Notes under the pieces: model-generated
Told to the model about the DNA's origin: nothing
Databases searched by the model: none
The model's input: the letters and a program-made list of their open reading frames with translations, nothing else
NCBI GenBank assembly: GCA_943350175.1
Contig: CALQZX010000001.1
Location: forward strand, 97,702-161,701
DNA length: 64,000 nucleotides
Reading direction: 5' to 3'
Origin: Parcubacteria group bacterium
Lineage (GTDB): Bacteria > Patescibacteriota > Microgenomatia > UBA1400 > PJMF01
Part shown: positions 1 through 64,000 of the stretch, one piece after another
Layout of the letters: each line of letters starts with the position of its first letter
Numbering within the stretch: the first letter of the stretch is position 1
Program-made: the position numbers and the translations under genes

Positions 1-369
1 GAATTGATGAACTCTTTGGCGAGCGGAGTAACGATTTCTTCGTGACTTTGGCCAAGAGCATAATCTTTGTCTGTTCTGCTCTTAAGCTTAAAAAGCACGT
101 CAATTTTGTCCCAACCGCCAGTGGTTACCCAATTTTCTTTTGGCTGCAGAGCTGGCATCAAAATTTCTTGACCACCAATGGCGTTCATTTCTTCACGAAT
201 GATATTTTCGATACTGCGTAAGACCTTGAGACCTAAAGTGGTGTAAGTGTAAACACCGGCCATTAATTGACGAACATAGCCAGCTTGGACTAGTAATTTA
301 TGGTTGACGGTGTCGGCATTGGCCGGAGCGTTTTTACTTACTTGAAAAGCAATTTTGGATAATTTCATA
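1..369 (-). CDS. proS: Prolyl-tRNA synthetase, N-terminal part (gene continues beyond window start)
   Basis: Minus-strand translation from ATG at 369 gives MKLSKIAFQVSKNAPANADTVNHKLLVQAGYVRQLMAGVYTYTTLGLKVLRSIENIIREEM..., the typical bacterial ProRS N-terminus. No stop before position 1. Confidence 0.8.
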
Positions 370-404
370 GTTTATTTTCTTTTTTATTGTAACAAAGGGA
401 TTAT

Positions 405-1325
405 TTAAATCCAGTCGGCTAAGCCAGCAGCAAATAAAGGAGCTAATTGTACATATTTTATTTTATCTGAAGTCTCTTTTTGTAAGATTGAGTCGCTGAT
501 TAAGACGAGATCAGCTTCGCTTTGATTGATGGTGTCTATTCCATTTTTACAAAAAATGCCGTGAGTGGCGATAAAAATGACTTTAGCGGCGCCTTCCTTT
601 TTGAGCAAGGCTGCAGTTTTGACCACAGTATCTCCAGACATAATGGCATCATCAAAAACAATGGCGTTCTTGCCATTTATACTGCCGCCATGCAGACCAT
701 TGGCTGTCACTTCGCCAGTGTATAAATCACGACTTTTATCAATGTTTAATAAAGGTAAATTTAGCTGATTGGCAAAAACGCGAGCTCTCTTAAGTCCACC
801 AAAATCCGGGCTAACCACAGAAGCATTTTCCAGAAGGTTATTGTTTTTTAGATATTCAACGAAAAGATCTTTGGCTGACAAATGATAAGTAGAAACTGAG
901 AAAAATCCAGGAATGCTGTCATTGTGTAGATCTAGTAGAAAGACTCTACTGATTAATTTGCTGGACATGAGACTAGCAACGACTTTGGCAGCAATGGCTT
1001 CTCCATCACGAAAAACCTTGTCTTGGAAAGAATAGCCCATCCAAGGAATGATCAAAGAAACCTCTTTGGCACCCAATCTCTCTAGAGCATCGATAATGAG
1101 CAGGGTTTCAATGATATTTTCGTCAACTGGCTTGGAAAATGATTGAACTAAACAAACTTTTTGCCCGTGAACTTTATTTTCATCTTTAATCCAAATCTTT
1201 TTCTCATCATTGGCAAATTTTTCAATTTGGCAATCAATCAGAGAAATTTGAGGATTTTTTTCTTGAAGAGTTTTGACTAAGTCTTGAGCTAGCTTCAGGT
1301 TGGAGGAACCAGAGATGATGTTCAT
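405..1325 (-). CDS. prs: Ribose-phosphate pyrophosphokinase (PRPP synthetase)
   Basis: 306 aa. PRPP-synthetase-like N-terminal domain plus phosphoribosyltransferase motif (VFDDAIMSGDTV), full length. Confidence 0.9.
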   Translation of the reverse strand: MNIISGSSNLKLAQDLVKTLQEKNPQISLIDCQIEKFANDEKKIWIKDENKVHGQKVCLVQSFSKPVDENIIETLLIIDALERLGAKEVSLIIPWMGYSFQDKVFRDGEAIAAKVVASLMSSKLISRVFLLDLHNDSIPGFFSVSTYHLSAKDLFVEYLKNNNLLENASVVSPDFGGLKRARVFANQLNLPLLNIDKSRDLYTGEVTANGLHGGSINGKNAIVFDDAIMSGDTVVKTAALLKKEGAAKVIFIATHGIFCKNGIDTINQSEADLVLISDSILQKETSDKIKYVQLAPLFAAGLADWI

Positions 1326-1406
1326 GGACCTATTATATTTCGGACCCAGTCTATTTGCAATTTATTGCAAATAGCTGCAGGTACGAAAGATGCTGCGCAT
1401 AGCAAA

Positions 1407-1919
1407 TTAAATTGGCTTTTCAGCAATGCTCTTCTCTTTCTTTCTTGCTTTTGCTCTTCTGATGAGTAGCGCTGCACTGAGAGTGCCGCCGATGGCTCCG
1501 GCAAAACCTAAACTGACGTCTCCAGTGAATTGATTGTTTGGCGTGAATGATTCTATGGCAACATTAAGAACAGATATTAATGCAACTAATCTCATCAAGA
1601 ACTTAGGGCTAATTTCTTTTTTAAATTGAGTGATTAAATCGAAACTGTGTTTGGCAAAAACAGCGGCAGTAGCTAGACAAGAACTAAATCCGTAGTTGCC
1701 GATGTATTTGGCTAGATCACCAATTACTAATTCAAGTATTTTCCTTCTCTCTGGATCAGCCAGACCTTGGTGAGGATGGGAGTAAAGGTCTAGTAAAATG
1801 AGGCTTATATTCAAAAGAATCAGAGCTGCAACGGCTATATCGGCAGGAAGAGCTGTTCTTTTTTCTGGTGAATTAATTAGTTCTGACGCAACTGCGTTTT
1901 TTAAACGGATTTTTTCCAC
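1407..1919 (-). CDS. Hypothetical membrane protein
   Basis: 170 aa ORF with several hydrophobic segments. No recognisable motif. Confidence 0.45.
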   Translation of the reverse strand: MEKIRLKNAVASELINSPEKRTALPADIAVAALILLNISLILLDLYSHPHQGLADPERRKILELVIGDLAKYIGNYGFSSCLATAAVFAKHSFDLITQFKKEISPKFLMRLVALISVLNVAIESFTPNNQFTGDVSLGFAGAIGGTLSAALLIRRAKARKKEKSIAEKPI

Positions 1920-2016
1920 AACGTGATTATATATTAGTGATACTAATTAATGCATTATGATTATATGTGAGTCAGGTGGAGACGCTGAGCGTGCTACGCC
2001 GCCTCAGATTACTCCG

Positions 2017-2061
2017 CATAATGCGCCTCGCTATGCTCGTGTGCATTATTTAGCTCAATAA
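2017..2061. repeat. Conserved hairpin element (CATAATGC-N19-GCATTATT), copy A, 3' of tRNA-Lys(CTT)
   Basis: cataatgcgcctcgctatgctcgtgtgcattatttagctcaataa is ~85% identical to 24225..24267. It contains an 8-bp inverted repeat CATAATGC/GCATTAT(t). Confidence 0.6.
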
Positions 2062-2100
2062 CGCGAACCATGAGTTTTCATCCTTACCTGCTTCATTTAT

Positions 2101-2130
2101 AAAAAAAGACTCAAGAATGAGTCTATTTTT
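2101..2130. terminator. Bidirectional rho-independent terminator 3' of tRNA-Lys(CTT)
   Basis: aaaaaaAGACTCaagaatGAGTCTattttt: a 6-bp stem with an A-run upstream and a T-run downstream. Confidence 0.55.
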
Positions 2131-2136
2131 ATAAAG

Positions 2137-2210
2137 TGAGTCAGGTGGGACTCGAACCCACGACACCCTGCTTAAGAGGCAGGTGCTCTAACCGACTGAG
2201 CTACTGACCC
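2137..2210 (-). tRNA. tRNA-Lys (anticodon CTT)
   Basis: The reverse complement folds as a cloverleaf: acceptor GGGTCAG/CTGACTC, anticodon stem CCTGC/GCAGG, loop CTCTTAA, T-arm GTGGG-TTCGAGT-CCCAC. Confidence 0.85.
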
Positions 2211-2246
2211 GATTTAACTTAAGGACATATTATAGCATTGTATAAA

Positions 2247-3770
2247 TTATTTTATTAAGCTTTGTCCTGTCATTTCTTCTGGTTGCTGGATAGCAAGGGC
2301 TTTAAGAATTGTCGGAGCGATGTCTGCAAGTTTCTCATCACCTTCATGGTCCTCAAGTTCCCAAGATTGGCCCTTTGGCTGTACCATGATGAAGGCAACT
2401 GGATTAGTGCTATGCTCAGTTAAGGTTTGCCCATTTTCATCAATCATTTCGTCACAATTGCCGTGATCGGCGGTAATGAAGAGCAAATATCCGTTTTCTT
2501 GGGCGGCTTGTGTTATTTCGCGCAGAGCCTGATCAACAGCTTTGACAGCTTTCTTGGCAGCTTCAACATCACCAGTATGACCAATCATATCTCCATTACA
2601 AATGTTTGCAATGATAACCTGTTGTTTGCTGCCAATCATTGCCTTGATTATTGCTGCTTTTATTTCAGCAGCTTTCATTTCCGGCATTTCAGCGTGAGAT
2701 CTGAGTTTATTGGATGGTATTAAAACTCTTTCTTCTCCATTGTGAGGTTTTTCTCTTCTATTGTTCATGAAAAAAGTTACGTGAGCAAACTTTTCTGTTT
2801 CAGTTGTCTTCAAAATTGTTATTTCATTCTTTTCTAAAACAATTCCAAGGGTATTATCTATAGTTTGATGTTCAAAAGCAAAATCCAGCTCAAATTCATC
2901 ACTATAGTTGGTTGCTGTCACGAAGGAAATATCTTCCAATCCTTCTTCTATAAAAGCTCTAGTTAATTGTTTGGTGCGATCATTGCGGAAATTAGTAAAA
3001 ATAACACCATCGCCAGCTTTGATTTTTGCTGATTCTTCATCAACAACACTAATTGCGCATGGGATTATGTGCTCATCTCCGTCACCGGTCTCATATGAGG
3101 CTGCAATAGCTTCTTGATAAGATCCAAATTGCCTAGCTTCTCTATTCCTGATAGCATCATAAGCAGGTTTAATTCTATCTGCATTATTGTCTCTATCCAT
3201 GGCGTAAAAACGACCTGAAATAGTGGCAAGTTCTGCGCCTGTTTCTGCACAAATAGCAGCTAATCTTTCAAAACTTTTAGTGCAGCTTCTTGGTAGAACA
3301 TCTCTCCCGTCAGTGATGGCGTGAATATAAATTTTTTCTATTCCAGTTTGTTTGGCTTCTCTGATTAGTCCAAAAATATGTTCTTCATGAGCGTGTACTC
3401 CTCCGGGACTGAGTAGACCCATGATATGAAGAGCCCCATTCTTGGATTTTACATGTTCAAAATTGTTTGCAATGGCTGGATTTTCATGAAATGTTCCTTG
3501 CTGAGCGCACTCGTCCATTTTTAGACACTCTTGTTCTATAATTCTGCCTGCGCCAATTGCTTCGTGGCCGACTTCACTGTTGCCCATTTGACCAGGTGGC
3601 AAGCCAACGGCTTCGCCAGAAGCTTGTAGTAATATATTTGGATAGTCTCTGAGTAATTCTTCCCAATATTCAGGATGAGCTTCGGTAATTGCATTACCAG
3701 CATAAGACTTGTTGATTCCCCAACCGTCTAAGATAAGCAGACAAACTTTTGCTTTGGTTTCTTGATTCAT
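2247..3770 (-). CDS. gpmI: 2,3-bisphosphoglycerate-independent phosphoglycerate mutase (copy 1)
   Basis: 507 aa. LLILDGWG, GQMGNSEVGH and TADHGNCDEM motifs of iPGM. Confidence 0.9.
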   Translation of the reverse strand: MNQETKAKVCLLILDGWGINKSYAGNAITEAHPEYWEELLRDYPNILLQASGEAVGLPPGQMGNSEVGHEAIGAGRIIEQECLKMDECAQQGTFHENPAIANNFEHVKSKNGALHIMGLLSPGGVHAHEEHIFGLIREAKQTGIEKIYIHAITDGRDVLPRSCTKSFERLAAICAETGAELATISGRFYAMDRDNNADRIKPAYDAIRNREARQFGSYQEAIAASYETGDGDEHIIPCAISVVDEESAKIKAGDGVIFTNFRNDRTKQLTRAFIEEGLEDISFVTATNYSDEFELDFAFEHQTIDNTLGIVLEKNEITILKTTETEKFAHVTFFMNNRREKPHNGEERVLIPSNKLRSHAEMPEMKAAEIKAAIIKAMIGSKQQVIIANICNGDMIGHTGDVEAAKKAVKAVDQALREITQAAQENGYLLFITADHGNCDEMIDENGQTLTEHSTNPVAFIMVQPKGQSWELEDHEGDEKLADIAPTILKALAIQQPEEMTGQSLIK

Positions 3771-3811
3771 AATTTGTAATTCAAATCAACAAAATTCAAG
3801 GATCGATTGTA

Positions 3812-5200
3812 TCACAATAGATCAATAAGGACAGTCATATCCTTCATCTTTTCAATGTTTTTAACCATTCTAATTATTGAGGATAATTCTTCAGTTTTAT
3901 ATTTTTTAATTGAATATTTTGCACAGTCAAAAAATTTATTTTCTAAATCTTCATTGCTGAGAGGATTCAGACAATTACCCTTTGGTTGATTGATTTGTTT
4001 TTCTATTGTTTCTCCACCTTTCAAATAGGCGACCATTTTGATAGGGGTTAAACTAGGCTCATTTTTAAAGTGTTCTATTACAGTTATTTTTTTGGCTAAT
4101 TTTTCAATATCTTTTCTCATAAAAATATTTATATTTTCAAAATCAACTATGCTTATCTTTCCTTCGATTAAGATTAAGGCAGTTGTGTATTGAGCACTGA
4201 ATTGAGCATCAACTTGTGGGTTTTCTCTGATTTTAAATTTTTGGCCAATTTGTCCAAATGATTTTGGCGGCAAATAAATTTCAAGTTTTGAAAGTTTATT
4301 TAATTTAAATTGTGGGTTTATTTTTAATGAAAGAGCAGCATCAATAACAGGGTGAGTACATCTGCAAGATGGATATGGCTTTATGCTAATTTTTTCAGTT
4401 TCATAGCTCTTGCCAAGTTCATTAATATTTTCTAAATCCATTTTGCCATTGGTAAATAGATTGGCGATGGAATAATCTCCCTCGAACACTCTCTGAGCTC
4501 CAACAATGTTTTTTTCTGCCATAAACAAGGCATTAAATGAAGCTTGCGTGGCAAAAGCTGGCTGAATCCTTTTTGCTAATACACCGTCAATTAAAACCTG
4601 GCGATTACCATTAATTTGCGAATAGGCGAGTCCAAGACCATTTAGAATTTTTTCATCAGAAAAATTCATGATTTTTGCACCTGCGGCAATACAACCAAAT
4701 GGTCCCCAGAGTGTGGTTGGTAACCAGCCAGTATGCAGATATTTAATAAATGACAATCCAATTTTATTTGAAACTTCCAAGCCAATAATCAAAGACAATA
4801 AAAAATCTTTACCACTTATTTTTTTGTTATTTATTTTCAAATATTGTGTCAGTGCAAATAAAAATGGAAGCAGAGTAACGCAGCCATGATGGATTGAACC
4901 ATCATGAGTATCATCAAAGTCTCTAGCATGGCACATAACTGAATTTATAAATGCAGAATTAACAACAGAGTTTTTTTGGTCAAAGCCAATGATGTTGGCT
5001 TGCTGATTTCCACCTAAATTATCAAAAATTTCTTTGACTTCTTTAACTCCAGCAGCACTGCTGCCTGCCATAATGCAAGCCAATGTATCGATTATTAAGT
5101 TTTTTGCTTGTTTAATTGTTTCAATTGGCAAGTCTTCAAAACTGATATTTTTTGTGAAATTAACAATTTTTTGTGAGGTTTTATCTTTATTTATTTGCAT
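3812..5200 (-). CDS. MmgE/PrpD family protein (2-methylcitrate dehydratase-like)
   Basis: 462 aa with overall MmgE/PrpD-like N- and C-terminal domain organisation (ARDFDDTHDGSIHHG region). Confidence 0.65.
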   Translation of the reverse strand: MQINKDKTSQKIVNFTKNISFEDLPIETIKQAKNLIIDTLACIMAGSSAAGVKEVKEIFDNLGGNQQANIIGFDQKNSVVNSAFINSVMCHARDFDDTHDGSIHHGCVTLLPFLFALTQYLKINNKKISGKDFLLSLIIGLEVSNKIGLSFIKYLHTGWLPTTLWGPFGCIAAGAKIMNFSDEKILNGLGLAYSQINGNRQVLIDGVLAKRIQPAFATQASFNALFMAEKNIVGAQRVFEGDYSIANLFTNGKMDLENINELGKSYETEKISIKPYPSCRCTHPVIDAALSLKINPQFKLNKLSKLEIYLPPKSFGQIGQKFKIRENPQVDAQFSAQYTTALILIEGKISIVDFENINIFMRKDIEKLAKKITVIEHFKNEPSLTPIKMVAYLKGGETIEKQINQPKGNCLNPLSNEDLENKFFDCAKYSIKKYKTEELSSIIRMVKNIEKMKDMTVLIDLL

Positions 5201-5202
5201 AT

Positions 5203-6027
5203 TTAAACCTTATAAGATTCAACAATTTCCCATTTACTTTTTCCATCAAAATTTAATTTAAACATAGTATTTCTTATGCTAATCTTTCGCCATTTTTGCT
5301 TTTCTTCTTGGCTAAAATTGCCAAGAAGTGTGGCAGCAATTACTCTGATGGTATTGGAGTGGCCGATGTGCAAAATGTTTTTTCCATTTCTAAGCTCTTC
5401 TTTAATGAGTTCTAATTCTGGAGTGGCTCGATCCCTAACCATTCCGTAGTTTTCAGCATATTGGTGTCGATTTTCTCCAGATGGCGGCAAATAGTCTGAA
5501 TTATCGCGTAAATTCCTATATATTTCATTGCTTTCTTCTCTTATATCTTCCCTTGGTCGTCCGGCATAAATTCCATATCCTTTTTCGACTAAAGCTGTTG
5601 TAGCGATAATCGGAGCTACAATAGTATTATTTAATCTAAAGATTTTTCTTTCAAGAATAGGCTTATCTTTATCAGAAATAACTTCTGGCAAAGCATTATG
5701 GAAAATTTGAGTCGATAAAGACAAAACTTCTTCAAAGAATCTTCTTAATTCTTCATCATCAACTTCTTGATAGTAAGTTAAGCAAAGATTGAATAAAGTT
5801 TGCAGCGATCTTTTTTGTGTTGAGCATTCAAATAAATTAAAACCAATTCTATTTTGACGAAGTAATTTTCCCATTGCTTGTGCATCTTTTTCACCTTCAG
5901 TAGTTAAGCCAGGGTTTTCCCATCCAGAAAAAACATTTCCAAGATTGTTTTCTGATTGTGTGTGTGGAAATAGATAAAGCTTGCCTATTTTCTCAGTCAT
6001 TACAAATTTCTCCAATTTGTTCCTCAT
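5203..6027 (-). CDS. Histidine phosphatase superfamily protein (phosphoglycerate mutase-like), divergent
   Basis: 274 aa. N-terminal FPHTQSENN...GW..PGLTTEGE resembles the RHGxxxxN phosphatase motif but with the Arg replaced (P-H-T). A second His motif is present (HIGHSNTIRV). Confidence 0.55.
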   Translation of the reverse strand: MRNKLEKFVMTEKIGKLYLFPHTQSENNLGNVFSGWENPGLTTEGEKDAQAMGKLLRQNRIGFNLFECSTQKRSLQTLFNLCLTYYQEVDDEELRRFFEEVLSLSTQIFHNALPEVISDKDKPILERKIFRLNNTIVAPIIATTALVEKGYGIYAGRPREDIREESNEIYRNLRDNSDYLPPSGENRHQYAENYGMVRDRATPELELIKEELRNGKNILHIGHSNTIRVIAATLLGNFSQEEKQKWRKISIRNTMFKLNFDGKSKWEIVESYKV

Positions 6028-7984
6028 TTACTAATGACGCAAAGAATTCTTTGATTAATGCAAAAATAGGATATTCATCTTTTTCTTCTTCGTAGACTGG
6101 TACTTTGAAACCAATAGCTCTTTGCGTGGCGTTAATTGGATTGGCTTGTCCATTGCCGCTCGGATCTTGGAATCTTCTCGCATACCACTCTGGTTCTAGG
6201 ATCGGTTCTATAATGCTATTTGAAGAATGATCTTCTGTCCAATCTAGCATTGATTGTGTGTACTCTATATCAAAAAACTTACAAACATTTTTTAACATTG
6301 ACTCACTATTATTTATTAATTGTTCTTGAAAAATTGTTTGATAGGAAATGCCTTCTACTTGCAGAGAACCAATCAGATCTTTAATGTAGCTCCAAGAAGC
6401 AAAGAAGATTTTCTCTGAGGCTGGACTCATTTCAAAAGTTTTCCCCCATGATTTGTAAGTAATTTTTGGATCTCTTAGAACTACAAGTACTTTTATTTTA
6501 TCTCTTGGACAACCGGCTTCTAATAAATCTTGGATTGGATTGAAAATTTCGCTTGGAGTGTATGGTCCAAGAGTTTCTTTTAAGATTATCTTTCTTGACT
6601 CATTTGCGCTCGGAACCTGCCAATTTGCATTTATACCAACATCATCATTTCTTCTTAAATGCTTTAGAACCTGATAGAAAGAAGGGTCTCCACCTGGAAG
6701 AAGAGCTCTTTGGAGAGCAGTTGTCCCAGTTCTGCATGGCCCAACAATCAAATTAATTTCAGGCCATTCTCCATTCTCTGGCGGAGTAATATGTTCTTTA
6801 GGATCATATGATTGTATTCCATCAATTTCTTTATACCTTCTCTTTTCGGCTCTACCTGAAATTTCTAAATAGTTGGCAAAAGCTATTTTTCTGTTTTCTT
6901 GAAAATCAGCTAATAAGTTAGGATCATTCTCAGCAATAAATTTTTCTATTTGGTTGGTAATTTCTTCTAAGTAAAAACATTTTAGAGAATTTGGAATATT
7001 CAATGTAAAAACAATACTCCCAAGCTCCAGTGCCAATTTAGAATAAATACCGCTTTTTTTAATTAGTCTTTCGTAAAAGTATTTCCAAGCAATGTCTCCA
7101 TCTGCCTGATCCAAAAATCTTCTTATAAATGGAGTGGATGGTTCCTGATCACGATTTCCTGGCGCAAAGATGTCAATAAACCAAAGAGATGCTTTTCCAA
7201 GTTCGTCGAAATGTATGACAAAATTATTTGGTTTTAGATCTAAAGCAAATGGTAATTCACCTTCTTTTGGAATAGCTTTAAAAACTTTATCTTTTGCAGA
7301 AACTTTGTAATCAATAATTTGTTTTAAGTATTGAAGCATGCTTTCTACAAGCATGCTGACTATTTCTAAAACTTCCGAATCGCAGGCTAATTTGAAAATA
7401 TCCTCAAAGTTAAATCCTTCTATAAACTCTTGATCGTAGCTAATCAAATGTTGTTTTGATTCTTTTTCTGTTACTTTTGTTTTTTTTAGTTTAAGTAATC
7501 TTGGCACATTTACTCCAATGGCCTCTAGCTGTCTTTGATAAATTGAAAGATCTGCTAGTGTTGCCTTTGCCATGCTTGAGTCCATTTCATAAGAATGACC
7601 TTGTGGGACTGGTATTTGCCCATCTGCTCTTCTTCCCCCTGCTTCAGGAGCATTTCCATAAGTTTTTCTAATTGCTGAGAGCTGTCCTGCTTCAGTGAAA
7701 AGTCCCTCCATGACGCTTGATTTTGATGGATGAGGAACTGGTGGTAATATTCCAGGAAACAACTTTTTGTCTTTTTTGGTTGGGAGATTAGCTCTTGAGC
7801 CAGAGACGGATATCTCTTCAGCTTCAATTAATAGATTAAGTGCTTCTCTAACAGGTTCGTTTGTTTTTTGTTCAAAGCTCGCAGCAGAGGATGGACACGT
7901 TTGTTCTTCTATTGTCTTCTTTGTCTTCTTTTCTTTTTCCAACATACTCGCTGTCGACATCTGCAAAACAGCAAACGCCAACAA
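5993..7984 (-). CDS. Large protein with C-terminal sulfotransferase domain
   Basis: 663 aa. The C-terminal third carries PAPS-binding-like motifs GPCRTGTTAL (5'-PSB) and VLVVLRDPKITYKSW (3'-PB). The N-terminal ~400 aa is unknown. The start may be the internal Met (MSTASM). Confidence 0.5.
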   Translation of the reverse strand: MLAFAVLQMSTASMLEKEKKTKKTIEEQTCPSSAASFEQKTNEPVREALNLLIEAEEISVSGSRANLPTKKDKKLFPGILPPVPHPSKSSVMEGLFTEAGQLSAIRKTYGNAPEAGGRRADGQIPVPQGHSYEMDSSMAKATLADLSIYQRQLEAIGVNVPRLLKLKKTKVTEKESKQHLISYDQEFIEGFNFEDIFKLACDSEVLEIVSMLVESMLQYLKQIIDYKVSAKDKVFKAIPKEGELPFALDLKPNNFVIHFDELGKASLWFIDIFAPGNRDQEPSTPFIRRFLDQADGDIAWKYFYERLIKKSGIYSKLALELGSIVFTLNIPNSLKCFYLEEITNQIEKFIAENDPNLLADFQENRKIAFANYLEISGRAEKRRYKEIDGIQSYDPKEHITPPENGEWPEINLIVGPCRTGTTALQRALLPGGDPSFYQVLKHLRRNDDVGINANWQVPSANESRKIILKETLGPYTPSEIFNPIQDLLEAGCPRDKIKVLVVLRDPKITYKSWGKTFEMSPASEKIFFASWSYIKDLIGSLQVEGISYQTIFQEQLINNSESMLKNVCKFFDIEYTQSMLDWTEDHSSNSIIEPILEPEWYARRFQDPSGNGQANPINATQRAIGFKVPVYEEEKDEYPIFALIKEFFASLVNEEQIGEICND

Positions 7985-8074
7985 GAAAACGCTAATTATA
8001 ACCCTGAAGTCAAGTTAATTGTTGGTGAAGAATAATGTGAAGATATTTTAAATATCAAATTTCTTTATGTGATG

Positions 8075-8149
8075 TGCACCTGAGAGGGCTCGAACCTCCA
8101 CAAACCCAGTTCCGAAGACTGGTGCCCTATCCATTAGGCCACAGGTGCG
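8075..8149 (-). tRNA. tRNA-Arg (anticodon TCG)
   Basis: Revcomp GCACCTGTGGCCTAATGGATAGGGCA-CCAGT-CTTCGGA-ACTGG...GGTTCGAGCCC...CAGGTGC-A. Confidence 0.8.
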
Positions 8150-8280
8150 TATATTGCATTTTACCACTTCAAATAGCTTATTTAATCAGAACTACAAAAG
8201 AGCTGCAAATTAAAACTACAACTTAAAAAATGTGCTAAAATCCTCTCTGTCGTTTGTTCCTTAAAATTCTCAAAAAATTA

Positions 8281-8362
8281 GCCGAGATGGCGGAATTGGT
8301 AGACGCGCACGTCTCAGAAGCGTGTGGAGCAATCCTTGGAGGTTCGAGTCCTCTTCTCGGCA
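8281..8362 (+). tRNA. tRNA-Leu (anticodon CAG), type II with long variable arm
   Basis: GCCGAGATGGCGGAATTGGTAGACGCG...CACGT-CTCAGAA-GCGTG...GGTTCGAGTCC...TCTCGGC-A. Confidence 0.85.
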
Positions 8363-8398
8363 CGAGGTTTTTCGCGTATAATGGCAATTTGAAAACAC

Positions 8399-8479
8399 GC
8401 CCGGGTGGCGAAATGGTAGACGCGCAGTCTTGAGGTGGCTGTGGAGCAATCTGTGGAGGTTCAACTCCTCTCCCGGGCA
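8399..8479 (+). tRNA. tRNA-Leu (anticodon GAG)
   Basis: GCCCGGGTGGCGAAATGGTAGACGCG, anticodon arm CAGTC-TTGAGGT-GGCTG, T-arm GGTTCAACTCC, acceptor CCCGGGC-A. Confidence 0.85.
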
Positions 8480-8505
8480 CGTTCTTTGAAAAAGGTTGCA
8501 ATAAA

Positions 8506-8579
8506 GGGCAATTAGCTCAGTTGGTTAGAGCGCATCGTTTACATCGATGAGGCCACAGGTTCGAGCCCTGTATTGCCCA
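8506..8579 (+). tRNA. tRNA-Val (anticodon TAC)
   Basis: GGGCAATTAGCTCAGTTGGTTAGAGCG, anticodon arm CATCG-TTTACAT-CGATG, T-arm GGTTCGAGCCC, acceptor ATTGCCC-A. Confidence 0.85.
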
Positions 8580-8673
8580 CGACGGTGAGAGCGAAGCTCC
8601 CACCTAGTCCCCTTGGGGACCTGGTGGTAGTAATTTCAGAGAAATTAGTTAAAATATAAAAGCGTTAAAAAAC

Positions 8674-8746
8674 GCCAAGCTAGCCAAGTTGGTCACGGCA
8701 CATGTCTGAAAAACATGGGATCTAGGTTCGATTCCTAGGCTTGGCA
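8674..8746 (+). tRNA. tRNA-Phe (anticodon GAA)
   Basis: GCCAAGCTAGCCAAGTTGGTCACGGCA, anticodon arm CATGT-CTGAAAA-ACATG, T-arm GGTTCGATTCC, acceptor GCTTGGC-A. Confidence 0.85.
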
Positions 8747-8964
8747 CGTTCATTAAAAGATTATTTACCTAAGAAGGAAAAAAGCAGATCTTTCAGAAAG
8801 CCTAGGATGGCTTTGAAGATGTCGGCACCAATCATAACTGCTTTGGTGGCGGCTTTTTCAGCAGCTTTGGCGTAGATTTTGTTTTTTTGATCTTGGAATT
8901 CAGAGTAATTAGGCATGCTGTAATTATAAGTCCTCTCTGGTAAAATAATAGTGTAAATTAACAA

Positions 8965-9037
8965 GCGAGAGTAGTTCAGTGGCTAGAATGTTTCCTTGCC
9001 AAGGAAAAGGTCGCGAGTTCGAATCTCGTCTCTCGCT
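8965..9037 (+). tRNA. tRNA-Gly (anticodon GCC)
   Basis: GCGAGAGTAGTTCAGTGGCTAGAAT, anticodon arm TTTCC-TTGCCAA-GGAAA, T-arm GAGTTCGAATCTC, acceptor CTCTCGC with discriminator U. Confidence 0.85.
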
Positions 9038-9226
9038 CAGAAAATATTTTTCATATGTGCAAACTAATCGAGTCTGGCGGTGGCTTAGCTGCTGGCGAAA
9101 ATGTAGAAGCGGCTGCTTTAGCTGGAACTTCTTTTTACTTAAAGAAGAAATATAAACGCCGTCTTCCCCCAAGCGAATAAAATTCTCAGTTTTTTCTAAG
9201 CTAGCAATGTTGTAATATGTATTCAT

Positions 9227-9679
9227 ATGAGGAAGTCTGCTGTCTTTATTCTAATTTTTACGGTAATTGTTTTATTTTACTTTTATTCATATAGCGGTAA
9301 CAAAGCGAGCCAAGGCAAAGCCTCTTCCAATTCTTACCCGACTCCATTTCAAAATAATAAGCCATCAAATGCCGTGGCAAAACCAACGGTGACCGGAACC
9401 TCTACGAGAGTCGTGTCGCCTATTGCTGTCACCGCGACTCCAGCTAGCGGCAATGGCAAAATGACTATGAGCGATGTTTCCAGCCATAATAAAAGAAATG
9501 ATTGTTATTTGGTTATCAAAAATAATGTCTATGACGTTTCTAGCTATATTTCTAATCATCCTGGCGGACAAGGAAAGATTATTAGCAACTGTGGCCAAGA
9601 AGTAACTGGTATTTTTGCTGATATTCACTCTAATTTTGCTTGGGATTTATTAAAAAATTATAAAATTGGCCAAATTTAA
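9227..9679 (+). CDS. Membrane-anchored cytochrome b5-like heme-binding domain protein
   Basis: 150 aa. N-terminal TM helix, Ser/Thr/Pro-rich linker, then cyt-b5 motif ...CYLVIKNNVYDVSSYISNHPGG.... Confidence 0.7.
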   Translation: MRKSAVFILIFTVIVLFYFYSYSGNKASQGKASSNSYPTPFQNNKPSNAVAKPTVTGTSTRVVSPIAVTATPASGNGKMTMSDVSSHNKRNDCYLVIKNNVYDVSSYISNHPGGQGKIISNCGQEVTGIFADIHSNFAWDLLKNYKIGQI

Positions 9680-10946
9680 TATGTATCTTTTTCTAGCCAT
9701 TTTTTTCTCGACATTGCCTTTTCTTTGGTTGTTTACGCAAGTTTCAATTATGGGTAGTTTTACGGCTGCTTTTGCCAATATTGCTGGTTTAGTTGGTGTC
9801 GTTCTAATGATGTGGCAAATAATTTTGGGCAATCGTTTTATTGTCAGAAATTTGACCAGAGATTATGTTTCCATGATCAAGTTGCATATCTTTTTAGGGA
9901 TTTATAGTCTGTTTTTGGTATTAGCTCACCCATTTTTAGAAATGATTTCCTATGGTAAAACTTTTACTTTCTTGCTGATTCCAGATCTTAGTTCTGAGCT
10001 AGGAAGTCATGTGGCCTTGGGTATCGTGGCAATTTATCTTTACTTATTTGTTTGGCTCAGTAGTGCTTTAACGAGAGACAAAATTTCTTACAGAATCTGG
10101 CGCTATTTGCATTATTTAGCCTACCCGATGCTGTTCTTTGCCTTTATTCACGCTGTAGAAATAGGAACTTTCCTAAGTAGTTTCATTTTGCTCAAAGCCT
10201 ATTTCATAATCTTGATGGTCGGTTTCGCGGCTGCTGTGCTCTACAGATTTAGCCAATTACTTGATGTTGGTAAATTTCCCTATGTTTTGTCTAGTAAAAA
10301 ACAAAGTAGCACTGGCGTAACAGCTTACACTTTTCGACCGATGGCTATTTCTTTAACTCCGAAAATCGGCCAATTCTTTTTTATTAAGCCAAGTGTTTTT
10401 GCTGAGAGTCATCCTTTTACGGTCATGAATTTTGTCGAGGAAAGTGGTGAATTAACTTTTGGGATTAAAGCTGTCGGTAAATTTACCAATCAACTAGAAG
10501 GCATCAGCGTTGGTCAAACTGTTTTTCTTGATGGACCATATGGGGTTTTTACCAGTGAAGCGCATAATAATAAGCCCAAGGTGATTATTGCTGGTGGCAT
10601 CGGCATCACGCCTTTTGTGGAGCTGGTTAGCCGCTTTGGTGACCAAAATACCAAGCTTTTCTACGCTAATAAATACCTCAAAGAAGCTGTTTCTCGTGAG
10701 CAATTTAAGGCGCAACTTGGAGCTAATTATTTTGATGTGATCTCTAGAGAAGAGATCAAAACAGAGACCGTAATTCAAGGAAGATTAAATGAACAGGTTT
10801 TTACGCAAAATCTAACTGCAGACTTTATCAAGCAGGCCAATTTTTTCATTTGTGGAAGCCCAGGTTTTATGGGTGGCGTATTAATGAGTTTGCATAAACT
10901 CGGCATCGATAAAAAAAGAATCTTTACTGAGGAGTTTTCTTTTTAG
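9666..10946 (+). CDS. Ferric-reductase-like transmembrane domain fused to FAD/NAD(P)-binding (FNR-like) oxidoreductase
   Basis: 426 aa. N-terminal ~200 aa polytopic with conserved His in helices (FRE/NOX-like). C-terminal HPFTV (FAD), GPYG and IAGGIGITPF (NAD) motifs. Confidence 0.7.
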   Translation: MAKFNMYLFLAIFFSTLPFLWLFTQVSIMGSFTAAFANIAGLVGVVLMMWQIILGNRFIVRNLTRDYVSMIKLHIFLGIYSLFLVLAHPFLEMISYGKTFTFLLIPDLSSELGSHVALGIVAIYLYLFVWLSSALTRDKISYRIWRYLHYLAYPMLFFAFIHAVEIGTFLSSFILLKAYFIILMVGFAAAVLYRFSQLLDVGKFPYVLSSKKQSSTGVTAYTFRPMAISLTPKIGQFFFIKPSVFAESHPFTVMNFVEESGELTFGIKAVGKFTNQLEGISVGQTVFLDGPYGVFTSEAHNNKPKVIIAGGIGITPFVELVSRFGDQNTKLFYANKYLKEAVSREQFKAQLGANYFDVISREEIKTETVIQGRLNEQVFTQNLTADFIKQANFFICGSPGFMGGVLMSLHKLGIDKKRIFTEEFSF

Positions 10947-10955
10947 GAAGAAACA

Positions 10956-11969
10956 TTAATCTTTTAGGTATCTTTTCCAGGTAGAGAAAACTGTGCGAGC
11001 TACGATGAAGATAGGTACAGCTAATAGTGCGCCAATCACTCCAAATAATTCTGCTCCGATTAAAATACCAAGAATGGAAACTAGTGGATTGATATCCACA
11101 TTAGTCTTCATAATTTTTGGCACAATTAAGTTGTTTTCTAATTGTTGAATGATCAAATAAAGCACGGCAGTAGTCATTGCTCCTGGCCAACCAAAGGTCA
11201 AGAAGGCAACGGCGATGGCAGGAATAGCTGAGAAAATTGGTCCGATGTTTGGCACGATTTCGAGAATGCCAGCAATAATTGCCAACGGCAAAGCATAAGG
11301 TATTTTGAGAACGATTAATCCCAAGAAGGTCATCAGGCCAATGGCAGACATGAGAATAATCTCGCCTCTAATCCAGTTGCCGAGCTGATTGTCTACTTCA
11401 TGAAAAAAGCTTTTGATGGCTTCTTCTTTGCCGTGATCTAGAAGTTTAGCTAGGTCTTTGATTAATCTTGGTTTTTCAAGAGAGAAATATAGAGAAACCA
11501 CCATTGTAGTGATAGCGACAAAAGCACCTGAAAAAGTAGTGCTAATAATGGTAAAAGCAGTGTTGACTGAAGTGCCGAAAGTATCAAGTAAACCCTTGAT
11601 ACTACTGAAATTAACTTCAAAATTTTCTAATTCACTTTGGAAAACTGATGGCAGCTGAGCATTTGTAAATAAATTGGAGATTTCTTTTATAAGTGGCGGG
11701 AAAATAAAAGCCAGGAAAAGTGAAATTGTCGAGATAAACAAAGAATAGACAATCAACACTCCAAAAATTCTGTGAAGTTTAAATTTGCTTTCTAATTTAT
11801 CAATACCTTTATTGAGGCCAACGCTAATAATATAAGAAATAAAAGTCATGAAAATAATGGCTTGAATTTGCATAGCCAACCAGATGGAAGCGATGAATAG
11901 AAAAGTGAAGATTACAATCGAAGGAGAAATTTTAACTAAAAGTTCGCTTTTGGATGATGTATCTGACAT
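10956..11969 (-). CDS. AI-2E family transporter (PerM/UPF0118)
   Basis: 337 aa polytopic, with characteristic GNWIRGEIILMSAIGL...IPYALPLAIIAGILEIVPNIGPIFSAIP region. Confidence 0.8.
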   Translation of the reverse strand: MSDTSSKSELLVKISPSIVIFTFLFIASIWLAMQIQAIIFMTFISYIISVGLNKGIDKLESKFKLHRIFGVLIVYSLFISTISLFLAFIFPPLIKEISNLFTNAQLPSVFQSELENFEVNFSSIKGLLDTFGTSVNTAFTIISTTFSGAFVAITTMVVSLYFSLEKPRLIKDLAKLLDHGKEEAIKSFFHEVDNQLGNWIRGEIILMSAIGLMTFLGLIVLKIPYALPLAIIAGILEIVPNIGPIFSAIPAIAVAFLTFGWPGAMTTAVLYLIIQQLENNLIVPKIMKTNVDINPLVSILGILIGAELFGVIGALLAVPIFIVARTVFSTWKRYLKD

Positions 11970-11990
11970 AGCTTAAATATAACAGGCCTC

Positions 11991-12935
11991 TCAAAATTTT
12001 TCTGCAGCAATTTTTATTAGGTTGGTTCTTTTTTTCCACCAAGTGTCTTGCCTCTTTGCGTATTGGATTTCGGCTGTTTGCCATAGATTTAGACATTCTT
12101 GCTCATTAATTTCACCAGTAATGAACTTCTGCAATTCTGTAAAACCGGTGCTGGAGAAAGCTGACCAGTCACTTTTAATATTCTTGCTGAACGCCAGCTG
12201 TTTCTGGACTTCTTCTTTGGCCAAAGCAAAACGATCCAAAACTCTTTGACGAATTTTCTGCTCACGAAGGTCTTTCGGCATTTGCAAATAGAAAATTGGT
12301 AAGCTATTTTTGCTCTGAGTAATTATTTTAGAATAGGACAAAGCTATTTCGATGGCTCTAATTAGGCGACGTGGATTGTTGACGTCGGAATTATTCATTT
12401 TTTCTAATTTGGCTTGGTCTAATTTTTGCAGTTCTTTTTTGAGTTCTTCTATGCTTAGCTTATCCAGACGTTCACGTAGCTCTTTGTTCTGAGGAACAAT
12501 GATGGTTTCGGCAGTTTGCAGAATTTGTTGTTGGTAAAAGCCTGTGCCACCGACCACGATTAAGAAATCTTCTTTGCCTAGGTTTTCCTTGACATTCTCA
12601 AATAGTTTTTTGAAATGTGCCACCGACCACTCCTCTTTCGGACTGATGATAGAGACGCCGTGTAGGAAAATATTTTTGGCAGAATTTTGGAAAAAAGGAT
12701 GGTTTAATTTTTCGCTTTTGGCGGCCACAAAATCACTTGGCAAATCAGCGCCAGTTAGATTTTCTAAACCACAGTAAACTTGTCTAGAGTCAGCGGAAAG
12801 TAAATGGACTTTTTGGAATCGTTTCTCGCTAATCAAGGTAGCAGCTAAATCAAGGGCAAAGGCAGTCTTGCCTGTCGCGGTGGCTCCGACTATTGAGACT
12901 ATTTGATTTTCTTTGATATATTTTGATATGTTCAT
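11991..12935 (-). CDS. miaA: tRNA dimethylallyltransferase
   Basis: 314 aa. P-loop IVGATATGKT at the N-terminus and MiaA-like downstream motifs. Adjacent to miaB. Confidence 0.85.
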   Translation of the reverse strand: MNISKYIKENQIVSIVGATATGKTAFALDLAATLISEKRFQKVHLLSADSRQVYCGLENLTGADLPSDFVAAKSEKLNHPFFQNSAKNIFLHGVSIISPKEEWSVAHFKKLFENVKENLGKEDFLIVVGGTGFYQQQILQTAETIIVPQNKELRERLDKLSIEELKKELQKLDQAKLEKMNNSDVNNPRRLIRAIEIALSYSKIITQSKNSLPIFYLQMPKDLREQKIRQRVLDRFALAKEEVQKQLAFSKNIKSDWSAFSSTGFTELQKFITGEINEQECLNLWQTAEIQYAKRQDTWWKKRTNLIKIAAEKF

Positions 12936-13027
12936 TTTTGTTAAATTTAAGCTTGATGTATCAGTTAAAAATTTTAAGAGCTCAAATTAGCAGAATCATC
13001 TCTTGTCTGCTAAAAAGCAGTGCCAGG

Positions 13028-14182
13028 CTAAACGACTTTTGGTCGCTCTTGCAAATGATCTTTGTTAATAATTTGGTCCAGAGCATCCCAGCGAGCTTTT
13101 TTAACGACATATGGCACATCATCTTTGTAAATTTTCTCAGACATAGTGCCAGGGCGAGGTGAATAAATGTTGACGAAGCCGACGTGCCAGTTGGCCTCTT
13201 TCGCAAGCTCCAAAGTATCGGCAAATTCTTCATCGGTTTCCCCAGGAAAGCCAACAATGATGTCAGTGCCGAGGGTAATGTCTTTGACTTTTGCGCGTAA
13301 TTTTCTGACGACTTCCAAATAGTCTTCACGAGTGTAGCCACGGTTCATGCGGTGCAGAACACTGTTGCTGCCCGACTGAACGGGGAGGTGAACGAAGCGA
13401 TCGATTTTTGGGTTGCGAGCAATTTCTTCAATTAGTTCATCATGGAAATCCCATGGATTGCTACTAATGAAACGAATGATTTTAATGTTTTCAAAACGGC
13501 TAACAGCCTGCAACAATTCCACAAAAGGTGGAGTGCCTTCAACATTTAAATATTGTGATTGATTGCTTGGCAAGTCTTCTCTTTTGAGATCGCCACGCAA
13601 CATCATTTTGCGGGAACTAATACCCATTTTTTCCAAACCCCAGGAATTGACGTTCTGACCAATCAAAGTAATTTCGGTGTAGCCATCTTTGGCGAGTTGG
13701 GCGACTTCTTCCAAAATGTCCTCCTTACTGCGAGAGGCTTCACGGCCACGGGCAAAAGGCACAATACAAAAAGTACAAAAAGAATTGCAGCCAGTCGAAA
13801 TTGGGACGAAGGCGTGATTTTTATCTTTGCGGACCGCTCTTTTGGCGAAAGCCATTTTATTAGTTGGCATGAATTCATCGACCATAGGCAACATTTTGTG
13901 CAAACGCTCCACTCCGTGATGTAGCATGCAGCCAGAAAAAACTACTCTTGGAGCAATTCTCTCTTCTTCTTGAAAATAGCTTTGGATTTTGTGTAAAAAA
14001 GCGCGGACACGATCCTCAGCTCTTTTTCTAATACTACAAGTAACCAGAATTAGTTCATCGCAAGTTTGCCAATCCTTTGCCTCCACGAAGCCGTTGTCTA
14101 GGTACATCGCAGCTAGGCGTTCAGCATCGCTTTTATTGGCTTGGCAGCCGTAGATTTGGATAAAGAATGTTTTTGCGGACAT
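13028..14182 (-). CDS. miaB: tRNA methylthiotransferase (radical SAM, MiaB-like; possibly lacking TRAM domain)
   Basis: Start taken at MSAKTFFIQIYGCQANKSDAE (MTTase N-domain). Radical-SAM CxxxCxxC (CNSFCTFC). The ORF-track 5' extension to 14356 is probably non-coding. Confidence 0.75.
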   Translation of the reverse strand: MSAKTFFIQIYGCQANKSDAERLAAMYLDNGFVEAKDWQTCDELILVTCSIRKRAEDRVRAFLHKIQSYFQEEERIAPRVVFSGCMLHHGVERLHKMLPMVDEFMPTNKMAFAKRAVRKDKNHAFVPISTGCNSFCTFCIVPFARGREASRSKEDILEEVAQLAKDGYTEITLIGQNVNSWGLEKMGISSRKMMLRGDLKREDLPSNQSQYLNVEGTPPFVELLQAVSRFENIKIIRFISSNPWDFHDELIEEIARNPKIDRFVHLPVQSGSNSVLHRMNRGYTREDYLEVVRKLRAKVKDITLGTDIIVGFPGETDEEFADTLELAKEANWHVGFVNIYSPRPGTMSEKIYKDDVPYVVKKARWDALDQIINKDHLQERPKVV

Positions 14183-14266
14183 GACAGGGGTATTGTAACA
14201 TTTTGTAACTGGTTTTATGGTCGAAAACACAAAGCAAAAACACAAATTGTGTTTTAGAATAGGAAT

Positions 14267-14695
14267 ATGACGATTAACTATTTTTTCACTGATAATCCAA
14301 ACATAATTAAACAAGCTTATGCCTTGCGCAAACTGGTTTTTGTGCAAGAACAACAAGTTCCAGAAGAAATGGAGTTAGATGAATTTGATGCAACTGCTTT
14401 GCATGGTGTGGCGCAAATGGATGGCAAGGTCGTTGGAGTTTTACGTTTATTAGTTGAAGGCAACAAAGGTCATTTGGGTCGTTTGGCAGTAAGTAAAGAA
14501 TTACGTGGTCAAGGGATTGGTCAACAGCTGGTGATCCTAACTGAAGCAAAAGCCAAAGAATTGAATTTAGCAGAAATCTACTTTCATGCTCAAACTCACG
14601 CTATGTCTTTTTATGAAAAATTAGGCTATGAGACCAGAGGTGAGGTTTTTTCTGAGGCGGGCATCGAACACATCGAAATGTATAAAGATTTGTAA
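14267..14695 (+). CDS. GNAT family N-acetyltransferase
   Basis: 142 aa. Acetyl-CoA-binding motif RGQGIGQQLV. Confidence 0.75.
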   Translation: MTINYFFTDNPNIIKQAYALRKLVFVQEQQVPEEMELDEFDATALHGVAQMDGKVVGVLRLLVEGNKGHLGRLAVSKELRGQGIGQQLVILTEAKAKELNLAEIYFHAQTHAMSFYEKLGYETRGEVFSEAGIEHIEMYKDL

Positions 14696-14745
14696 ACTAG
14701 ACTTCTTTTCCATCAAAAATCTATTAGAATACAATATAAATATTA

Positions 14746-14818
14746 GGCGCGATACCAGAGTGGTCCATGGCGAGGTCTGCAAAACCTTCGTTCGCGGGTT
14801 CGAATCCCGCTCGCGCCT
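14746..14818 (+). tRNA. tRNA-Cys (anticodon GCA)
   Basis: GGCGCGATACCAGAGTGGTCCATGGCG, anticodon arm GAGGT-CTGCAAA-ACCTT, T-arm GGGTTCGAATCCC, acceptor TCGCGCC with discriminator U. Confidence 0.85.
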
Positions 14819-14836
14819 CAAGAAATAAGTTCAACT

Positions 14837-15631
14837 ATGATCGAGTTGTCAACAAAAACCACTTTGATGAAAGATGGAGATTTTGGAGCTAGTTTTGAGC
14901 TCAATGAAATTCAGCACGCCTACGATATTAATTTTGCCATGGATGTCGCTAGATTAGCGTCAACAGAAGAAAAAGACCTACAAATTGTTGATTTTGGTTG
15001 TGGAAATGGTGACAAGATAAGTGGTTTATTGTCAAAAATGGCAGGGGGGGGCGAAGTAGAGGTTCATTATCTAGGAGCAGATATAGATGAAAAAAATGTA
15101 GTTGTTGCGAGAGACAGAGTTGGCAAGGAGAAGGGTGTCAAATCTTCGGAAGTTTTTCAAATAGATTTAAAAGATTTGCACAATCTACAAGCACTAATTT
15201 TAAACAGGCTCGACGCTTCTAGAATCAATGTTTATTTTTTTGATAATTCTCTTCATTTTTTAGATCCAAATTCTATTAATGAACTACTAAAAATTTGTTG
15301 CAAATTTGCACCTCCACAGACGCAAGTATTGGCAACAGTGTGTTCTATTTGGAACAAAACTTCGATAGGAGATGTGGGCAATAAAAATCAACTCTACCGT
15401 ATAAGGGAAACTCTATTGGCCACGGAGCATGATCAGTCAGAAATTTTATGGAGAGAGTCAGATGAAATTGAACATAAAGTTTCAATGTCTCATTTCACTA
15501 GAGAAGCTATGATAAATGTATTTTCTAAGGCTGGTTTTGTTGTGCAAGATTGTGTTTGGTGGAACAATGTGATTTACCCAAATGGAATTAGTGGTTTAAA
15601 AGAAAATATAAAATTAAGAGCAACTAAGTAG
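14837..15631 (+). CDS. Class I SAM-dependent methyltransferase
   Basis: 264 aa. Motif I VDFGCGNGDK. Contains an 8-G homopolymer at 15044..15051. Confidence 0.7.
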   Translation: MIELSTKTTLMKDGDFGASFELNEIQHAYDINFAMDVARLASTEEKDLQIVDFGCGNGDKISGLLSKMAGGGEVEVHYLGADIDEKNVVVARDRVGKEKGVKSSEVFQIDLKDLHNLQALILNRLDASRINVYFFDNSLHFLDPNSINELLKICCKFAPPQTQVLATVCSIWNKTSIGDVGNKNQLYRIRETLLATEHDQSEILWRESDEIEHKVSMSHFTREAMINVFSKAGFVVQDCVWWNNVIYPNGISGLKENIKLRATK

Positions 15632-15640
15632 AATTCAATT

Positions 15641-16069
15641 TTATTGAATTACTTTTATCTTATGGCTTAGCATTACGCCGTAAGTAAAAGCATCGTCAGC
15701 TAAAAATTCTTTTTTGTAAATTGTTTTTGAATCGATAATTGTAAAGAGATTGGCGATTTTTTCTAGCAAATTTTTTATTTTTTCTGACAGTTCTCTCTCT
15801 TTCAACACTTGTAAAGCTTCATTTAATTTTCCTGCAAATTGCTCGACTCGCTTCTGTTTATCTTGCAGTGCAAAATTACCAACCCTAGATAAATCAGTGG
15901 TCATATCCAATAAAATGGCTTTGGTACTTAAATTTTCCATGGTTCTCATAGTAGAATTAACATCGAGAGTAGTATAAACTTCTTCCGATAAATAAGCTCT
16001 TAATTTAGCAAATTGTAAATAATTATAAAAAAATGCACCGAGTGTGCAAAATAAATATAGAAAGGTCAT
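15641..16069 (-). CDS. Hypothetical protein (N-terminal TM helix)
   Basis: ORF of ~140-150 aa divergent from eno. No motif recognised. Confidence 0.35.
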   Translation of the reverse strand: MTFLYLFCTLGAFFYNYLQFAKLRAYLSEEVYTTLDVNSTMRTMENLSTKAILLDMTTDLSRVGNFALQDKQKRVEQFAGKLNEALQVLKERELSEKIKNLLEKIANLFTIIDSKTIYKKEFLADDAFTYGVMLSHKIKVIQ

Positions 16070-16073
16070 ACCT

Positions 16074-17360
16074 ATGACTATCAAATCTATCAACGCTCAA
16101 GAAATTTTGGATTCTCGTGGCAATCCAACCGTCGCCGTAGTTCTACGTTTAGCTGATGGCACAGAAGTTTTCTCTGCTGTTCCTTCTGGTGCTTCAACTG
16201 GTATTTATGAAGCTTTGGAATTACGCGACGAGGACAATGGTCGCTATCTTGGCAAAGGCGTTTTGAAAGCCGTCGCCAATATCAACGATGTCATCGCTCC
16301 AAAATTAGTTGGCATGGACGTGACCAAACAAGCTGAAATTGATCAAATGATGCTCGATTTAGACGGCACCAAAGGCAAAAGCAAATTAGGTGCTAATGCT
16401 ATTTTGGCTATTTCGATGGCTTGTGTCAAAGCTGCTGCTCTATCCAAGAAAATGCCTCTTTATGCTTACATTGCCGAGTTATTTGGCAATAGTACAGAAG
16501 AATTCACCATGCCTATCCCAATGTCCAACGTTCTAAACGGTGGCAAACACGCCTTGGGTGGTGCAGATATGCAAGAATTCATGATTTTCCCAGTTGGTGC
16601 TCCTTCTATCGTTGAAGCTGTGCGCTGGAATGCTGAAATCTTCCATAACTTGGGTAAATTGCTCAAGAAAAGAGGTTTTCAACAAACTGTCGGCGATGAG
16701 GGTGGTTACGCTCCAAAACTAGACTCTAACGAAGCTCCTTTAGATTTGATTCTTGAAGCAATTGCTGCTGCTGGCTACAAAGCTGGTGAACAAATTTGTA
16801 TCGCTCTTGATCCAGCTTCTAGTGAATTCTACGCCGACGGTCTTTATGATCTGAAGATGGAAGGCAGAAAACTCAACAGCCAAGAAATGGTCGAGCTCTA
16901 TAAAGTTTGGACTCAAAAATATCCAATTGTTTCTATTGAAGATGGCTTGTCTCAAGATGATTGGGATGGTTTCGCGATGATGGAAAAAGAAATTGGTAGT
17001 AAAGTCCAAATTATGGGCGATGATCTTTTCGTCACCAATCCAGAGAGAATTCAAACTGGTATCGAGAAAAATGCTGCTAATTCAGTTTTAATCAAATTAA
17101 ATCAGATCGGTAGTGTTTCAGAAACCATTGCTGCCATCAAATTAGCTCAAAGTGCTGGTTGGACCTGTATCGTTTCTCATCGTTCTGGTGAAACTGAAGA
17201 TGCCTTCATTGCCGACTTCGTCGTCGGTGCTGGCACTGGTCAAATCAAAACTGGTTCGATGTGTCGCTCTGAGCGCGTTGCTAAATATAACCGTTTGATG
17301 ATGATTGAGCGTGAATTGGGAAGTAAAGCCAAGATGGCTTCATTTCCATATAAACGCTAA
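16074..17360 (+). CDS. eno: Enolase (phosphopyruvate hydratase)
   Basis: Start at MTIKSINAQEILDSRGNPTV. Canonical SHRSGETED...KTGS.CRSER motifs. Confidence 0.9.
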   Translation: MTIKSINAQEILDSRGNPTVAVVLRLADGTEVFSAVPSGASTGIYEALELRDEDNGRYLGKGVLKAVANINDVIAPKLVGMDVTKQAEIDQMMLDLDGTKGKSKLGANAILAISMACVKAAALSKKMPLYAYIAELFGNSTEEFTMPIPMSNVLNGGKHALGGADMQEFMIFPVGAPSIVEAVRWNAEIFHNLGKLLKKRGFQQTVGDEGGYAPKLDSNEAPLDLILEAIAAAGYKAGEQICIALDPASSEFYADGLYDLKMEGRKLNSQEMVELYKVWTQKYPIVSIEDGLSQDDWDGFAMMEKEIGSKVQIMGDDLFVTNPERIQTGIEKNAANSVLIKLNQIGSVSETIAAIKLAQSAGWTCIVSHRSGETEDAFIADFVVGAGTGQIKTGSMCRSERVAKYNRLMMIERELGSKAKMASFPYKR

Positions 17361-17415
17361 AATTAGAGCGGTACGTCAACAAGCTAATAAGAATAATAAT
17401 GGGTAAAGTATTGTT

Positions 17416-18195
17416 ATGATTGATGCTGATTCTAAAAGAGAAAATAGCTATCGTCTTTGTCAAATACCAGAGGAAGATGAAATATCAGAGTATCAAAAGG
17501 AGAACTTTGATCAATTTTTTGATCCAGATCTTTTAGAAGACGAGTTGAAGGATTGGAAAGATATTATTATCATCGATAGGCCTGAAGACGGAAAATCTGA
17601 TGAAGAAATTGGGTTTCTTTACGAACAGAACATAACGCGAGCCGTAGAATTTATCACCAAAGAACTTCTTCTTATTTTGGTTGAGTTGAGAATGTTGCCA
17701 AATTCTGATCCGCTTATGAATCTGTTTGATCTTGGCATGCTGTTTGTTAACCTTAAAAAATTTGTCGATGAGGATCAAGCTGGAGATTCTATAACTGACG
17801 ATGATGGTGTCACCATAATTAACTTGTCAACGGATTGCATTCTACCTCTACTCACTTTGACTCAGGAAGATCCTTTATTTCATAAAACCAAAGCATCAAT
17901 TGTTAGAACGCTGTCGCATGAACTTTTTCATAGATATCTTGATGAACGCTATAAAGTTGCCGCAGCAAAAACTGAGGCTGCAAGCAAGGATCCAGAAAAA
18001 GATTTCGCAGCTTTCACGAAATACCTAAAGGATAGGGGTGAAATTGCGGCAAATTTGTATGAAGTTAAGCATTTGTGTGAGCGGGCTAAACAGATAAAAA
18101 ATAGTGATGCAAATCTATCATTAGCGCTTAATCAGGAGGCTGAACTTAGTCGAGAAGAAGCTGAATTCCGTACTAATGCAAAGATTAATAATTAA
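17416..18195 (+). CDS. Hypothetical acidic protein with HExxH motif (possible metallopeptidase)
   Basis: 259 aa, Asp/Glu-rich. TLSHELFHRYLDERY contains HELFH. Confidence 0.4.
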   Translation: MIDADSKRENSYRLCQIPEEDEISEYQKENFDQFFDPDLLEDELKDWKDIIIIDRPEDGKSDEEIGFLYEQNITRAVEFITKELLLILVELRMLPNSDPLMNLFDLGMLFVNLKKFVDEDQAGDSITDDDGVTIINLSTDCILPLLTLTQEDPLFHKTKASIVRTLSHELFHRYLDERYKVAAAKTEAASKDPEKDFAAFTKYLKDRGEIAANLYEVKHLCERAKQIKNSDANLSLALNQEAELSREEAEFRTNAKINN

Positions 18196-18216
18196 ATGTT
18201 AAATATCTAAAAAAAG

Positions 18217-19734
18217 GTGAAACATATGTCGAATTTTAGCAAAAAAGTCGCCCTAATTATTCTTGATGGCTGGGCCGTCAATAAAGATTACGCTGGCAAT
18301 GCCATTAGTCAGGCCAAAGCTCCATTTTGGAAACATTTGTGGGCTGATGAGCCTCATGCTTTGCTAGAAGCTTCTGGCGAAGCCGTCGGCTTGCCAGATG
18401 GCCAAATGGGTAACAGCGAAATAAACCACGCTGCTATTGGTTCTGGAAGAGTGATTTATCAGGATTTGGTGCGCTTAAACAAAGCTGCTCGCGAAGGTGA
18501 CTTCGCTCGCAACGAAGTTTTTGTCAAAGCTTTCCAAAAAGCTAAAGAAGAAAATTCGAGTTTGCACGTCATGGGACTTCTCAGTCCTGGTGGCGTGCAT
18601 TCTCATCAAGACCATGTTTTTGCCTTGCTGAGAGCTGCTCATGAATTTGGTTTGAGTAAAGTTTTTGTTCATGCTTTCACTGACGGTCGTGACGTTATGC
18701 CACAAAGTTGCAGCGATAGTTTTGTGCAATTGGCTAAAGTTTGTCAGGAAACCGGCGCTCAATTAGCCACTGTTGGCGGACGTTATTACGCCATGGATCG
18801 TGATCATAATTGGGAGCGTATTGATCTGGCTTATCATGCAATTAAAGATCGCATCGGCCAAGCTTTTACCAGTGCTGATGAGGCGATTCAAGCTTCTTAC
18901 GCTGATAGTAAAAATGATGAATTCATCGTGCCTTGCTTGATCAAGGTAAGCGACGAGCAGGCTGCCAAAGTACAGGACAAAGATGTGATAATCTTTGCCA
19001 ATTTCCGCAATGATCGTCCTCGTCAATTAACAGAACGCTTCTTGGAGCAGGGACCAGAAAACATCACTTTTTTGACAATGACTCTTTACAACACTGATTA
19101 TAAGAAAGCCATTGTGGCCTATGGTCCACAATCTGTAGATCAGACTTTGGGTCAAGTTTTATCAGCTAATGGTATTCATCAATTGAGAGTCACTGAAACT
19201 GAGAAGTTTGCTCATTTAACTTTCTTTATGAATTGCAAACGTGAAGAGCCTTGGGCTATGGAAGATCGTTTCATGTTTGATTCCAATAAGGTGGCGAGCC
19301 ACGATATGATACCAGAGATGCGAGCCCTAGATATTGCTGGCAAAATTGTCGAAGAGATGAGGTCTGGTTTGCACGAGGTAATTTTATCCAACATTTGTAA
19401 TGGTGATATGGTTGGCCATACTGGCAATATTCCAGCTGCCATCGCTGCTGCTGAAGCAGTTAGCAAAGCTTTGGAGATGATTGTCCAGGCTGGTCAAGAA
19501 AATGGCTACATAGTGATCGTTACAGCTGATCATGGCAATTGTGATGAGATGCTGAGTGACAAGGGTGAGGTTTTAACACAACATAGTCTCAATCCAGTAC
19601 CTTTTATTGTGATCAGTGAGCAATACAAAAAACTCAAGAGAGATCAGGGTATTATGGCCGATGTAGCGCCCACAATTTTAACAATGCTCGGCATTGCAAA
19701 ACCACAAGAAATGACTGGCGAGAGTTTGGTCTAA
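18217..19734 (+). CDS. gpmI: 2,3-bisphosphoglycerate-independent phosphoglycerate mutase (copy 2, ~50% identical to copy 1)
   Basis: 505 aa. LIILDGWAVN, GQMGNSEINH, TADHGNCDEM. The start may be the Met at 18226. Confidence 0.9.
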   Translation: MKHMSNFSKKVALIILDGWAVNKDYAGNAISQAKAPFWKHLWADEPHALLEASGEAVGLPDGQMGNSEINHAAIGSGRVIYQDLVRLNKAAREGDFARNEVFVKAFQKAKEENSSLHVMGLLSPGGVHSHQDHVFALLRAAHEFGLSKVFVHAFTDGRDVMPQSCSDSFVQLAKVCQETGAQLATVGGRYYAMDRDHNWERIDLAYHAIKDRIGQAFTSADEAIQASYADSKNDEFIVPCLIKVSDEQAAKVQDKDVIIFANFRNDRPRQLTERFLEQGPENITFLTMTLYNTDYKKAIVAYGPQSVDQTLGQVLSANGIHQLRVTETEKFAHLTFFMNCKREEPWAMEDRFMFDSNKVASHDMIPEMRALDIAGKIVEEMRSGLHEVILSNICNGDMVGHTGNIPAAIAAAEAVSKALEMIVQAGQENGYIVIVTADHGNCDEMLSDKGEVLTQHSLNPVPFIVISEQYKKLKRDQGIMADVAPTILTMLGIAKPQEMTGESLV

Positions 19735-19783
19735 ACTTGGTTGATTTGCTAGTTTGCATGTCTGGTGCTAAACTGAAATTATT

Positions 19784-20164
19784 ATGTCAGGATATAGCAT
19801 TCAACTTGAACAAGCCACTTTAGCAAATAATAACTTTAGAAAAGTTCTTTACACTGCTCCTCATTCGCAGTTGGTTTTGATGTGTTTGCAGCCTATGGAA
19901 GAAATTGGCCTGGAAACTCATGCTGAGCACGATCAATTTATTCGTGTCGAAGCTGGTGAGGGTAAAGCCATCATTGGTGGTGAAGAATTCTTTTTGGCTG
20001 ATGGTGTGGCAATAGTTATTCCAGCTGGCAGCGCTCACAATGTGATTAATACTTCAGCCACTGAGTTTATGAAACTCTATACCGTTTACACTCCACCAGA
20101 GCATAAAGACGGCACCATTCATGCTACCAAGGCTGATGCGCTAGAGAATCCAGAGCATTTTTAA
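19784..20164 (+). CDS. Cupin domain protein
   Basis: 126 aa. Two-His/Glu cupin-like motifs (HAEHDQFIRV...IPAGSAHNVIN). Confidence 0.55.
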   Translation: MSGYSIQLEQATLANNNFRKVLYTAPHSQLVLMCLQPMEEIGLETHAEHDQFIRVEAGEGKAIIGGEEFFLADGVAIVIPAGSAHNVINTSATEFMKLYTVYTPPEHKDGTIHATKADALENPEHF

Positions 20165-20172
20165 ATTAAAAT

Positions 20173-20649
20173 ATGAGTAGTCTTAAAATTTCTTCCAAAG
20201 CTCCTGATTTCAAATTACCAGATCAAACTGGCAAAATTCATCAACTGTCAGACTATCAAGGCAAGTGGCTATTGCTCTATTTTTATCCCAAAGACAATAC
20301 TCCTGGTTGCACTGTTGAGGCTTGTTCTCTCAGAGATAGCTGGGCTGATTTTGGCAAATTAAACGCTAGTGTTTTGGGAATTAGTGCTGATTCGGTAGTG
20401 AGTCATCAGAAATTTGTTGATAAATTTAATTTATCTTTTCCAATTCTGGCCGACGAAGCTAAAGAAATGATCAAAAGTTACGGAGTTTTGGCAGAAAAAA
20501 GCATGTTTGGCAAGACTTTTCTTGGGATTAAACGTAGTTCTTTTTTGATTGATCCTCAGGGTAAAATCGCTAAGATTTATGAAAAAGTTAAGCCAGTTGA
20601 GCATGCTGCACAAGTTTTGCAGGATTTAGCAGGACTAGCTTCCAAATAG
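20173..20649 (+). CDS. bcp: Peroxiredoxin (Bcp / thiol peroxidase, AhpC-TSA family)
   Basis: 158 aa. YFYPKDNTPGCTVEAC peroxidatic Cys motif. Confidence 0.8.
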   Translation: MSSLKISSKAPDFKLPDQTGKIHQLSDYQGKWLLLYFYPKDNTPGCTVEACSLRDSWADFGKLNASVLGISADSVVSHQKFVDKFNLSFPILADEAKEMIKSYGVLAEKSMFGKTFLGIKRSSFLIDPQGKIAKIYEKVKPVEHAAQVLQDLAGLASK

Positions 20650-20652
20650 GGA

Positions 20653-21249
20653 TTATTTAATTGGACAAGTATCAGCTTGCCACAGGCCTTTTCCTTTACT
20701 TCTCGCCTCTTCTTCTGCAGCTTTGAATTTTTCCTGATATTTTATATCTGGTGGATATTTGGAAGATACGGCGTAGCCCTCTGTTACGAGCTGCTCGTTG
20801 ACGGAAATATCGCTTGATTCCAGATAAATATAACGCAGCAGTCGGCCATATTTATCCACCTCCGAAACATCTTTCTCTAGATAAATTTCTTGGCCTTGTA
20901 CTAATTCTTTGTTTTTAGCTGAGGCTTCTTTGCCAAAACATTGCTCACTGCGACGTGGATCAACAGTTTCTGGAGTGTCGATGCCGATGTAACGAACTTT
21001 CTTAGCTACTTTCTCAGCATCTTCTATTTCAATGGTGTCGCCGTCGATAACGCGCAAGACTTTGACTTTTTGTAAATTGCTTTTGGAAATAGTGGCGGAA
21101 GTAGTCGCATCAAGAACTTCATTTTGAGCTTGCTCTATTTGCACTTCCTTCGGTTCTTCTTGACCGACATCCTTGGGTACAAAAATTGTCCAGATGAGTA
21201 CTATTACCAGGCTAATAAGCAGGCGCTGATTCTTTTTACTGAGGATCAT
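20653..21249 (-). CDS. Membrane-anchored thermonuclease (SNase-like) family nuclease
   Basis: 198 aa. N-terminal TM anchor, then VIDGDTIEI...VRYIGIDTPE...YGRLLRYIY SNase motifs. Confidence 0.8.
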   Translation of the reverse strand: MILSKKNQRLLISLVIVLIWTIFVPKDVGQEEPKEVQIEQAQNEVLDATTSATISKSNLQKVKVLRVIDGDTIEIEDAEKVAKKVRYIGIDTPETVDPRRSEQCFGKEASAKNKELVQGQEIYLEKDVSEVDKYGRLLRYIYLESSDISVNEQLVTEGYAVSSKYPPDIKYQEKFKAAEEEARSKGKGLWQADTCPIK

Positions 21250-21274
21250 GATGATTCATTATATAATGTAGACA

Positions 21275-21997
21275 ATGCACTTGTTGAAACGAATCTGGCC
21301 ACTATTTTTACTGACTGTTTTTTTGGCTACTTTTGCTTTCTTTTTCAATTCCATCAATGAAAAAAACCTAATTGCGCAGAGAATTACGAAAATTTTTAGT
21401 GCTGCTGTTTCCAAAAGAAAAGTTGAAGTGATCACTCCAGTTCAGATTATAACTCTCGCTCCTACTGTAGTTGTTACTCTCACTCCTACGCCAACTCCAA
21501 CCAAAATTCCTACCCCAGTTGACCCTTATAGAAATGATCCAGATCTCAAGGATGCAGAATGGGGCAAAGCAGTTCAAGTGAGTGAAACTGGTTATCGAAT
21601 GAAGATCGGCTATGACTCGGTGATGGCTACTCCAGACGAAACTTTTAAGGCCTTGAATCTTTACCGTTATACCAAAGGCAAATCAAACTTAACTTGGGAT
21701 GATCGCCTGGCTAAATATGCCTTAGAGCGGGCCACCTTTGTCTGTAAAAACGGCTCGGATGGTCATGCTGGGTTTAGTGATTATGTTGAGAAACAAGAGG
21801 GCTATAAAACACTAGGCTTTTATAGTCTTGGTGAAAATATGAGCACACACATGAAGTTTACTGGCACTCACTTGATTGAATGGATGTATGCGGGTGATGA
21901 GGCACACGATGGCAATCAGCTTGGTGATTGGAGTCATGTGGGTGTGGGAATTTTTGAGGACTGCTCTTCGCTTATCTTTGGCAATAATATGATTTAG
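21275..21997 (+). CDS. Secreted CAP (SCP/PR-1/YkwD-like) domain protein
   Basis: 240 aa. N-terminal TM/signal, Thr/Pro-rich linker (TLTPTPTPTKIPTP), C-terminal CAP-like domain (HAGFSDY...GENM...). Confidence 0.6.
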   Translation: MHLLKRIWPLFLLTVFLATFAFFFNSINEKNLIAQRITKIFSAAVSKRKVEVITPVQIITLAPTVVVTLTPTPTPTKIPTPVDPYRNDPDLKDAEWGKAVQVSETGYRMKIGYDSVMATPDETFKALNLYRYTKGKSNLTWDDRLAKYALERATFVCKNGSDGHAGFSDYVEKQEGYKTLGFYSLGENMSTHMKFTGTHLIEWMYAGDEAHDGNQLGDWSHVGVGIFEDCSSLIFGNNMI

Positions 21998-22011
21998 GAA
22001 TTTTAATTGAG

Positions 22012-22587
22012 CTAGAGGTCTTTGACGTCTAAGTAGCCAATTTCGACATTCTGTGCGAATTCTCTGTCTGAAATGCTGTCGCCGATCATTAGATATTGGC
22101 TCTTATCGATTTTATCTGAGGCAATTAATTTAAAAGGAGCTGGACTTGGTTTAACATTTTCTACGTCATCGAGAGTGATAATTTTATCGAAATGATCAGC
22201 AATCTGTAGTTCTTTTAAGATGGGTGAAACAACTTCTCTAGAGTTGGAAGTGAGTAAATATAAGTTTTTGCCTTGTTGATAAAAAGTTTGTAGCAAGTTG
22301 AAGGTTGTCTCGATTAATTGGTATCCTTGATAGTTTTCTTTTTCCATTTTTAATTCAAACTGAATATAATCATCGCGAAAAGCTTTTCCATATTTGTTGA
22401 TAAATTGATGAATAGCGTACATGTGAAAATCAGTATTTTCATCAAAATTTGGTTCGAATCTCTTTATTATAGACATGACGCCAGGATACCAAGATGACCA
22501 GTCCATGATAATGGTGGCCAGGGTTTGATCAAAGTCAAAGATGACATTTTTATACGGCTTAAAGTCCATAAACATATATGCTACCAT
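22012..22587 (-). CDS. HAD superfamily hydrolase
   Basis: 191 aa. Motif I VIFDFDQTLA, motif II LLTSNS, motif IV GDSISD. Confidence 0.6.
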   Translation of the reverse strand: MVAYMFMDFKPYKNVIFDFDQTLATIIMDWSSWYPGVMSIIKRFEPNFDENTDFHMYAIHQFINKYGKAFRDDYIQFELKMEKENYQGYQLIETTFNLLQTFYQQGKNLYLLTSNSREVVSPILKELQIADHFDKIITLDDVENVKPSPAPFKLIASDKIDKSQYLMIGDSISDREFAQNVEIGYLDVKDL

Positions 22588-22600
22588 GAATTAAAAGGTC

Positions 22601-23422
22601 GTGATTATGAAAAAATCCATGGACATTCTCATTTGGGCATTTTTACTTTTTCTAATTACTCCTAGCGGTATGGCTTTGGCCTCATGGAATGCCGTCCCAG
22701 GAGATAGCACTTATGCTTGGAAGTTGTCTCTGGAGAGAGTTTTGCTCGCAGTACTTAGTCCTTCAGATAAACTTCAATCTAGTACTCAGGTCAAGCTTGC
22801 CGAAAGACGCTTTGGAGAAATGGAACAGGTTCTTGATAGTCAGTATGCTGTGGAAGGTTTGGATAATCTAAATAAGCAATTAGCTGCGACTTCTACTAAT
22901 ATTCAAAAAATTAACAAAGAAACCTCTCGTAGCGAGGTGACAGATCAATATATTGTTTCACTAAAGAAAATGTCTGCTTCCCTCGATGAGCAAAAGACTA
23001 AGGCTAAAACTGGAGAAATCGCTATTGTGGCACAGAAAAACAATGTGAATAAATCAGCTGACGAGCCAACGGCTAAGCCGACTACCAAACCTGTTGTTAA
23101 TAATCCTGTTGTTACAGTCACTCCTGTGATTCCAGGTACTCCAACCACTCAAGTGAGTGCTGCTCCATCGCCAGCTAGTGAACAGCAGGAAGATACGGCA
23201 GAAGTGATTGATGCTATTGAGGAAACTCAAGATGCAATTAACGATGCCATTGAGATATTAGAGCAAAACCAACAAAACAATCCAATTCAGGAAATGAAAG
23301 GCGAATTGAAAAAAAATAAAGGTGGAGATGATAATGAAGATAATAAAAAGGATTCAAATAAAGAATTGCTAGAGAAACTGGAAGAAAATAAAGGTAAAGG
23401 GAAAAATGATAGAGAAGATTAA
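22601..23422 (+). CDS. Secreted low-complexity protein (signal peptide; Thr/Pro-rich and Lys/Asp/Glu-rich tail)
   Basis: 273 aa. Hydrophobic N-terminus. No enzymatic motif. Confidence 0.45.
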   Translation: MIMKKSMDILIWAFLLFLITPSGMALASWNAVPGDSTYAWKLSLERVLLAVLSPSDKLQSSTQVKLAERRFGEMEQVLDSQYAVEGLDNLNKQLAATSTNIQKINKETSRSEVTDQYIVSLKKMSASLDEQKTKAKTGEIAIVAQKNNVNKSADEPTAKPTTKPVVNNPVVTVTPVIPGTPTTQVSAAPSPASEQQEDTAEVIDAIEETQDAINDAIEILEQNQQNNPIQEMKGELKKNKGGDDNEDNKKDSNKELLEKLEENKGKGKNDRED

Positions 23423-23497
23423 GTAACGACACAATTTTATTATTTGGTTTAATGTTTATTTTCTAAAATAGATTTATAATTTCATTGCTGTGTTTTT

Positions 23498-24109
23498 TTG
23501 ATACAATTATTATGCCTTATAAGTTTTGGTAGCAATGAAAGGTGGTTTATTATGGTAGAAAAAATTTTAGAAATTCAAAGTGAAGATCATTTGGAGAGTA
23601 TGCTGAGAACGAATGGAGTGCCGCTGGACGAATGGGACTCTTTTAAGGGAATATCTGACTTGTGGAAAGAGATAAAGTCTGGTGAAACACAGATGGTCCA
23701 AGAAGGAAAAGAGGTTGTTCGCCAAGTTGGAGTGGTAAGAATTCATGTATTTTATGAAAAAGGAAGAGTGAAGCTTAAGCTTATAGAAGAAAAGCAAGTA
23801 AGAAATGATGGAGAAGAAAGAGTTAGGGGTTTCGATTATGTTGCAGAAAAACAAAAAAAAGGTGAAGATCCAAATCGAGCTGGTGCAAGAGGTGTTCAGG
23901 AAGAACTAGGAATTTTTGTCAATCCAAGATCTTTGTCTAGTTTGGGCGCTAAAACTGAGGAGAGAGATAGTCCAAGTTATCCAGGGCTGAAATCTAGATA
24001 TAAAACGTATAACTTTGAGTTGCATCTGGAAGATTCTCAGTTTAATCCGGATGGCTACGTTGAAGAAGATGAAAAGAAAAGAACTTTTTTCAAATGGATT
24101 CCGGCATAA
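23498..24109 (+). CDS. Hypothetical protein (weak Nudix-box-like segment)
   Basis: 203 aa. ARGVQEELGI resembles the RExxEExGU part of a Nudix box, but a full box is not evident. Confidence 0.35.
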   Translation: MIQLLCLISFGSNERWFIMVEKILEIQSEDHLESMLRTNGVPLDEWDSFKGISDLWKEIKSGETQMVQEGKEVVRQVGVVRIHVFYEKGRVKLKLIEEKQVRNDGEERVRGFDYVAEKQKKGEDPNRAGARGVQEELGIFVNPRSLSSLGAKTEERDSPSYPGLKSRYKTYNFELHLEDSQFNPDGYVEEDEKKRTFFKWIPA

Positions 24110-24224
24110 AGGAATTTAAGGCTTATTCATGGGGAATATGAGCTTGCTCGCTTCACAAGAATAACTTTCACTAATCGTTACAGTTATTTTTCTTGTTCTC
24201 GCTGTGCTTCCTCATATAATTGAA

Positions 24225-24267
24225 CATAATGCTCCTCGCTTGCGCTCGCGTGCATTATTAGCTCAAT
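24225..24267. repeat. Conserved hairpin element (CATAATGC-N19-GCATTATT), copy B, 3' of tRNA-Glu
   Basis: cataatgctcctcgcttgcgctcgcgtgcattattagctcaatta aligns with 2017..2061. Confidence 0.6.
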
Positions 24268-24313
24268 TATCTGGACCTAAAATGATAGATTCTCTCATTG
24301 AGATCTTAAAACA

Positions 24314-24346
24314 TAAAAAAAGACGCTTGTTAGCGTCTCTTTTTAT
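24314..24346. terminator. Bidirectional rho-independent terminator 3' of tRNA-Glu
   Basis: aaaaaaAGACGCTtgttAGCGTCTcttttt. Confidence 0.55.
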
Positions 24347-24352
24347 GTTTTG

Positions 24353-24424
24353 TGACCCCATGGGGAATCGGACCCCAGTTATCTGGATGAAAACCAGATG
24401 TCCTAACCACTAGACGATGGGGCC
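24353..24424 (-). tRNA. tRNA-Glu (anticodon TTC)
   Basis: Revcomp GGCCCCATCGTCTAGTGGTTAGGAC, anticodon arm ATCTGG-TTTTCAT-CCAGAT, T-arm TGGGG-TCCGATT-CCCCA, acceptor TGGGGTC-A. The T-loop is unusual (UCCGAUU). Confidence 0.8.
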
Positions 24425-24450
24425 GTCTAGATTTGTAACAAATCTTTATT

Positions 24451-24810
24451 TTAAAGCCAGGTGACATTTTCGAAATGCTCTACTCTAGGCTTAGTCAAAT
24501 TACCAACGACTGATATGATATCAAATCTATGGCTTTTTTTAAACTGCTTTTTTCTTAAGTAGCTGTTGGCTACTCTAATCATGTTTTTTAATTTTTTTTG
24601 ATCGACTGCTTGGCTAGCGTCGCCGAAATCATCTTTGGCCAAGTATTTGACTTCGATGAAAACTATTTCATCAAATTGTCTGTCTAGTGCGATGATGTCT
24701 ATTTCGCAATTTCCAAGTCGCAAGTTCTTTTCCAAAAGCACATAACCCTTATTTTCAAGAAAGGCTAAGGCAAGTTCTTCGGCTTTAATTCCTTTGGAAA
24801 AATTAGGCAG
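24451..24810 (-). CDS. yraN: YraN family (UPF0102) predicted endonuclease
   Basis: [39 protein letters not shown]...IVFIEVKY matches the YraN fold. The true start is uncertain: there is no ATG near the family N-terminus, so a CTG at 24810 is assumed. The ORF-track GTG start at 24912 would overlap rplS by 110 nt. Confidence 0.55.
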
Positions 24811-25156
24811 TCTTTTTTGCTTGAGCGAAAAGACTTTTTTCTTTAACTCTACTGGCGGCTTTACCGACTTTGTCACGTAAGTAATATAACTTACTACGTT
24901 TAACTTCACCACGGCGTTTGACTTCGATTTTTTTGATGCTAGGCATCATCAAAGGGAAGATCTTCTCAACACCAACACTGCCAGAGGCAATTTTGCGAAC
25001 GGTAAAGGTTTTGTTGACTTCACGATTTTTGATAGCAATCACTAGACCTTCAAAAACTTGAACTCTAGTTTTTTTGCCTTCACTAATTTCTTGGTGAACA
25101 CGCACGGTGTCGCCAACATTAATTTCTAGATCGTTGTAAGTAAAATTCTGTGCCAT
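24803..25156 (-). CDS. rplS: 50S ribosomal protein L19
   Basis: From [21 protein letters not shown]...QVFEGLVIA...KLYYLRD, canonical L19. Confidence 0.85.
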
Positions 25157-25215
25157 AACAAGCGAGTATTGTACCAAAGGAAATCACAAAAGTACAAGGT
25201 CAAAAACCAAATATC

Positions 25216-26934
25216 TTAATTTTTGCCTTTTTTGGCTTTCTCTTCCCAAATAGCGCGTAAATATTCAATAAAGATTGGATGTGGCTTGAGCGGAGCAGAT
25301 TTGTATTCTGGATGAGCTTGAGTTGCCAAGAAGAAAGGATGCATTTTTCTTGGTAATTCAATCATTTCTACAAAGAAGTCATCTGGACTGGTGCCGGAAA
25401 TAACAAAGCCTTTATCTTCCAAAGCTCTTCTGTATTCATTATTAAATTCAAAGCGATGGCGATGTCTTTCAGAAATGAGATTTTGTTTTTCATCTTTGAA
25501 AGTGCTGTGTTTTTTATAAATCTCGTGAGCCAAGGTACCTGGTTTCAAAATACAGTCATAAGCACCAAGTCTCATGCTGGCACCATCACCTTTGATTTTT
25601 TGGTATTTTGCTTCAAATGGAATCGAATGAATGATCTGGTATTTGGCTTTAGGATCGACTTCTTCGGTATTGGAATCTTTAAGTCCAGCTACGTTACGAG
25701 CAAATTCTATGGAAGCCAATTGCATACCATAACAAAGTCCTAGATAAGGAATTTTATTTTCACGAGCATAGCGAACAGCGTCAATTTTACCTTCGACTCC
25801 TCTACCACCCCAGCCGATTGGCACGATGATGCCGTCTACTGCTTTTAGATCTTCTAAAGCTTTTTTCTCTTTTTTCTCTAAACTCTCAGCATTGATAAAG
25901 ACGATTTCGACCTCAATTTTTTCATGCCATGAAGAGTGATTGATAGACTCTAGGAGCGAAGTGTAGGAGTCTTTGAGCTCGTAATCACCAGTGGCAATGT
26001 ATTTGGCAACGATGCCGATTTTGACCTTATTCTCCTTCTTAGCGTAGATGTTTGCGACCATGGCTCGCCAGTCTGTTAGGGCAATCTTCTTGGATTTGAG
26101 GCCAAGCTTTTTGAGCACTTTTTGACTGAAGTTTTGACGATCAAAAATAAGTGGAATTTCGTAGATGGATTTGCAGTCAGGATTAGAAATAATATCTTCC
26201 TGATTCATGGTACAAAAGTAAGCGACTTTTTCTTTACGCTTGTCATCAATTTCTAATTCACCACGCCCGACAATGAAATCTGGTTGAATGCCCATGGAAT
26301 TCAAAGCTTTGACAGAAAGTTGGGTTGGCTTGGATTTGAGTTCATTAATGTGAGAAGGAGCTGGGAAATAAGTGACGTGCAATAAAATGACATCTTTTGG
26401 CAAAGTCATTTTCATGATGCGATAGGCTTCGTAATAAACGATGTTTTGGTATTCCCCGGCTGTGCCACCGAGCTCGATCAAAACAACGTCATAATCCATA
26501 GAAGCTTCGCGAATACGACGAATCACTTCTTCTGGTACATAAGGAATAGCGTCAACAGTGGCGCCACCGTATTCGAGATTTTTGGTACGTTCAATGACGG
26601 TGCTGTAAATCTGACCCATGGTAGTGAAATTTTTGAAGCCTACTTCTCTACCTAAGAATCTCTCGTAAGAGCCAAGATCTAAATCAGCTTCCAAGCCGTC
26701 TTCACAAAGAAAGACGTCGCCGTGTTCAACGGGATTGATGTTTCCAGAATCAAGATTTAGGTAATTTTCACACTTAATATTGGTGACGTTGTAACCTTGC
26801 TCTTTGAGCAGCACACCCAAAGATGCGGCTGTAACGCCCTTTCCAAGTCCTGAAAGTACACCACCAGAAACGAAAATGTACTTCGTTGAGCTTTTACCTT
26901 TTGTTTGTTTGAGGAATCCGCGTATGTCTATCAT
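25216..26934 (-). CDS. pyrG: CTP synthase
   Basis: 572 aa. N-terminal synthetase domain (KYIFVSGGVLSGLGKG) and C-terminal glutamine amidotransferase (GLCYGMQ, HPE). Confidence 0.9.
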   Translation of the reverse strand: MIDIRGFLKQTKGKSSTKYIFVSGGVLSGLGKGVTAASLGVLLKEQGYNVTNIKCENYLNLDSGNINPVEHGDVFLCEDGLEADLDLGSYERFLGREVGFKNFTTMGQIYSTVIERTKNLEYGGATVDAIPYVPEEVIRRIREASMDYDVVLIELGGTAGEYQNIVYYEAYRIMKMTLPKDVILLHVTYFPAPSHINELKSKPTQLSVKALNSMGIQPDFIVGRGELEIDDKRKEKVAYFCTMNQEDIISNPDCKSIYEIPLIFDRQNFSQKVLKKLGLKSKKIALTDWRAMVANIYAKKENKVKIGIVAKYIATGDYELKDSYTSLLESINHSSWHEKIEVEIVFINAESLEKKEKKALEDLKAVDGIIVPIGWGGRGVEGKIDAVRYARENKIPYLGLCYGMQLASIEFARNVAGLKDSNTEEVDPKAKYQIIHSIPFEAKYQKIKGDGASMRLGAYDCILKPGTLAHEIYKKHSTFKDEKQNLISERHRHRFEFNNEYRRALEDKGFVISGTSPDDFFVEMIELPRKMHPFFLATQAHPEYKSAPLKPHPIFIEYLRAIWEEKAKKGKN

Positions 26935-27015
26935 TACGGGATTTTATTCTAAGCGGGAGCTTCGGTTTTGGGTAGGGGGAGTTTTTTCTTATTTAAAACA
27001 AGCATTAATAGTGTC

Positions 27016-27321
27016 TTATTTTTTTCGACGCTTTGCAATTTCTGTTCGTATGTTATTTGCTGTGTATTCATATCCCAATTCTCTACCTTGCTCTATTAAT
27101 GCCTCAACTTCTTCCAATGATGTGGGTACACCTGCATCTTCTGTTGATGCAAATGAAGACAATAGAACAGAAAATCTATTTGCGTCTTCGGGGTTTTTTA
27201 CAATACGTTGAAGCACCCCTTCTTCATCTCTGAATTCAGCGGATCCGTATTTAATTTTAGAAAAATACTCTACGGCTTCTCTTCTGTTTTTAAAAAGTTT
27301 CTCTGTCATGTGAAAAGTCAT
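27016..27321 (-). CDS. Small hypothetical protein, Nif11-like domain suspected
   Basis: 101 aa. ...LEEVEALIEQGRELGYEYTANNI resembles the Nif11 hallmark (..AkeaGFeFtaeel). Preferred over the overlapping plus-strand 66-aa ORF. Confidence 0.35.
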   Translation of the reverse strand: MTFHMTEKLFKNRREAVEYFSKIKYGSAEFRDEEGVLQRIVKNPEDANRFSVLLSSFASTEDAGVPTSLEEVEALIEQGRELGYEYTANNIRTEIAKRRKK

Positions 27322-27372
27322 TTTACTACATTGTTTTGTTGTAGTAAAAGCATGGTGCTAAAATAAATTCAT

Positions 27373-27930
27373 ATGCTCAAAAAAATCTATACCAAAACTG
27401 GTGATCAGGGTAAAACAGCTCTCATCAGTGGTGAGCGTTTGCCAAAAAACAGTCTGGTTTTTGAAGTTCTTGGTACTTTGGATGAGTTTAATGCAAGCTT
27501 GGGTTTGGTTGTGTTGAAGTTCGGAAATTTGTTGAACGATAAAGTATCTTTACGCGAAAAAGCTTTATTAATAGACCTACAAAACGAACTATTTAAGCTT
27601 GGCGCAGAAATTGCTGCTTCTCCCAGAGTCAAGCTTGATGATAATTTTGTAAAAAAACTAGAAAAAGAAATTGACTTTTTACAAAACGATCTTGGAGAGA
27701 ATTGGCGCTACAAATTTGTTTTGCCAGGAGGCTCAGAAATAAGTGCTTTTCTAGATCTCTCCCGCACGATTTGTCGCCGTTTGGAGCGCCGCTTCGTCAC
27801 ACTTGATAACGAGAGAGACGTTCGCGAAGTAGTTCTGCAATTCGTCAACAGAATTTCTGATTATCTCTACACTCTACGAACTTGGGTCAATAAAGAGTTG
27901 AAGACGGAAGAAATTGAATTCAAGCTTTAG
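27373..27930 (+). CDS. ATP:cob(I)alamin adenosyltransferase, PduO-type (MMAB family)
   Basis: 185 aa. N-terminal IYTKTGDQGKTALISGERL....LGTLDEFNASLG matches the PduO-type motif. Confidence 0.7.
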   Translation: MLKKIYTKTGDQGKTALISGERLPKNSLVFEVLGTLDEFNASLGLVVLKFGNLLNDKVSLREKALLIDLQNELFKLGAEIAASPRVKLDDNFVKKLEKEIDFLQNDLGENWRYKFVLPGGSEISAFLDLSRTICRRLERRFVTLDNERDVREVVLQFVNRISDYLYTLRTWVNKELKTEEIEFKL

Positions 27931-28001
27931 TCTATCGCTCAAAAGCACAATACAAATATTCTTATTATACTTTAAGCTTGTAAAGTATAATAAGATATGT
28001 T

Positions 28002-29159
28002 ATGTTTACAGTAATTATGAAAAATTTTATTGCTGGTCAACATAGGACTATTAGGGCGAATACTGCTCTCGAATACCAGAGTTTTCTCCCAAATTTAATT
28101 AATAAGCCTTTTATTGCTAATAATCAATCAACTATAATTCTTCTTGAAGAAGCAACTCGTTTATTGGGAGAGTTAAATGCTTATTCCCGCTTAGTGCCAA
28201 ATATTGATTATTTCATTCAAATGCATGTGAAAAGTGAGGCTGTTAGTTCTTCTAAAATTGAAGGAACGCGCACTGAAATAGATGAGGCGCTACTGCCTGA
28301 AGAAGAAATCGACCCAGAGCGTCGCGATGATTGGCGAGAAGTGCACAATCATATTGAAGCTATGAATTGGTCTGTCTCTGAATTGAATAGACTACCAGTA
28401 TCTTTGCGTTTAATTAAAAAAACACACAAGCGACTGCTGAGTGGAGTGAGAGGCAATTACAAGATGCCTGGAGAAATTCGTACGAGTCAAAATTGGATTG
28501 GTGGATCGTCAATTCGTACAGCTCATTTTGTTCCTCCTGTGCCAGAAGAACTTGGAATTTTACTATCTGATTTTGAAAAATTTTGGCACAACACGGAATT
28601 AAATATTCCAGTTCTGATTAAAATTGCCATTATGCATTATCAATTTGAGACGATTCACCCATTTCTAGATGGAAATGGTCGCTTGGGTCGTTTGTTAATT
28701 ACTTTGCAGCTCATCGAACGACAGTTTTTATCTAAGCCAGTTCTATATATTTCTGATTATTTTGAAGAATATCGTCAATCTTATTATGAAACATTGGATT
28801 TTGTGCGCAAAACCAACGATTTGGAGAGTTGGGTGAGATTTTTTTTGGAAGGAATAGTGATGACCAGCAACAAGGGTAAACAAAAACTAGAAAATATTAT
28901 TGCTTTACGCGAACAATACGAATCTAAAATTGCTACCTTAGGACGTAGAGTGCCTACAGCAAGAAAGCTACTCATTCATCTTTTCTCTCAGCCCATTACT
29001 AACGTTAAGAATATCGCTGAAGTCCTCGATTTGAGTTTTAGAGCTGCCAATGATTTAGTTGACAGCATGACTAAAATTGATATTTTGCAGGAAAAAACAG
29101 GCTATTCTAGAAATCGTTTGTTTGAAATGAAGGCATATTTAATGTTGTTCAGAAGGTAA
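28002..29159 (+). CDS. Fic family protein (AMPylase-type, with N-terminal inhibitory motif)
   Basis: 385 aa. Fic active-site motif HPFLDGNGRLGR, upstream inhibitory-helix motif SSSKIEGT ([ST]xxxE[GN]). Confidence 0.85.
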   Translation: MFTVIMKNFIAGQHRTIRANTALEYQSFLPNLINKPFIANNQSTIILLEEATRLLGELNAYSRLVPNIDYFIQMHVKSEAVSSSKIEGTRTEIDEALLPEEEIDPERRDDWREVHNHIEAMNWSVSELNRLPVSLRLIKKTHKRLLSGVRGNYKMPGEIRTSQNWIGGSSIRTAHFVPPVPEELGILLSDFEKFWHNTELNIPVLIKIAIMHYQFETIHPFLDGNGRLGRLLITLQLIERQFLSKPVLYISDYFEEYRQSYYETLDFVRKTNDLESWVRFFLEGIVMTSNKGKQKLENIIALREQYESKIATLGRRVPTARKLLIHLFSQPITNVKNIAEVLDLSFRAANDLVDSMTKIDILQEKTGYSRNRLFEMKAYLMLFRR

Positions 29160-29161
29160 TT

Positions 29162-29782
29162 TTAATACCTAAACTTCCTAATCAATCCCACTACTCTGCC
29201 TTGAATCTGGACATTGGTGGCATAGATAGGACTCATACTGGAGTTAGCTGGTTCTAGACGAATACGCGTGACTTCTTTGTAGAATCTTTTCAAAGTAGCT
29301 AGTCCGTTGTCTAGTAAAGCCACCACAATGTCGCCATTACTAACTTCTGGAGTTTCTTCGATGACAACATAGTCGCCGTCATCAATGTGGTCTTCAATCA
29401 TGGATTTGCCACGAACTTGTAAGACATAGGCTCTCTTCTTGCCAGTAATCATTTCTGGAGAGACTTTGAAGCTAGCATTCGGGTCAGTGTGGGGTTCAAT
29501 TGGTGAACCAGCAGCGATAAAACCTAAGAAAGGCAAATCGACGCTATCGGTGATGTTGAGAAAAGTGCGATCAACTAATTCGATACCGCGCACTGCACCT
29601 TCGTGCTTACGAATGACCTTTTTACGTTCCAAAGCCTGCAGATGTTCATGAACAGTGGCGAGAGAAGAAACGCCAATCGATTCGGCTATTTCCTTGAGGG
29701 TTGGTGAATAGCCATTCTTCTGGACATATTGAGCGATGAAGTCGACAATTTGACGCTGTCTTTTGTATAAAGTGACTGCCAT
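29162..29782 (-). CDS. lexA: LexA repressor (S24 peptidase)
   Basis: 206 aa. N-terminal wHTH (SPTLKEIAESIGVSS..TVHEHL), Ala-Gly cleavage region, Ser (GKSMIED) and Lys (LATLKRF) catalytic dyad. Confidence 0.85.
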   Translation of the reverse strand: MAVTLYKRQRQIVDFIAQYVQKNGYSPTLKEIAESIGVSSLATVHEHLQALERKKVIRKHEGAVRGIELVDRTFLNITDSVDLPFLGFIAAGSPIEPHTDPNASFKVSPEMITGKKRAYVLQVRGKSMIEDHIDDGDYVVIEETPEVSNGDIVVALLDNGLATLKRFYKEVTRIRLEPANSSMSPIYATNVQIQGRVVGLIRKFRY

Positions 29783-29918
29783 AGACTGGTTCCTTTTCTC
29801 GTTAAAAGTAATTCAAATAAATAACGAAGATTAACCATAAAATAAACGAAAAAAAGGCAAAGGTCAACGGGTAATTTTCGGTTTTTGGGAAAGAACTCAA
29901 GCGCTAGCCAATAGAATA

Positions 29919-31175
29919 CTAAGCAGCAGTCTGAGTTTCTCTATAAATTTCCATGAGACGATTGTATTTGACAACCCGTTCTCCCCTGTTGATTGGGCCA
30001 AATTTGACGTAGTTGGCACCCACAGCGACTGCTAGGTCAACGATGAGCGTTTCGTTGGTTTCACCGCTACTGTGAGAGATGACGAGATCCAACTTAGAAT
30101 CCTTGACCAGCTTAATACTTTCCATGGTTTCACTGATAGTGCCCAATTGTTTTGGTTTGATGACGACGGCGTTAAAATCTTGGTCTTTGATGCCTTTGCT
30201 GATCAGAGAAGCTCTTGAGGAAACGCTGTTGCAGGCTGCAATGGTGGTGGTTTTACCAATTTCACGGACCAATTCTTCCCACTTATTGGTTTCACTGTCC
30301 ACAAAAGGATCTTCAATGTAAATTAACTTATAGCTTTCTCGCATTTTTTTGTACAAATTAATCAAATCATTGGCATTCATACTTTCGTTGCTATCGCGAA
30401 CGCGATATTTAGAAGCTTCAAAAATATCATAGGCTGCAGCGTTGAGGCCAAAAAAAAGATCTTGAGCAAAATTGTAGGGGCTTTGTCTAATAGCCTCAAT
30501 CATCAGCTCAAAAGCATCGGTATTTTTGTAGAGATTTGGACTATAGCCACCTGTAATGCCGACCGAGTGAATAGCTCCTTTGGAAATTAATAAATCTTCT
30601 ATTTTTTGTTTAAGGACCACGGCCATTTCAATTGATTTATCAATCGACATGTGACTGGCTGGAATAATGAAGAATTCACGGAAGTCTAAATTTTTGCCGC
30701 CATGAGCACCACCGTCCAAGGCAGTGATAATGCAGTTTGGCATGCTAATTTCACTCACGAGCTGGTATTTTTTCTGGATGTATTGGTATAAAGGCAAGCC
30801 GACGCTTAAAGCTCCAGCTTTTAGCACTGCTTGCGAGACTGCTAAAATAGCGTTAGCACCAAGCTTTTTTTTATTGGGAGTGCCATCCAAATTAATCAAA
30901 AGTTGATCAATGTCTCTTTGCTTGAGCACGTCCTTGCCTACCAATTGAGGGGCGATAATTTGATTGATGTTGTCGATGGCTTTTGATACGCCAAGGCCAC
31001 CCATTCTTTGATCCCCATCACGCAGTTCAAAGGAGTCGTGGCTTTTTTGAGAAATGGTAGTTGGAACAGTGGTGATTACTGAAAAACCATTATCTAGCCA
31101 CAAGATAAGTTCAATCGTTGGCCAACCACGACCATCAAGAATTTCTCGAGCCTGCAAAGCATAAATTAAAGCCAT
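29919..31175 (-). CDS. Enolase-family paralog (divergent second enolase)
   Basis: 418 aa. N-terminus ALQAREILDGRGWPTIE and C-terminal SHSSGETNETLIVDLAVA...KFGPINRGERVVKYNRL align with enolase but are diverged from the canonical copy at 16074. Confidence 0.7.
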   Translation of the reverse strand: MALIYALQAREILDGRGWPTIELILWLDNGFSVITTVPTTISQKSHDSFELRDGDQRMGGLGVSKAIDNINQIIAPQLVGKDVLKQRDIDQLLINLDGTPNKKKLGANAILAVSQAVLKAGALSVGLPLYQYIQKKYQLVSEISMPNCIITALDGGAHGGKNLDFREFFIIPASHMSIDKSIEMAVVLKQKIEDLLISKGAIHSVGITGGYSPNLYKNTDAFELMIEAIRQSPYNFAQDLFFGLNAAAYDIFEASKYRVRDSNESMNANDLINLYKKMRESYKLIYIEDPFVDSETNKWEELVREIGKTTTIAACNSVSSRASLISKGIKDQDFNAVVIKPKQLGTISETMESIKLVKDSKLDLVISHSSGETNETLIVDLAVAVGANYVKFGPINRGERVVKYNRLMEIYRETQTAA

Positions 31176-31199
31176 AACTAAAGTATAGAGAATTGCCGT

Positions 31200-32282
31200 C
31201 TACTTTTCTAGCTCTGCTTTAAACCAATCCACCATTGGAATTGGGCACGGATCCATACCTTCCAAATAAGCCAAATAAAGATTGGTGAAAGTGTTGAGAG
31301 TGAGCAATTCAAAGGCCTGCATTAGCTTGGTTTCAGAAACAAGATGGATTATTAGGCTTTCGAGACCAGCTTTTTCCACAGCTTTTTGAGTCAAATCTAT
31401 GCGTTTTTGAATTTCACTGCGGTATAGATTGGATTGAAAAAAGACAAAGAAATGGTTGAGAGCATTGCTTTTTGGAAAAGTTAAGCCTTCCAACAAGTGG
31501 TGATTGATCTCTGGAATAATTTTGTAATCGCCATAAATCTTGGAGTTTTCATTGAGTTGATTGGCGCCGATGTGCAGAGCACCTTCTAGGAAAGAGGCGC
31601 CAACTAAGATTGGTCTTCTCTCCAAGAACATGTAGGCCAAAAGCTTGGCTTGGTTTTTGTCCTGAGCGACTTCGATGACGCAGTTTTGAGTGGTTTTTTC
31701 GATGGCAAAAATTACTTGATCAAAATCTTCTTCATCAAATTTAATCAAACCTAATTTTTTGAGCATGACGATGATCGCCATGATGTTGTAGGCAGTGGCC
31801 ATGCGTGGTTGATTGGATGGATTGAACTTTGGATTAATGAAGTAACTTGGATAGTTTTTTTCTTTTGCCAATTGTCCAAGCTTTCCACCAGAGGCAATGA
31901 CGGCAATCATCGCGCCTTTTTTATTAGCTTCTGCTGCGCAATTTAAAGTTTCTTCAGTACTGCCGGAGTAGCTACTTAAGATGACAAAAGTGTTTTGGCC
32001 AACATAATTTGGCAACTCGTAATCTTTGCAAATTTCCAAGGAGACTGGCAATTCTTCTTTGTAAAGATTTCTCACCAAATCAGCGCCAAGGGCTGAACCA
32101 CCCATACCAGCAACAACAATGTTTTGGATATTTTTGTAGGCACTGACGTCAATCTGATCTTGTTCTTCCCAGACTTGTCTGACTTGATCAGTGATGCTCT
32201 CTGCCGAGGCTAGAGCGCCATCAGGATCAATTTCTTTAATTTTGCTGCGATCATCTAAGATTGCGGTAAGTGACATAAACAT
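31200..32282 (-). CDS. Bifunctional phosphoglucose/phosphomannose isomerase (SIS-domain, archaeal-type PGI/PMI)
   Basis: 360 aa. Two SIS-like halves (VVAGMGGSALGADL...ILSSYSGSTEETL). Confidence 0.7.
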   Translation of the reverse strand: MFMSLTAILDDRSKIKEIDPDGALASAESITDQVRQVWEEQDQIDVSAYKNIQNIVVAGMGGSALGADLVRNLYKEELPVSLEICKDYELPNYVGQNTFVILSSYSGSTEETLNCAAEANKKGAMIAVIASGGKLGQLAKEKNYPSYFINPKFNPSNQPRMATAYNIMAIIVMLKKLGLIKFDEEDFDQVIFAIEKTTQNCVIEVAQDKNQAKLLAYMFLERRPILVGASFLEGALHIGANQLNENSKIYGDYKIIPEINHHLLEGLTFPKSNALNHFFVFFQSNLYRSEIQKRIDLTQKAVEKAGLESLIIHLVSETKLMQAFELLTLNTFTNLYLAYLEGMDPCPIPMVDWFKAELEK

Positions 32283-32336
32283 TCGTAATTTAACCTTCCT
32301 CGTCAGATTAAATTACTCCTTTCTTTATAATATTTG

Positions 32337-33758
32337 TTAATCTAAAGCGTGAGTATTAGTGCCTTTTTCTAAGTCAATTTCTGAATATTTACTCAAAATA
32401 CCTTTGATAGTTTTTTTAAGAGATTCGTAGTCAGCTTGTGTTTTGGCCTCGAACTTTACAGTGGCGTATGGGCCATTTTGTGAAGCACGAATGATGGCCA
32501 TTTGATCTGGCAGATCCATTCTAATACCATCGATATCGATGTACTCTGCTGTTGGCCAGTTCTTCTTAAATTCAGCGGTGATGACTTCGGCAATAAACTT
32601 GAATTTTATATTATCTGCCAGGCCAAATTTAATTTCTGGACTACTGATGTATTTTGGTAATTTCTCCACCAATTGACTCAAAGTTTGGTCTTTTCTCTCT
32701 AGGTAAGATAAGAGACGCAAACAAGCGTAGGCGCCATCATCATGTCCGAAGAAATTGTCCATAAAGAAAATGTGGCCAGAAAGTTCGCCACCAAAAGGAG
32801 AGCGGGCTTCTTTGACTTTGGCTTTGATGAAAGAATGGCCGGTTAGCCACATCACTGGTTTGCCGCCAGCAGCAACGATGCTTTCGGTAACTTGTCTGGA
32901 ACAAAGGGTGTTGTAGACAATTGGAGCACCTGGCATAGTTTCGAGAACATCCTTGGCAAACAGCGCGACGATAACATCCATCCAGAGGATTTGACCCTTA
33001 TCATCGACCACTGACATGCGGTCGCCATCGGCATCAAAAGCAAAACCAAGATCAGCGCCATGTTCTTTGACGCCAATAGCCAGGCGTTCAAGAACTTTGC
33101 TCTCGGTTGGATCTGGATCGCCTAGTGGATAGCTGCTATCAAGATTGGTATTTTGCTCGATGATAGTGCAACCAGCTTCTCTAAAGATTCTTGGATAAAA
33201 CATGCCACCGGTGGCGTTACAGGTATCAATAACTATTTTCCAATTTTTCTTGAGTGAAAATAATTTTAATAAAGTTTGTAAATAAGCCGGGAAAAGATCG
33301 TCGCTTCGATTGCTGCCGTGACCTTCACTGAAAATACCTTTGGCAGCGATGTTACGCATCTCGATAATTTCTTCAGAAACCATAGTGTCAGAATAACCGA
33401 CGCTCAATTTCAAACCGTTGTAGTTGCCTGGATTGTGAGAGGCAGAAATCATCACTCCACCCTTGGTTTTATATTCATAAGAGGAATAATAGACGATTTG
33501 ACTCATGCTAAGGCCAATATTGATGGTATCGATTCCGCCATCATTGAGACCAGCGGTGACTGCTTTGGCGTAGGATTCGCCATTGCGGCGATTATCTCGG
33601 CCAACAGCAGCTTCTTTGATTCTTCTGGCAGCGAGAAAAGTAGCGTAAGCGCGACCGAGAGTGTAATAAACATCGTCATTAAGATCTTCGTCAATAACGC
33701 CACGAATATCGTATCCACGGAAGATATTTGGGTTAATGTTTTTAACGATGTTGTGCAT
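32337..33758 (-). CDS. Phosphomannomutase/phosphoglucomutase
   Basis: 473 aa. Active-site ISASHNPGNYNGLK, metal-binding DADGDR (FAFDADGDRM). Confidence 0.85.
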   Translation of the reverse strand: MHNIVKNINPNIFRGYDIRGVIDEDLNDDVYYTLGRAYATFLAARRIKEAAVGRDNRRNGESYAKAVTAGLNDGGIDTINIGLSMSQIVYYSSYEYKTKGGVMISASHNPGNYNGLKLSVGYSDTMVSEEIIEMRNIAAKGIFSEGHGSNRSDDLFPAYLQTLLKLFSLKKNWKIVIDTCNATGGMFYPRIFREAGCTIIEQNTNLDSSYPLGDPDPTESKVLERLAIGVKEHGADLGFAFDADGDRMSVVDDKGQILWMDVIVALFAKDVLETMPGAPIVYNTLCSRQVTESIVAAGGKPVMWLTGHSFIKAKVKEARSPFGGELSGHIFFMDNFFGHDDGAYACLRLLSYLERKDQTLSQLVEKLPKYISSPEIKFGLADNIKFKFIAEVITAEFKKNWPTAEYIDIDGIRMDLPDQMAIIRASQNGPYATVKFEAKTQADYESLKKTIKGILSKYSEIDLEKGTNTHALD

Positions 33759-33799
33759 AATTGTTTCCTTTCAATGCTAGTTAGACTAGCTACGCTAAT

Positions 33800-34486
33800 C
33801 TACATATTAAGTAGTAAAAGGTCAAGTTCAGCTGCCAGGCTCAGCAGACTGGCAGATTGTTTTTGTTTCTGATCGATTTGATAAAGCTGCTGGTGGATTT
33901 GGAGGAGTTTTTCTAGAGTAAATTCTCTAGCCTGTGATCTGAGTTTGCTCAGCATGAAAGGAGCCATTTTAAGTGTTTGTTCTTCTTTGACTTGAATCAG
34001 CATTCTGATTTGGCGCAGAATCATCAAAAAAACAAATTCAGCTCCATCGCTCTCCACACTTTCTTTGAGAAGTTTAAGTATGGCATTTTTATTTTTTGGA
34101 TTAGTGCTTAGGTGGTCCAAAAGTGACCATAATTTAACGGTAATTTTGAATTCAAAAACGGGAGCTGTGCTTGGCAATTTTTTGAAATCAGTTTTAGTGA
34201 GGAGTTTTTTTTCCCAAAGAATTATGTCAATTGATGCGGATGATATTAGATCTATAAATTCGTCTTTTTTCTTTGATTTGGGTAATGAATGTAAGCACTC
34301 AATAACCAGGATTTTTGAGCCGCCAAAGAGACTGTCGCTAAGCAGAGTTGATTCTAATTTAGCACGATCCATTTTTTCAGCTTCTAAGCTGACGATCTCT
34401 TGATTTTGTTTTTTGGCTTCACTGACAAGCTCACTTAATTTTTTTCTGGAAGCAACTTGATTTTCACCGTGAATGATTTTTAGCAT
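33800..34486 (-). CDS. holA: DNA polymerase III delta subunit-like (short HolA)
   Basis: 228 aa. N-terminal MLKIIHGENQ... (HolA-like 'iyl.yGed') and a helical C-terminal domain. Assignment by pattern only. Confidence 0.45.
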   Translation of the reverse strand: MLKIIHGENQVASRKKLSELVSEAKKQNQEIVSLEAEKMDRAKLESTLLSDSLFGGSKILVIECLHSLPKSKKKDEFIDLISSASIDIILWEKKLLTKTDFKKLPSTAPVFEFKITVKLWSLLDHLSTNPKNKNAILKLLKESVESDGAEFVFLMILRQIRMLIQVKEEQTLKMAPFMLSKLRSQAREFTLEKLLQIHQQLYQIDQKQKQSASLLSLAAELDLLLLNM

Positions 34487-34668
34487 GTTTCCATTTTTAT
34501 TTATGATAAGAACAATACGCTTTAAGAAGTCCGTAGAAGGCGCTGCAAACTAATTTAATTTAAATAGTTTGTTTTGAATCAGCGACTTCTTCGAGGTTAA
34601 AGAAGATTAATGGCTAATTTAAGCAATAATTTTAGTTAACCGTGACTTATTAAAGTGTGATGTTTGGT

Positions 34669-35325
34669 TTAATTATAGCGTTTTTTACGCAATTGACCTT
34701 TGTGAATTAAATATTCACTGTCGTATTTTTTGACGATTTCCCAGAACTTCTTGGAGTGATTCATTTCCAGGCGATGAGTTAATTCATGAATAATCACGTA
34801 ATCAATAATGGCCGGAGAGTAATGGACTAAGCGCCAATTAAAGTTCAGATTGCCATAAGAACTGCAACTTCCCCAACGACTGCTCTGCTCTTTGAGTGAA
34901 ATTCTTTTGTAGCTAATTTCCATTTTTTTTGCCAACTCTTGAGTTCTGGTTGATATATATTTTGAAGCTGTTTTCTTGAGGAATTCTTCGATTTGTTGCT
35001 GGATTTTGGCGGCTGTTTTGATTGACAGATTATTGACATGAATCTGACCATCTTTGACCGCCACCCCCATTTTGTCAGCAGCACTATTAATGACAACTTG
35101 GTATTTTTTGTCAAAAATATAGAGCTCGTCTGTTTTGACTTGGACTTGGTTTTTTTTGACTTTGGCTAGATTGTTTTCAATCCAATCCTTTTGACCTTCG
35201 ACAAATTTGCGAATTATGAATTCAGGAATCAACTTTGGAGCACTTACAATCACTTCTGCTTTGGCATTGATGCTAATGCGCAGCGACAGGGATTTACTTG
35301 ATCTTTTGATTTGGTAATTAATCAT
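34669..35325 (-). CDS. YgjP/DUF45 (M48/WLM-like) metal-dependent hydrolase
   Basis: 218 aa. HELTHRLEMNHSKKFW zinc-binding motif near the C-terminus. Confidence 0.75.
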   Translation of the reverse strand: MINYQIKRSSKSLSLRISINAKAEVIVSAPKLIPEFIIRKFVEGQKDWIENNLAKVKKNQVQVKTDELYIFDKKYQVVINSAADKMGVAVKDGQIHVNNLSIKTAAKIQQQIEEFLKKTASKYISTRTQELAKKMEISYKRISLKEQSSRWGSCSSYGNLNFNWRLVHYSPAIIDYVIIHELTHRLEMNHSKKFWEIVKKYDSEYLIHKGQLRKKRYN

Positions 35326-35394
35326 TGTCTGGTTCGCTTTGCATCTTTGACCGAGCTCCAGCGAGGGAATGTCCGAAGTGGAGGCGGAGGACGC

Positions 35395-35605
35395 ACATCA
35401 TTATAAATATAAGGTCCGAAATTCGCTTTGCATCTTTCGTACCAGCTGCTTTTTGCTTCAGCATCATCTTTCTTGCGAAAGCTGTTGCTGGGGTCCGAAA
35501 TTCGCTTTGCATCTTTCGTACCGCTTGGTCCGAAATTCGCTTTGCATCTTTCGTACCAGCTGCTTTTTGCTTACTGCAAAAAGACAGGGTCCGAAATATA
35601 ATACC
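35395..35605. repeat. Tandem hairpin direct repeats upstream of tRNA-Leu(TAG)
   Basis: 31-nt unit GGTCCGAAATTCGCTTTGCATCTTTCGTACC at 35413..35443, 35492..35522 and 35527..35557. Partial copies at ~35325 and 35588..35605. Units 1 and 3 are followed by AGCTGCTTTTTGCTT. Each unit is an imperfect hairpin (GGTCCGAAA/TTTCGTACC). The ORF-track ORFs here are spurious. Confidence 0.65.
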
Positions 35606-35614
35606 ACCTAATAA

Positions 35615-35695
35615 GCCCGGGTGGCGAAATGGTAGACGCGCATGTTTTAGGAGCATGTGGAGCAATCTATGGAGGTTCAAGTCCTCTCCCGGGCA
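35615..35695 (+). tRNA. tRNA-Leu (anticodon TAG)
   Basis: GCCCGGGTGGCGAAATGGTAGACGCG, anticodon arm CATGT-TTTAGGA-GCATG, long variable arm, T-arm GGTTCAAGTCC, acceptor CCCGGGC-A. A paralog of tRNA-Leu(GAG) at 8399. Confidence 0.85.
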
Positions 35696-35715
35696 CAAGA
35701 AGAGATATCAATGAT

Positions 35716-36225
35716 ATGAAAAAACGAATATATAAAAAATGGATTTATTTCTTAATTTTGCTATTCGTAGCAGGTTTTTTATTTCTAAGCAAGCTTGATA
35801 CTACGATACCCACAGTTAAATTGAAATTTGTGTCACGTGACCCGTTAAAAGAACAGCAACTAGAATATTCATACTCATATCAAGGTGACGACTTGATGAG
35901 AGGTAATAAATTTGGTGGTTATGGTTATTCGGAAATTAAAACTGCCATAACAGGTCAGATTGTTGAAATTCCAACAAAAAGAATTATTAGTTACTGGCCA
36001 TTTTCTAAATTTACCTATTTATTGATTAACGGTGATCAAATCGAGACATCTCAAGGATATTGTTCTTGGGCGGCAAGTATATGGGCTGATAAGCATAAAT
36101 CTTTACTAGATCAAGACAATAAAATTAAAGAAAATGTTGGAAGGCATCTTTATCTTATCAACACTAGTAGTGAATTTATTTTTGATAATGTGAAAGATAA
36201 AGTTATCGAGGTTAAGTGTCTATAA
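35716..36225 (+). CDS. Hypothetical membrane-anchored protein
   Basis: Start at MKKRIYKKWIYFLILLFVAGFLF (after the tRNA). ~169 aa. No motif. Confidence 0.4.
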   Translation: MKKRIYKKWIYFLILLFVAGFLFLSKLDTTIPTVKLKFVSRDPLKEQQLEYSYSYQGDDLMRGNKFGGYGYSEIKTAITGQIVEIPTKRIISYWPFSKFTYLLINGDQIETSQGYCSWAASIWADKHKSLLDQDNKIKENVGRHLYLINTSSEFIFDNVKDKVIEVKCL

Positions 36226-36449
36226 GAGTTTGTAGCGTTTAATCTTCTGAAAAAATGAACATGGTGTTTGGAAGATAAATTTAGAAATGGTTCGAAATTA
36301 AAATTATCTTCACACTAAAAGAGACAGCACTGTTATTAGGCGTGTAAATAGATTGATGTAGATTTTAAAACCTGAATAAGTCGCGATACATATTGCACTC
36401 CTAACAAGTAGTTCTATGTCTTCAGATATTCCCTCATTAAGATATGTAT

Positions 36450-37201
36450 TGTCCAATTTTCATCATGGGTATACTGCCATTTCGTCTCCATGTATTGGAG
36501 AATGATAAGGAGTATGGAGTGCAATCAACGCTCTCTGCTTTTGGGGTAAGCAGAAAAACATACTTTTACTGGCAATTACCCTCATGCAATCACGGGGGAG
36601 AATTGCCTCTCTTGTTCCCTTGAGTACTCGTCCTCATCACACTTGTCGTATGGTGATTGATAAGCTATTGCTTGCCTTCATTAAATTTATTCAAGAAACC
36701 TACGTTAGGATTGGGAAAGAAAAATTAGTGATTCTGGTCTCTGCCTATGCCAAATCACTGGGTGTTGGTGAGTATGGCGCTTCCAAGATGGGTGCGATCA
36801 TCACGAGCAACCACTACTTCTTTGATCCTCCCAAAAAAAGGAGGCAACCAACCTTTTTCAAATCAAGAGTAAGGAGGGTGGAAAAAGATATTGCGCCAGG
36901 ATACGTTGAGTAAGAGTTCTTCTTAAATTTTCATGAATATTTGGAAAAAGAAAATATTAAACACCAATTTACTTATCCAAGATCACCAAAGATTAATGGC
37001 GTGGTTGAAAGATTCAATGAAACCATTCAAGAAGAGTTTCTTCAAAGAAATGATGAGATCTACTTTGACTTAGAAGGATTTGAGGGTAAACTAACAAAGT
37101 ATTTAGATTGGTACAACACCAAACGACCACACATGGCACTTAATTATTTATCTCCAATGCAATTTATTCAAAGGAGTATTCCGGAAAGTATGTGCCTATA
37201 A
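36450..37201 (+). pseudogene. Degraded IS481/IS3-type DDE transposase (integrase-core, rve) remnant
   Basis: Frame-broken. Around 36500, ...GVSRKTYFYWQ resembles the transposase HTH 'vSRsTyyrW'. 36941..37201 encodes YPRSPKINGVVERFNETIQEEF...YNTKRPHMALNYLSPMQF, a typical rve-domain C-terminus. No intact ORF spans the element. Confidence 0.55.
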
Positions 37202-37265
37202 CATAAACCTTGACACTATATAGTTTATGTGCTAAACTATTCACATAATAAACAATATTTATATT

Positions 37266-37700
37266 ATGAATAATATCAACACAAAATTACTATCTGAATT
37301 TTTAAGCAAAGCAGTTAAAGTCCGCAGATTGATCGAACAGACGAGTTCGTTTGAAGATAAGGCGATCACACTACTTCAAGTTCAAGCACTTACTTACATT
37401 CACACCCATCCCAAAACTCCCGTAGGTTCACTAGCGGATGAGCTATCTATGTCACTGTCAGCAGTAGCGCAGCTTACCAATCGCCTAGCTGATGCAGGTT
37501 ATATTCAAAGAGAAGATAGCTTAACAGATCGCAGGATAATATGTCTTTCCATTACTCAGGAAGGTGCAAGGCAAATGGCAGTCTTTAAAAAACAATTAGA
37601 GAAAAATCATTTTAAAGTTTTATCAGCGATTCCGGAAAATGATCTTAAGGAATTAGTCCGCATATTTACCAACATTTTAGAGGTTCAAAACCAAGAATAA
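37266..37700 (+). CDS. MarR family transcriptional regulator
   Basis: 144 aa. wHTH LSMSLSAVAQLTNRLADAGYIQREDSLTDRR. Confidence 0.8.
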   Translation: MNNINTKLLSEFLSKAVKVRRLIEQTSSFEDKAITLLQVQALTYIHTHPKTPVGSLADELSMSLSAVAQLTNRLADAGYIQREDSLTDRRIICLSITQEGARQMAVFKKQLEKNHFKVLSAIPENDLKELVRIFTNILEVQNQE

Positions 37701-37701
37701 T

Positions 37702-38655
37702 ATGAAAATTCCTAAAATATATCCAATAATAGTCCTAATCATAGTTTTGGCGGTTGGATTTAAAACTGTCGTGTTGCGTAAACCTGATACTCGTCTTTTA
37801 TACACGACCCAAAAGGAAACATTTCTTGAAACTATTCAAGTAAGTGGTATCTACCATAAAACGGCTACGGAAACAGAAAAAGCCACTACCTATGCGACCT
37901 ATCAAAGCGCCCTTAGCACTATTGTGATATCAAGGCAAAATAAGGAAGCGGCAGATGCCACGATGTGGCTGAAAAGACAAGCTGTTTTAGATGCAGAGAA
38001 CGGCGTCGATTACAAAGATGACAACACAACAAATCCTGCTACCAAAGAAGATTACACTGATCTAGAAAAACTAAGCATAGATTCAAAACTTGTTCAGGCA
38101 GAGAAAGATTTTCTCTCATCAGAGACTAAGTATAAAGAGGCAGGTATTTCTATTGCCGCCGCTCAAGCACAAGTGAATCTGTCCAAAATTGCCTATGAAG
38201 ATACCTTGGAAAACGAGCCACTGTTAACCGTATATGTAAATGAAGTTTATGCTCCCAAAGTCTCACTTGGGCAAAAAGTGAATGTCACTTTTGATGCGCT
38301 CAAAGATGTGGTTTTTGCTGGAAAGATCTCCTCCATTGATTCGGTAGGCACTGTTACTGGTGGAGTTACCACTTTTGAAGCGAAAATTGAAATCATTGAT
38401 TTGCCAGCTGAGATCAAACCCAATATGACAGCGATTGCTACCATTGAGTTAATTCGTAAAGAAAATACCATTGCCATACCAATGAGCGCGATAATTTACC
38501 AGGATGGAAAAGCATTTATCCAAAAAGCCAGTAGTGATGATGGAGTTTTGACACCGGTGGAACTTGGAGAAAAGGGATTTGTCAAGGTGGAAGTAATCTC
38601 TGGTTTGGATAGTGGAACAGAAGTGCTGGTCAGACCAAACAGTAAAAGTTTATGA
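37702..38655 (+). CDS. Efflux transporter periplasmic adaptor (membrane fusion protein, MacA/HlyD-like)
   Basis: 317 aa. N-terminal TM anchor, coiled-coil, beta-barrel region. Operonic with the ABC permease and ATPase. Confidence 0.7.
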   Translation: MKIPKIYPIIVLIIVLAVGFKTVVLRKPDTRLLYTTQKETFLETIQVSGIYHKTATETEKATTYATYQSALSTIVISRQNKEAADATMWLKRQAVLDAENGVDYKDDNTTNPATKEDYTDLEKLSIDSKLVQAEKDFLSSETKYKEAGISIAAAQAQVNLSKIAYEDTLENEPLLTVYVNEVYAPKVSLGQKVNVTFDALKDVVFAGKISSIDSVGTVTGGVTTFEAKIEIIDLPAEIKPNMTAIATIELIRKENTIAIPMSAIIYQDGKAFIQKASSDDGVLTPVELGEKGFVKVEVISGLDSGTEVLVRPNSKSL

Positions 38656-39926
38656 AAATACAAGTGAGTTTTAACAAACTTAAAAAAGATCTGACAGTAG
38701 GGCAATTTTTAGCAGTTCGCGAACTGAAACGTAATAATCCCTGGTCAACAGCCCTTATTATCTTCGTGATGTCTCTGACATTTTTTAATATGGTGTTAAT
38801 GGGTGGTATTCTCATTGGATTGGCTGACGGAATGATGAACTCATTCAAAACGTATTACTCTTCAGACATTTTAATCAAGCCGATCAGTCAAAATACCTCA
38901 ATATCTCAAGTTAGCATGCTCGACTCCGTTATTAAAAGCTTACCTTCCTACAAGTCTTTATCAAAACGATATACCGTGCCTGCAATTCTAGAGAACGAAG
39001 GTAAGATAAAAATTAAAGATACAGAAATTGGCCAACGAGTAAGTAGTACACTGGTCGGAATTAATCCAAGCGAAGAAGATGCAGTTACTGGATTATCCTC
39101 TCAATTAATTTCTGGGGAATTTTTAAGCGATTACGACACTGATGGGATTATTGTAGGGAAGAGTTTATTATCCGAATACTCCAAAGGTTCTTCCACGGAA
39201 TCACGCCTAGAAGGAGTGGTAATCGGATCTAGATTAAAACTGATGATTGGCAAAACGGAGACAGAGGCTATTGTCAAAGGGATCATTGATACCGGCAATA
39301 GCACCGTGGATAGCCGCATCTTTATACTTGAGAGTACTATGCGCGCACTAACAAATAATCAAAGTCTTGATGTTAACGAAATAGCTGTATTGCTCAATCA
39401 AGGTTCTGATAACAAAGAAGCCAAGGGATATATAGTAGACAATTTCTCTTATAGTACCGACGTTATTGTCGAAACGGCTGAAGAAACCTTGCCAAAGGCC
39501 ATTTCAGATATGAAAAAAACATTTTCAATGCTAGGTAATATTGTGGGTGTAATTTCACTTATTGTCGGAGCAATTACGATTTTTATCGTTATCTTTGTTA
39601 ATGCCATCACCAGGAGAAAATATATCGGCATTATGAAGGGAATTGGAATATCCGCACGCGCCATTGAGATCTCGTATGTCATTCAATCATTATTTTATGC
39701 ACTTTCTGGGATACTATTTTCGAGCCTGATTATTATTTGGTTTCTTGCCCCCTGGTTTGATCTCCACCCTTTACAATTTCCCGTCACCGAAGGGAGATTA
39801 GCGATCACTACAAACGGCCTTATCATTCGCGGCCTTATCTTGACTGTTACAGCCTTCATCTCTGGCTATGTTCCAGCCTGGATGGTGACCAAACAAAATA
39901 CATTAGACGCAATTTTGGGTAGATAA
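38652..39926 (+). CDS. ABC transporter permease, FtsX-like (MacB-type)
   Basis: 424 aa. N-terminal TM, large periplasmic domain, C-terminal FtsX-like TM bundle. Confidence 0.8.
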   Translation: MKIQVSFNKLKKDLTVGQFLAVRELKRNNPWSTALIIFVMSLTFFNMVLMGGILIGLADGMMNSFKTYYSSDILIKPISQNTSISQVSMLDSVIKSLPSYKSLSKRYTVPAILENEGKIKIKDTEIGQRVSSTLVGINPSEEDAVTGLSSQLISGEFLSDYDTDGIIVGKSLLSEYSKGSSTESRLEGVVIGSRLKLMIGKTETEAIVKGIIDTGNSTVDSRIFILESTMRALTNNQSLDVNEIAVLLNQGSDNKEAKGYIVDNFSYSTDVIVETAEETLPKAISDMKKTFSMLGNIVGVISLIVGAITIFIVIFVNAITRRKYIGIMKGIGISARAIEISYVIQSLFYALSGILFSSLIIIWFLAPWFDLHPLQFPVTEGRLAITTNGLIIRGLILTVTAFISGYVPAWMVTKQNTLDAILGR

Positions 39927-39931
39927 AAAAT

Positions 39932-40618
39932 ATGATAAAAGCTAGTAATCTGACAAAGATATTTACAATCGGTGACAATACGCTTACTGCGCTAAAGAAA
40001 ATTAGCTTTTCAGTGCCATCTGGCCAATTCTTAGCCATCACTGGCATGTCTGGATCTGGTAAAAGCACACTTTTATACCAACTGAGCTTATTGGATCATC
40101 CTAATCAGGGCACTATTGAGATTGAAAACGTCAACACATCCCTATTAACAAGTGATGAAAGAATCTCCTTTAGATTGAAAAATTTGGGCTACATCTTTCA
40201 GGACTATGCCATCCTACCTATGCTGACAGCCAAGGAAAATGTCATGATGCCTCTTCTAATGCAAGGAGTTGATGAAAAAATAGCTCAAAAAAAGGCAGAA
40301 GAAGCACTTGAAAAAGTCGACCTTCAAGACAGACTAGACAACCTGCCAAGCCAGCTTTCTGGTGGTCAACAGCAGAGAGTCAGTATTGCACGGTCAATCG
40401 TGCATAATCCAAAAATTCTTTTTGCCGATGAGCCAACCGCCAATTTAGACACAGAGTCATCAGAAAAAGTCTTAGATATTTTCTTGAATCTCCATAAGCA
40501 AGGTCAAACCATTATTATGGTTACTCATGAACCTGAATACGCTAAATTAGCAGAGCGGAACATCGAACTCAGAGATGGATCAATAATAAATGAAATAATC
40601 CAAAAACATAGTAAGTAA
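39932..40618 (+). CDS. ABC transporter ATP-binding protein (MacB/LolD-type)
   Basis: 228 aa. Walker A GMSGSGKST, signature LSGGQQQRVSIAR, Walker B ILFADEPT. Confidence 0.9.
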   Translation: MIKASNLTKIFTIGDNTLTALKKISFSVPSGQFLAITGMSGSGKSTLLYQLSLLDHPNQGTIEIENVNTSLLTSDERISFRLKNLGYIFQDYAILPMLTAKENVMMPLLMQGVDEKIAQKKAEEALEKVDLQDRLDNLPSQLSGGQQQRVSIARSIVHNPKILFADEPTANLDTESSEKVLDIFLNLHKQGQTIIMVTHEPEYAKLAERNIELRDGSIINEIIQKHSK

Positions 40619-40768
40619 GAATATTTTTACTCTTTGTGCGTTGTTTATGAATCTGTATTATTGGCTTTTATCTTTTTGTGACTGGTGCTAGTTTTTTGGT
40701 AAACCGCAGACAAAATATCAAAAAATGATTCTAGTAGCAACTATCTCGATTAGTTGTATAATGCCAAT

Positions 40769-40972
40769 ATGAGTTTAGAAGATCAAAAGCTAGCCAAAAT
40801 CTTTAGAGACGCCAGAGAAGAGTCTGGACTAACCCAGGCTGGCCTAGCTAAGAAGGGTGGCTTTAATGCTAACTATTACGCCAGAGTAGAACGAGGCGAA
40901 GTTACCCCGCGTATAGATATTGTCGAGAAAATCGCCAAAGCCCTCAACATAAGTCTCAGGTTTCCACTCTAG
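40769..40972 (+). CDS. XRE-family helix-turn-helix transcriptional regulator
   Basis: From MSLEDQKLAKIFRDAREESGLTQAGLAKKGGF..YYARVERGEVTPRIDIVEKIAKAL, a Cro/C1-type HTH. Confidence 0.65.
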   Translation: MSLEDQKLAKIFRDAREESGLTQAGLAKKGGFNANYYARVERGEVTPRIDIVEKIAKALNISLRFPL

Positions 40973-41417
40973 GAATAATCGCGACTATTTTTATTAGCCC
41001 TTTTGTATCGTATAATACCCATGGGAACCCTGATGAATGGAGGCGGAAACTAGTTTATTCGGTTTCGCTTTGGACTTCATCATATGCGAGCATTATTTTC
41101 TGAATCCAAGGCAGAAAGTGTTCAAATAAAGATGCATCAGGGGCACATTTCTTTTAACATGCCGTTAGGCATGATAAAAGAAATGTTGTTCTATATAAGC
41201 AGCACTTGAACCGTAGGCGCCGGCAGCTAGCTGCCTAGTCCCTAAGTCCAAAATTTAAAATGAAATGGATGAAAGTCGCACATCGAGTCCCTGAAAAGGG
41301 ACGCGAGAAATGCGTCCAGACACGAAGTAGTCTGGGACAGCTCTCCCGGGCACATTTTTAGATTTAAAATCTAGTAATCAATGGTTGATGCTAAGTAATT
41401 GGCTTGAAAGCCTATTC

Positions 41418-41807
41418 TTACATTTCTTTGATGTCGCTTATTCTGCTCAGCAATAAATAAATTTTGCCATTACTTTTCTGATTGCCATTTTCGTATTTCA
41501 CAGTGGCATCTATTAAATAAGGACCAGCTTCATCAGATCCAAAGATTCCTTGAGCGGCTGTGACATTTTGGCCAGATTGGTATTCAACTGGCTGTAGGTA
41601 GGTTATGGAATATTGCTTGCCAGGAATTAGCTCTTTTCCAGATGCTTTTTCATTAGAGTTTCTAGCTTTGTCGAAATGTGAAAGGATTCTTACTCCTTTT
41701 CCGTGCTTTGCGGGGATGGTGTCGTAAGATCTTGCAACAACATCTCCCACACCAAGATCTTCCGGATGGTAGTCGTCTGATGGTAGCAAAAAAAGAGGTT
41801 CATTCAT
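41418..41807 (-). CDS. Hypothetical protein
   Basis: 129 aa ORF. No motif recognised. Confidence 0.4.
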   Translation of the reverse strand: MNEPLFLLPSDDYHPEDLGVGDVVARSYDTIPAKHGKGVRILSHFDKARNSNEKASGKELIPGKQYSITYLQPVEYQSGQNVTAAQGIFGSDEAGPYLIDATVKYENGNQKSNGKIYLLLSRISDIKEM

Positions 41808-41840
41808 ATATTTATTTTTTTATTTATTTAGTATTTAGAC

Positions 41841-41881
41841 AAAAAAACCCGTCCTATTTTTTAAAACAAGACGGGTGTTTT
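41841..41881. terminator. Bidirectional rho-independent terminator
   Basis: aaaaaaACCCGTCctattttttaaaacaaGACGGGTgtttt. Positioned 3' of the minus-strand gene ending at 41988. Confidence 0.5.
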
Positions 41882-41987
41882 GGTCTCAGAACGTAATCCC
41901 GGTGAGGAATAACCTTCTGAGTTAATAGGTATTATAGCAAATATTATAAGATAGTCAACTCTGGACCAGTTTTTGGATGATTATTGG

Positions 41988-42653
41988 TTACTTATTTTCT
42001 TTAGCAAATTCCATCACGTTCGCATTGTTCTTCATTTCTCTACCCATTTGGCGATCGTCATAACGCATTTCTGCCATCCATTGATTGACAGAACTTGCCC
42101 AAGATCCATTGCTGGAAGGGGTGTATTTGCTTTCAATTTGCTCAACGGTGACCAGGCCTCTGTCGATGTAATAAGCCTTTAGTTCACGACCGGCTCTTTC
42201 GAAGCCATCTTCATAACTGTCAAAATCCAAGGTGCCTGATTTATGAATGCCGAATCCAAGACAATTGTGTGGTGCGTTTGGATTTTGGTTTTTACACAGG
42301 CCAGACTCCTGCATGGCAATGGCTGGCAAAAGTCTAAAATCTATCCCATAACGATCGGCGATTTCAACAATTTTTTTGCCATAAAAGTCATACGGCTTCA
42401 TTGGCGAATTATATCTTTCCAGAAATTTAGCGATGATTTGGCCTCTAGCATCTTCACTTTCAATCACTGTGGTGACGAGTTGAGCTTGTCCCTTGGAATC
42501 CTGCGGACTTTGAATCTTTGGAAGTTTAGCAACTTCAAATTTGGAGGGTGAATTATCTTTGGCAATGAAGTAAAAACTATAGGCAGAGCTACCCAGTAAA
42601 ATAGCTGAGGTGGATAACAAAAACCAACTAAAAACAAAAAAGAATTTTTTCAT
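41988..42653 (-). CDS. Secreted protein, putative peptidoglycan hydrolase (glucosaminidase/lytic-transglycosylase-like)
   Basis: 221 aa. Signal/TM N-terminus. LLPAIAMQESGL resembles the catalytic-Glu region of SLT/glucosaminidase domains. Confidence 0.4.
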   Translation of the reverse strand: MKKFFFVFSWFLLSTSAILLGSSAYSFYFIAKDNSPSKFEVAKLPKIQSPQDSKGQAQLVTTVIESEDARGQIIAKFLERYNSPMKPYDFYGKKIVEIADRYGIDFRLLPAIAMQESGLCKNQNPNAPHNCLGFGIHKSGTLDFDSYEDGFERAGRELKAYYIDRGLVTVEQIESKYTPSSNGSWASSVNQWMAEMRYDDRQMGREMKNNANVMEFAKENK

Positions 42654-42720
42654 CTCTGTTTATTAGTATAACATTAGTAAAGAGCTGGGCCGTTTGATTG
42701 TGTTAAAATGAGCCAAGAAA

Positions 42721-43704
42721 ATGCCCATTATTTTTGCCTTTTTATTATTTGTTTTTAGTGCTTTTTTTGGCGGTGCCAAAGCTCAGGCAATTAACAGTCA
42801 AAAGCTAGGTATTCACATCCTTCACACTGGCGAGTTGGACAAATTTAGGCAAGTTTACCCTGATGAAGAATGGCGCTTCGCGACCATTCCTTTTACTTTG
42901 GATGATCTGGAAAAATATAGCGAGTGGCAAGGATTTTTCGATCACGCTTACAAACTAAAAGTCATTCCCATTTTGCGTTTGACCACGCGTTTTGATCCAA
43001 AAATTAATGCTTGGATTATTCCTAGTCGTAAAAATATTATTGATATGGCCAAGTTTTTATCTAGGCTGGATTGGCATCAAAATGAGAAATTCATCATTGT
43101 TTTTAACGAAGTGAATCATGCTGCTGAATGGGGTGGCAAGATCGATCCTCTGCTCTATGGTAGTATTTTGAAATTTACTAGCGATTGGTTTCATAGCGAA
43201 AATTATAATTATCGAATTTTGCCGGCAGCCATGGATTTGGCTGCCAATAGTAGTGGCGAGACGAGGGAGGCTTTTGGCTATTTGCAAAGTCTCTATGATT
43301 TTGACAACCAAATTTTTGACAGCATTGATTATTGGAATTCTCATTCCTATCCAAATCCAGATTTTGCGGCTTCGCCAAAGAAAGTTGGTCAGAATTCCAT
43401 GCGCGGATTTCTCTACGAACTGAACTGGCTGAAAAGCAAAACAGGTAAAGATTTCGAAGTTCTTATTACTGAAACTGGTTGGGCTTCTTCTTATCTCACC
43501 AACTACTATCTAGATGATTACTATTTGTATGCATTAAATTATATTTGGAGCGATTCAAGGGTTAGAGCAGTGACGCCTTTTATTATGAAAGGCAGTCCCG
43601 GTCCCTTCGCTTCTTTTAGTTTTTTTGACGCCGCTGGCAACCCGACAGTACAACTCTTTTCACTGCAAAAAGCGCTGCGATCTTATGATGCTTTGACCTT
43701 TTAA
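42721..43704 (+). CDS. Secreted glycoside-hydrolase-like protein (clan GH-A-like)
   Basis: 327 aa. Signal peptide. VFNEVNH (acid/base Glu) and LITETGW (nucleophile Glu) spaced as in GH5/GH53-type TIM-barrel hydrolases. Confidence 0.5.
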   Translation: MPIIFAFLLFVFSAFFGGAKAQAINSQKLGIHILHTGELDKFRQVYPDEEWRFATIPFTLDDLEKYSEWQGFFDHAYKLKVIPILRLTTRFDPKINAWIIPSRKNIIDMAKFLSRLDWHQNEKFIIVFNEVNHAAEWGGKIDPLLYGSILKFTSDWFHSENYNYRILPAAMDLAANSSGETREAFGYLQSLYDFDNQIFDSIDYWNSHSYPNPDFAASPKKVGQNSMRGFLYELNWLKSKTGKDFEVLITETGWASSYLTNYYLDDYYLYALNYIWSDSRVRAVTPFIMKGSPGPFASFSFFDAAGNPTVQLFSLQKALRSYDALTF

Positions 43705-43817
43705 TTAATGTTTTTGGAAGGCTTCAGATGCAACTTTATTTTGAATCAAGTATGGGTTAAACTATGGGGGTTGCTTGGCAGTTGTGAAGTGGCCATCAAA
43801 AAGTTAAAATCAAAAAC

Positions 43818-43888
43818 GCGGGTGTAGTACACCGGTAGTATGTCTCCCTTCCAAGGAGAAGAAGCCAGTCCGATTCTGGTCACCCGCT
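43818..43888 (+). tRNA. tRNA-Gly (anticodon TCC)
   Basis: GCGGGTGTAGTACACCGGTAGTATG, anticodon arm TCTCC-CTTCCAA-GGAGA, T-arm GCCAG-TCCGATT-CTGGT, acceptor CACCCGC with discriminator U. Same unusual UCCGAUU T-loop as tRNA-Glu. Confidence 0.8.
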
Positions 43889-43892
43889 CAAA

Positions 43893-43930
43893 TAAAAAAA
43901 GAGACCATAATTTGGTCTCTTTTTTTATTT
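43893..43930. terminator. Bidirectional rho-independent terminator 3' of tRNA-Gly(TCC)
   Basis: aaaaaaAGAGACCataatttGGTCTCTttttttatttg. Confidence 0.55.
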
Positions 43931-44108
43931 GAGACTGGTGGCTACAGATTAGAACTCTTGAGCGAAGTGAAAAAGTCCTGCCGCCAAGTGCGATTAGCAC
44001 CTGGGTAATACCCGTAGGGTGGATTCTGGTGATGAAAAAAGGCAAAGAAAAATCCTCTCTAAACGTAATAAAATGTACATAAAGCTGATCAGAAGTTATA
44101 ATTAAACC

Positions 44109-44576
44109 ATGATCAAAGCAATTGTTAGCGATTTTTCAAGAGTTTTGCTTTTTCCAAAAGATAGAAATTATCTAGCGAGCTTAAATGTTTTACACAAGGA
44201 GTTGTCTCAAAAACCTGACTACAATGCTCTTGACCATTTTGAATTAAATATTGAACTTTTAAATTTTTATAAATCCTTGAAAGATAAGACTCCCATCTAC
44301 ATCTTTACCAGTGACTCCATTCAAGATGCCGTTGAATTTCAACCATATTTACAACCAGTTTTTAAAGATATTCTATCTGCTAAAAAAATGGACACAGATA
44401 AGAAAATCTCCGCAGCCTATAAGCTAGTTGCGACTCATCTCAATTTAAATGTAAATGAAATACTTTACATTGATGACGCTATTGAAAATATTATGGCAGC
44501 AAAAAAAGCTGGCCTAAATACACTTTTATATGAAAATTTTCAAAAGCTAACCAATCAAATGATGGAAATTTTATGA
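44109..44576 (+). CDS. Hypothetical protein, HAD-like
   Basis: 155 aa. C-terminal ILYIDDAIENIMAAKKAGLNTLLY resembles HAD motif III/IV. N-terminal motif I is degenerate. Confidence 0.4.
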   Translation: MIKAIVSDFSRVLLFPKDRNYLASLNVLHKELSQKPDYNALDHFELNIELLNFYKSLKDKTPIYIFTSDSIQDAVEFQPYLQPVFKDILSAKKMDTDKKISAAYKLVATHLNLNVNEILYIDDAIENIMAAKKAGLNTLLYENFQKLTNQMMEIL

Positions 44577-45025
44577 CCTCATTTCACCACCTCTTCCTCC
44601 TCGCCTTCTCCATCTTCAACTTTCTCATCTTCCTCAAAGGCTTCTACGAATCCAAATACAAAAACAACGCCTTCGGCCTGACTCGCCCACTAGTCTTCAT
44701 TGGCGTTTTCGTCTGGGCCGACGCAGTCATTTTTGGACTATTTTGGGTCATGGCATCTCTAATCACCTACTTCCTCCAAGATTGGTATTTATTTTTGCTA
44801 ATCACCTCAATTTTCTGGGTAGTTAGAAGTCTTGGAGAAGTGATCTATTGGCTCAACCAACAATTCTCCACCCTCAAGCGCAACCCTATTGAAAATCTGC
44901 CTTGGCAATCCATCTTTCACAACGACTCAGTGTGGTTTGTTCACCAGATTATCTGGCAGTGCGTGATGGCGATTTCACTCGTCTTCACCATCTACCTGTC
45001 CCATATGTGGTTACAAACTTTTTAA
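44573..45025 (+). CDS. Hypothetical integral membrane protein
   Basis: 150 aa with 4 predicted hydrophobic helices. Confidence 0.45.
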   Translation: MTSFHHLFLLAFSIFNFLIFLKGFYESKYKNNAFGLTRPLVFIGVFVWADAVIFGLFWVMASLITYFLQDWYLFLLITSIFWVVRSLGEVIYWLNQQFSTLKRNPIENLPWQSIFHNDSVWFVHQIIWQCVMAISLVFTIYLSHMWLQTF

Positions 45026-45033
45026 ATTTTAAT

Positions 45034-45306
45034 CTAAGGATTAATGTTTATTTGAAAAGAAGTGCCCAAGGCTTTAGCGGCTTTTTTTATGAAAGCCATG
45101 GATGGGAGAGTTTTGGCGTTTTCTACTCTTGAAATGACTGATTGTTTGGTGTGAAGTGCTTCCGCTAGTTTTTTTTGAGATAAACCATTGTTGATTCTTG
45201 CTTCAATGATTGCTCTGGCAACTTGGATCTCTGGTGAAACCTCTTCAAGAGCTTTTTTGAAAATTGGGTTTTTTAGTAGTTGTTTCTTATGTGTTTTCCA
45301 GTTCAT
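45034..45306 (-). CDS. XRE-family HTH transcriptional regulator
   Basis: 90 aa. LSQKKLAEALHTKQSVISRVENAKTLPSMAFIKKAAKALG. Confidence 0.6.
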   Translation of the reverse strand: MNWKTHKKQLLKNPIFKKALEEVSPEIQVARAIIEARINNGLSQKKLAEALHTKQSVISRVENAKTLPSMAFIKKAAKALGTSFQININP

Positions 45307-45336
45307 ATTAAAATAATATCACATATTTGTTATATT

Positions 45337-46134
45337 TTAAACTGAATTTTTCACGCTCACCACTCCAAAAATCCCCAGCGACACAATCACAATCGCTGCT
45401 CCAGCAGGCAAATCCAGGTAAAAAGCTCCAAAAAGCCCAACTAAAACGGCTAAAACTGCAAATAAAATTGCATAGAAGAAACTTTGTCTAAAACTCTTGG
45501 CAACCTGCATGGCAGTAACGCTTGGAATTACCATCAAAGCTCCAATGAGCAGAATTCCCACCACTCTCATGGCTAAAGAAACGGTGATGGCGGTTAGCGT
45601 CATCAAAATATAACTAATCAATCTAACATTAATTCCACTCAGTCTCGCGCCCTCTTCATCAAATGAAGAAAACAGCAGCTTTTTATAAAGCAAAATGACT
45701 GTGCTAATAGTCACTAAACCAAGAATAAGCATCGGCCAAATCTCGGCACTAGTGACGGTGCTAATGCTGCCAAAAAGATAGCTAAATAAATTAGAATTAA
45801 AGCCGTTGGCTATGCTAATCAAAATAACCGACACGGCCAAGCCTCCAGGCAAAAACATCGCCAAAACTGTATCTCCGGCAATTTTTTGGTTGGAGCGAAT
45901 TTTTTCAATCAGAATAGCGATGACAGTCGTTAAAATAGTAGTCACCAAGATGGGTTGAGTATGAGTCAAAAGGCCAATAGCTACTCCAGCTAAAGCGATG
46001 TGAGACAGCGTGTCGGCAACCATAGAAAAACGACGAATCAATAAAAAATTTCCGATGAGCGGGGCAATTGCAGCCACGATCAAACCAGCGATGAGAGCGC
46101 GAATCATGAAGCTGTATTGAAAAATTTCTAACAT
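45337..46134 (-). CDS. znuB: Metal (Zn/Mn) ABC transporter permease
   Basis: 265 aa ABC-3 family permease. Operon with znuC, znuA and zur. Confidence 0.8.
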   Translation of the reverse strand: MLEIFQYSFMIRALIAGLIVAAIAPLIGNFLLIRRFSMVADTLSHIALAGVAIGLLTHTQPILVTTILTTVIAILIEKIRSNQKIAGDTVLAMFLPGGLAVSVILISIANGFNSNLFSYLFGSISTVTSAEIWPMLILGLVTISTVILLYKKLLFSSFDEEGARLSGINVRLISYILMTLTAITVSLAMRVVGILLIGALMVIPSVTAMQVAKSFRQSFFYAILFAVLAVLVGLFGAFYLDLPAGAAIVIVSLGIFGVVSVKNSV

Positions 46135-46135
46135 A

Positions 46136-46822
46136 TTAGTGATGATGGGCGATCAATCTTTGGTTTTTACCATATAATTTTTCGATCAAATCAGTTTCCA
46201 ATAATTCCTGCGGCTGTCCGTGATAAATGAGATTTTTATTGATGCAGGCCACACTCGAAACTTCTTTGGCTACCACGTCTAATTCATGAGAAACCAAGAT
46301 TAGAGTCAGGCCATTTTCTTGGTTCAATTTCTTTAGTAATTTGTAGAAATTATTTTGAGACTGGCTATCAATGCCAACAGTTGGTTCGTCCAAAATTAAT
46401 AATTCTGGATTGTGCAGCAAAGCGCGAGCGATAAAAACTCTTTGTTGTTGCCCTCCAGAGAGCTCATTGAGCAGTCTTTTCTTTTTGCTAGCAATATTGG
46501 TTAGTTCCAAGACTCTTTCAATTTCTTCCTGACTTCCGCCGGCCATGGAAATAACCTCTTCGACAGTAATGGGAAAACCGATGGCATTAAAGCCGGCTTT
46601 TTGAGCGACATAACCAATCTTCTTAGTCATCAACTCTGCCCTGCCACTGGTTGGCTGTAAAAGGCCAAGAATAATTTTAAGCAAAGTGGTTTTGCCGCTG
46701 CCGTTCGGTCCAATTAGGCCAAGAAAATCACCCTCTTTAACTGTCAGAGAAACTTCATGCAAAATAACTTCGCTTTTGTATGAAAAGCTTAGATCAGTGA
46801 TTTTAATAATTTCTTTTTTCAT
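46136..46822 (-). CDS. znuC: Metal ABC transporter ATP-binding protein
   Basis: 228 aa. Walker A GPNGSGKTT, signature LSGGQQQRVFIAR, Walker B LILDEPT. Confidence 0.85.
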   Translation of the reverse strand: MKKEIIKITDLSFSYKSEVILHEVSLTVKEGDFLGLIGPNGSGKTTLLKIILGLLQPTSGRAELMTKKIGYVAQKAGFNAIGFPITVEEVISMAGGSQEEIERVLELTNIASKKKRLLNELSGGQQQRVFIARALLHNPELLILDEPTVGIDSQSQNNFYKLLKKLNQENGLTLILVSHELDVVAKEVSSVACINKNLIYHGQPQELLETDLIEKLYGKNQRLIAHHH

Positions 46823-46825
46823 TTT

Positions 46826-47773
46826 TTATTGACAGTTTAGAGCTAAGCGCAAGCTAGTTAAATTTTCTCTTTGGATGGAAAAGTAGTTCTCACCACTTTG
46901 TTCTTCCTCATCGCTCAAGCCTTCAATAGGATTAAAAACCAGAGTTCCTGCGCCAATTTCCTTGGCTATGGTCTCGGAAATTTTTGGACTGACTAGAGTT
47001 TCAAAGAAAATGTAACTGATGTTATTTTCTCTAGCTAATTTAGTGGTGGCAGCGATTTTTGCTGGCGATGGATCTTCATCAGGATTTAAGCCTTGTATAG
47101 CAATTTGTTCGAAGCCATATCTTTTAGCTAAATAGGCAAAAGCGGCGTGAGAAGTAATAACTTTATCATTTTGACAATTGGCCAAGCCAAGCTTAAATTC
47201 ATTATCTAGTTCAGCTAGTTTTTGCAGCAATTTTTCGGTATTTTCTTGATAATTTTTGGTGTTGTTTGGGTCAATTTCTTTTAATTTTTCATTAATTAAC
47301 TCGACTTCCTTTTGAGCTAAAACAGGGTCTAGCCAGACGTGAGAGTCGGTTTCTAAGATTCCATCTTCTTCGAATTTTAAGTCGGCCAGATTTTCTGCAA
47401 CTTTTAGAATTTGTTTGTTGTTGGTATTTATTTCATTATCAAATTTTCCAAGCCAGCTTTCAAAAAAAGCGCCATTTACGATTAGAAGTTGGCTATTTTC
47501 AATAGTCATAATATCTTTTGTGCTTGGTTCATAATCGTGAGGCTCGCCCCCGGTTTTGGTAAGGTTAATTACTTCTGCTCTGTCCCCAGTTATTTCCTTG
47601 GTGAGAAAATATAAAGGATAGAAAGATGTTGTAATTAATGTTTTGTTATCTTGTGTTTGTTTTTGAGATGGTTGATTTCGGAGCGAAAAACCATAGAGAG
47701 CTTTTCCAGCTAAAGCAGCAAAAAGAAAAATGAGGCCGCTAATTGTGGCTTTTTTTAATGACATTTTTTGCAT
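46826..47773 (-). CDS. znuA: Metal ABC transporter substrate-binding protein (ZnuA/TroA family)
   Basis: 315 aa. Signal peptide and a TroA-like two-lobe SBP (GEPHDYEPS, HAAFAYL). Confidence 0.8.
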   Translation of the reverse strand: MQKMSLKKATISGLIFLFAALAGKALYGFSLRNQPSQKQTQDNKTLITTSFYPLYFLTKEITGDRAEVINLTKTGGEPHDYEPSTKDIMTIENSQLLIVNGAFFESWLGKFDNEINTNNKQILKVAENLADLKFEEDGILETDSHVWLDPVLAQKEVELINEKLKEIDPNNTKNYQENTEKLLQKLAELDNEFKLGLANCQNDKVITSHAAFAYLAKRYGFEQIAIQGLNPDEDPSPAKIAATTKLARENNISYIFFETLVSPKISETIAKEIGAGTLVFNPIEGLSDEEEQSGENYFSIQRENLTSLRLALNCQ

Positions 47774-48156
47774 AGGCCGAAAAATTCCAAGTGGTGACTC
47801 TTAATTTGAAAAGAACTGTTTTTCTTCGCTGCTTGAATGAGCAGTTTTTCATCAAGGCAAATGTCTTCAATCTTGCCACATTTTTCACACTGCACATGGT
47901 GGTGGTGTTGATGATCAGCTAATTCATAAACTGAAATTTTATTTTTGAACTGAGTTTCTTCAATTAGTTTCAATTCGACAAAACTAGCTAAAGTTCTATA
48001 AACAGTGACTTTATCGATTTTAATATTTTTCTTTTTTAATTTTTCAATGATTTGAAGAACGCTCTGCGGCTCGTGATCTAGGCTCGCAAAGATTTCCTGA
48101 CGTGGTTTGGTCAGGCGATAGCCTTTGGCAGCGAGTTGTTTTTTGATTTCAACCAT
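47755..48156 (-). CDS. zur: Fur family transcriptional regulator (likely Zur)
   Basis: Start at MVEIKKQLAAKGYRLTKPRQEIFASL (Fur N-terminal DNA-binding helix). C-terminal HHHHVQCEKCGK...C..C metal sites. The ORF-track N-terminal extension to 48405 is probably not translated. Confidence 0.75.
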   Translation of the reverse strand: MVEIKKQLAAKGYRLTKPRQEIFASLDHEPQSVLQIIEKLKKKNIKIDKVTVYRTLASFVELKLIEETQFKNKISVYELADHQHHHHVQCEKCGKIEDICLDEKLLIQAAKKNSSFQIKSHHLEFFGLCKKCH

Positions 48157-48163
48157 TCTTATA

Positions 48164-48186
48164 TTATTGCAAATGAGTTGCAATAA
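48164..48186. promoter_or_regulatory. Perfect 9-4-9 (spacer ATGAG is 5 bp) palindrome, candidate Zur/Fur box in the zur / antiporter divergent promoter
   Basis: TTATTGCAA-atgag-TTGCAATAA, a perfect inverted repeat immediately upstream of the zur start. Confidence 0.5.
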
Positions 48187-48256
48187 GTCAAACGCTTCAT
48201 CTACTAGCAAATTACTCCAACTATCCTTACTTGGTGAAATTTGCTTTAATAATGTC

Positions 48257-49216
48257 ATGCCTTCTTTTGATATTATGGTTTTTGTTTCAGCTTTGTTGCT
48301 CTTGTGGCTGGGAGCTAATTTCGTTACTAGCTCTGCTTCTCGTTTAGCCAAGTCATGGGGCATGTCAGAGGGTTTCGTGGGCATGACGATCGTTGCTCTG
48401 GGCACAAGTTTTCCAGAAATTACTCTGGCGATTACTGGCGCCTTTCAAAAATTGGCAGGTCAGGACACTTCGGACATTGTGATTGGTAATACCATCGGAG
48501 CTTCAATGAATCAGCTGATTCTGATTGTGGCAATTTCTGGATTGCTCAAAGCAATTACCTTTAAAAAGAAAAATGTTTTTTTTAATGCAACTTTTGTTAT
48601 AGCAGCTGCCGCTGTTTTTTATACTTTTAGTCGTGATGCTGTAATATCTCCAATTGAAGGAGTTTCTCTCCTTGGATTTTATGCTGTTTATCTTCTCTAC
48701 CTCAGTCGTCAAAATTTTTTGGAACAAATCGCCACAAAAATTAAGAATAAATTGCCTAGAAAAAAGATGAAGTTTAAAGATATTCTTTTGCTGCTTTTTG
48801 GTTTGGTAGTTATTGTTAAGTCTTCACAAATTGTTCTAGATAAAGGTATCGATTTGGCCATGCAACTCGGCATTAGCGAGACGACAGTAGGCATTGTTTT
48901 GCTTGGTTTTGGCGTGAGTTTGCCAGAGCTGGTGATTGCAATCACCGCGGCGATGAAAGGATCCAGAGATCTTTCGATCGGAAATTTGGTGGGTGGAACG
49001 GTGGTTAATATTTGTGTGGCGATGGCTGCTGGAGCATCGATTAGTGGCTGGAACGTGGATCGAGGCTTGATGCAGTTCGATATTCCTTACTTGCTTTTTA
49101 GTGTTATCATTGTCGTTCTGTTTATAGCTAGCAGAAATAAGCTGGATAAGAAGGAATCAATTCTCTTGCTTTCTCTTTATCTAATTTACCTTTCGCTCAA
49201 AGCAATTAATTTATAA
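48257..49216 (+). CDS. Ca2+/Na+ antiporter (CaCA family, YrbG-like)
   Basis: Start at MPSFDIMVFVSALLLLWLGANF. Two alpha-repeat regions (GMTIVALGTSFPE and GIVLLGFGVSLPE). Confidence 0.75.
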   Translation: MPSFDIMVFVSALLLLWLGANFVTSSASRLAKSWGMSEGFVGMTIVALGTSFPEITLAITGAFQKLAGQDTSDIVIGNTIGASMNQLILIVAISGLLKAITFKKKNVFFNATFVIAAAAVFYTFSRDAVISPIEGVSLLGFYAVYLLYLSRQNFLEQIATKIKNKLPRKKMKFKDILLLLFGLVVIVKSSQIVLDKGIDLAMQLGISETTVGIVLLGFGVSLPELVIAITAAMKGSRDLSIGNLVGGTVVNICVAMAAGASISGWNVDRGLMQFDIPYLLFSVIIVVLFIASRNKLDKKESILLLSLYLIYLSLKAINL

Positions 49217-49219
49217 TTT

Positions 49220-50290
49220 ATGAAGAATTGGCAACTAATTAAGAGTAATCCGCTTCTTAAAGAGCGTTTTTTACTTCGTGAAAAGGTAACTGATTCAATT
49301 CGTTTATTCTTCAAAAGTAATGGTTTTCATGAAATGGAAACACCACTTATGGTTGCTGCACCAGGCGCCGAACCATACTTAAATCTCTTCGAAACTTCCT
49401 TGCAATTGCCTGATGGTCAGGCCAAGCAAGCTTATTTTCTAACCAGTCCTGAGTATGCCCTTAAAAAATTATTAGCAGCTGGCTTTGGTAGTATTTTTGA
49501 AATTTGCAAAACTTTTCGAAATCGAGAAAGTTTGGGCGGTACTCATAATCCAGAGTTTACCATTTTAGAGTTTTATCATAGTCAGGCTAATTATTTAGAT
49601 GTGATGAATGATTTTGAAAAAATGCTCTCTTTTATTTGCCAGACTTTAAAAATCGATGCTAAGAATTTTGTTTATCAAGGCAGGACTTTTGATTTAAGCT
49701 CTCCTTATTTAAGAATGAGCGTGGCTGAATTATTTCAAAAATATTTAAATTTGAACGCTGATGAGCTTTTGAATCTCGCAGCTCTTAGAAATAAAGCAAA
49801 AACTTTGGGTTATGATTTATCTGGTGTTGAGAACTTGTCTGCAGATTTAGCTTGGGAAGAAATTTACAATCAGCTCTTCCTGAACGAAATTGAGTCAAAA
49901 TTGGCAGAATTCAATCAGCCAGTCATTGTCTGTGATTATCCAGCTCCTCAGGCAGCTTTGGCTAGAAAAAAGACAGACGATCCTCGTTTTGCCGAACGCT
50001 TTGAAGTTTATCTGGGCGGCATGGAACTGGGCAATGCTTTTGGTGAATTGATTGATGCGGATGAGCAAAAAAAACGCTTAGAAGCTGATTTGCAGTTGCG
50101 CAAGGAACTTGGCAAAAAAGAACAAAAAATAGATCAGGATTTTATTGCTGCTTTGGAGTCAGGTTTGCCAGAATGTAGCGGTATGGCGGTTGGTATTGAT
50201 CGCTTAATTATGCTTTTTGCTGATGTAAGTAATATCGATGAAGTTTTACTTTTTCCAGCCAGTGAGTTATTTTCCCCCTTCGGGGACTAG
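49220..50290 (+). CDS. epmA: Elongation factor P--(R)-beta-lysine ligase (EpmA/PoxA, truncated class II LysRS paralog)
   Basis: 356 aa. Class II aaRS catalytic core without an anticodon-binding domain (FRNRE motif 2, GMAVGIDRL motif 3). Immediately upstream of efp. Confidence 0.75.
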   Translation: MKNWQLIKSNPLLKERFLLREKVTDSIRLFFKSNGFHEMETPLMVAAPGAEPYLNLFETSLQLPDGQAKQAYFLTSPEYALKKLLAAGFGSIFEICKTFRNRESLGGTHNPEFTILEFYHSQANYLDVMNDFEKMLSFICQTLKIDAKNFVYQGRTFDLSSPYLRMSVAELFQKYLNLNADELLNLAALRNKAKTLGYDLSGVENLSADLAWEEIYNQLFLNEIESKLAEFNQPVIVCDYPAPQAALARKKTDDPRFAERFEVYLGGMELGNAFGELIDADEQKKRLEADLQLRKELGKKEQKIDQDFIAALESGLPECSGMAVGIDRLIMLFADVSNIDEVLLFPASELFSPFGD

Positions 50291-50372
50291 GCGGGCGTGT
50301 CAAGCTTCGCTTGATCCACGACTCGCCGTCGTTGACTAAATCGAGTAGCTTGGCGTAGAATAGCAGAATCTT

Positions 50373-50942
50373 ATGTCAACAACAAAAGCCGGTAATATCA
50401 AAAAAGGTTCTTATATCCTCTATAAGGATTTGCCTCACTACGTCATCAAGACCCAGTTTGTCTCTCCAGGTAAGGGTTCAGCTTTTACCAGAGTTAAGAT
50501 GCGTGACATGCGCAATGGCTCTACTCTAGAATTTAACTTCAAATCTCATGACAACATTGAAGAATTAGACGTTGAAACCAAAGAAATGCAATTTCTCTAT
50601 CTTGATGGTGGCGACGTTGTTTTCATGGATCCACGTACTTACGAACAAATGACCGTTCCTGGTCATATTTTGGACGACAAAGTTCAAATGCTCACTTCTG
50701 AAATCAAAGTTTATTTAACTGTTTATGATGAAAAAGTGATCGGTGTGGTTTTGCCACCAAAAGTCAGAATGGTTGTCGCTGATGCTCAAGATGCTATCTC
50801 TGGTGATCGTCAAACTGCTGGCAAAAAACCAGTGACTATGGAGAGTGGATTGATCGTGCAAGCTCCTCTATTTATTCATACTGGTGATACTCTTTTGATT
50901 GATACAGAAACTGCTGATTACGTTTCTAGAGTTAATGATTAA
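50373..50942 (+). CDS. efp: Elongation factor P
   Basis: 189 aa. The KOW-like N-domain with the SPGKGSAF loop (modifiable Lys) and OB domains II/III. Confidence 0.9.
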   Translation: MSTTKAGNIKKGSYILYKDLPHYVIKTQFVSPGKGSAFTRVKMRDMRNGSTLEFNFKSHDNIEELDVETKEMQFLYLDGGDVVFMDPRTYEQMTVPGHILDDKVQMLTSEIKVYLTVYDEKVIGVVLPPKVRMVVADAQDAISGDRQTAGKKPVTMESGLIVQAPLFIHTGDTLLIDTETADYVSRVND

Positions 50943-51074
50943 TTGGAGGCTATCAAAAGTTTATTTTTTGATATGCACAGCATCTTTCATACCAGCTCCT
51001 TTTTTGTTTTGCAAAAAAGTAGGGTCTGAAATATAATATCGCTGGTCTCGCGAGAGATTTTGTATTTTTAACAA

Positions 51075-51147
51075 GGGTCCGTAGCTCAGTCGGTAGAGCA
51101 GAAGCCTTTTAAGCTTTGTGTCGTGGGTTCGAGTCCCACCGGACTCA
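51075..51147 (+). tRNA. tRNA-Lys (anticodon TTT)
   Basis: GGGTCCGTAGCTCAGTCGGTAGAGCA, anticodon arm GAAGC-CTTTTAA-GCTTT, T-arm GTGGGTTCGAGTCCCAC, acceptor CGGACTC-A. Confidence 0.85.
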
Positions 51148-53037
51148 CAAGTTAGCAGCATTTGCCCCGAACTGTTTCAGTTCGTCTTCATGCAAAACCT
51201 TTTTTCTTGCCATGTTGATAAGGATTTGCTGCGGCAGTCGCAGATAAATATCAATTTCGTACGGAACCATTTGTTCTCGATCATTTAGTCCAATTGTCCC
51301 TGCTGTGTGGAGAGTCATTCCAGATATCTGCAGTTTATTCTCAGGCCTATTACTGTAATTGCCGGTTTTTCTTCTTCCTGGAATCTTGTCAGAAGGATCG
51401 GGTCTTCTAGAATGAACAACAATGCCATCGATAATCATGTGAAGAATCTCAAAGATTTTTTCTCTGTCCTCTTGGATATCATTGAGTTTGTCGACATATT
51501 TTTGAGAAAATAGCTCAAGTGAAATCTCATAGGCTTGAAGATTTGCTTTTTGACCAATTTGTAATTCCAACTTTTCTTGTTCCTCGGACAACCTTTTTTG
51601 TTCCAAGTCATAATCTTTCACTTTAGCAAGCATGGTGTCGGTATCAATAATTCCAAACTCATGCTGTTCTTTGACTCTACTAATCATGTTTGGAAGTGCA
51701 TTTAGCAACCTACGGAGTTCATCTCTTCTATCTCTGAGTCTGGTGAGCTCAATTTTATTGGACTCAAGTTCCCTTTGATAGTCAAATACTGACTTTGGAT
51801 CTAGCAAAAGATTTCGCACATACTCAACAACAAATTCCTCAATTTTATCTGCTGGCAAGGGCAAAACATTGCATGGATAGCTTGTCTTTCGAGCATTTCT
51901 GTTGCCACATTTGTAATAATGACTAAACCGACCAGTTGATTTGACTTTTTTTCGATCGCCGACCCATGTAGAAAGATCTCTCATTAGCATGGTTTTTCGA
52001 CAATGACTGCATCTAAGCAATCCGCCAAGTAAATAAACATTTTTACTGTTTTGAGGTAAAGCTATAACCTTGTTGTATTTTGGTTTCTCCTTGAGAGAAT
52101 TTGCTGCCATTTTGAACAAATAATCATCAATGATAGCCTGATGTCTATGTGGAGATAGTTTCCATTTACTTGGTTCAACTCTTTTGCCATTTTCATTTTT
52201 CCCATAGTAATATTTGCCAAGATAGACCTCATCTTGAAGAATCTTTGCGACTACATTCGCTCGCCAAAAATATGCGGTGTTTTTCTTTTGACTTGTTCCT
52301 CGTCTTTTTTTGTAAAAAACAGCGGAGGCCTCTGGTGAAAGAACTTTTTTGGACGCTAAGTGATCAGCGATTTGTTGCTCAGTGTAATTCTGGGTAACAA
52401 ACATGTCGAAGATATTGCGTATAACTAGAGCTTCTTCTTCTAAAATCTCTATTGTTCCATCCAACTTCTTTTTGTAACCAAAAGGAGGGGCACTTCCCAT
52501 CCACACACCTTGCTTTACCGCTTCTCTTCGCCCATCTTGTGTTCTTAGTTTTGTGGTTTCAATTTCAAGCTCAGCAATGACTCCAATAATTCCAAGCATG
52601 GCTTTACCAAAAGGAGTTGATGTATCAATACTCTCATTTGCCGATAAAAACTCAACCTTATTTTTCTCAAGATAGCCAATAATATTGAGCAGTTCCTGCA
52701 ACCTTCTGGCAAAACGATCAATTTTGTACACAACTACTAGATCAAAAGGCTTTTTGTCGCTGTTGGCTAGTTCTTCAGTGAGACGGCGAAATGCTGGACG
52801 CTCAAGCATTGGGGTAGTTCCACTAATGTCGTCCTTGAAGATAAACTTATCATCAACTATATATTTATCTCTGCCATCGGGAAATTTCTTTGATTGAACA
52901 AGACTCCTTATGGCTTGCTCTTGTAAGTCCAGACCATACTTTTCCTTCTGATCCTCAGTAGATACCCTCAAGTAAAGGGCTACTCGCTTCTGCTCATTAT
53001 CTTCATTATTCATTTTTTGCATTCTTCTAATAAACAA
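51145..53037 (-). CDS. Large serine recombinase (site-specific integrase/resolvase family)
   Basis: 630 aa. N-terminal resolvase catalytic domain VALYLRVSTEDQ (Ser nucleophile), recombinase domain, Cys-rich zinc ribbon (CSHCRK...CGNRNARKTSYPC), coiled-coil. The stop codon overlaps the last 3 nt of tRNA-Lys(TTT). Confidence 0.85.
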   Translation of the reverse strand: MFIRRMQKMNNEDNEQKRVALYLRVSTEDQKEKYGLDLQEQAIRSLVQSKKFPDGRDKYIVDDKFIFKDDISGTTPMLERPAFRRLTEELANSDKKPFDLVVVYKIDRFARRLQELLNIIGYLEKNKVEFLSANESIDTSTPFGKAMLGIIGVIAELEIETTKLRTQDGRREAVKQGVWMGSAPPFGYKKKLDGTIEILEEEALVIRNIFDMFVTQNYTEQQIADHLASKKVLSPEASAVFYKKRRGTSQKKNTAYFWRANVVAKILQDEVYLGKYYYGKNENGKRVEPSKWKLSPHRHQAIIDDYLFKMAANSLKEKPKYNKVIALPQNSKNVYLLGGLLRCSHCRKTMLMRDLSTWVGDRKKVKSTGRFSHYYKCGNRNARKTSYPCNVLPLPADKIEEFVVEYVRNLLLDPKSVFDYQRELESNKIELTRLRDRRDELRRLLNALPNMISRVKEQHEFGIIDTDTMLAKVKDYDLEQKRLSEEQEKLELQIGQKANLQAYEISLELFSQKYVDKLNDIQEDREKIFEILHMIIDGIVVHSRRPDPSDKIPGRRKTGNYSNRPENKLQISGMTLHTAGTIGLNDREQMVPYEIDIYLRLPQQILINMARKKVLHEDELKQFGANAANL

Positions 53038-53063
53038 GGATGCAGTACCTAGAACTATATGAA

Positions 53064-53453
53064 CTAGTGCTGGTCGACTTGTTTATAGAGGTGATAAAGG
53101 AGCCTGTCGTTCTCAGTCTTCGCCGATTTGACGAAAACTCCAATTTGCTGATCCTTACCCCTGTAATCTCTATATCTCAAAGGCTTTTCTGTATCAATTT
53201 GCATAGAGACAACCTCAAACTTATCAAAATCAAAGATCTGTTCTTTGCTCTCAAGTTTGGATTGAAGCTCAATTATTTCTTCCGTCTCAAAGTCAGTTTG
53301 ATCTTTCTTAGCAATTACCAGTGAATCAAAGTTTTCGTATGCTGATTGATGAAAGTAAGGATAAATCTCAATCCTCTGTTTGAGAGGATTAGCCATGATC
53401 TTCAGTAGCTTTGGTTTTACCACAATCTTCGGCAGCTTAGTTTTTGCCTTCAT
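53064..53453 (-). CDS. Hypothetical protein
   Basis: 129 aa, Lys-rich N-terminus. No motif. Confidence 0.4.
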   Translation of the reverse strand: MKAKTKLPKIVVKPKLLKIMANPLKQRIEIYPYFHQSAYENFDSLVIAKKDQTDFETEEIIELQSKLESKEQIFDFDKFEVVSMQIDTEKPLRYRDYRGKDQQIGVFVKSAKTENDRLLYHLYKQVDQH

Positions 53454-53599
53454 TGTGCCAATTATAACTTTTCAATCAAACTTCTTCTTGGGCAAACTAG
53501 CACGATAGTGCGAAATTGCATTTGGGTAGTGAAACCTACGGAAGTATAATGGTAAGAATCGCATAAAAAGCGGGAATACAAGAATGTAAGAATAACGCC

Positions 53600-55969
53600 A
53601 TGGACAAGTCAATCTTTTCAGAACGAGATATTTGCACAAAATATATAGCCCCCGCTTTGGTTCGTTCTGGATGGAATGTTGAAACTCAAATTCGTGAAGA
53701 AGTTTTTTTCACTAAAGGAAGAATTATTGTCCAAGATAAAGTGGTAAAGCGAGGTCAGCCTAAGAGAGCCGACTATATTCTCTACCATAAACCAAACCTA
53801 CCACTTGCCATAATTGAGGCTAAAGACAACAATCATTCGGTTGGTGCAGGCATGCAACAAGGCCTTGAATACGCTGAAACTCTCGATATTCCATTTGTTT
53901 TCAGTTCTAACGGAGACGGCTTCATTTTTCATGACAGGACCGGCTTATCAAGTGAGATTGAAAAACAACTGAGTCTTGATGAATTTCCAACTCCTCAAGA
54001 ACTCTATCAGAAATTTCTTCGTTGGAAACACATTACCCCTGAAGAGGAAGCTATCGTCACTACAGACTATCATGTGGATATTCGTGGTAAGGGACCTCGT
54101 TATTACCAGCAAATAGCCATCAACCGCACGATTGAGGCTGTTGCCAACGACCAAGACAGGATTTTATTAGTCATGGCTACCGGCACAGGTAAAACTTACA
54201 CCGCCTTTCAAATCATGTGGCGACTTTGGAAGTCACGATCAAAGAAACGCATTCTTTTCTTAGCTGATCGTAACATTCTCATTGATCAAGCAAAAAACAA
54301 CGACCTCATTCCTTTTGGTGACAAATTGACTAAGATTACCAATCGTCATGTTGATAAATCTTATGAAGTTTACATGTCACTCTATCAAGCTGTCACTGGC
54401 ACTGAGGAGGAAAGCAATATCTACAAACAATTTAGTCCTGACTTCTTTGACCTCATTATTATTGATGAGTGTCACCGAGGTAGTGCCAGAGCTGACTCGG
54501 CTTGGCGAGAAATTCTTGAATACTTTGGCAATGCAACTCAGATCGGCCTGACTGCTACACCAAAGGAAACCAAAGATGTCTCAAATATCGATTATTTTGG
54601 TGAGCCAATCTACACCTACTCACTCAAGCAAGGTATTGATGATGGCTTTTTGGCCCCTTACAAAGTCGTCCGAATTACCATTGACCGAGATGTTGAGGGT
54701 TACAGACCTGAAAATCATAAAGTTGATGTCTACGGGCGTGAAATTCCTGACGAAGTCTACTACGGTCCTGACTTTGATCGAACGCTCATTATTGATGATC
54801 GCACTAAATTAGTGGCCAAAAAAGTAGTTGAATATCTGCGAGAAACAGATCCCTTCTCCAAGACAATCATTTTTTGTATTGATGTGGAACATGCGGAACG
54901 CATGCGGCAGGCTCTTGTCAATGAAGCTCAAGATTTGTATCAGCAGAATCCTCATTATGTGATGAGAATTACTGGTGATGATGAGGCCGGTAAGGCTGAA
55001 TTAGACAACTTTATTGATCCAGAAAGTAAATATCCCGTTATTGTTACCACTTCCAAACTTTTGACTACTGGCGTGGATGTTCAGACCTGTAAAGTAGTCG
55101 TGCTCGATGCCAATATCAACTCAATGACTGAGTTCAAGCAGATTGTTGGTCGAGGCACTCGCCTGAGAGAAGACTTTGGTAAATATTTTTTCACCATTAT
55201 GGATTTCCGCAACGCTACTGATAATTTTGCTGATCCGAACTTTGACGGTATGCCTGAATCAATTTACGAGCCAGTGATGCCCGCTGAAATCGAGGGAAAA
55301 TTGAAAGAGGAAGCATCTATCTCTACCGCAAGTGAAATCCTATATGATCCAACTGAACCAGCAGATCCACTGGTACTCAGGGAGAATGGCCAGCCATATA
55401 CAACCAGTCGTAAATATCAAGTTCGTGATGTTTTAGTCAAAGTTACAGGTGAACAAGTTCAATTTCTTGATGAGCAAGGTAAGTTGATTGCTCAGAATTT
55501 GGAAGAGTTTTGCCAGAGTAATCTCAAGAATGTCTATCCTGAGCCAGAAGATTTTGTTCATGCTTGGAACCAATCAGATAACAAGAAGTTCTTACTATCA
55601 GAACTTGAGGTTCAAGGTATATTTGTTGAAGAACTGCTTGATAGCATAGATAAAAAACTTGATGAGTATGATTTGATTCTCAAGGTGGGATATGGGAAAG
55701 AAGCCAAAACTCGACAACAAAGAAGAACTAAAATCAATCTTTCTCAGATTCTGCCAAACCTTTCACCTTTGCAATCAAATCTAATCGAAGTTCTACTTGG
55801 AATCTACGAGGCTGAAGGTGTTTCTCATATTGAGGATGTAGCGGTTCTAGAAGTCGGAGCTTTTGCCCAATTTGGTCGTCCTTACGAGATTCTCACTCAA
55901 GTGTTTACCAATCGTGAAGAGTATGCTGAGGCGGTTCAAACAATTATCAAAGCACTCTATCAGGAATAA
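53600..55969 (+). CDS. hsdR: Type I restriction enzyme R subunit
   Basis: 789 aa. N-terminal PD-(D/E)xK nuclease (ADYILYH...IIEAKD), SF2 helicase motifs (ATGTGKT, DECHRG, LTATP, QIVGRGTR). Confidence 0.9.
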   Translation: MDKSIFSERDICTKYIAPALVRSGWNVETQIREEVFFTKGRIIVQDKVVKRGQPKRADYILYHKPNLPLAIIEAKDNNHSVGAGMQQGLEYAETLDIPFVFSSNGDGFIFHDRTGLSSEIEKQLSLDEFPTPQELYQKFLRWKHITPEEEAIVTTDYHVDIRGKGPRYYQQIAINRTIEAVANDQDRILLVMATGTGKTYTAFQIMWRLWKSRSKKRILFLADRNILIDQAKNNDLIPFGDKLTKITNRHVDKSYEVYMSLYQAVTGTEEESNIYKQFSPDFFDLIIIDECHRGSARADSAWREILEYFGNATQIGLTATPKETKDVSNIDYFGEPIYTYSLKQGIDDGFLAPYKVVRITIDRDVEGYRPENHKVDVYGREIPDEVYYGPDFDRTLIIDDRTKLVAKKVVEYLRETDPFSKTIIFCIDVEHAERMRQALVNEAQDLYQQNPHYVMRITGDDEAGKAELDNFIDPESKYPVIVTTSKLLTTGVDVQTCKVVVLDANINSMTEFKQIVGRGTRLREDFGKYFFTIMDFRNATDNFADPNFDGMPESIYEPVMPAEIEGKLKEEASISTASEILYDPTEPADPLVLRENGQPYTTSRKYQVRDVLVKVTGEQVQFLDEQGKLIAQNLEEFCQSNLKNVYPEPEDFVHAWNQSDNKKFLLSELEVQGIFVEELLDSIDKKLDEYDLILKVGYGKEAKTRQQRRTKINLSQILPNLSPLQSNLIEVLLGIYEAEGVSHIEDVAVLEVGAFAQFGRPYEILTQVFTNREEYAEAVQTIIKALYQE

Positions 55970-55971
55970 TT

Positions 55972-57396
55972 ATGTCACTCGGAAGCAAAGTCAAAACAAT
56001 TCAAAACATTATGCGTCAGGATACTGGTGTTGATGGTGACGCTCAGCGTATTTCCCAACTTGGTTGGCTAATATTTCTCAAAATCTTTGATGACCGAGAA
56101 AAAGAGCTGAGTACCATGAACCTCGGCTATGTTTCTGCCGTGCCTGAGGGCTTGAAGTGGCGAGATTGGGCGGCAAATCCAGAAGGCATGACTGGTGATG
56201 AGCTACTCAATTTCATCAACAATCAGCTATTCCCAAAACTCAAGAACCTAGAGGTCAGAGAAAATGACAAAAGGACCCTGATTTTACAAGCAGTGTTCTC
56301 TGATTCTTTCAATTACATGAAATCAGGCACTCTGCTGAGACAGATCATCAATGAACTCAATGATATTGATTTCAAGTCATCCAAAGATCGTCACATGTTC
56401 AATGATGTTTATGAACAAATTCTAAAAGACTTGCAAAGTGCTGGCAATGCCGGTGAGTTTTATACACCCAGACCAGTAACTCAATTTATTGTGGAGATGA
56501 TAAATCCACAGCTTGGTGAAAAAGTTTTTGATCCAGCTTGTGGTACTGGTGGATTCTTGACCTCAGTAATTGACCACCTGAGAAAAGATCAGATCAAAAC
56601 TGCTGAAGATGAAAAGATCTTAGCTGAGAGTCTGTATGGCATTGAGAAAAAGCCCCTCCCTCACTTGCTTTGCACAACTAACTTGATTTTACATGGGATT
56701 GATGACACTTCTAACATTATCAGGGGTAATTCACTAACTAGACCACTTAGAGATTACACAGAGTTAGATCGCATGAATGTAGTAGTAACCAACCCACCAT
56801 TTGGTGGTGTTGAGGAAGATGGTATTGAACTCAACTTCCCTAAGAAATTCCAGACTAAAGAAACGGCTGATCTTTTCTTGGTCCTAATTATTCATTTGCT
56901 AAAGAATGGTGGTCGAGCTGGCCTAGTTCTTCCTGACGGAACACTCTTTGGTGAGGGCGTAAAAACCGCCATCAAGGAGAAACTGCTTGAAGAATGTAAT
57001 CTGCACACTATTATCCGTCTGCCTGAAGGCGTTTTCTCACCTTACACAGGTATCAGAACAAATCTCTTGTTTTTTACCAAAGGTGAGCCAACTAGTGAAG
57101 TGTGGTTTTATGAACATAAGTATCCAGAAGGATATAAATCCTATTCAAAAACCAAACCAATGTCACTCAAGGAGTTTGATGCTGAAAGAGAATGGTGGAA
57201 TGATCGCTTGGAGGGTGAAAATAGCTGGAAAGTCAGTATTGATGAGCTGCGGGCAAGAGATTTCAATTTAGATATCAAGAATCCAAGTAAATCAATGCGG
57301 CATAGCTCAAAGAATCTAGAGGACATATTGTCTCAATTTGAGGAGAATCTTGACGAGATTCACAGTATTTTTGACTCATTAGTAAAGGAACTATAG
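55972..57396 (+). CDS. hsdM: Type I restriction-modification system DNA methyltransferase subunit
   Basis: 474 aa. N6-adenine MTase motifs DPACGTGGFL (motif I) and NPPFG (motif IV). Confidence 0.9.
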   Translation: MSLGSKVKTIQNIMRQDTGVDGDAQRISQLGWLIFLKIFDDREKELSTMNLGYVSAVPEGLKWRDWAANPEGMTGDELLNFINNQLFPKLKNLEVRENDKRTLILQAVFSDSFNYMKSGTLLRQIINELNDIDFKSSKDRHMFNDVYEQILKDLQSAGNAGEFYTPRPVTQFIVEMINPQLGEKVFDPACGTGGFLTSVIDHLRKDQIKTAEDEKILAESLYGIEKKPLPHLLCTTNLILHGIDDTSNIIRGNSLTRPLRDYTELDRMNVVVTNPPFGGVEEDGIELNFPKKFQTKETADLFLVLIIHLLKNGGRAGLVLPDGTLFGEGVKTAIKEKLLEECNLHTIIRLPEGVFSPYTGIRTNLLFFTKGEPTSEVWFYEHKYPEGYKSYSKTKPMSLKEFDAEREWWNDRLEGENSWKVSIDELRARDFNLDIKNPSKSMRHSSKNLEDILSQFEENLDEIHSIFDSLVKEL

Positions 57397-57398
57397 CT

Positions 57399-57947
57399 AT
57401 GAAATACAAATTAGGCGACTTCTTCAAACAGAGAAAAGGGTTCATTCAAATTGAAGATACTAAGGAGTATAAACGCTGCCGTTTGCAGGTTAGAGCTCGA
57501 GGTATTGTCTTGAGAGATATTGTCCCCGGATCAAAAATAAAAACAAAAAAGCAGCAGGTTTGTCTAGCTGGTGATTTTGTTGTGGCTGAGATCGATGCAA
57601 AAGTTGGAGGTTTTGGTTTTATCCCAAATGAACTTGATGGTTCTATTGTTAGCAGCCATTACTTTATTTTTGAAATAGATGAAAGCACCGTCTTAGCAGA
57701 ATATTTTGCTCTAATAATAAAATTAGAAGCTTTTCAAAGCAAATTTCGTGCAAGAGGTTCAACAAATTATGCAGCAATCAGGCCACATGACTTTTTGAAC
57801 ATTGATGTGGAAATTCCCAATCCAACAAAACAAACTGAAATAGTAAACAAGTACAAAAAAGCATCCAAACTAGAAGAAAAAATAAAAAACCAACTTGAGC
57901 TTCTTGATGAATTGAAAGAGAAAATTATCATCTATGAACAGGAATAG
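57399..57947 (+). CDS. hsdS: Type I R-M specificity subunit, half-size (single target-recognition domain)
   Basis: 182 aa, about half the usual HsdS length. One TRD followed by a conserved coiled-coil region (EIPNPTKQTEIVNKYKKASKLEEKIKNQLELLDELKEKII). Confidence 0.7.
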   Translation: MKYKLGDFFKQRKGFIQIEDTKEYKRCRLQVRARGIVLRDIVPGSKIKTKKQQVCLAGDFVVAEIDAKVGGFGFIPNELDGSIVSSHYFIFEIDESTVLAEYFALIIKLEAFQSKFRARGSTNYAAIRPHDFLNIDVEIPNPTKQTEIVNKYKKASKLEEKIKNQLELLDELKEKIIIYEQE

Positions 57948-59685
57948 GGTAAAAAAAATATTTATCAGAAATTTCAGAAGTATTGGTCCAGAAGGTATAT
58001 GGATTGATTTGAATCATATTGTTGTTCTGGTTGGTCAAAATAACAGCGGAAAAAGCTCAATTCTTCGTGCCTTGAAGGTTATTACAGAAGGTGAAGGATC
58101 ATCTAAACTCACAATTGAAGACTTCCACCAAAACAAATTGGATAATTGCCCTGAGGTAATTTTGGAAACTTATGTTTTTGATCCAGCACTTCCAGGTACA
58201 GAGTGGATTATCACCGAACCAACAGGTGAACAATTTGTTAGAGAACGATGGCTTTGGGCTCTTCCAGATGTCTCACCAGTGAGAGTTGGTTGGAATCAGT
58301 CAAAAAATGGTTGGGCTTCTGCAGATACTAAGGAAGAAAAGTACCCATGGGGACCAGACAATATCGCTATGGCTCGAAGACCAGAGCCTCACGAAGTAAA
58401 CCCATTTGATGATCCAGAAAAGCAAGCTAATGAGATTGTAAAAATTCTCAATGCCCTGGTAAAAAGCAAGATATCTGCTCTTATATCTGACGACCAACTA
58501 AAACAGGAAAGAAAATACCAACAAATTGTTGATGAATTGAAGGTTCTAAGAAAAAGCGTGGTTGATGATGCCAAAGTTGAAATCGAAGAAATTGAGACGA
58601 AGCTCAATGATCTTGTTTCATCAGTTTTTGCTGGAAATAAAATTGAATTTGATCCACAACCTGAAGAAAAAGTTGAGGATGCTGTTCAAGCTGCACTAAT
58701 CAACATGAATGCTCAGCTCAAAATGGGGCCAGAAGGTGGTTATAAAGGAACGATTGAAAAACAAGGAAGTGGAGCTCGAAGAACATTGCTGTGGATTGCA
58801 TTGAAATTGACAGTCGAATTAGGTGGCGGAAAGAAAAAATCGAGAGGCAAAAAAGCTGAAACGAGTGTTGTTGAAGATCGTCCTCATGTTCTTTTGTTGA
58901 ACGAGCCAGAGATTTGTTTGCATCCAAGTGCGGTTAGAGACGCAAGAGATACTTTATACAAACTACCAGAGACCGGTAATTGGCAAGTTATGGTCACATC
59001 TCATTCGCCAATATTTATTGATATATCAAAAGATAATACAACCATCGTTAGAGTAGAAAAAGATATTACTGGAAAAGTATCAAGTGAAACAGTATTTCGT
59101 CCTGACTCAGCTCAGCTGACAGACGAAGAAAAGCTTCAATTGAAGTTGCTAAATATTTTTGATCCATATTTTGCAGAATTCTTCTTCGCGAAGCACATTA
59201 TTGTTGTAGAGGGTGATACTGAATACTCAGCATTTCGCTACCTACTTCAAGAAAAAGGTAATAGCTCAGTTCATATTCTGAGAGCGAGAGGTAAGGCCCC
59301 AATTGCTACGATTATAAAAATTCTCAATCATTTCAAATCAAGTTATGCTGTTTTGCATGATAGTGACACTCCAAAGTTAGATTCAGGAAAGAAAAACCCA
59401 GCTTGGACCGTAAATCAGTCTATTTTAGATGTGTTCTCTTCAAGAGAGTCTGGAACAAAAGCTCGGCTAGTAGCTAGCGTTCCTGATTTTGAACGAGCAT
59501 GTTTTGGTAGACAAGTGGAAAACGACAAGCCATATGAAACCATTACTGAACTATCTAATAGTCCAACTATGAAAGCTAGAACTGAACAGCTGCTAGACGC
59601 ATTGATTCAATTTGATAAGCCTTTGCCTGTTGGATTTATTGAATGGGGAAATCTTTCTGATCTTGAAAAGCAAGCTACAAAATAA
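57934..59685 (+). CDS. OLD-family nuclease (N-terminal ABC ATPase + C-terminal TOPRIM)
   Basis: 583 aa. Walker A VLVGQNNSGKSS, signature-like QGSGARRTL, Walker B/D-loop HVLLLNEPE, H-loop MVTSHSP. C-terminal TOPRIM with IIVVEGDTEYSAF (Glu) and VLHDSDTPK (DxD). Confidence 0.75.
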   Translation: MNRNRVKKIFIRNFRSIGPEGIWIDLNHIVVLVGQNNSGKSSILRALKVITEGEGSSKLTIEDFHQNKLDNCPEVILETYVFDPALPGTEWIITEPTGEQFVRERWLWALPDVSPVRVGWNQSKNGWASADTKEEKYPWGPDNIAMARRPEPHEVNPFDDPEKQANEIVKILNALVKSKISALISDDQLKQERKYQQIVDELKVLRKSVVDDAKVEIEEIETKLNDLVSSVFAGNKIEFDPQPEEKVEDAVQAALINMNAQLKMGPEGGYKGTIEKQGSGARRTLLWIALKLTVELGGGKKKSRGKKAETSVVEDRPHVLLLNEPEICLHPSAVRDARDTLYKLPETGNWQVMVTSHSPIFIDISKDNTTIVRVEKDITGKVSSETVFRPDSAQLTDEEKLQLKLLNIFDPYFAEFFFAKHIIVVEGDTEYSAFRYLLQEKGNSSVHILRARGKAPIATIIKILNHFKSSYAVLHDSDTPKLDSGKKNPAWTVNQSILDVFSSRESGTKARLVASVPDFERACFGRQVENDKPYETITELSNSPTMKARTEQLLDALIQFDKPLPVGFIEWGNLSDLEKQATK

Positions 59686-59698
59686 TGAAAGGATTCAA

Positions 59699-59911
59699 AT
59701 GCAAAGAATACCAGTAAATTCATCAAATATCGCTGCGATAGGTTACGATCCAGACTCAAGTATTTTAGAGATTGAATTCAATGATGGAAGTATTTACCAA
59801 TATTTTGGGGTTCCTGAGTTGGTCCATCAAGAATTGATGGATGCTGGATCACATGGAAAGTATTTTGCCCAGAATATCAAAAATGATTATGAATATAAAA
59901 AGGTAAACTAA
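59699..59911 (+). CDS. KTSC domain-containing protein
   Basis: From MQRIPVNSSNIAAIGYDPDSSILEIEFNDGSIYQYFGVPELVHQELMDAGSHGKYFAQNIKNDYEY, matching the KTSC consensus. Good RBS (AAAGGA) 8 nt upstream. Confidence 0.6.
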   Translation: MQRIPVNSSNIAAIGYDPDSSILEIEFNDGSIYQYFGVPELVHQELMDAGSHGKYFAQNIKNDYEYKKVN

Positions 59912-59915
59912 TCTT

Positions 59916-60962
59916 ATGCCAAACATCATCTCTCTTGATCAAAAAACCAAAAGAACAAAAGTCAGTCAGTTTGAATTAGACAATGAAATTGTCTTCAATT
60001 ATTTCGATCGGTTATCCTCTGATCAGCGAGATGAGGCCTTTTTTCGGGCAATATACATTGGCGTTTTAGCATTGATGGAAGATAGATTATCTGCATTCTT
60101 GGCTAAAACTCAAAACGAACTGGGCACGCAGCTTGAAAGTCTCAAAATGATCTTTGAGATGAAGAAAGAAATCTTCTTCAAAACTGCTGTCAAAGGTATG
60201 ATTGCTGAAGACGACATTGCCAATTACTTGAATAGCTATTTTCTGGACAAGAAACTTCGTGACAAAGCAGAACTCACAGGAACCGAGGCTGGCGTAATTT
60301 CAGGCAATAAAACAGGTGATATTGTTTGTTCGGTGGATGGTGACGAGAAAAAACGAGTGGCCATTGAAATCAAGTTCGATAAGTCTATGAAGCTTGGTGA
60401 TATTAGTGACAAGGATATTTTTACTAAAAAACAAGATACTGCTTGGAGTCAGCTAATTGAGGCTTCTGCTAACAGAGGCACACAAGTCGCAATTATTGTT
60501 TTCGATAGGTCCTTAGTTGATGGGAGTATCCTCAAATTCACTGATTCCGTTGGTTTTATCTCTGGTGTTGGGTTTGTTGTGGTTGTTGATTCTCAAAAAG
60601 GTGATTATTCAAACTTAGTTGTTGCCTATAACTTGGCTAGAGACATAGTTCTTCATGCCAAGCAACTTGATTTGGATGATAAGGTGCTAACCATGCTTTG
60701 TAAACGAATGATCAGGGATATTGACATGCTGCTTGGTATTCGCCAGCTTGTGGTCCAAAACATCGAAACAAGCCAAGAAATAATGGCAAGAGTTCAAAAA
60801 TCATTACTACTAATGGAATTCAATCAAGAGTACCTAAGCAAATTCCTAAAGGATGGCAAGCTGTCTCAAACTGATTTACTGGCTTTTTACTCAGGTGAAG
60901 ATGTGAAAGCTAAGTACAGTGCGATTCAGCCTGAAATTGATTCCTTGCTCAGCAGTAACTAG
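59916..60962 (+). CDS. Hypothetical protein with predicted PD-(D/E)xK nuclease motif
   Basis: 348 aa. Central GDIVCSVDGDEKKRVAIEIKFDK has the D...(E)xK arrangement of restriction-endonuclease-like folds. Helical N- and C-terminal regions are unknown. Confidence 0.45.
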   Translation: MPNIISLDQKTKRTKVSQFELDNEIVFNYFDRLSSDQRDEAFFRAIYIGVLALMEDRLSAFLAKTQNELGTQLESLKMIFEMKKEIFFKTAVKGMIAEDDIANYLNSYFLDKKLRDKAELTGTEAGVISGNKTGDIVCSVDGDEKKRVAIEIKFDKSMKLGDISDKDIFTKKQDTAWSQLIEASANRGTQVAIIVFDRSLVDGSILKFTDSVGFISGVGFVVVVDSQKGDYSNLVVAYNLARDIVLHAKQLDLDDKVLTMLCKRMIRDIDMLLGIRQLVVQNIETSQEIMARVQKSLLLMEFNQEYLSKFLKDGKLSQTDLLAFYSGEDVKAKYSAIQPEIDSLLSSN

Positions 60963-61213
60963 CGAGCTTCCCAAGAGAAGCCGCATTTTTGACAGACATA
61001 TAGATTCTTAGGCTTTTTGACCCAAAGCACCCTGACAAAAAACAGTGCTGTCATAGCATTTCTACGAAAAGCATCACCTGTTGATTCTTTGACTATGCTG
61101 AGATCCTTACTACCGCATTTTGGGCATGGTGGATTCTTGTAGGTCAATGACCAGTGCAGATACCATTTGAAGAATTTTTTGATTTTTTCCATCATACATT
61201 TGTCCCTTTCCAA
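60959..61213 (-). CDS. Small zinc-ribbon protein
   Basis: 84 aa. CPKCG...(~34 aa)...CQKCG, a four-Cys zinc ribbon. Confidence 0.45.
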   Translation of the reverse strand: MERDKCMMEKIKKFFKWYLHWSLTYKNPPCPKCGSKDLSIVKESTGDAFRRNAMTALFFVRVLWVKKPKNLYVCQKCGFSWEAR

Positions 61214-61310
61214 ACTACTTTGTTGAGTAGTCTATTTAGTTTGAAACACGAGCAATATTATATCAAAACTCTACGAGTTGTGCGTTTACGATTTGTCACA
61301 AATCTTCAGA

Positions 61311-61562
61311 ATGGGATCTATGCTGTCAAAGCAAAGATTTACCATTATCTTAGGAAAGAACATTCGCCGAATTCGAGAAGAAAAAGGCATGACTCAGGAT
61401 GAGCTATCAGCTGAATGTGGTTTTTATCGGACCTATATCAATTTGGTAGAAACAGCTAAAAGGACACCTTCAAGCTTTTCACTATACAGAATTGCTAGAG
61501 GCCTGAAGATTTCTGTATCAGAGCTTTACCCAAAGACAGTGGGCTCTGACTTAGAAGATTAG
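61311..61562 (+). CDS. XRE-family HTH transcriptional regulator
   Basis: From MGSMLSKQRFTIILGKNIRRIREEKGMTQDELSAECGFYRTYINLVETAKRTPS. The ORF-track start at 61278 is upstream of the family N-terminus. Confidence 0.6.
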   Translation: MGSMLSKQRFTIILGKNIRRIREEKGMTQDELSAECGFYRTYINLVETAKRTPSSFSLYRIARGLKISVSELYPKTVGSDLED

Positions 61563-61588
61563 TTTTTTGATAACAATTATCTTTGATT

Positions 61589-61612
61589 GCCGGTATTCAT
61601 ACCGGTTTTTTG
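61589..61612 (+). terminator. Rho-independent terminator after the XRE gene
   Basis: gCCGGTAttcaTACCGGtttttt. Confidence 0.55.
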
Positions 61613-61619
61613 TTTTATT

Positions 61620-61772
61620 GGGTAAAGGGGTGGGTAAAAGTTGGGTAAAAGCTAGGGGAAATTGCCTTTACTGGACTTTTTATGATTGTAATTGCAGGTA
61701 AAGGCTGGGTAAAATTCGACTTTTAGGAATTTATTGTTCGGTGAAAGGTCGGTGAAAGATCGGGAAAAACGG
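61620..61772. repeat. Iteron-like direct-repeat array (GGGTAAAAG-type, 11-bp period) upstream of the Panacea-domain gene
   Basis: GGGTAAAGGGG|TGGGTAAAAGT|TGGGTAAAAGC|TAGGGGAAATT, then GGTAAAGGCTGGGTAAAATT, then GGTGAAAGGTCGGTGAAAGATCGGGAAAAACGG. At least 7 copies of a GGKDAAAR core. Confidence 0.55.
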
Positions 61773-61883
61773 ATATTTCCTATTTTTGAATTTATACAAT
61801 CAGACTCTAGTCACTTTCATGAGATACACTTTGATGTAGTAGAATACATCCACATTAGCCCAATAATGGTCTATATTGTATAT

Positions 61884-62387
61884 ATGACAACTTTATCTGT
61901 AAAAAACACCAGTAAAGTTTTTCAAATTGCCAACTACTTCATCAAGAAGGCTCAAGAGGAAAACAAAGAACTAACAAATAAAAAGTTGCAAAAACTTTTA
62001 TATTATTCTCAAGCTTGGTCGGTTACTTTGAGGGACAAATCAATCTTCGAAGACAATATCGAGGCTTGGGTTCATGGTCCAGCTATTCGCTCTGTTTATC
62101 ATCGATTCTCAGATTTTGGGAGAGAAAACCTTGCTTCAAAAGTTGATGTCACTAGTGCTCATTTCGATGAAATAACTACTGATGACAAAGAGTTGCTAAA
62201 TAAAATCTGGGAAATTTATGGAAAATATACAGCTAATGACTTAGAGGTCATTTCGCACTCCGAATCCCCTTGGCAGGATGCTAGAGAAGGCTTGGAGCCT
62301 TACGAAGCTTCTGCAAATATAATCACAATTGAATCCATGAAACAATATTATGGGCAAAGACAAAAAGAAGCGAAAAGCTCTTCGTAA
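61884..62387 (+). CDS. Panacea (DUF4065, SocA/PanA-like) domain protein, putative antitoxin
   Basis: Start at MTTLSVKNTSKVFQIANYFIKK. KLQKLLYYSQAWSVTL...EAWVHGPAIRSVYHRF matches the DUF4065 consensus closely. Confidence 0.7.
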   Translation: MTTLSVKNTSKVFQIANYFIKKAQEENKELTNKKLQKLLYYSQAWSVTLRDKSIFEDNIEAWVHGPAIRSVYHRFSDFGRENLASKVDVTSAHFDEITTDDKELLNKIWEIYGKYTANDLEVISHSESPWQDAREGLEPYEASANIITIESMKQYYGQRQKEAKSSS

Positions 62388-62862
62388 AGATAAAGCTCAA
62401 GAGTTTCATCAAATTCAAAATACTATTCACGAAGAGAATGTTGAGAGAAGCATTAGGTCTAAATATAAAATTCCTGGCAGTGTCGCTATTCCAACTATTG
62501 AAGAAGATCTATTACAAAAGATTGGCCAGTCTTCATTTTCTCTAATATTTCATTATTACAATCATAATATTTGTGCCCTTACTAAGGTAAACACTACCTC
62601 TCAAGCTGAACAAATTGTAAAAATACTAGACAACCTATCAAAATCCACGCCAAATAATGTGCATGATTTGATTAGGGATAGTATCCACAGAAAAAATGCT
62701 CAGGGAGACTATGCTCGTCTTTTTAGCAGTTTGCCGGAAGATACTGAGATTATTCATGAGTCAAGTTTTTGTGATGAAGGAAGAGTTTTCTTTTTCACCA
62801 TAAATGGCATAAAACAAAATTTTGCCTGCGTAGTCTCAATCAACCCACTGCATCTTTCATAA
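62350..62862 (+). CDS. Hypothetical protein overlapping the Panacea gene 3' end, candidate toxin partner
   Basis: 170 aa. Single Met start with 38-nt overlap onto the upstream gene. Basic N-terminus (MGKDKKKRKALRKDK). No recognisable motif. Confidence 0.4.
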   Translation: MGKDKKKRKALRKDKAQEFHQIQNTIHEENVERSIRSKYKIPGSVAIPTIEEDLLQKIGQSSFSLIFHYYNHNICALTKVNTTSQAEQIVKILDNLSKSTPNNVHDLIRDSIHRKNAQGDYARLFSSLPEDTEIIHESSFCDEGRVFFFTINGIKQNFACVVSINPLHLS

Positions 62863-62946
62863 CAATTTATTTTATTTTCAGACGGTCTATCCCCTCACAT
62901 CTGAGCACGAGCTGTGCTTCTTGATTGACAGATAGTTCTGGTCCGT

Positions 62947-64000
62947 TTACGCTATCCCACCAATTGGGACTGAAGAAGTCTCAAAGTGAGGTTTTAGCCC
63001 TAAATATGGGGCTAATTTAGTTGTTCCAGAAGTTAAATCTGCATAGGTCGGCATACTATCAAAAATGAGTCCAAAGAAGGCTGCTCGTTTGAGTGGATTA
63101 GCTTGATCTATCAGTAATTCCTCTATGTGTTCCAGAAAATATCCAATGTGCTCCATGACATTACTCATATTGACTGATTTCTCGTCACTCTTGCGTCTTA
63201 ATTTTTCCTGTTCCAGTTCCTGAACATCTGTCTCTGCTTTAACTAAATCTGTCTCAAGATATTTAATTGCCACTTCGGATGTCAGATACCTAATTTTGTC
63301 TGCTGTAGCCTGTGCAGTGGCCTTTAGCTCCCGTATTTTGGTATCTATGATAGATTCATCCTCTTGTTTACTTTCAACCCGCTCATGCCATAGAGTTATG
63401 ACATATTTTTTAAGATCGTCGATATATTGCTGATCAAAGTTAAGGTTTCGCACAAATGTCTCAACAGCCTCTTCGAGCTCTTTTGAAGGTACTCTAAAAT
63501 AGTGTCCGCGTTTATTGCAGTGGTAAGCAGGATAATAGGCGCCGCTATGTCCCCGCGAGGCACTGCCAAATAAAGGTTTGCTACAATGAGGGCACATGAT
63601 TACCCGCTTGTATGGGAACTTGGGATTATTAATTAGCTTCTTGGTCATCCATTCAGGTAATTTCTTTTTCCATAACTTTACCTCGCCATCATTCTCAGAA
63701 AGTGTGAGTTTACCTTTATTCGCCTTATTAAACACTTCAATTGAAATAAGTCCGTCAAACTTACCTTTTACCACATTCCCTTCCGTCCACTTTTCACTAT
63801 TTATCCCAGCATAAATCGGGTTTTGAATATATCGCCAAAACTGCTTTATTCTTAGTCCTTTTCCTCCCCGCTCTCCAAGAACCTTAGTTCTATCTTGTGG
63901 GTTTCTGATATATCTCTTACGCGTTTTGTAGCCCATCGCATTTATTTCATCAACGATTTCCTGATCTGACAAAGTGCCACGAGCACGTAGCTCAAACATT
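62947..64000 (-). CDS. Large serine recombinase, C-terminal ~350 aa (N-terminus beyond window end)
   Basis: Recombinase domain, zinc ribbon (CPHCSKPLFGSASRGHSGAYYPAYHCNKRGH) and coiled-coil, the same architecture as the 51145..53037 protein. The reading frame runs to the window edge. Confidence 0.75.
   Translation of the reverse strand, partial: MFELRARGTLSDQEIVDEINAMGYKTRKRYIRNPQDRTKVLGERGGKGLRIKQFWRYIQNPIYAGINSEKWTEGNVVKGKFDGLISIEVFNKANKGKLTLSENDGEVKLWKKKLPEWMTKKLINNPKFPYKRVIMCPHCSKPLFGSASRGHSGAYYPAYHCNKRGHYFRVPSKELEEAVETFVRNLNFDQQYIDDLKKYVITLWHERVESKQEDESIIDTKIRELKATAQATADKIRYLTSEVAIKYLETDLVKAETDVQELEQEKLRRKSDEKSVNMSNVMEHIGYFLEHIEELLIDQANPLKRAAFFGLIFDSMPTYADLTSGTTKLAPYLGLKPHFETSSVPIGGIA

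What the first reader, a model, noticed from the sequence alone, without database searches (positions are those of the whole stretch)
1964..2136. Conserved hairpin element plus 13-nt duplicate of the tRNA-Lys(CTT) 3' end, ~160 bp downstream of the tRNA
GTGAGTCAGGTGG, which covers the last 12 nt of the tRNA plus one flanking nt at 2136..2148, recurs at 1967..1979. Between the copies lie a bidirectional terminator and a 45-nt element, CATAATGCgcctcgctatgctcgtgtGCATTATTtagctcaataa, which is ~85% identical to one at 24225..24267 next to tRNA-Glu. A duplicated tRNA 3' end flanking a small structured insert resembles the footprint of a miniature tRNA-targeting element, or the scar left after excision or deletion of a larger integrated element. 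The hairpin could instead be a conserved processing or terminator-associated motif.
Basis: seen in the sequence. Interest (0 to 1): 0.6.

Follow-up and report, generated by a model that had tools for sequence, protein, structure and literature searches.

The report
Structured insertion module behind tRNA genes
The 169 bases behind this lysine tRNA gene are one copy of an apparently undescribed family of small, tightly folded elements found only directly behind certain tRNA genes in candidate-phyla-radiation bacteria; each ends in a copy of the last 12-17 bases of its own tRNA, and it looks like a tiny insertion element whose fold is kept by selection.

Summary
The 13-mer occurs at 1967-1979 and 2136-2148. 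The 45-nt hairpin recurs at 24225-24269 with 84.8% identity.

The two features belong to one 169-nt unit (1967-2135, minus strand).

A close relative (L002) has the same tRNA joined directly to the same downstream promoter, with the unit absent.

Pattern and covariance-model searches found about 20 further copies in Microgenomates/Pacebacteria-type MAGs and metagenomes. Every copy lies about 40 nt behind a tRNA or tRNA remnant, in the tRNA's orientation. Each intact copy ends in a copy of its own tRNA's 3' end. Seven isoacceptors are involved: Lys-CTT, Lys-TTT, Val-GAC, Ser-CGA, Pro-TGG, Pro-GGG and Glu-TTC.

P3 evolves more slowly than flanking coding DNA. P4 shows three compensatory double changes between orthologues. 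G.U pairs favour the tRNA-sense strand.

Rfam, phage and plasmid searches found nothing.

Best reading: a non-autonomous, tRNA-end-specific insertion module whose RNA fold is under selection. How it moves is unknown.

The parts
2137..2210 (-). tRNA-Lys(CTT) gene. No CCA is encoded; C74 lies at 2136.
   Evidence: ARAGORN; Rfam tRNA model, 72.9 bits.
2136..2148 (-). T1: the last 12 nt of the tRNA plus C74 (CCACCTGACTCAC on the minus strand). This is the proximal copy of the direct repeat.
1967..2135 (-). The whole inserted unit, 169 nt: terminator + T' + core + T2. This is exactly the segment missing from the orthologous site of relative L002.
   Evidence: In L002 the tRNA end ...cccacctgactcac is followed directly by the promoter region of the 170-aa ORF. 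Homology between loci stops at the T2 end and, where the tRNA is degenerate, starts at the terminator. Covariance model R1 scores 113 bits over 1967-2098.
2096..2135 (-). Intrinsic terminator: A-run, stem 2107-2124, T-run. It is embedded in a palindrome that continues outward into T1 and T'.
   Evidence: Terminator scan on both strands. Folds. The AGAC[GT]C...G[AC]GTCTTTT type occurs in the window only at the two module loci.
2086..2095 (-). T' (TGAAGCAGGT): an imperfect reverse complement of the tRNA 3' end. It can pair with T2 (helix P1) or with T1 (extended terminator hairpin).
   Evidence: MFE folds. Its own tail is the best duplex partner among 13 tails. The cognate tRNA is the best match for its reverse complement.
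2079..2083 (-). P1b 5' strand (GGATG). It pairs with CGTCT at 1980-1984.
   Evidence: Pair 21:134 occurs as G-C (2), A-U (5) and G-U (7) across 14 members; pair 20:135 occurs as U-G or C-G.
2064..2078 (-). P2 and the T-arm-like box: AAAAC-TCAT-GGTTCG. The box is GGTTCG behind tRNAs whose T arm is GGTTCGAGTCC, and GGTCCAGAT in the tRNA-Glu variant, whose tRNA has GGTCCGATT.
   Evidence: Alignments. This is a reading of the sequences; pairing in P2 is weak (3-4 bp, no covariation).
2009..2061 (-). Layout: outer stem TTATTGAGC/GCTCAATAA (partly broken in this copy), inner stem TAATGC/GCATTA, then a distal part with C-G pairs, a tandem G.A/A.G and an AAA loop.
   Evidence: RNAalifold and pair counts. 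Pair 65:72 occurs as GC (8), AU (4) and GU (2). P3 is 96% identical between orthologues against 65-80% for its neighbours.
1985..2007 (-). P4: a variable hairpin, CTGAGGCGGCGTAGCACGCTCAG (type I). Three other sequence types occupy the same position in other members.
   Evidence: In the Glu-type P4, 6 of the 8 differences between orthologues are three compensatory double changes.
1980..1984 (-). P1b 3' strand, CGTCT. The motif YGTCT is conserved, and GTC matches tRNA positions 59-61.
1967..1979 (-). T2: the distal direct copy of the tRNA 3' end (CCACCTGACTCAC). It adjoins the native flank.
   Evidence: The flank after T2 aligns with the flank after the tRNA in L002.
24125..24352 (-). Second copy of the family (Glu subtype), behind tRNA-Glu(TTC) at 24353-24424. 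Parts: terminator 24308-24352, 5' segment 24270-24307, P3 24217-24269, long P4 24137-24216, truncated T2 ATTCCCCATG 24128-24137.
   Evidence: R1 hit of 57 bits. Syntenic with L023, which has the full 17-nt T2. Selection on P3 and P4.

Best explanation
What it is. The 13-mer and the hairpin are two parts of one discrete 169-nt unit on the minus strand (1967-2135). It belongs to a family of 130-200-nt modules that sit directly behind particular tRNA genes in Microgenomates/Pacebacteria-type (Patescibacteria) bacteria.

Anatomy, in tRNA orientation:
- tRNA end (T1);
- intrinsic terminator;
- T', an imperfect inverted copy of the tRNA end;
- core;
- T2, a direct copy of the last 12-17 nt of the same tRNA, up to C74;
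- native flank.

Proposed mechanism. The unit is an insertion, most likely a non-autonomous mobile element or its domesticated descendant. It lands exactly at the end of a tRNA gene and duplicates the stretch from the T-loop/T-stem boundary to C74. That makes T2 a target or att duplication. The unit brings its own terminator for the tRNA. Its tRNA-sense strand, most simply an RNA made by read-through or from the A/T-rich terminator flank, folds into a four-way junction closed by T':T2.

Shown:
- The boundaries of the unit.
- Its absence from an orthologous site.
- Strict linkage to tRNAs, with tRNA-specific end copies at seven isoacceptors.
- A strand-specific, covarying fold.
- Slower evolution of P3 and P4 than of neighbouring DNA.

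Inferred:
- Mobility itself.
- Target choice through the shared T arm. All standard-type targets carry GGTTCGAGTCC; the Glu subtype goes with GGTCCGATT.
- The enzyme, which acts in trans and is unknown. Candidates are an integrase that crosses over at the T loop or a casposase-like staggered cut.
- Upkeep of T' against the tRNA end by quasi-palindrome template switching.
- Any benefit to the host.
For: 1. Empty site. L002's 170-aa ORF is 78% identical and its flanks 84-88% identical at the DNA level. There the tRNA end is joined directly to the ORF promoter, and exactly 1967-2135 is missing.
2. Family and context. 12 true members came from one-genome-per-species contigs and 7 from JGI metagenomes. 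Each lies about 40 nt behind a tRNA or tRNA remnant, in the same orientation. Covariance model R1 found nothing elsewhere in 194 kb; sense hits scored 57-146 bits (one deletion derivative 29) and antisense hits about 15.
3. End copies. T2 equals the 3' end of the cognate tRNA for Lys-CTT, Lys-TTT, Val-GAC, Ser-CGA, Pro-GGG and Glu-TTC, and a rearranged copy for Pro-TGG. The remnant in L003/L004 carries that lineage's own acceptor-stem variant.
4. Unit boundaries. Similarity between loci ends within 3 nt of the T2 end.
5. Inverted copy. T' pairs best with its own tail for the Lys, Val and Glu members. In 11 of 13 loci, 11-15 of the last 16 tRNA nt pair with the post-terminator segment. In a separate 91-nt fold, most module-less tRNAs paired 0-10 of the 16 nt (two reached 11 and 14), and nearly all folded much more weakly.
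6. Fold. 97.9% of cells are paired, and the covariation score exceeds all 500 shuffles. There are 25 G.U cells on the tRNA-sense strand, against at most about 3 cells that would be G.U on the other strand.
7. Selection. P3 is 96% identical between orthologues, against 65-73% for the terminator and 75-80% for flanking DNA. Three compensatory double substitutions account for 6 of the 8 differences in P4.
8. No match to Rfam 15, phages, plasmids or viral contigs.
Against: - No transposase, integrase, reverse transcriptase or Cas1 is linked to any copy, and no autonomous relative was found.
- Copies within one genome are old paralogues, not near-identical. P3 is 78-93% identical between paralogues and the P4 types differ, so there is no sign of recent transposition.
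- Subtypes mostly follow the tRNA species, which fits long vertical descent.
- The more distant L003/L004 keep a remnant. The L002 'empty site' may therefore be a precise deletion between the 13-mers rather than the state before insertion.
- No known insertion mechanism produces a direct, an inverted and a second direct copy of the target.
- There are no conserved terminal inverted repeats.
- T':T2 pairing is not clearly cognate for the Ser and Pro members.
- Transcription has not been shown.
- This window's copy has two mismatches in the outer P3 stem and may be decaying.
Confidence: 0.55

Rival explanations
1. A host non-coding RNA or cis-acting 3' trailer module that is not mobile. It is inherited vertically with its tRNA gene. 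Selection keeps T2 identical to the tRNA end and T' complementary to it, for example as a switch between T':T1 and T':T2 pairing or as an acceptor/T-arm mimic. It is occasionally lost by recombination between T1 and T2.
For: - P3 and P4 are under purifying selection in place, shown by compensatory changes between syntenic orthologues.
- Subtypes follow the tRNA species.
- Paralogues within one genome are old.
- L003/L004 keep a remnant, so L002 can be a loss.
- G.U asymmetry points to an RNA on the tRNA-sense strand.
- T' can pair with either T1 or T2.
Against: - Homologous cores behind seven unrelated tRNA species each end in that tRNA's own 3' end. At least at its origin, each locus needed an event that placed the core there and copied the local tRNA end.
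- tRNA-Val carries two different P4 types in different genomes (L021 versus L030).
- Decayed copies exist: L025, L031, the truncated T2 at 24128-24137, and L003.
- Only 2 of the 12 tRNAs in the window carry a copy of this family.
- The window's tRNA-Lys(TTT) lacks the module that the upstream-syntenic L029 locus has.
Confidence: 0.2
2. The scar of a larger integrated element, such as a prophage or island that entered the tRNA 3' end by site-specific recombination. The two 13-mers would be attL and attR cores, and the 156 nt between them the fused arms left after an internal deletion. That would make it a miniature cis-mobilizable element (CIME).
For: - Direct repeats of a tRNA 3' end that start near the T loop are the classic signature of integrase-mediated integration (established knowledge).
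- CIMEs are defined as elements that have lost their integration and transfer genes but kept attL and attR (PMC5704250).
- tRNA 3' ends are used by mobile elements in this very genome. A large serine recombinase gene abuts tRNA-Lys(TTT), followed by a defence island.
- L018 has a serine recombinase upstream of a degenerate tRNA plus module.
Against: - All of the roughly 20 copies have the same gene-less internal organisation. A deletion would have had to happen once and the mini-element then spread, which is the best explanation rather than this one.
- The same arms occur with seven different core sequences, which is unlike integrase att sites.
- An inverted copy of the core and a covarying, strand-specific fold are not expected of double-stranded att arms.
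- No gene-carrying relative appeared in genome, metagenome, viral, phage or plasmid searches.
Confidence: 0.12
3. A local replication accident at each tRNA. Fold-back or template-switch synthesis at the terminator palindrome (a tandem inversion duplication) made the direct, inverted and direct copies of the tRNA end. P3/P4 is a separate small element that later inserted into the spare T loop.
For: - The arrangement is a zig-zag whose first turn is the terminator loop.
- The 4-6-nt trailers differ between loci but are mirrored after the T-run.
- The third copy looks like a T arm split between GGTTCG and GTC.
- L023 and L003 have a terminator after T2, as a triplication would predict.
Against: - It needs two rare events to coincide at every one of seven tRNA species.
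- P3/P4 was never seen outside this context.
- The two terminators in L023 differ in sequence.
- It does not explain the selection on the fold.
Confidence: 0.05
4. A generic intergenic repeat (REP/MITE-like) or plain terminator-associated hairpin, with the 13-mer match arising by chance.
For: The element is small, GC-richer than its surroundings, hairpin-forming, intergenic, and next to a terminator.
Against: - The window holds only two copies, both behind tRNAs.
- All public copies are behind tRNAs.
- Only 1 of 20,000 shuffles reached a 13-nt copy of the tRNA end.
- The duplication recurs with the appropriate sequence at every other tRNA species.
Confidence: 0.03

Closest known systems
tRNA-gene-integrating islands and prophages, and their gene-less derivatives (cis-mobilizable elements, CIMEs; PMC5704250)
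   Same: - The insert lies exactly at the 3' end of a tRNA gene and is flanked by direct repeats of the tRNA 3' end that begin near the T loop.
- The tRNA stays intact.
- Related genomes differ in presence or absence.
- There is no recombinase inside the element.
   Different: - It is only 130-200 nt long and never carries genes.
- The same core is found at seven tRNA species, with the repeat changing to match each.
- It has an additional inverted copy of the tRNA end.
- Its fold is strand-specific, covarying and under selection.
- No autonomous partner is known.
Casposon integration by Cas1 casposase at the tRNA-Pro 3' end (Aciduliprofundum boonei; PMC5137440)
   Same: - A long target duplication (15 bp there, 12-17 nt here) is anchored at a tRNA 3' end.
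- There, the TpsiC-loop region is the required recognition segment upstream of the duplicated stretch. Here, all standard targets share the T arm GGTTCGAGTCC immediately upstream of T2.
   Different: - There the duplication overlaps the tRNA by only 5 bp; here it lies wholly inside the tRNA.
- Casposons have terminal inverted repeats, Cas1 and PolB; none is seen here.
- Casposons have no structured RNA core.
- That example is archaeal; these copies come from bacterial MAGs.
Bacterial MITEs and REP/REPIN-type repeats, such as Correia, RUP, BOX and REP (own knowledge)
   Same: - They are small, non-coding and hairpin-forming.
- They are intergenic and can supply terminators.
- They are presumed to be mobilised in trans.
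   Different: - This element is not dispersed; it is found only behind tRNA genes, with a few copies per genome.
- It has no conserved terminal inverted repeats and no short fixed duplication.
- Its ends are copies of the target, in both orientations.
Folded single-strand attachment sites: the CTX-phage attP(+) forked hairpin and integron attC (own knowledge; not tested here)
   Same: - An imperfect hairpin is built from an inverted and a direct copy of a target-like sequence, with bulges and a branched distal part.
- The structure matters more than the sequence, and only one strand is functional.
   Different: - Those sites mimic dif or pair with attI and are acted on by XerCD or IntI.
- Here the mimicked sequence is a tRNA gene end and the enzyme is unknown.
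- attC R-box consensus sequences are absent by inspection.
Quasi-palindrome template switching and tandem inversion duplications (own knowledge)
   Same: - The arrangement of direct, inverted and direct copies turns at a hairpin, here the terminator.
- The trailers are mirrored.
- The copies evolve in concert with the tRNA end.
   Different: - Such events are sporadic and local.
- They do not explain a homologous, selected P3/P4 core shared by seven tRNA loci and several genera.

Membership tests
Rfam families (any described RNA) | A match to a curated covariance model. | tested here: not met
   The gathering-threshold scan of the window found only 12 tRNAs. An E-value scan up to 10 over 1900-2250 found nothing credible within 1967-2098.
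Integrase-type att scar / CIME | Direct repeats of the tRNA 3' end bounding the insert. | tested here: met
   13 nt at 1967-1979 and 2136-2148. The repeat is 12-17 nt in the other members.
Integrase-type att scar / CIME | A related autonomous element, with an integrase, that shares the att-flanking arms. | tested here: not met
   None was found among the core hits in genome, metagenome and viral contigs, or in phage and plasmid records. The searches needed exact words or at least about 65% identity, so distant relatives could have been missed.
Integrase-type att scar / CIME | Related elements use one target gene; the att core is constant for similar arms. | tested here: not met
   The same P3 core occurs with seven different tRNA-end repeats.
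MITE | Conserved terminal inverted repeats. | tested here: not met
   The only inverted terminal sequences are T' and T2, and these differ with each tRNA. The left end (trailer plus terminator) and the right end (P4-GTCT) share at most AGAC[GT]C, not at the termini.
MITE | Many dispersed intergenic copies. | tested here: not met
   There are 2 copies in 64 kb and none away from tRNAs in 194 kb.
MITE | A target-site duplication of fixed length. | tested here: inconclusive
   The repeat is 12-13 nt in the standard subtype and 16-17 nt in the Glu subtype. Whether it arises by staggered cleavage cannot be told from sequence.
REP/REPIN | A short palindromic unit, highly repeated, after many kinds of genes. 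| tested here: not met
   The element is found only next to tRNAs and in few copies.
Casposon-like (Cas1) integration | A 14-15-bp duplication next to a T-arm 'leader'. | tested here: inconclusive
   A duplication of similar length lies immediately 3' of a shared T arm, GGTTCGAGTCC. The register differs from the published case.
Casposon-like (Cas1) integration | Cas1 casposase and terminal inverted repeats. | not testable with these tools
   There is no protein inside the unit. Whole genomes of the hosts could not be scanned for Cas1-solo.
Retron non-coding RNA | A closing stem formed by the 5' and 3' ends, plus a reverse transcriptase gene directly downstream. | tested here: not met
   A closing stem is present. 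The downstream genes differ at every locus and none is a reverse transcriptase: a 170-aa ORF with no Pfam hit, a NUDIX protein, an epimerase and others.
Intrinsic (Rho-independent) terminator | A GC-containing hairpin followed by a T run. | tested here: met
   Stem 2107-2124 with T runs on both strands. This applies to the terminator part of the unit only.

The most novel reading that the evidence does not exclude
The module is a new kind of tRNA-matched device, not merely a small transposon. Two versions are open.

(a) It is a mobile element whose insertion copies the end of its target tRNA gene in both orientations. This would be self-templated 'zig-zag' insertion, possibly through a folded single strand that mimics the duplex end of the tRNA gene.

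(b) It is an RNA whose closing helix reproduces the acceptor/T-stem 3' strand of its cognate tRNA, and whose T' segment can alternatively capture the real tRNA 3' end. That would be a per-tRNA switch or decoy acting on tRNA maturation, or on enzymes that attack tRNA ends.

A second, sequence-unrelated module with the same architecture sits behind tRNA-Gly(TCC) at 43889-44033. This suggests a class of such elements rather than a single family.
Probability: 0.2. Interest if true: 0.85.

Novelty: new variant of a known kind. Interest (0 to 1): 0.64.

Why it matters
If it is a mobile element, it would be the first small non-coding element I know of that is specific for the 3' ends of many different bacterial tRNA genes and tailors its ends to each target. 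That would point to an unrecognised integration activity in candidate-phyla-radiation bacteria, possibly one that reads the T arm as casposases do.

If it is mainly a functional RNA, it would be a conserved four-way-junction RNA tied to individual tRNAs in organisms with minimal genomes, where every retained non-coding element is informative.

There are also practical consequences. The duplicated tRNA ends would be taken for island boundaries by att-repeat-based island finders. The unit also supplies the terminator of the tRNA gene.

Tried and rejected
- Rfam, at gathering threshold and at permissive E-values: nothing for the module.
- Core pattern scan of viral contigs: 0 hits. blastn against phage and plasmid records: no match.
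- Eleven of the 23 genome pattern hits were chance matches with unrelated loops and flanks (Nostoc, Haemophilus, Mannheimia, Shewanella and others) and were discarded.
- Coding potential. GAGG-N7-ATG CTC AAT AA... inside P3 would give a 7-22-aa peptide with no conserved sequence after four residues. I rejected it as a by-product of the stem sequence (inspection).
- Hammerhead, attC R-box and dif-like readings of GAUGAAAAC/GUC, AAC/GTT and GCGCATTATGCTCAAT. By inspection the required consensus or spacing is absent. None was tested further.
- The idea that T' in this copy is a copy of the tRNA's anticodon-stem strand (AAGCAGG). Other members do not show it.
- The 10-nt palindrome-like CATAATGCATTA at 1950-1961 resembles the P3 inner stem. 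It is present in the empty-site relative too (CACAATGCACTA), so it belongs to the native promoter region.
- A search for a clean empty site at tRNA-Lys(TTT), comparing the window with L029 and L032. The upstream side is syntenic but the downstream flanks do not align.
- Relatives of the NUDIX gene next to the tRNA-Glu copy. No locus was syntenic and none had a tRNA-Glu or a module.
- Pfam scans of genes next to copies for a common enzyme. None was shared. The serine recombinases found lie next to other tRNA ends or remnants and have no sequence link to the module.
Full report
**1. The observation**

tRNA-Lys(CTT) lies on the minus strand at 2137-2210 and encodes no CCA. The discriminator is followed by a C at 2136. 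GTGAGTCAGGTGG occurs exactly at 2136-2148 and at 1967-1979. Only 1 of 20,000 shuffles of the 400 nt behind the tRNA contained a 13-nt copy of the tRNA end. A terminator-like hairpin (2107-2124) with T runs on both strands lies between the copies. The 45-mer at 2017-2061 matches 24225-24269 at 39 of 46 aligned columns. That second copy is behind tRNA-Glu(TTC), in the same orientation relative to its tRNA.

**2. An insert-free relative**

The window is part of a 168-kb metagenome contig. The 170-aa ORF downstream (1407-1919, minus strand, no Pfam family) has only five relatives in 5.8 billion proteins.

- In the closest relative (L002; protein 78% identical, DNA 84-88%), the tRNA end ...cccacctgactcac is followed directly by aaaatatcacaatgcactaattaatatcactaatatataat. 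This is the counterpart of the sequence that follows the distal 13-mer in the window. The window therefore carries exactly 169 extra nucleotides (1967-2135), counting one copy of the repeat.
- The more distant L003/L004 have the tRNA, then 33 nt resembling the 3' half of P4 plus GTCT, then an 11-13-nt copy of their own tRNA end, then a terminator. Their tRNA end carries a lineage-specific acceptor-stem change (ACCCGACTCAC), and the copy carries it too. The distal copy thus tracks the local tRNA. A remnant is also present in an outgroup, so L002 may represent a precise loss.

**3. A family, always behind tRNAs**

A degenerate pattern for the hairpin and its flank found 23 loci in one-genome-per-species contigs. 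Twelve share the loop and flanks; the rest are chance matches. A stricter pattern found 7 more in JGI metagenomes and none in viral contigs.

Record titles name Candidatus Pacebacteria UBA1364, Candidatus Microgenomatus (Patescibacteria), Saccharibacteria, and 'uncultured Pseudomonadales'. One MAG with the last label (L023) is syntenic with the window over 11 kb at 72-84% identity, so that label is doubtful.

In every locus the hairpin lies about 80 nt behind a tRNA gene in the same orientation. The tRNAs are Lys-TTT, Val-GAC, Ser-CGA, Pro-TGG, Pro-GGG and Glu-TTC. In L016 and L018 it lies behind a degenerate tRNA 3' fragment. L012 and L024 are cut by contig ends.

A covariance model built from 14 members found only these copies in 194 kb of window plus loci. 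Intact standard-type copies scored 102-146 bits on the tRNA-sense strand, the two Glu-type copies 57 bits and the deletion derivative L025 29 bits. Antisense hits scored about 15 bits. Rfam 15 has no matching family. Phage and plasmid records have no similar DNA.

**4. Anatomy**

In tRNA orientation every member reads as follows.

- The tRNA, ending at C74 (T1).
- A 4-6-nt trailer, then A-run, GC hairpin and T-run, then the trailer mirrored.
- T', an imperfect reverse complement of the tRNA end.
- GAYR, then GAAAC-N4-GTTC and a GGTTCG box.
- P3, a 53-nt arm that is almost invariant.
- P4, a hairpin of one of four unrelated sequence types.
- YGTCT.
- T2, a direct copy of the last 12-13 nt of the same tRNA (16-17 nt in the Glu subtype), ending at C74.
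- Unrelated flank.

Window coordinates are listed under 'parts'. Similarity between loci stops within 3 nt of the T2 end. Where the tRNA is degenerate, it starts at the terminator. That is the same unit that is missing in L002.

The terminator type AGAC[GT]C..G[AC]GTCTTTT occurs in the 64-kb window only at the two module loci. In the other loci it occurs only next to modules.

All targets of the standard subtype share the T arm GGTTCGAGTCC directly upstream of the duplicated stretch. The Glu subtype goes with GGTCCGATT, and its internal box changes from GGTTCG to GGTCCAGAT.

**5. The inverted copy**

The 5' segment pairs best with its own tail, out of 13 tails, for the Lys-CTT, Lys-TTT, Val and Glu members. 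This does not hold for the Ser and Pro members. Its reverse complement aligns best to the cognate tRNA end in 9 of 13.

Folding the last 16 nt of the tRNA together with the terminator and the next 20 nt gives a hairpin of about 30 bp in which 11-15 of the 16 tRNA-end nucleotides are paired in 11 of 13 loci. The Pro loci are included. In a separate fold of the last 16 nt plus 75 nt downstream, tRNAs without a module mostly paired 0-10 of the 16 nt (two reached 11 and 14), and their energies were nearly all much weaker. The main exception is tRNA-Gly(TCC) in the window, which carries a different module of the same architecture.

The arrangement is therefore direct copy, terminator, inverted copy, then a second direct copy. 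The second direct copy looks like a T arm split between GGTTCG and GTC by P3 and P4. T' can pair with T1 or with T2, but not with both.

**6. Fold and selection**

Single-sequence folds recover a closing helix (T':T2 plus GAYR:YGTC), P3 and P4 in most members. This gives a four-way junction if the weak P2 is counted.

On the 14-member alignment, 97.9% of cells in P1b and P3 are standard pairs. With the partner column slid by 1 to 3 positions, the figure falls to 27-45%. The covariation score exceeds all 500 shuffles. Relatedness inflates that test, and most P3 pairs never vary. The informative pairs are these:

- 21:134 occurs as GC 2, AU 5, GU 7.
- 65:72 occurs as GC 8, AU 4, GU 2.
- 66:71 occurs as CG 12, UA 1, UG 1.
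- The Glu subtype changes U-A to A-U in the outer P3 stem.

Twenty-five cells are G.U on the tRNA-sense strand. At most about three would be G.U on the other strand. The structure therefore matters in the tRNA-sense strand, either as RNA or as that single DNA strand.

Between syntenic orthologues, P3 is 96% identical. The terminator is 65-73% identical, the T' region 72-81%, and flanking mostly coding DNA 75-80%. In the 80-nt P4 of the Glu subtype, the window and L023 differ at 8 positions. Six of these are three fully compensatory double changes and two lie in loops. This shows selection on the fold in place, even in a copy whose T2 is truncated.

**7. Interpretation**

Homologous cores behind seven unrelated tRNA species each end in that tRNA's own 3' end. 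This requires that, at least when each locus arose, the core was placed there by a process that copied the local tRNA end. The process behaves like an insertion with target or att duplication. The unit boundaries, the insert-free relative and the decayed copies (L025, L031, L003, and T2 at 24128-24137) fit that.

The long duplication next to a shared T arm recalls two known cases:

- integrases that cross over at the T loop (own knowledge);
- the casposase target, where the TpsiC-loop region is required next to a 15-bp duplicated segment (PMC5137440).

On the other hand, paralogues are old, subtypes mostly follow the tRNA, and the fold is conserved by selection in place. Most copies therefore look like long-resident, probably useful parts of the tRNA locus. 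Each brings a strong bidirectional terminator.

I therefore favour a non-autonomous insertion module that is, or has become, a selected structured RNA (confidence 0.55). Three alternatives are less likely:

- a never-mobile host RNA (0.2);
- a deletion scar or CIME (0.12; definition in PMC5704250);
- independent template-switch accidents (0.05).

A generic REP reading is excluded.

Two things remain unexplained. No enzyme is linked to the element, and no mechanism I know yields the direct, inverted and direct copies. Quasi-palindrome template switching could create T' and keep it matched to the tRNA end, but that is inference.

**8. Novelty**

I found no description of such an element in Rfam or in the literature searches made. 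The nearest known kinds are tRNA-integrating elements and CIMEs, casposon integration, MITEs/REPINs and folded single-strand att sites. It fails the defining tests of each (see the membership table). I file it as a new variant of a known kind, a small non-autonomous insertion element. There is a real chance that the tRNA-matched ends reflect something new.

Noticed in passing
window 51145-63999: A 630-aa large serine recombinase gene (Resolvase + Recombinase + Zn-ribbon domains, minus strand) ends inside the last 3 nt of tRNA-Lys(TTT) (51075-51147). It is followed by a type I restriction-modification system (HsdR 53600-55969, HsdM 55972-57396, HsdS 57399-57947), an OLD/AbiEii-like ATPase (57934-59685), a SocA/Panacea antitoxin-like gene (61734-62387) and a second recombinase fragment (62947-63999). 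This looks like a defence island integrated at the tRNA 3' end. The upstream-syntenic locus L029 has the small module at this tRNA instead.
   Followed up: partly
window 43889-44033 (+): Behind tRNA-Gly(TCC) there is a module of the same architecture but with an unrelated sequence. It has a terminator whose palindrome runs into the tRNA end, a T'-like GAGACTGGTGG, three GC-rich hairpins, and a partial copy of the tRNA T-loop/T-stem (GATTCTGGTGA versus GATTCTGGTCA). The fold z-score is -6.9. It may be a second family of the same class.
   Followed up: partly
window 35413-35572, 50963-51047, 1330-1404; also L010 2452-2533, L009 2447-2508, L002 5343-5443: An approximately 80-nt repeat (GGTCCGAAATTCGCTTTGCATCTTTCGTACCAGCTGCTTTTTGCTT) lies upstream of tRNA-Leu(TAG), where there are three tandem copies. 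It also lies upstream of tRNA-Lys(TTT) and prs, and in other genomes upstream of tRNA-Arg and rpsU. It is 81-95% identical across genomes and is probably a shared strong-promoter module.
   Followed up: partly
window 8580-8650 (+): The spacer between tRNA-Val(TAC) and tRNA-Phe holds GC-rich hairpins (GGTGAGAGCGAAGCTCCCACC and TAGTCCCCTTGGGGACCTGG) in an otherwise AT-rich genome. The loop motif GAGCGAAGC resembles the P3 loop motif.
   Followed up: no
window, all 12 tRNA genes: None of the tRNA genes encodes CCA, yet in all 12 the discriminator base is followed by C. The duplicated tRNA-end copies include this C. They therefore derive from the gene or the precursor, not from mature CCA-tailed tRNA.
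   Followed up: partly
L016 6120-6200; L018 3500-3575 and 1008-1832: In two genomes the module sits behind a degenerate tRNA 3' fragment instead of an intact tRNA. In L018 a 274-aa serine recombinase and several small ORFs lie just upstream, which suggests that another element integrated into that tRNA.
   Followed up: partly
L021 1360-1407 (minus strand): Directly after T2 at the tRNA-Val locus, the last 3 nt of T2 plus 14 nt of flank are duplicated in tandem (CACAAAGAATCGACTTT twice). This is another small duplication anchored on a tRNA-end copy.
   Followed up: no
L002 1-45 versus window 2136-2180: The orthologous tRNA in the closest relative has anticodon TTT where the window has CTT. The 3' half, the part held in the contig, is otherwise identical. 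This may be an anticodon switch or a strain variant at the start of the contig.
   Followed up: no
L025 1862-1938 versus L030 230-345: L025 is a deletion derivative. The sequence jumps from the 5' arm of P3 to the native flank that follows T2 in L030, removing the P3 loop, P4 and T2.
   Followed up: yes
window 9227-10946 (+): A cytochrome b5-like protein is followed by a ferric-reductase-type FAD/NAD oxidoreductase. This gene pair is unexpected in a presumed fermentative candidate-phyla-radiation genome.
   Followed up: no

What the first reader, a model, noticed from the sequence alone, without database searches (positions are those of the whole stretch)
35615..41356. ~5.7-kb segment 3' of tRNA-Leu(TAG) bounded by a 14-nt duplicate of the tRNA 3' end (candidate remnant integrated island)
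The last 14 nt of tRNA-Leu(TAG) (CTCTCCCGGGCACA, 35682..35695) recur exactly at 41343..41356, within an otherwise non-coding GC-rich stretch. Chance recurrence of a 14-mer within 6 kb is very unlikely. The enclosed segment carries a degraded DDE transposase, marR, a MacAB-type efflux set and an XRE regulator. That cargo, plus an att-like direct repeat at a tRNA 3' end, is the classic footprint of site-specific integration. No intact integrase remains.
Basis: seen in the sequence. Interest (0 to 1): 0.55.

Follow-up and report, generated by a model that had tools for sequence, protein, structure and literature searches.

The report
tRNA-Leu insertion hotspot with structured tRNA-end-copy module
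The repeated 14 bases are real, but they are the tail of a previously undescribed small hairpin element that many CPR bacteria carry just behind tRNA genes, always ending in a copy of that tRNA's end, and in this genome a 5.4-kb block of foreign genes has been inserted between the tRNA and that element.

Summary
Observation confirmed. CTCTCCCGGGCACA occurs exactly at 35684-35697 (tRNA-Leu-TAG 3' end) and 41341-41354, 2 nt off the stated coordinates, and chance does not explain it.

Interpretation partly right. Related genomes have empty sites (orf221 only 130-175 bp from tRNA-Leu), and the locus holds different cargo in different relatives, so it is an insertion hotspot. But the 14-mer is not the scar of this island. 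It is the tail of a conserved ~60-nt two-hairpin scaffold (41278-41340; 71 bits) with strong covariation, no Rfam match and no literature match by sequence. I found it in 55 metagenome loci, always next to tRNA-derived sequence. In the close relative L142 the same hairpin-scaffold-tail module follows tRNA-Leu directly, with no island.

The real insert is 35698-41140 (5443 bp), flanked by a 7-bp duplication, GGGCACA. It is a mosaic: an unknown ORF, a degraded rve transposase, a marR-yknX-ftsX-ABC cassette found at 85-90% nt identity in two unrelated contexts, and an XRE gene. It has no integrase. In L022 and L045 a tyrosine-recombinase island inserts at the same position, either at the tRNA end or at the scaffold tail.

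Best reading: site-specific accretion at tRNA-Leu, with the module acting as a second landing pad. What the scaffold itself does is unresolved.

The parts
35615..35696 (+). tRNA-Leu(TAG). Its last 14 nt (35684-35697, including 1 flanking nt) are copy 1 of the 14-mer.
   Evidence: ARAGORN; Rfam tRNA 55.5 bits
35691..35697 (+). GGGCACA, left copy of the 7-bp duplication flanking the 5.4-kb insert
   Evidence: window 35422-35697 aligns to L142 9990-9751
35698..41140 (+). Insert E0, 5443 bp. It is a mosaic without an integrase and is absent from L142, L093, L004 and other relatives.
35716..36225 (+). orf169. No Pfam match; the N-terminus looks hydrophobic.
36444..37201 (+). Degraded DDE (rve) transposase split over three frames (orf59, orf109, rve86)
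   Evidence: Pfam rve_3 1.4e-18; colinear homologues in L030 and L130
37200..40627 (+). Mobile cassette: marR (37266-37700), yknX/hlyD-like adaptor (37702-38655), ftsX permease (38652-39926), ABC ATPase (39932-40618)
   Evidence: 90% nt identity to L137 and 85% to L139 in unrelated contexts
40754..40972 (+). XRE/HTH_3 regulator. It is not part of the shared cassette.
41141..41147 (+). GGGCACA, right copy of the 7-bp duplication. This is the displaced end of the tRNA that precedes its native hairpin.
   Evidence: window 41141-41217 aligns to L142 9757-9685; alignment
41146..41185 (+). AT-rich hairpin that directly follows the tRNA 3' end in relatives
   Evidence: self inverted match; orthologous in L142 and L022
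41206..41217 (+). Conserved TTGAACCGTAGG. With 41267-41277 (GGATGAAAGTC, a small GAAA-loop hairpin) it forms a diverged copy of the T-stem 5' strand plus T-loop. The two parts are split here by about 50 window-specific nt.
   Evidence: alignment
41278..41340 (+). Scaffold: GCACA, hairpin A, GAAAT, then hairpin B (CCAGAC-ACGAAGTA-GTCTGG with a bulged G)
   Evidence: CM R1 71.4 bits, E 6e-16; covariation
41341..41354 (+). Tail: copy 2 of the 14-mer, equal to tRNA-Leu nt 62-75
41355..41838 (-). A second variable segment carrying orf129 (41418-41807, minus strand). It has no homologue in any relative. L142 has a DUF3800 gene at the same place.
41839..41987 (-). Conserved right flank (terminator hairpin plus a small-RNA-like block). 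In empty-site relatives it follows the tRNA directly.

Best explanation
The site immediately after GGCAC(A/C) at the 3' end of tRNA-Leu(TAG) is a recurrent integration site in this CPR lineage.

In the ancestor of the window's organism the tRNA was followed directly by a small gene-less module: an AT-rich hairpin, a spacer, a diverged copy of the T-arm 5' half, a conserved two-hairpin scaffold, and a 14-nt copy of the tRNA's own 3' end. The module therefore carries two copies of the attachment sequence and no genes, like a cis-mobilizable element. Its tail works as a second landing pad equivalent to the tRNA end.

Later, a 5.4-kb mosaic segment was inserted exactly at the tRNA end, duplicating GGGCACA. 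It holds orf169, a dead IS, a horizontally mobile MacAB-like efflux cassette with its MarR regulator, and an XRE gene. Another 0.5 kb (orf129) lies after the tail.

Shown: the anatomy, the empty sites, the uninterrupted state, the mobility of the cargo, and that integrase-bearing islands in relatives use the tRNA end or the tail interchangeably.

Inferred: that a tyrosine recombinase acting in trans inserted E0, and that the scaffold is the element-side part of the att site, possibly acting as a folded single strand.
For: 1. Empty sites and variable cargo at this locus.
2. L142 (YgjP 83% identical) has tRNA, orthologous hairpin, scaffold (59 bits) and tail with nothing in between. Both window junctions map onto the same 7 bases of L142.
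3. The module is colinear in L093, L131, L132, L022, L100, L115, L088 and L123.
4. L022's 5.5-kb insert is bracketed by two scaffold+tail copies and encodes a tyrosine recombinase (Phage_integrase 2.8e-41). The same island end, AGTTTATAAGG, with a 97%-identical integrase, abuts the tRNA end in L045 and the scaffold tail in L022.
5. In L093 the module is followed by 190 nt and then a visibly degenerate second scaffold+tail.
6. The cassette at 37200-40627 occurs in two other, unrelated contexts, one of them beside T4SS genes.
7. In every case where the tRNA lies in the locus, the tail equals the local tRNA's last 13-14 nt. This includes a lineage-specific C/T difference at nt 67.
8. Precedents exist: CIMEs and accretion (PMC5704250), and tandem ssrA islands with a conserved motif just upstream of each direct repeat (PMC3146451).
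Against: - No integrase lies in or near the window's insert. A 7-bp repeat is weak evidence by itself: GGGCACA occurs 5 times on the + strand of the window.
- E0 has no scaffold at its own right end (CM 8 bits).
- The orf129 and DUF3800 segments have no distal repeat.
- L045's island has no scaffold at its far end.
- An att-arm role does not explain the '5' class' copies, where the scaffold splits a copy of tRNA nt 1-26 at 12|13 upstream of His, Ile, Gly and Ala tRNAs. It also does not explain copies abutting tRNA nt 1, or tandem scaffold units.
- No recombinase family travels with the scaffold.
- The scaffold is absent from viral contigs, so no attP state was seen.
- Strong covariation with some G-U pairs would fit an RNA equally well.
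Confidence: 0.5

Rival explanations
1. A single island, 35698-41340, integrated as one unit by site-specific recombination in the tRNA 3' end. The two 14-mers are its attL and attR cores.
For: The 14-nt repeat is exact and not due to chance. Both copies share the lineage-specific C at tRNA nt 67, while L142 and L093 have T in both copies. That suggests exchange between the two sites. E0 plus the module could still excise together using these repeats.
Against: The module with its tail exists without E0 in L142, L093, L117 and many others, about 100 nt from the tRNA. Its hairpin and spacer are as diverged from L142's as the surrounding genome (83%), so it was inherited vertically and did not arrive with E0. 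E0 has its own 7-bp junction duplication at 41141. The variable region extends beyond the 14-mer.
Confidence: 0.12
2. The scaffold plus tail is a functional small RNA made as part of tRNA transcripts (leader or trailer). Its tRNA-identical flank lets it compete with, or mimic, part of the tRNA, for example to control maturation or to act as a decoy or guide. The 5.4-kb insert is an unrelated event that happened to land between the tRNA and this RNA.
For: Two hairpins with 91.8% pairing, 11 of 19 pairs changed on both sides, and 0 of 500 shuffles as good. The scaffold has the same orientation as the adjacent tRNA in all but one case. In the 5' class and in the copies that abut nt 1, it lies between the tRNA's promoter and the tRNA, so it must be transcribed. 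Two modules in one genome (L120) are about 99% identical, yet each tail matches its own tRNA-Leu isoacceptor. The tail co-evolves with the tRNA.
Against: Distribution among close relatives is patchy: the scaffold is absent from L002-L006. It is associated with inserted DNA and with an integrase island. There is no own promoter or terminator consensus. Tail identity tracks a C/U change that would pair with G either way, which points to copying rather than selection for pairing. Loops are rich in C-GNA-G, a motif known for stability in single-stranded DNA (my own knowledge). There is no expression data.
Confidence: 0.22
3. The module is a miniature non-autonomous transposable element that targets tRNA genes and makes a fixed target-site duplication of about 14 bp. 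It would be mobilised by an enzyme encoded elsewhere, such as a casposase-like or HUH/single-strand transposase. Islands merely exploit the duplicated target.
For: The repeat has a fixed length (tRNA nt 62-75) across Leu, Tyr and Gln tRNAs. There are near-identical copies at two tRNA-Leu genes in one genome with locus-specific repeats. Tandem and inverted nested copies exist. Copies with simple insertion geometry occur in a decayed tRNA gene (L086). Distribution is patchy. Casposons are known to make 14-15-bp duplications at tRNA 3' ends (my own knowledge, not tested here).
Against: There are no terminal inverted repeats. No Cas1 or HUH gene was seen in the neighbourhoods I examined. The 5' class is not a simple target duplication. 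Module content varies from the scaffold alone (L083) to about 200 nt.
Confidence: 0.15

Closest known systems
tRNA/tmRNA-targeting genomic islands with tandem accretion, and cis-mobilizable elements (CIMEs); for example ICESt1-type accretion and the Dehalococcoides ssrA islands (PMC5704250, PMC3146451)
   Same: Insertion at the 3' end of a tRNA-type gene. A direct repeat of that end at the far boundary. Several elements in tandem. Gene-less remnants that keep both att copies and serve as landing sites. A conserved element-side motif immediately upstream of the repeat. The integrase lies next to the tRNA-proximal junction (L022, L045).
   Different: The conserved element-side sequence here is a 60-nt covarying two-hairpin structure rather than a short motif. 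It also occurs upstream of tRNAs, splitting a copy of nt 1-26, and it occurs in tandem units. The window's large insert has only a 7-bp repeat and no integrase.
Folded single-strand recombination sites of tyrosine recombinases (integron attC; CTX-phage attP used by XerCD)
   Same: A hairpin with extrahelical bases whose structure is conserved while its sequence varies. Association with short Xer-like tyrosine recombinases (270-318 aa with a SAM-like N-domain). Cassette-like units that each end in the structured site.
   Different: There is no GTTRRRY R-box, no IntI and no dif-like target. The target is a tRNA end. Nothing here shows the single-stranded form. The resemblance is recalled from knowledge, not tested.
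Casposons (Cas1-dependent transposons)
   Same: A duplication of about 14-15 bp of a tRNA gene's 3' end at the insertion site; tRNA-Leu is a known casposon target (my own knowledge).
   Different: No Cas1, no PolB and no terminal inverted repeats. The islands seen here carry tyrosine recombinases.
Scaffold-plus-guide RNAs at transposon ends (TnpB omega-RNA, homing crRNA of type V-K CAST, IS110 bridge RNA)
   Same: A conserved structured scaffold immediately followed by a short variable segment identical to the target site, which is a tRNA gene. The variable segment changes with the target while the scaffold stays the same.
   Different: No TnpB, Cas12k or IS110 gene is nearby. The scaffold is far shorter than an omega-RNA. 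Most copies are isolated mini-modules. There is no evidence of transcription as a guide.

Membership tests
tRNA-integrated genomic island (tyrosine-recombinase type) | Segment present next to the tRNA 3' end but absent from the orthologous site in relatives | tested here: met
   L004, L007, L008 and L009 are empty sites. L142 and L093 lack E0.
tRNA-integrated genomic island (tyrosine-recombinase type) | Direct repeat of the tRNA 3' end at the distal boundary of the inserted segment | tested here: inconclusive
   Only a 7-bp GGGCACA repeat lies at the true boundary. The 14-nt repeat belongs to the older module.
tRNA-integrated genomic island (tyrosine-recombinase type) | Integrase gene within the element | tested here: not met
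   No Phage_integrase domain in any insert ORF. No tblastn hit in the window. This feature is met in relatives L022 and L045.
tRNA-integrated genomic island (tyrosine-recombinase type) | Cargo of horizontal origin | tested here: met
   The cassette 37200-40627 occurs at 85-90% nt identity in two unrelated contexts.
tRNA-integrated genomic island (tyrosine-recombinase type) | Atypical base composition | tested here: inconclusive
   GC is 0.31-0.41 inside against 0.37-0.44 outside. Only orf169 is clearly lower.
Cis-mobilizable element (CIME) | Keeps attL and attR copies but has no integration or transfer genes | tested here: met
   The module 41141-41354 has a partial tRNA end on its left, a 14-nt copy on its right and no ORF.
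Cis-mobilizable element (CIME) | Accretion with an incoming integrase-bearing element at one of its att copies | tested here: met
   In L022 the island abuts the module's tail. The same island abuts the tRNA in L045. This evidence is structural only.
Cis-mobilizable element (CIME) | Excision or mobilisation by an integrase acting in trans | not testable with these tools
   Needs reads spanning excision junctions, or an experiment.
CRISPR array | Conserved repeats separated by unique spacers | tested here: not met
   The 55-56-nt tandem units have identical, self-pairing 'spacers'.
Known RNA families (tmRNA, RNase P, SRP, self-cleaving ribozymes, others in Rfam 15) | Match to a curated covariance model | tested here: not met
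   No hit at gathering threshold. Only irrelevant hits up to E = 10 in 40600-41500.
Integron attC site | R-box GTTRRRY at the recombination point, with IntI nearby | tested here: not met
   No such box appears in the scaffold consensus. The neighbouring integrases are plain Xer-like.
Casposon | Cas1 casposase and terminal inverted repeats | tested here: not met
   No Cas1 in the ORFs I examined. The module ends are not inverted repeats.
TnpB/IscB omega-RNA or CAST homing crRNA | An adjacent RNA-guided nuclease or transposase gene | tested here: not met
   No gene family is shared around the scaffolds. None appears in the window's insert.

The most novel reading that the evidence does not exclude
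The scaffold is a new class of structured element. It could be a folded single-strand DNA site or a small RNA. It is physically coupled to a copy of its target, a 14-nt piece of a tRNA gene, and it programs or marks where DNA is inserted next to tRNA genes in CPR bacteria. In effect it would be a portable, retargetable landing pad: the same scaffold is seen with the 3' ends of Leu, Tyr and Gln tRNAs and with the 5' parts of His, Ile, Gly, Ala, Thr and Tyr tRNAs.
Probability: 0.3. Interest if true: 0.8.

Novelty: new variant of a known kind. Interest (0 to 1): 0.58.

Why it matters
CPR/Patescibacteria have tiny genomes, and little is known about how they gain genes. This locus shows a defined hotspot where cargo turns over: an efflux pump here, and toxin/HNH, DUF3800 and unknown genes in relatives.

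More importantly, following up the 14-mer exposed a widespread, strongly covarying 60-nt element that is absent from Rfam and that I could not find in the literature. It is always attached to tRNA-derived sequence that co-evolves with the neighbouring tRNA.

If it is an att-site component, it extends the accretion/CIME model to a structured, retargetable site. If it is an RNA, it is a new tRNA-linked RNA class. In either case it gives a searchable marker for integration sites in CPR metagenome bins.

Tried and rejected
1. tmRNA, RNase P, SRP or a ribozyme at 41100-41360. I suspected these from the hairpins and an LAA-ending reading frame. There is no Rfam support and ARAGORN finds no tmRNA.
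2. An intrinsic terminator made from the 14-mer (GTCTGGG/CCCGGGC plus a T-run). The pairing is lost in L022 and others, so it is a coincidence of the tRNA-Leu acceptor sequence.
3. A CRISPR-like array, suggested by the 55-56-nt periodicity in L091, L120 and L135. The 'spacers' are identical and are structured themselves.
4. A degenerate scaffold at the right end of E0 (41116-41149). The CM gives only 8 bits, so I dropped it.
5. A protein family that travels with the scaffold. None exists; shared neighbours only reflect host synteny.
6. The scaffold on viral contigs, which would show an attP state. A strict and a loose pattern scan gave nothing credible; the best hit, L145 at 19.5 bits, is unrelated coding-like sequence.
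7. Literature search by sequence and by topic found no description.
8. The closest relative, L141 (YgjP 90%), has a contig that breaks at the tRNA, so it is uninformative.
9. The ORFs in L003's 5.3-kb insert have no Pfam match.
10. The integrase in L094/L130 near class-(e) scaffolds is a Xer-like protein among pilin genes and may be chromosomal, so it is not decisive.

Full report
**Observation**

The 14-mer CTCTCCCGGGCACA occurs exactly twice on the + strand, at 35684-35697 and at 41341-41354. A one-mismatch copy at 8468-8481 is the 3' end of tRNA-Leu(GAG). The expected count at up to 2 mismatches is 0.09, and no shuffle reaches 3. tRNA-Leu(TAG) spans 35615-35696. The absence of an integrase also holds.

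**Is there an island?**

The source is a 168-kb metagenome contig from a Pacebacteria-like CPR bacterium. Using the YgjP-like gene next to the tRNA as an anchor, I fetched 80 related genome loci.

The conserved order is orf327, orf221, tRNA-Leu(TAG), YgjP, holA, PGM. The gap between the orf221 stop and the tRNA varies:

| Locus | Gap between orf221 and tRNA-Leu |
|---|---|
| L004 | 133 bp |
| L007, L008, L009 | 172-175 bp |
| Window | 6.3 kb |
| L002 | 1.6 kb |
| L003 | 5.3 kb |
| L022 | 5.9 kb |
| L045 | about 3.6 kb |
| L142 | about 1.3 kb (DUF3800 gene) |

No cargo is shared among these inserts. In L004 the tRNA is followed after 6 nt by a terminator hairpin. The homologue of that hairpin lies at window 41839-41880. 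So everything from 35698 to about 41838 is extra relative to an empty site. That range extends beyond the 14-mer and includes orf129.

**What the second 14-mer belongs to**

The 80 nt ending in the second 14-mer match two places in L022 at about 80% identity, although L022 is distant (YgjP 45% identical). The alignment shows compensatory changes, and in each genome the last 14 nt equal that genome's own tRNA-Leu 3' end.

A pattern taken from the invariant core found 55 metagenome loci and no viral contigs. The element has this form: GCAC(A/U), hairpin A (closed by UC...GA, with a variable stem), GAAAU, then hairpin B (G-NNN-CCAGAN, an ACGAAGUA loop, NUCUGG, a bulged G, NNN-C).

On 33 distinct copies, 91.8% of cells pair, against 17-45% when the partners are slid. 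Eleven of 19 pairs change on both sides, and no shuffle out of 500 does as well. Variants in L142 (UCAGAU-GCGAAGCA-AAUCUGA) and L099 add further compensatory changes. They suggest the loop closes further into a C-GAA-G apex with a second bulged base.

The window holds a single significant copy, at 41278-41340 (71 bits, E 6e-16). No Rfam family matches it. Literature searches by sequence and by topic found nothing.

**What flanks the scaffold**

The sequence to the right of the scaffold is always tRNA-derived.

- **3' class** (Leu-TAG, Leu-CAG, Leu-GAG, Tyr, Gln). A complete tRNA is followed by an AT-rich hairpin, a spacer, a conserved GAACCGTAGG-TGARAGTC, the scaffold, and then 13-14 of 14 nt identical to the last 14 nt of that tRNA. 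GAACCGTAGG-TGARAGTC matches the tRNA-Leu T-stem 5' strand plus T-loop at 10 of 13 positions; that comparison is my own reading of the sequences. The scaffold core starts 97-105 nt after the tRNA end.
- **5' class** (His, Ile, Gly, Ala). A copy of tRNA nt 1-12, the scaffold, then a copy of nt 13-26, lying 50-95 nt upstream of the real tRNA and downstream of its promoter.
- **Other arrangements.** The scaffold abuts tRNA nt 1 (Thr, Tyr). It follows tRNA-Leu(CAA) directly. It carries degenerate C-rich tails. Some loci have 2-3 tandem scaffold units and one has an inverted pair.

No protein family travels with the scaffold. It is absent from the closest species representatives, L002-L006.

**Anatomy of the window**

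L142 (YgjP 83% identical) has tRNA-Leu(TAG) followed directly by a hairpin orthologous to window 41146-41185. After that come the spacer, TTGAACCGTAGGTGAAAGTC, a scaffold (59 bits), a tail, a DUF3800 gene and the conserved flank. L093 and L117 look the same, but after the tail they have 190 nt and then a visibly degenerate second scaffold+tail.

Window 35422-35697 and window 41141-41217 both align to L142, meeting on the same seven bases, GGGCACA. The multiple alignment agrees. The window's layout is therefore:

| Coordinates | Feature |
|---|---|
| 35615-35697 | tRNA-Leu(TAG) plus 1 flanking nt |
| 35698-41140 | Insert E0, 5443 bp, flanked by the 7-bp duplication GGGCACA |
| 41141-41354 | Module, ending in the 14-mer tail; it contains about 50 extra nt specific to the window |
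| 41355-41838 | orf129 segment |
| From 41839 | Conserved flank |

E0 is a mosaic. Only 37200-40627 (marR, yknX, ftsX, ABC) is shared with other genomes, and the shared block starts at the base where the dead rve ORF ends. It is 90% identical in nucleotides to L137, where it sits beside TrbC, T4SS-pilin, PrgI, TraC-like and VirB4-like genes. It is 85% identical to L139, a 949-kb Shapirobacteria contig, where it lies among toxin-antitoxin and GIY-YIG genes.

**Link to site-specific recombination**

L022's 5.5-kb insert lies between two scaffold+tail copies. It encodes a 270-aa tyrosine recombinase placed directly against the tRNA-proximal copy, followed by an ADP-ribosyltransferase toxin and an HNH endonuclease. 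L045 has a 97%-identical integrase.

The two junctions read:

- L045: ...CCTCTCTTCGGCACC|AGTTTATAAGG, where the left side is the tRNA end.
- L022...GGGATACCTCTCGTCGGCACC|AGTTTATAAGG, where the left side is the scaffold tail.

So the tail is used exactly like the tRNA end. Every insert I examined starts immediately after GGCAC(A/C): E0, the L022 module, the L022 and L045 islands, and the orf129 and DUF3800 segments.

This matches the published picture of decayed elements that keep their att sites (CIMEs) and accrete new elements (PMC5704250). It also matches the tandem ssrA islands of Dehalococcoides, which have a conserved element-side motif just upstream of each direct repeat (PMC3146451).

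**What remains unexplained**

- An att-arm role does not account for the 5' class, for the tandem units, or for the lack of an associated recombinase at most copies.
- The tail co-evolves with the tRNA. Window, L142 and L093 have orthologous modules, yet at tRNA nt 67 the window has C in both the tRNA and the tail, while L142 and L093 have T in both. In L120, two modules about 99% identical sit behind Leu-CAG and Leu-GAG. The Leu-CAG module's tail matches its own tRNA. The second module's tail runs off the L120 contig, but in L091, a locus with the same array, the tail carries the Leu-GAG 3' end sequence. Both C and U at nt 67 would pair with G6, so the pattern points to repeated copying (excision and re-integration, or fresh duplication) rather than to selection for pairing.
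- Whether the structure acts as RNA or as single-stranded DNA is open. In the 5' class the scaffold must be transcribed, because it lies in the tRNA leader. Against that, 13 of 18 hairpin-A triloops are GNA, 10 of those are closed by C-G, and the hairpin-B apex is C-GAA-G. That motif is known for exceptional stability in DNA mini-hairpins (my own knowledge), as used by single-strand recombination systems.

**Verdict**

It is the tail of an independent, conserved, apparently undescribed structured module.

I rate the island itself as ordinary. The module is the interesting part. I file the whole as a new variant of tRNA-site accretion, with about a 30% chance that the scaffold represents a new kind of element.

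Noticed in passing
window 41841-41960, minus strand: A highly conserved small-RNA-like gene lies between the tRNA-Leu terminator and the orf221 stop. It has TTGACA-N17-TATAAT, then a hairpin (CUCAGAAGG...CCUCACCGGGA...CGUUCUGAG), then a terminator with a U-run. It is present in 30 Patescibacteria loci, with a few compensatory changes in the outer stem. No Rfam family reaches threshold; the best is Yfr10 at 27.6 bits, below its cut-off of 43.
   Followed up: partly
window 35413-35574: There are three copies of a 31-46-nt unit (GGTCCGAAATTCGCTTTGCATCTTTCGTACC...) just upstream of tRNA-Leu. Each starts like the tRNA's own promoter-proximal sequence (GGGTCCGAAATATAATACC). Related sequence lies upstream of the tRNA-Lys genes (1331-1393 and 50980-51038) and in L005 and L142. 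This may be scarring on the 5' side of the same hotspot, or duplicated promoter elements.
   Followed up: partly
window ~41218-41268: About 50 nt found only in the window are inserted inside the module, between GAACCGTAGG and the small GAAA hairpin. They include the GC-rich palindrome GGCAGCTAGCTGCC.
   Followed up: no
L137 (JBGAUR010000007.1) 650-11434: The same efflux cassette (95% aa, 90% nt identity) lies beside a conjugation/T4SS cluster (TrbC, T4SS pilin, PrgI, TraC-like, VirB4-like, M23 peptidase). This looks like a possible conjugative element in a CPR bacterium.
   Followed up: partly
L022 3625-9172 and L045 ~5500-9070: A tRNA-Leu island family with a Xer-like integrase, an ADP-ribosyltransferase toxin and an HNH endonuclease. 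Only the integrase end (about 1.1 kb) is shared between the two genomes.
   Followed up: partly
L099 ~420-650: Two scaffolds in inverted orientation share one tRNA-Tyr-derived tail. The minus-strand copy has a variant hairpin-B loop (GUGAAACA) that keeps the proposed extra pairs.
   Followed up: partly
tails in L022 (copy 1), L100, L115, L089/L133: Four distinct tails read ...GCACCA. That is, they carry CCA where the neighbouring tRNA gene does not encode it (L100, L115). This is more than I would expect by chance (a rough estimate of my own), and it hints that some tails may derive from, or mimic, mature tRNA ends.
   Followed up: no
L086/L102 ~1260-1410: The scaffold sits at position 12|13 of what looks like a complete but decayed tRNA gene, whose anticodon loop is reduced to 3 nt, upstream of tRNA-His. 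This suggests a simple insertion into a tRNA gene that was then lost.
   Followed up: no
L094, L098, L104, L130, just upstream of the scaffold: Clusters of TATAGGAC/CCTATA repeats occur next to the scaffold and again near a Xer-like integrase gene 1.3 kb away. They could be arm-type binding sites.
   Followed up: partly

Follow-up and report, generated by a model that had tools for sequence, protein, structure and literature searches.

Gene content of the tRNA-Lys region

The 64,000-nt window, which is the whole stretch of DNA analysed here, contains a tRNA-Lys(UUU) gene followed by a series of accessory genes and by two large serine recombinase (LSR) genes. We assign LSR1 to element A (51149-62958, 11.81 kb, with an AC core at both ends), a defence island, and LSR2 to element B, a 6.6-kb unit (62961 to ~69567) that appears to be of a DNA-transfer type and lies mostly past the window edge. 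The host is an uncultured CPR bacterium (Microgenomates/Woesebacteria-like), and metagenome assemblies are the data source for all comparisons. The features are as follows.

51075..51148 (+): tRNA-Lys(UUU), anticodon ttt (ARAGORN); integration target
51126..51178: attL of element A, with tRNA arm (51126-51146), crossover AC (51147-51148) and P' arm (51149-51178)
51145..53013 (-): LSR1, large serine recombinase, integrated-state form, 622 aa (Pfam domains)
53064..53453 (-): orf129, small gene, position directly upstream conserved in close LSR1 relatives
53600..57947 (+): Type I restriction-modification (R-M) operon of hsdR, hsdM and half-size hsdS (Pfam and PADLOC)
53600-55969 (+): hsdR (PADLOC REase_I, E = 0)
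55972-57396 (+): hsdM (PADLOC MTase_I, 2.5e-212)
57399-57947 (+): half-size hsdS, 182 aa, one target-recognition domain (PADLOC Specificity_I, 1.9e-17)
57934..59685 (+): OLD-family nuclease (Pfam AAA_15 and OLD-like_TOPRIM; PADLOC 'Old', 6.1e-77)
59699-59911 (+): KTSC-domain protein (Pfam KTSC, 8.7e-28)
59916-60962 (+): 348-aa protein; together with the KTSC gene it closes the operon of the preceding R-M and OLD genes
60959..61213 (-): 84-aa zinc-ribbon protein, two CxxC pairs (zinc-ribbon matches all sub-threshold)
61311..61562 (+): XRE-type helix-turn-helix regulator (gene call of 83 aa; Pfam HTH_3, 1.2e-11)
61589-61606: terminator hairpin 3' of the XRE gene (terminator scan)
61618..61767: iteron sets upstream of the Panacea gene (Tandem Repeats Finder)
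61884-62387 (+): Panacea/SocA-like antitoxin-domain protein (Pfam SocA_Panacea, 9.6e-23)
62350-62862 (+): 170-aa ORF overlapping the Panacea gene
62867..62959 (-): detached LSR1 3' tail, WDSVNGPELSVNQEAQLVLRCEGIDRLKIK then stop, whose frame matches LSR1 solely in the circular element
62929..62960: attR of element A, with P arm (62929-62958) and crossover AC (62959-62960)
62961..64000 (-): left end of element B with the 3' 350 codons of LSR2; continued on the contig (L002)

This inventory bears out the genes listed in the original prediction, namely Type I R-M, OLD, zinc ribbon, XRE, the Panacea pair and a second serine recombinase at the window edge. The repeat array named there is present, reduced to two small sets of 11-nt iterons, TTGGGTAAAAG x3 (61618-61651) and TCGGTGAAAGA x2.8 (61738-61767). 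The claimed overlap of the recombinase stop with the last nucleotides of the tRNA was also found, as TGA complementary to 51145-51147 (tRNA nt 71-73, 'TCA'), and the ORF (51145-53037, minus strand) has the stated 630 aa when read from TTG; the gene callers start at the ATG at 53013 (622 aa). Of the compositional shift that had been proposed as a check, tetranucleotide usage deviates (z = 2.5-7 across 52.5-70 kb), and GC content does not differ between the island and the rest of the window.

The OLD-family nuclease combines an ABC-type ATPase and a TOPRIM domain within a single protein, and its gene overlaps hsdS by 14 nt. The Panacea protein additionally matches PHROG 1281 (5e-48) and, below threshold, NCBIfam SocA_antitoxin. 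The ORF beside it gave no match in the family searches and is possibly its toxin partner, and none of Pfam, PADLOC, PHROGs and NCBIfam gave a family match for the 348-aa protein. Judged from these annotations, element A is an anti-phage defence island comprising the Type I R-M system, the Old-type nuclease, the Panacea pair and the XRE regulator.

LSR1 contains the Pfam domains Resolvase (2.6e-34), Recombinase (5e-18) and Zn_ribbon_recom (3.8e-10), its PDB sequence matches are large serine integrases, TP901-1 integrase and SPbeta YokA, and the catalytic-serine motif LRVST is readable in its translation. At the position of orf129, genes of 120-122 aa are found in L024, L025 and L026 (27% identity to the L026 copy, E 4e-17). 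The orf129 family comprises only seven representative clusters and has no match in Pfam, PHROGs or NCBIfam; we infer that it is a candidate accessory or directionality factor.

Mobility and attachment sites of element A

The synteny from EF-P to tRNA-Lys is kept in 18 of 19 related loci, and in at least nine relatives the tRNA-Lys site is empty, with no recombinase present. The sequence there reads tRNA-Lys, then ...GGACTCAC|T/A, an AT-rich stretch and a terminator hairpin. Moreover, an 11,819-nt block (window 51142-62960) recurs with 0 mismatches in a Woesebacteria MAG (GCA_018062735.1) at tRNA-Lys(CUU), inside a tRNA cluster. The identity stops exactly at the predicted crossover, 62960, beyond which the right flank of that copy is unrelated (49.5% GC). 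A Logan contig has the same far junction as the second copy, and the A|B junction was found again only in a duplicate of the source contig, the two other contigs that carry the far end of A (L003 and L004) showing A|X. A-type elements without any B are present in L025 and L109-L114. Element A is a discrete mobile unit, and both the empty sites in relatives, a comparison that had been suggested, and the identical copy at a different tRNA strongly support the predicted integrative element at the tRNA-Lys 3' end.

A direct repeat of the tRNA 3' end, which had been expected as attR, is absent in the window and up to the contig end. Such a repeat is a trait of tyrosine integrases, and because the att sites of serine recombinases have only a 2-bp core in common, its absence refutes nothing. 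The attL junction ...CTCAC|AAGTTAGCAGCATTTGCCCCGAACT is common to four LSR1-family loci at three different tRNAs. In seven of eight independent contexts of this family, the 3' ends of the recombinase gene and of a tRNA adjoin (targets Lys-UUU, Lys-CUU, Ile-UAU and Glu-UUC), with conserved P' and P arms; one homologue 84% identical to LSR1 is located at tRNA-Ile. The P arm is kept in L025, L026, L113 and L114, and it shares dyad symmetry with the P' arm at 16 of 30 positions (shuffles 7.2 +/- 2.4, 0/2000 reaching 16). The left arm of attB consists of the tRNA T-arm and the 3' strand of the acceptor, and the GAAC motif of the P arm is set 4 nt farther out from the core than that of this tRNA arm. 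LSR1 would thus recombine a quasi-palindromic attP of ~52 bp (AGTTC.GG ... AC ... CC.GAACT) with the tRNA attB, with the crossover at the discriminator A73 and the next base, and excision would yield the circular junction GCTATCCC-AC-AAGTTAGC. An excised circle, an attP junction and an empty site of the same strain were not seen in the metagenome assemblies compared.

Since this attP lies inside the last LSR1 codons, the circular form is predicted to encode a 652-aa enzyme, and integration would remove its conserved tail of ~30 aa in exchange for a stop supplied by the tRNA. At tRNAs having C71, the tail would be replaced by antisense-tRNA read-through instead of a stop; longer LSR1 homologues do terminate in antisense-tRNA peptides of the ...DSNP.../...ESNP... 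type. The read-through frame of the tail is open for at least 24 codons in all five mapped far ends, with stops in the other two frames, and the tail codons of the window and L025 compare as 5 identical, 10 synonymous and 9 non-synonymous.

Element B and the order of insertion

The LSR2 ORF (62947-64629, minus strand; Pfam Resolvase, Recombinase and Zn_ribbon_recom) is cut by the window edge, and its last four codons and stop lie in the P arm and AC core of A. Element B extends about 5.6 kb past the window to a sharp far end at L002 17218 and encodes LSR2, orf52, a membrane T4CP/VirB4-like ATPase, a Replic_Relax nicking protein, small proteins and DUF2958, with a structured non-coding region at its terminus; this gene core is conserved among relatives. 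Weak matches place the ATPase, whose N-terminal 430 aa form a DUF8128 domain, in the TrwB/VirD4-VirB4-HerA group: its similarity to TrwB/TraD is at the Walker A level only, the match to FtsK/SpoIIIE TraB (Pfam E 0.007) is below the cut-off, and the structure model for B is poor (pLDDT 60). The Replic_Relax match is weak (1.8e-12; PHROG 'replication initiation by nicking'), and other T4SS genes are absent inside B. Transfer of B would involve rolling-circle nicking and the ATPase.

Among 61 non-redundant metagenome loci with LSR2 relatives, 56 have a convergent tRNA 3' end at -15 to +40 nt from the end of LSR2. In L014 (EF-P 85% identical), an LSR2 83% identical to that of B, orf52 and the ATPase adjoin the same tRNA-Lys directly. 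Homologues of the ATPase share 91-92% identity with it in a contig labelled Nomurabacteria, and 75% in WWE3. B is a widespread, conserved CPR element whose normal place is immediately beside a tRNA 3' end. This separate element begins with the LSR2 gene, and the idea of one island bounded by two recombinases was not upheld; of the two arrangements originally offered, a composite of two elements agrees with the data, and one element with two recombinases does not.

We therefore consider it very probable that the tRNA-Lys(UUU) 3' end carries two independent integrative elements in tandem, each mobilised by its own LSR. A single composite unit of 18.4 kb, integrated by LSR1 and using LSR2 for resolution, inversion or an alternative target site, would explain why the A-then-B order recurs at tRNA-Lys(CUU) in a distant genome (L026/L027), where the far end belonging to an LSR1 homologue (56% identical) is directly followed by an LSR2 homologue (37% identical) that has an orf53. 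It is nevertheless very unlikely, as A occurs 100% identical and without B at another tRNA, the A-type elements listed above lack B, B-type elements stand alone at tRNAs in the 56 loci, including the same tRNA-Lys in L014, and the two halves of the attP dyad of A lie exactly at 51149 and 62958, which leaves B outside. Even less credible is an old, immobile variable island with fixed, domesticated or decaying recombinases. A circular form was not observed in the metagenome assemblies, GC content equals that of the host and the LSR2 C-terminus is altered by the adjoining element, all of which would fit. However, the LSR1 and LSR2 ORFs are intact with catalytic-serine motifs, relatives have empty sites, a second genome has the identical 11.8-kb copy at a different tRNA, the close LSR1 homologue is at tRNA-Ile, and B ATPases from contigs with labels of different CPR lineages share at least 90% identity.

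For two independent elements, it is most likely that B already occupied tRNA-Lys(UUU) and that the insertion of A, between this tRNA and B, came later. The reverse order, in which A occupied the native tRNA-Lys and B entered its far end with the P arm mimicking a tRNA 3' end, would yield the same gene order. The P arm (AGTTCTGGTCC...CCCAC-CA) does look like the T-arm and acceptor end of the tRNA (GGTTCGAGTCC...CTCAC), and CA comes next, as at tRNA|B junctions. We regard this order as unlikely, since the more distant GAAC gives the P arm attP-type and not attB-type spacing, B-type elements normally lie directly on tRNAs, and the lack of substitutions against the second copy indicates a very recent insertion of A.

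The position of the B crossover is uncertain: a dinucleotide matches between both ends in only 6 of 11 loci, and the simplest model requires a CCA-like sequence 3' of the tRNA, absent from the empty sites of relatives. To the right, B is flanked by a gene for a LysM/Ig-like surface protein, and the contig stops 1 kb farther on. Relatives have no equivalent of this gene downstream of tRNA-Lys, so that a third element or else a rearrangement is possible beyond B.

Relation to known integrative systems

LSR1 and LSR2 share their domain order (Resolvase, Recombinase, zinc ribbon and a long C-terminal region) with the large serine integrases of temperate phages and ICEs/IMEs (phiC31, Bxb1, TP901-1, A118, SPbeta SprA, TndX and Ccr). 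These systems also resemble A in the recombinase gene at the element edge, the quasi-palindromic attP of ~50 bp and the 2-bp core as the only sequence common to attB and attP, hence the lack of flanking direct repeats. In the A118/LI integrase model, the outer motif also lies farther out in attP than in attB. In contrast to these systems, the targets here are tRNA 3' ends, the hosts are CPR bacteria, and the attP of A is inside the recombinase's own 3' coding end. The LSR class is barely known for targeting tRNA genes, and both elements use it. Mageeney et al. 2020 (PMC7192596) found only 14 such tRNA cases among 297, called the usage 'previously unreported' and requested experimental proof. 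Durrant et al. 2022 (PMC10083194) make no mention of tRNA, and Hudson et al. are cited on the same point. In the literature found, tRNA targeting by these enzymes is essentially unreported.

The tRNA islands of tyrosine integrases (P4-type, Islander-type) share insertion at the tRNA 3' end, an integrase gene adjoining the tRNA, accessory or defence cargo, stacking at one tRNA and empty sites in relatives, but differ in enzyme family and chemistry. Unlike them, A duplicates no tRNA fragment at its far end and leaves the tRNA intact up to the discriminator, with no rebuilding from an element-borne copy. SSV-type (fusellovirus) integrases are tyrosine recombinases with attP within the int gene that integrate into tRNA genes, which splits their gene into two large inactive parts. 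LSR1 is similar in that attP lies within the ORF and integration into a tRNA alters the gene product, although it loses only ~30 C-terminal codons and keeps every recognisable domain intact. Compact tRNA integrators include the AICEs of actinomycetes (pSAM2, SLP1) and integrative mobilizable elements with their own coupling protein. Like these, B is compact, has a tRNA site and encodes a site-specific recombinase together with a nicking/replication-type protein and one membrane ATPase that is DNA-translocase-like; it differs from AICEs in that this ATPase is not an FtsK/SpoIIIE TraB and the host is a CPR bacterium. Finally, the phiRSM group targets tRNA-Ser. As with LSR1 and LSR2, a serine-family recombinase places the element at a tRNA gene, but these enzymes of filamentous Ralstonia phages, cited as site-specific integrases (PMC7192596), are small and resolvase-like, without the Recombinase and zinc-ribbon domains.

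Two integrative elements at the 3' end of tRNA-Lys(UUU)

The DNA downstream of tRNA-Lys(UUU) is a genuine integrative island, made of two elements. Element A, a defence island, begins with the gene of its large serine recombinase LSR1, whose TGA stop is the complement of tRNA nucleotides 71-73, which confirms the overlap seen in the original prediction. That prediction had left open whether one island was bounded by two recombinases or two elements were joined. The second recombinase, LSR2, does not bound A but begins element B, a unit of its own whose relatives sit directly at tRNAs without A, so that the composite reading stands. The whole analysis is computational and rests on metagenome assemblies; the window is 64 kb of the 168-kb metagenome contig ena:ERZ27280308:k141_215323, of which the remaining 6.6 kb were recovered as the continuation L002 (window position = L002 position + 52349). 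By its EF-P relatives, the source organism is placed among CPR/Microgenomates-type MAGs labelled Pacebacteria, Microgenomatus, and Woesebacteria.

Main features of the island (window positions)
51075-51148: tRNA-Lys(UUU), found with ARAGORN
51149-62958: element A
51145-53037, minus strand: LSR1 ORF (622 aa from the ATG at 53013) with Resolvase, Recombinase, and Zn_ribbon_recom domains
57399-57947: HsdS of the Type I restriction-modification (R-M) system in A
62961 to about 69567: element B, mostly beyond the window

An 11,819-nt block equal to window positions 51142-62960 was found, without a mismatch, in the Woesebacteria MAG GCA_018062735.1 (JAGORS010000003.1). There it stands at tRNA-Lys(CUU) in the cluster Leu-GAG, Leu-CAG, a cytidylate-kinase-like gene, Arg-UCG, and Lys-CUU, and is flanked on the right by unrelated DNA of 49.5% GC encoding an alpha/beta-hydrolase-like protein. 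The identity of the two copies stops exactly after ...GCTATCCCAC, which is the predicted core, and on the tRNA side inside the end common to both tRNAs; the same far junction is present in a Logan contig. Thus, A is a discrete unit that was very recently at two different tRNA-Lys genes, as anticipated for an integrative element with precise ends. We considered reading the divergence of the NCBI contig past 62960 as strain polymorphism at the same locus, and rejected this because its left side shows a second site, tRNA-Lys(CUU).

Of 19 related loci, 18 retain the order EF-P then tRNA-Lys(UUU), and at least nine of these have an empty site, in which ...GGACTCAC is followed by AT-rich sequence and a terminator hairpin, without a recombinase. 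The expected relatives lacking the insertion therefore exist and reveal a presence/absence polymorphism with precise ends. MAG contigs of five relatives (L005, L006, L012, L018, and L020) stop 100-600 nt past this tRNA, as expected at a strain-variable insertion hot spot. A direct repeat of the tRNA 3' end, suggested earlier as attR, occurs neither in the window nor up to the contig end, the sole match being a 13-mer with two mismatches, at chance level; since direct repeats are not expected for serine recombinases, its absence is not counted against the element. The compositional contrast that had been proposed holds for tetranucleotide usage (z = 2.5-7) but not for GC content, which equals that of the host and was discarded as an island signal. 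No recombinase was found beside the other 11 tRNAs of the window.

LSR1 consists of a Resolvase domain (Pfam 2.6e-34, serine-nucleophile motif YLRVSTEDQ), a Recombinase domain (PF07508, 5e-18), and then a zinc beta-ribbon (PF13408, 3.8e-10), and the solved structures nearest to it are serine integrases. LSR2 (560 aa) shares just 21% identity with LSR1 and has weaker matches to Resolvase (1.8e-7, motif IRISSLKQ), Recombinase (6.4e-7), and, under the cut-off, the zinc ribbon (0.0044). By domain composition, both are predicted large serine recombinases. The small gene upstream of LSR1 (orf129) and a 52-aa ORF adjoining LSR2 (orf52) are candidates for a directionality factor by position only; the family of orf129 is tiny and its AlphaFold model uninformative (pLDDT 39).

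The listed cargo of A was recovered in full, comprising the Type I R-M system, an Old nuclease, a zinc-ribbon protein, an XRE regulator, and the Panacea-domain pair, to which a KTSC protein and a 348-aa protein without an assigned role are added. Only the 'repeat array' had to be scaled down: repeats are present, but as two short sets of 11-nt iterons. The hsdR, hsdM, and hsdS genes lie together, as in a Type I R-M system; HsdS is half-size (182 aa) with one target-recognition domain, and its gene overlaps that of the Old nuclease by 14 nt. The latter combines AAA_15 and OLD-like_TOPRIM domains in one polypeptide (PADLOC Old, 6.1e-77) and is encoded between hsdS and the KTSC gene, with no adjacent UvrD-type helicase, and is thus predicted to belong to the stand-alone (P2 Old-like) class of the OLD family. 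The R-M, Old, KTSC, and 348-aa protein genes look like one operon. The Panacea domain is clear (9.6e-23), and the overlapping 170-aa partner ORF is without any family match. Scans of IMG/VR with LSR1 and LSR2 found no relatives and hence gave no sign of a phage.

tRNA-directed recombinases and their attachment sites

About 805 matches to LSR1 were found, with names from Woesebacteria, Levybacteria, and Amesbacteria, and in seven of eight independent contexts the 3' end of the recombinase gene meets the 3' end of a tRNA gene.

Independent contexts of LSR1-family recombinases (locus; identity to LSR1; tRNA)
Window; LSR1 itself; Lys-UUU
L024; 84%; Ile-UAU
L025, L026; 59%, 56%; Lys-CUU
L109-112, L114/115; 46%, 41%; Lys-CUU
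L113; 44%; Glu-UUC
L108 (eighth context); without tRNA

For LSR2, a metagenome scan returned 80 loci at 60-85% identity. Among the non-redundant loci with enough sequence (n = 61), there are 56 where the 3' end of a convergent tRNA falls between -15 and +40 nt relative to the recombinase end, the tRNAs being those for Glu, Lys, Gln, Asp, Arg, Ser, and Ile. Both families have an unusual, systematic tRNA specificity, and in that of LSR1 attP is embedded in the recombinase gene.

Conserved in the LSR1 family are the tRNA-side junction, with ...TCAC on the tRNA side and A(A/G)TTAGCAG.ATTT.CCCCGAACT on the element side, and the far-end arm, AGATAGTTCTGGTCCGTTTACGCTATCCCAC in the window (62930-62960). 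Joined, the arms of A form a quasi-palindrome of about 52 bp with AC at its centre, matching at 16 of 30 positions compared to 7.2 +/- 2.4 in shuffles, none of which (0/2000) reaches 16. Both junctions have the AC core (51147-48 and 62959-60), with no direct repeat, and the arm conservation together with the AC-centred quasi-palindrome places A at 51149-62958. The attP and attB sites of serine integrases are known to differ in spacing, and a similar offset is seen in A, where the far-end (P) arm has its GAAC motif 4 nt farther out from the core than the tRNA arm does. The predicted sites of A thus resemble those of serine integrases, with distinct attP and attB sharing only a central dinucleotide and a quasi-palindromic attP of ~50 bp, and the excised circle would carry the junction …GGTCCGTTTACGCTATCCC-AC-AAGTTAGCAGCATTTGCCCC….

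For B, the DNA homology among related elements ends sharply at L002 position 17218 (69567 in window numbering) with ...GAGGGGTAAGACCCCTT, which gives a length of ~6.6 kb; in its circle, the LSR2 3' end would be joined to AAGGGGTCTTACCCCTCATTT…. Deriving the crossover of B from dinucleotides matching at both ends was abandoned, as just 6 of 11 loci fit.

The LSR1 gene itself spans the reconstructed attP. Read across this site, it gains WDSVNGPELSVNQEAQLVLRCEGIDRLKIK and a stop, coded at 62959-62867 on the minus strand. In each of the five far ends mapped (window, L025, L026, L113, and L114), the frame of this detached tail runs for 24 codons or more without a stop, while the other two frames contain stops, and between the window and L025 the tail codons comprise 10 synonymous and 9 non-synonymous differences and 5 identical codons. 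As judged from these codons, the pattern is a coding signature reaching beyond any plausible att arm. Integration detaches the tail, and what takes its place depends on the tRNA. With T71 (Lys tRNAs) a stop follows; without T71 the ORF continues into the antisense tRNA, which explains the homologues of 637-687 aa ending in ...LW.GR(D/E/G)SNP.... The free circle of A would make full-length LSR1, whose tail could modulate its activity or stability.

Gene content and arrival of element B

Past the window, the contig encodes LSR2, orf52, an 868-aa membrane ATPase, a Replic_Relax protein, small ORFs, and DUF2958, and beyond B a LysM/Ig-like surface protein at the contig end. The conserved core of B-type elements is DUF2958-orf83-Replic_Relax-ATPase-orf52-LSR2. 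In the related locus L014 (EF-P 85% identical), an LSR2 homologue (83%), orf52, and the ATPase immediately adjoin the corresponding tRNA-Lys, and A is missing altogether.

The ATPase has the domains DUF8128, DUF87, TrwB_AAD_bind, and TraG-D_C and, near Walker A, TrwB/TraD/VirD4-like and CedD-like similarity; VirB4 and HerA are also among its best matches, and distant relatives are found on Bacillus, Streptomyces, and archaeal plasmids. A VirB4/HerA fold is only a hint, with matches at a TM of about 0.2 to a poor AlphaFold model (pLDDT 60, below 50 in the ATPase part). The Replic_Relax protein (Pfam 1.8e-12) also matches the PHROG 'replication initiation by nicking' (4e-6). Homologues of the ATPase are 91-92% identical on Nomurabacteria-labelled contigs, 75% in WWE3, and 65% in Beckwithbacteria, a pattern that implies recent spread across CPR lineages. 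On two of the Nomurabacteria-labelled contigs (L116, 14298-16630; L118, 7117-9386), the B-type core, here with an ATPase 92% identical, adjoins a different resolvase and is accompanied by an AbiJ/Abi_C abortive-infection gene and a TrbC/T4SS-pilin-like gene, which hints at larger conjugative versions of the element.

The terminal ~130 nt of B (L002 17065-17218, or 69414-69567 in window numbering, beyond the window) are conserved, structured, and non-coding. They contain the hairpin AGGGGYCTTRCCCCT with six compensatory changes, an 11-bp long-range stem, the invariant TCACCCYGCT, and a perfect ~10-bp hairpin that covaries in 16/16 distinct loci (mean stem 9.8 bp vs. 4.3 in shuffles). The whole contig end, including this region, had no Rfam match at E <= 0.1; the region is a candidate oriT, origin, or ncRNA. 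The idea that A hitch-hikes on B via TCACCCYGCT was dropped, as matches to the motif inside A are at chance level.

Within its mapped ends, B holds one ATPase and one Replic_Relax protein only, and A has neither, which is less than an ICE requires, namely a complete mating-pair-formation T4SS (VirB4 with channel and pilus genes), a relaxase, and a coupling protein; B also lacks the T4SS-pilin-like gene seen in L116 and L118. B also differs from AICEs of the TraB type, which carry an FtsK/SpoIIIE translocase, in that its FtsK_SpoIIIE match is under threshold (E 0.0073). Of the features of an IME, B has LSR2, a relaxase predicted by weak Replic_Relax matches, and the oriT as a candidate only. 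In its logic, B appears closest to an IME or AICE.

The junctions bear on the order of arrival. The A-B junction is GCTATCCC-AC-CAATTGGGACT, the tRNA-B junction in L014 is GGACTC-AC-CAAATGGGACT, and without A this genome would read …GGACTCAC-CAATTGGGACT…. Both observed junctions fit a B resident at the tRNA, followed by A crossing over at the AC between tRNA and B. Insertion of A first and then B is also possible, because the P arm of A mimics the tRNA end. We consider the prior arrival of B the probable order. The A-then-B arrangement recurs with distant homologues in L026/L027, as expected if the crossover of A lies upstream of that of B.

Integration at tRNA genes in CPR bacteria

tRNA genes are classic targets of tyrosine integrases. 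In the literature searched, their use by large serine integrases is described as unknown, or rare and unproven (PMC4383910, PMC7192596). Of the 297 serine-integrase elements of Mageeney et al. (2020), 14 were at t(m)RNA genes, a use that the authors termed previously unreported and for which they requested experimental proof (PMC7192596); Durrant et al. (2022) do not mention tRNA (PMC10083194). No serine-recombinase or tRNA elements of CPR/Patescibacteria were found in the literature searched.

We tentatively propose, as a combined reading that is still rather doubtful, that in CPR bacteria at least two families of large serine recombinases, both large and unrelated to each other, act as dedicated tRNA-3'-end integrases with the T-arm/acceptor as attB half-site, that the LSR1 tail swap is a switch sensing the free versus the integrated state, and that B, as a minimal element that transfers itself or can be mobilized, spreads from one CPR lineage to another. 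The switch would act, e.g. by biasing integration against excision or by altering stability. LSR1 is a natural case of an integrase gene remodelled by integration. With two distinct families at tRNA 3' ends (7/8 and 56/61) and att sites that can be written to the base, these would be new unidirectional integrases with testable attP/attB pairs and a conserved tRNA motif as target. The genomes of CPR/Patescibacteria are tiny, genetic tools for them are lacking, and little is known of their mobilome; A and B are evidence of active movement of small defence islands and a compact transfer-type element among these bacteria, and B, if the proposal is true, would be the first candidate vector for these uncultured organisms.

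In CPR genomes, convergent overlap of recombinase and tRNA genes seems to be common. On L114 (11813-13434), a serine recombinase of a third kind (536 aa) ends inside tRNA-Gly(GCC), ~2 kb from an LSR1-type element at tRNA-Lys(CUU). Beside the island itself, an EpmA/PoxA-like class II lysyl-tRNA-synthetase paralogue (356 aa), EF-P, and tRNA-Lys(UUU) adjoin each other (49220-51148), and the 66-aa minus-strand ORF called by gene finders at 50961-51161, which runs antisense to tRNA-Lys and to the spacer upstream of it, is almost certainly spurious. At the other end of the window, tRNA-Lys(CUU) (2136-2210), whose 3' end is identical to that of tRNA-Lys(UUU) at 21/22 positions, is unoccupied in this genome; in GCA_018062735.1 the identical copy of A occupies this site, as LSR1 relatives do elsewhere. 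Between it and tRNA-Arg(UCG), two genes just 34 nt apart in GCA_018062735.1, lies a stretch of low GC (0.33-0.35) and deviant tetranucleotide usage (z = 2.6) with four long minus-strand ORFs and no recombinase (2247-7984), which may be another insertion.
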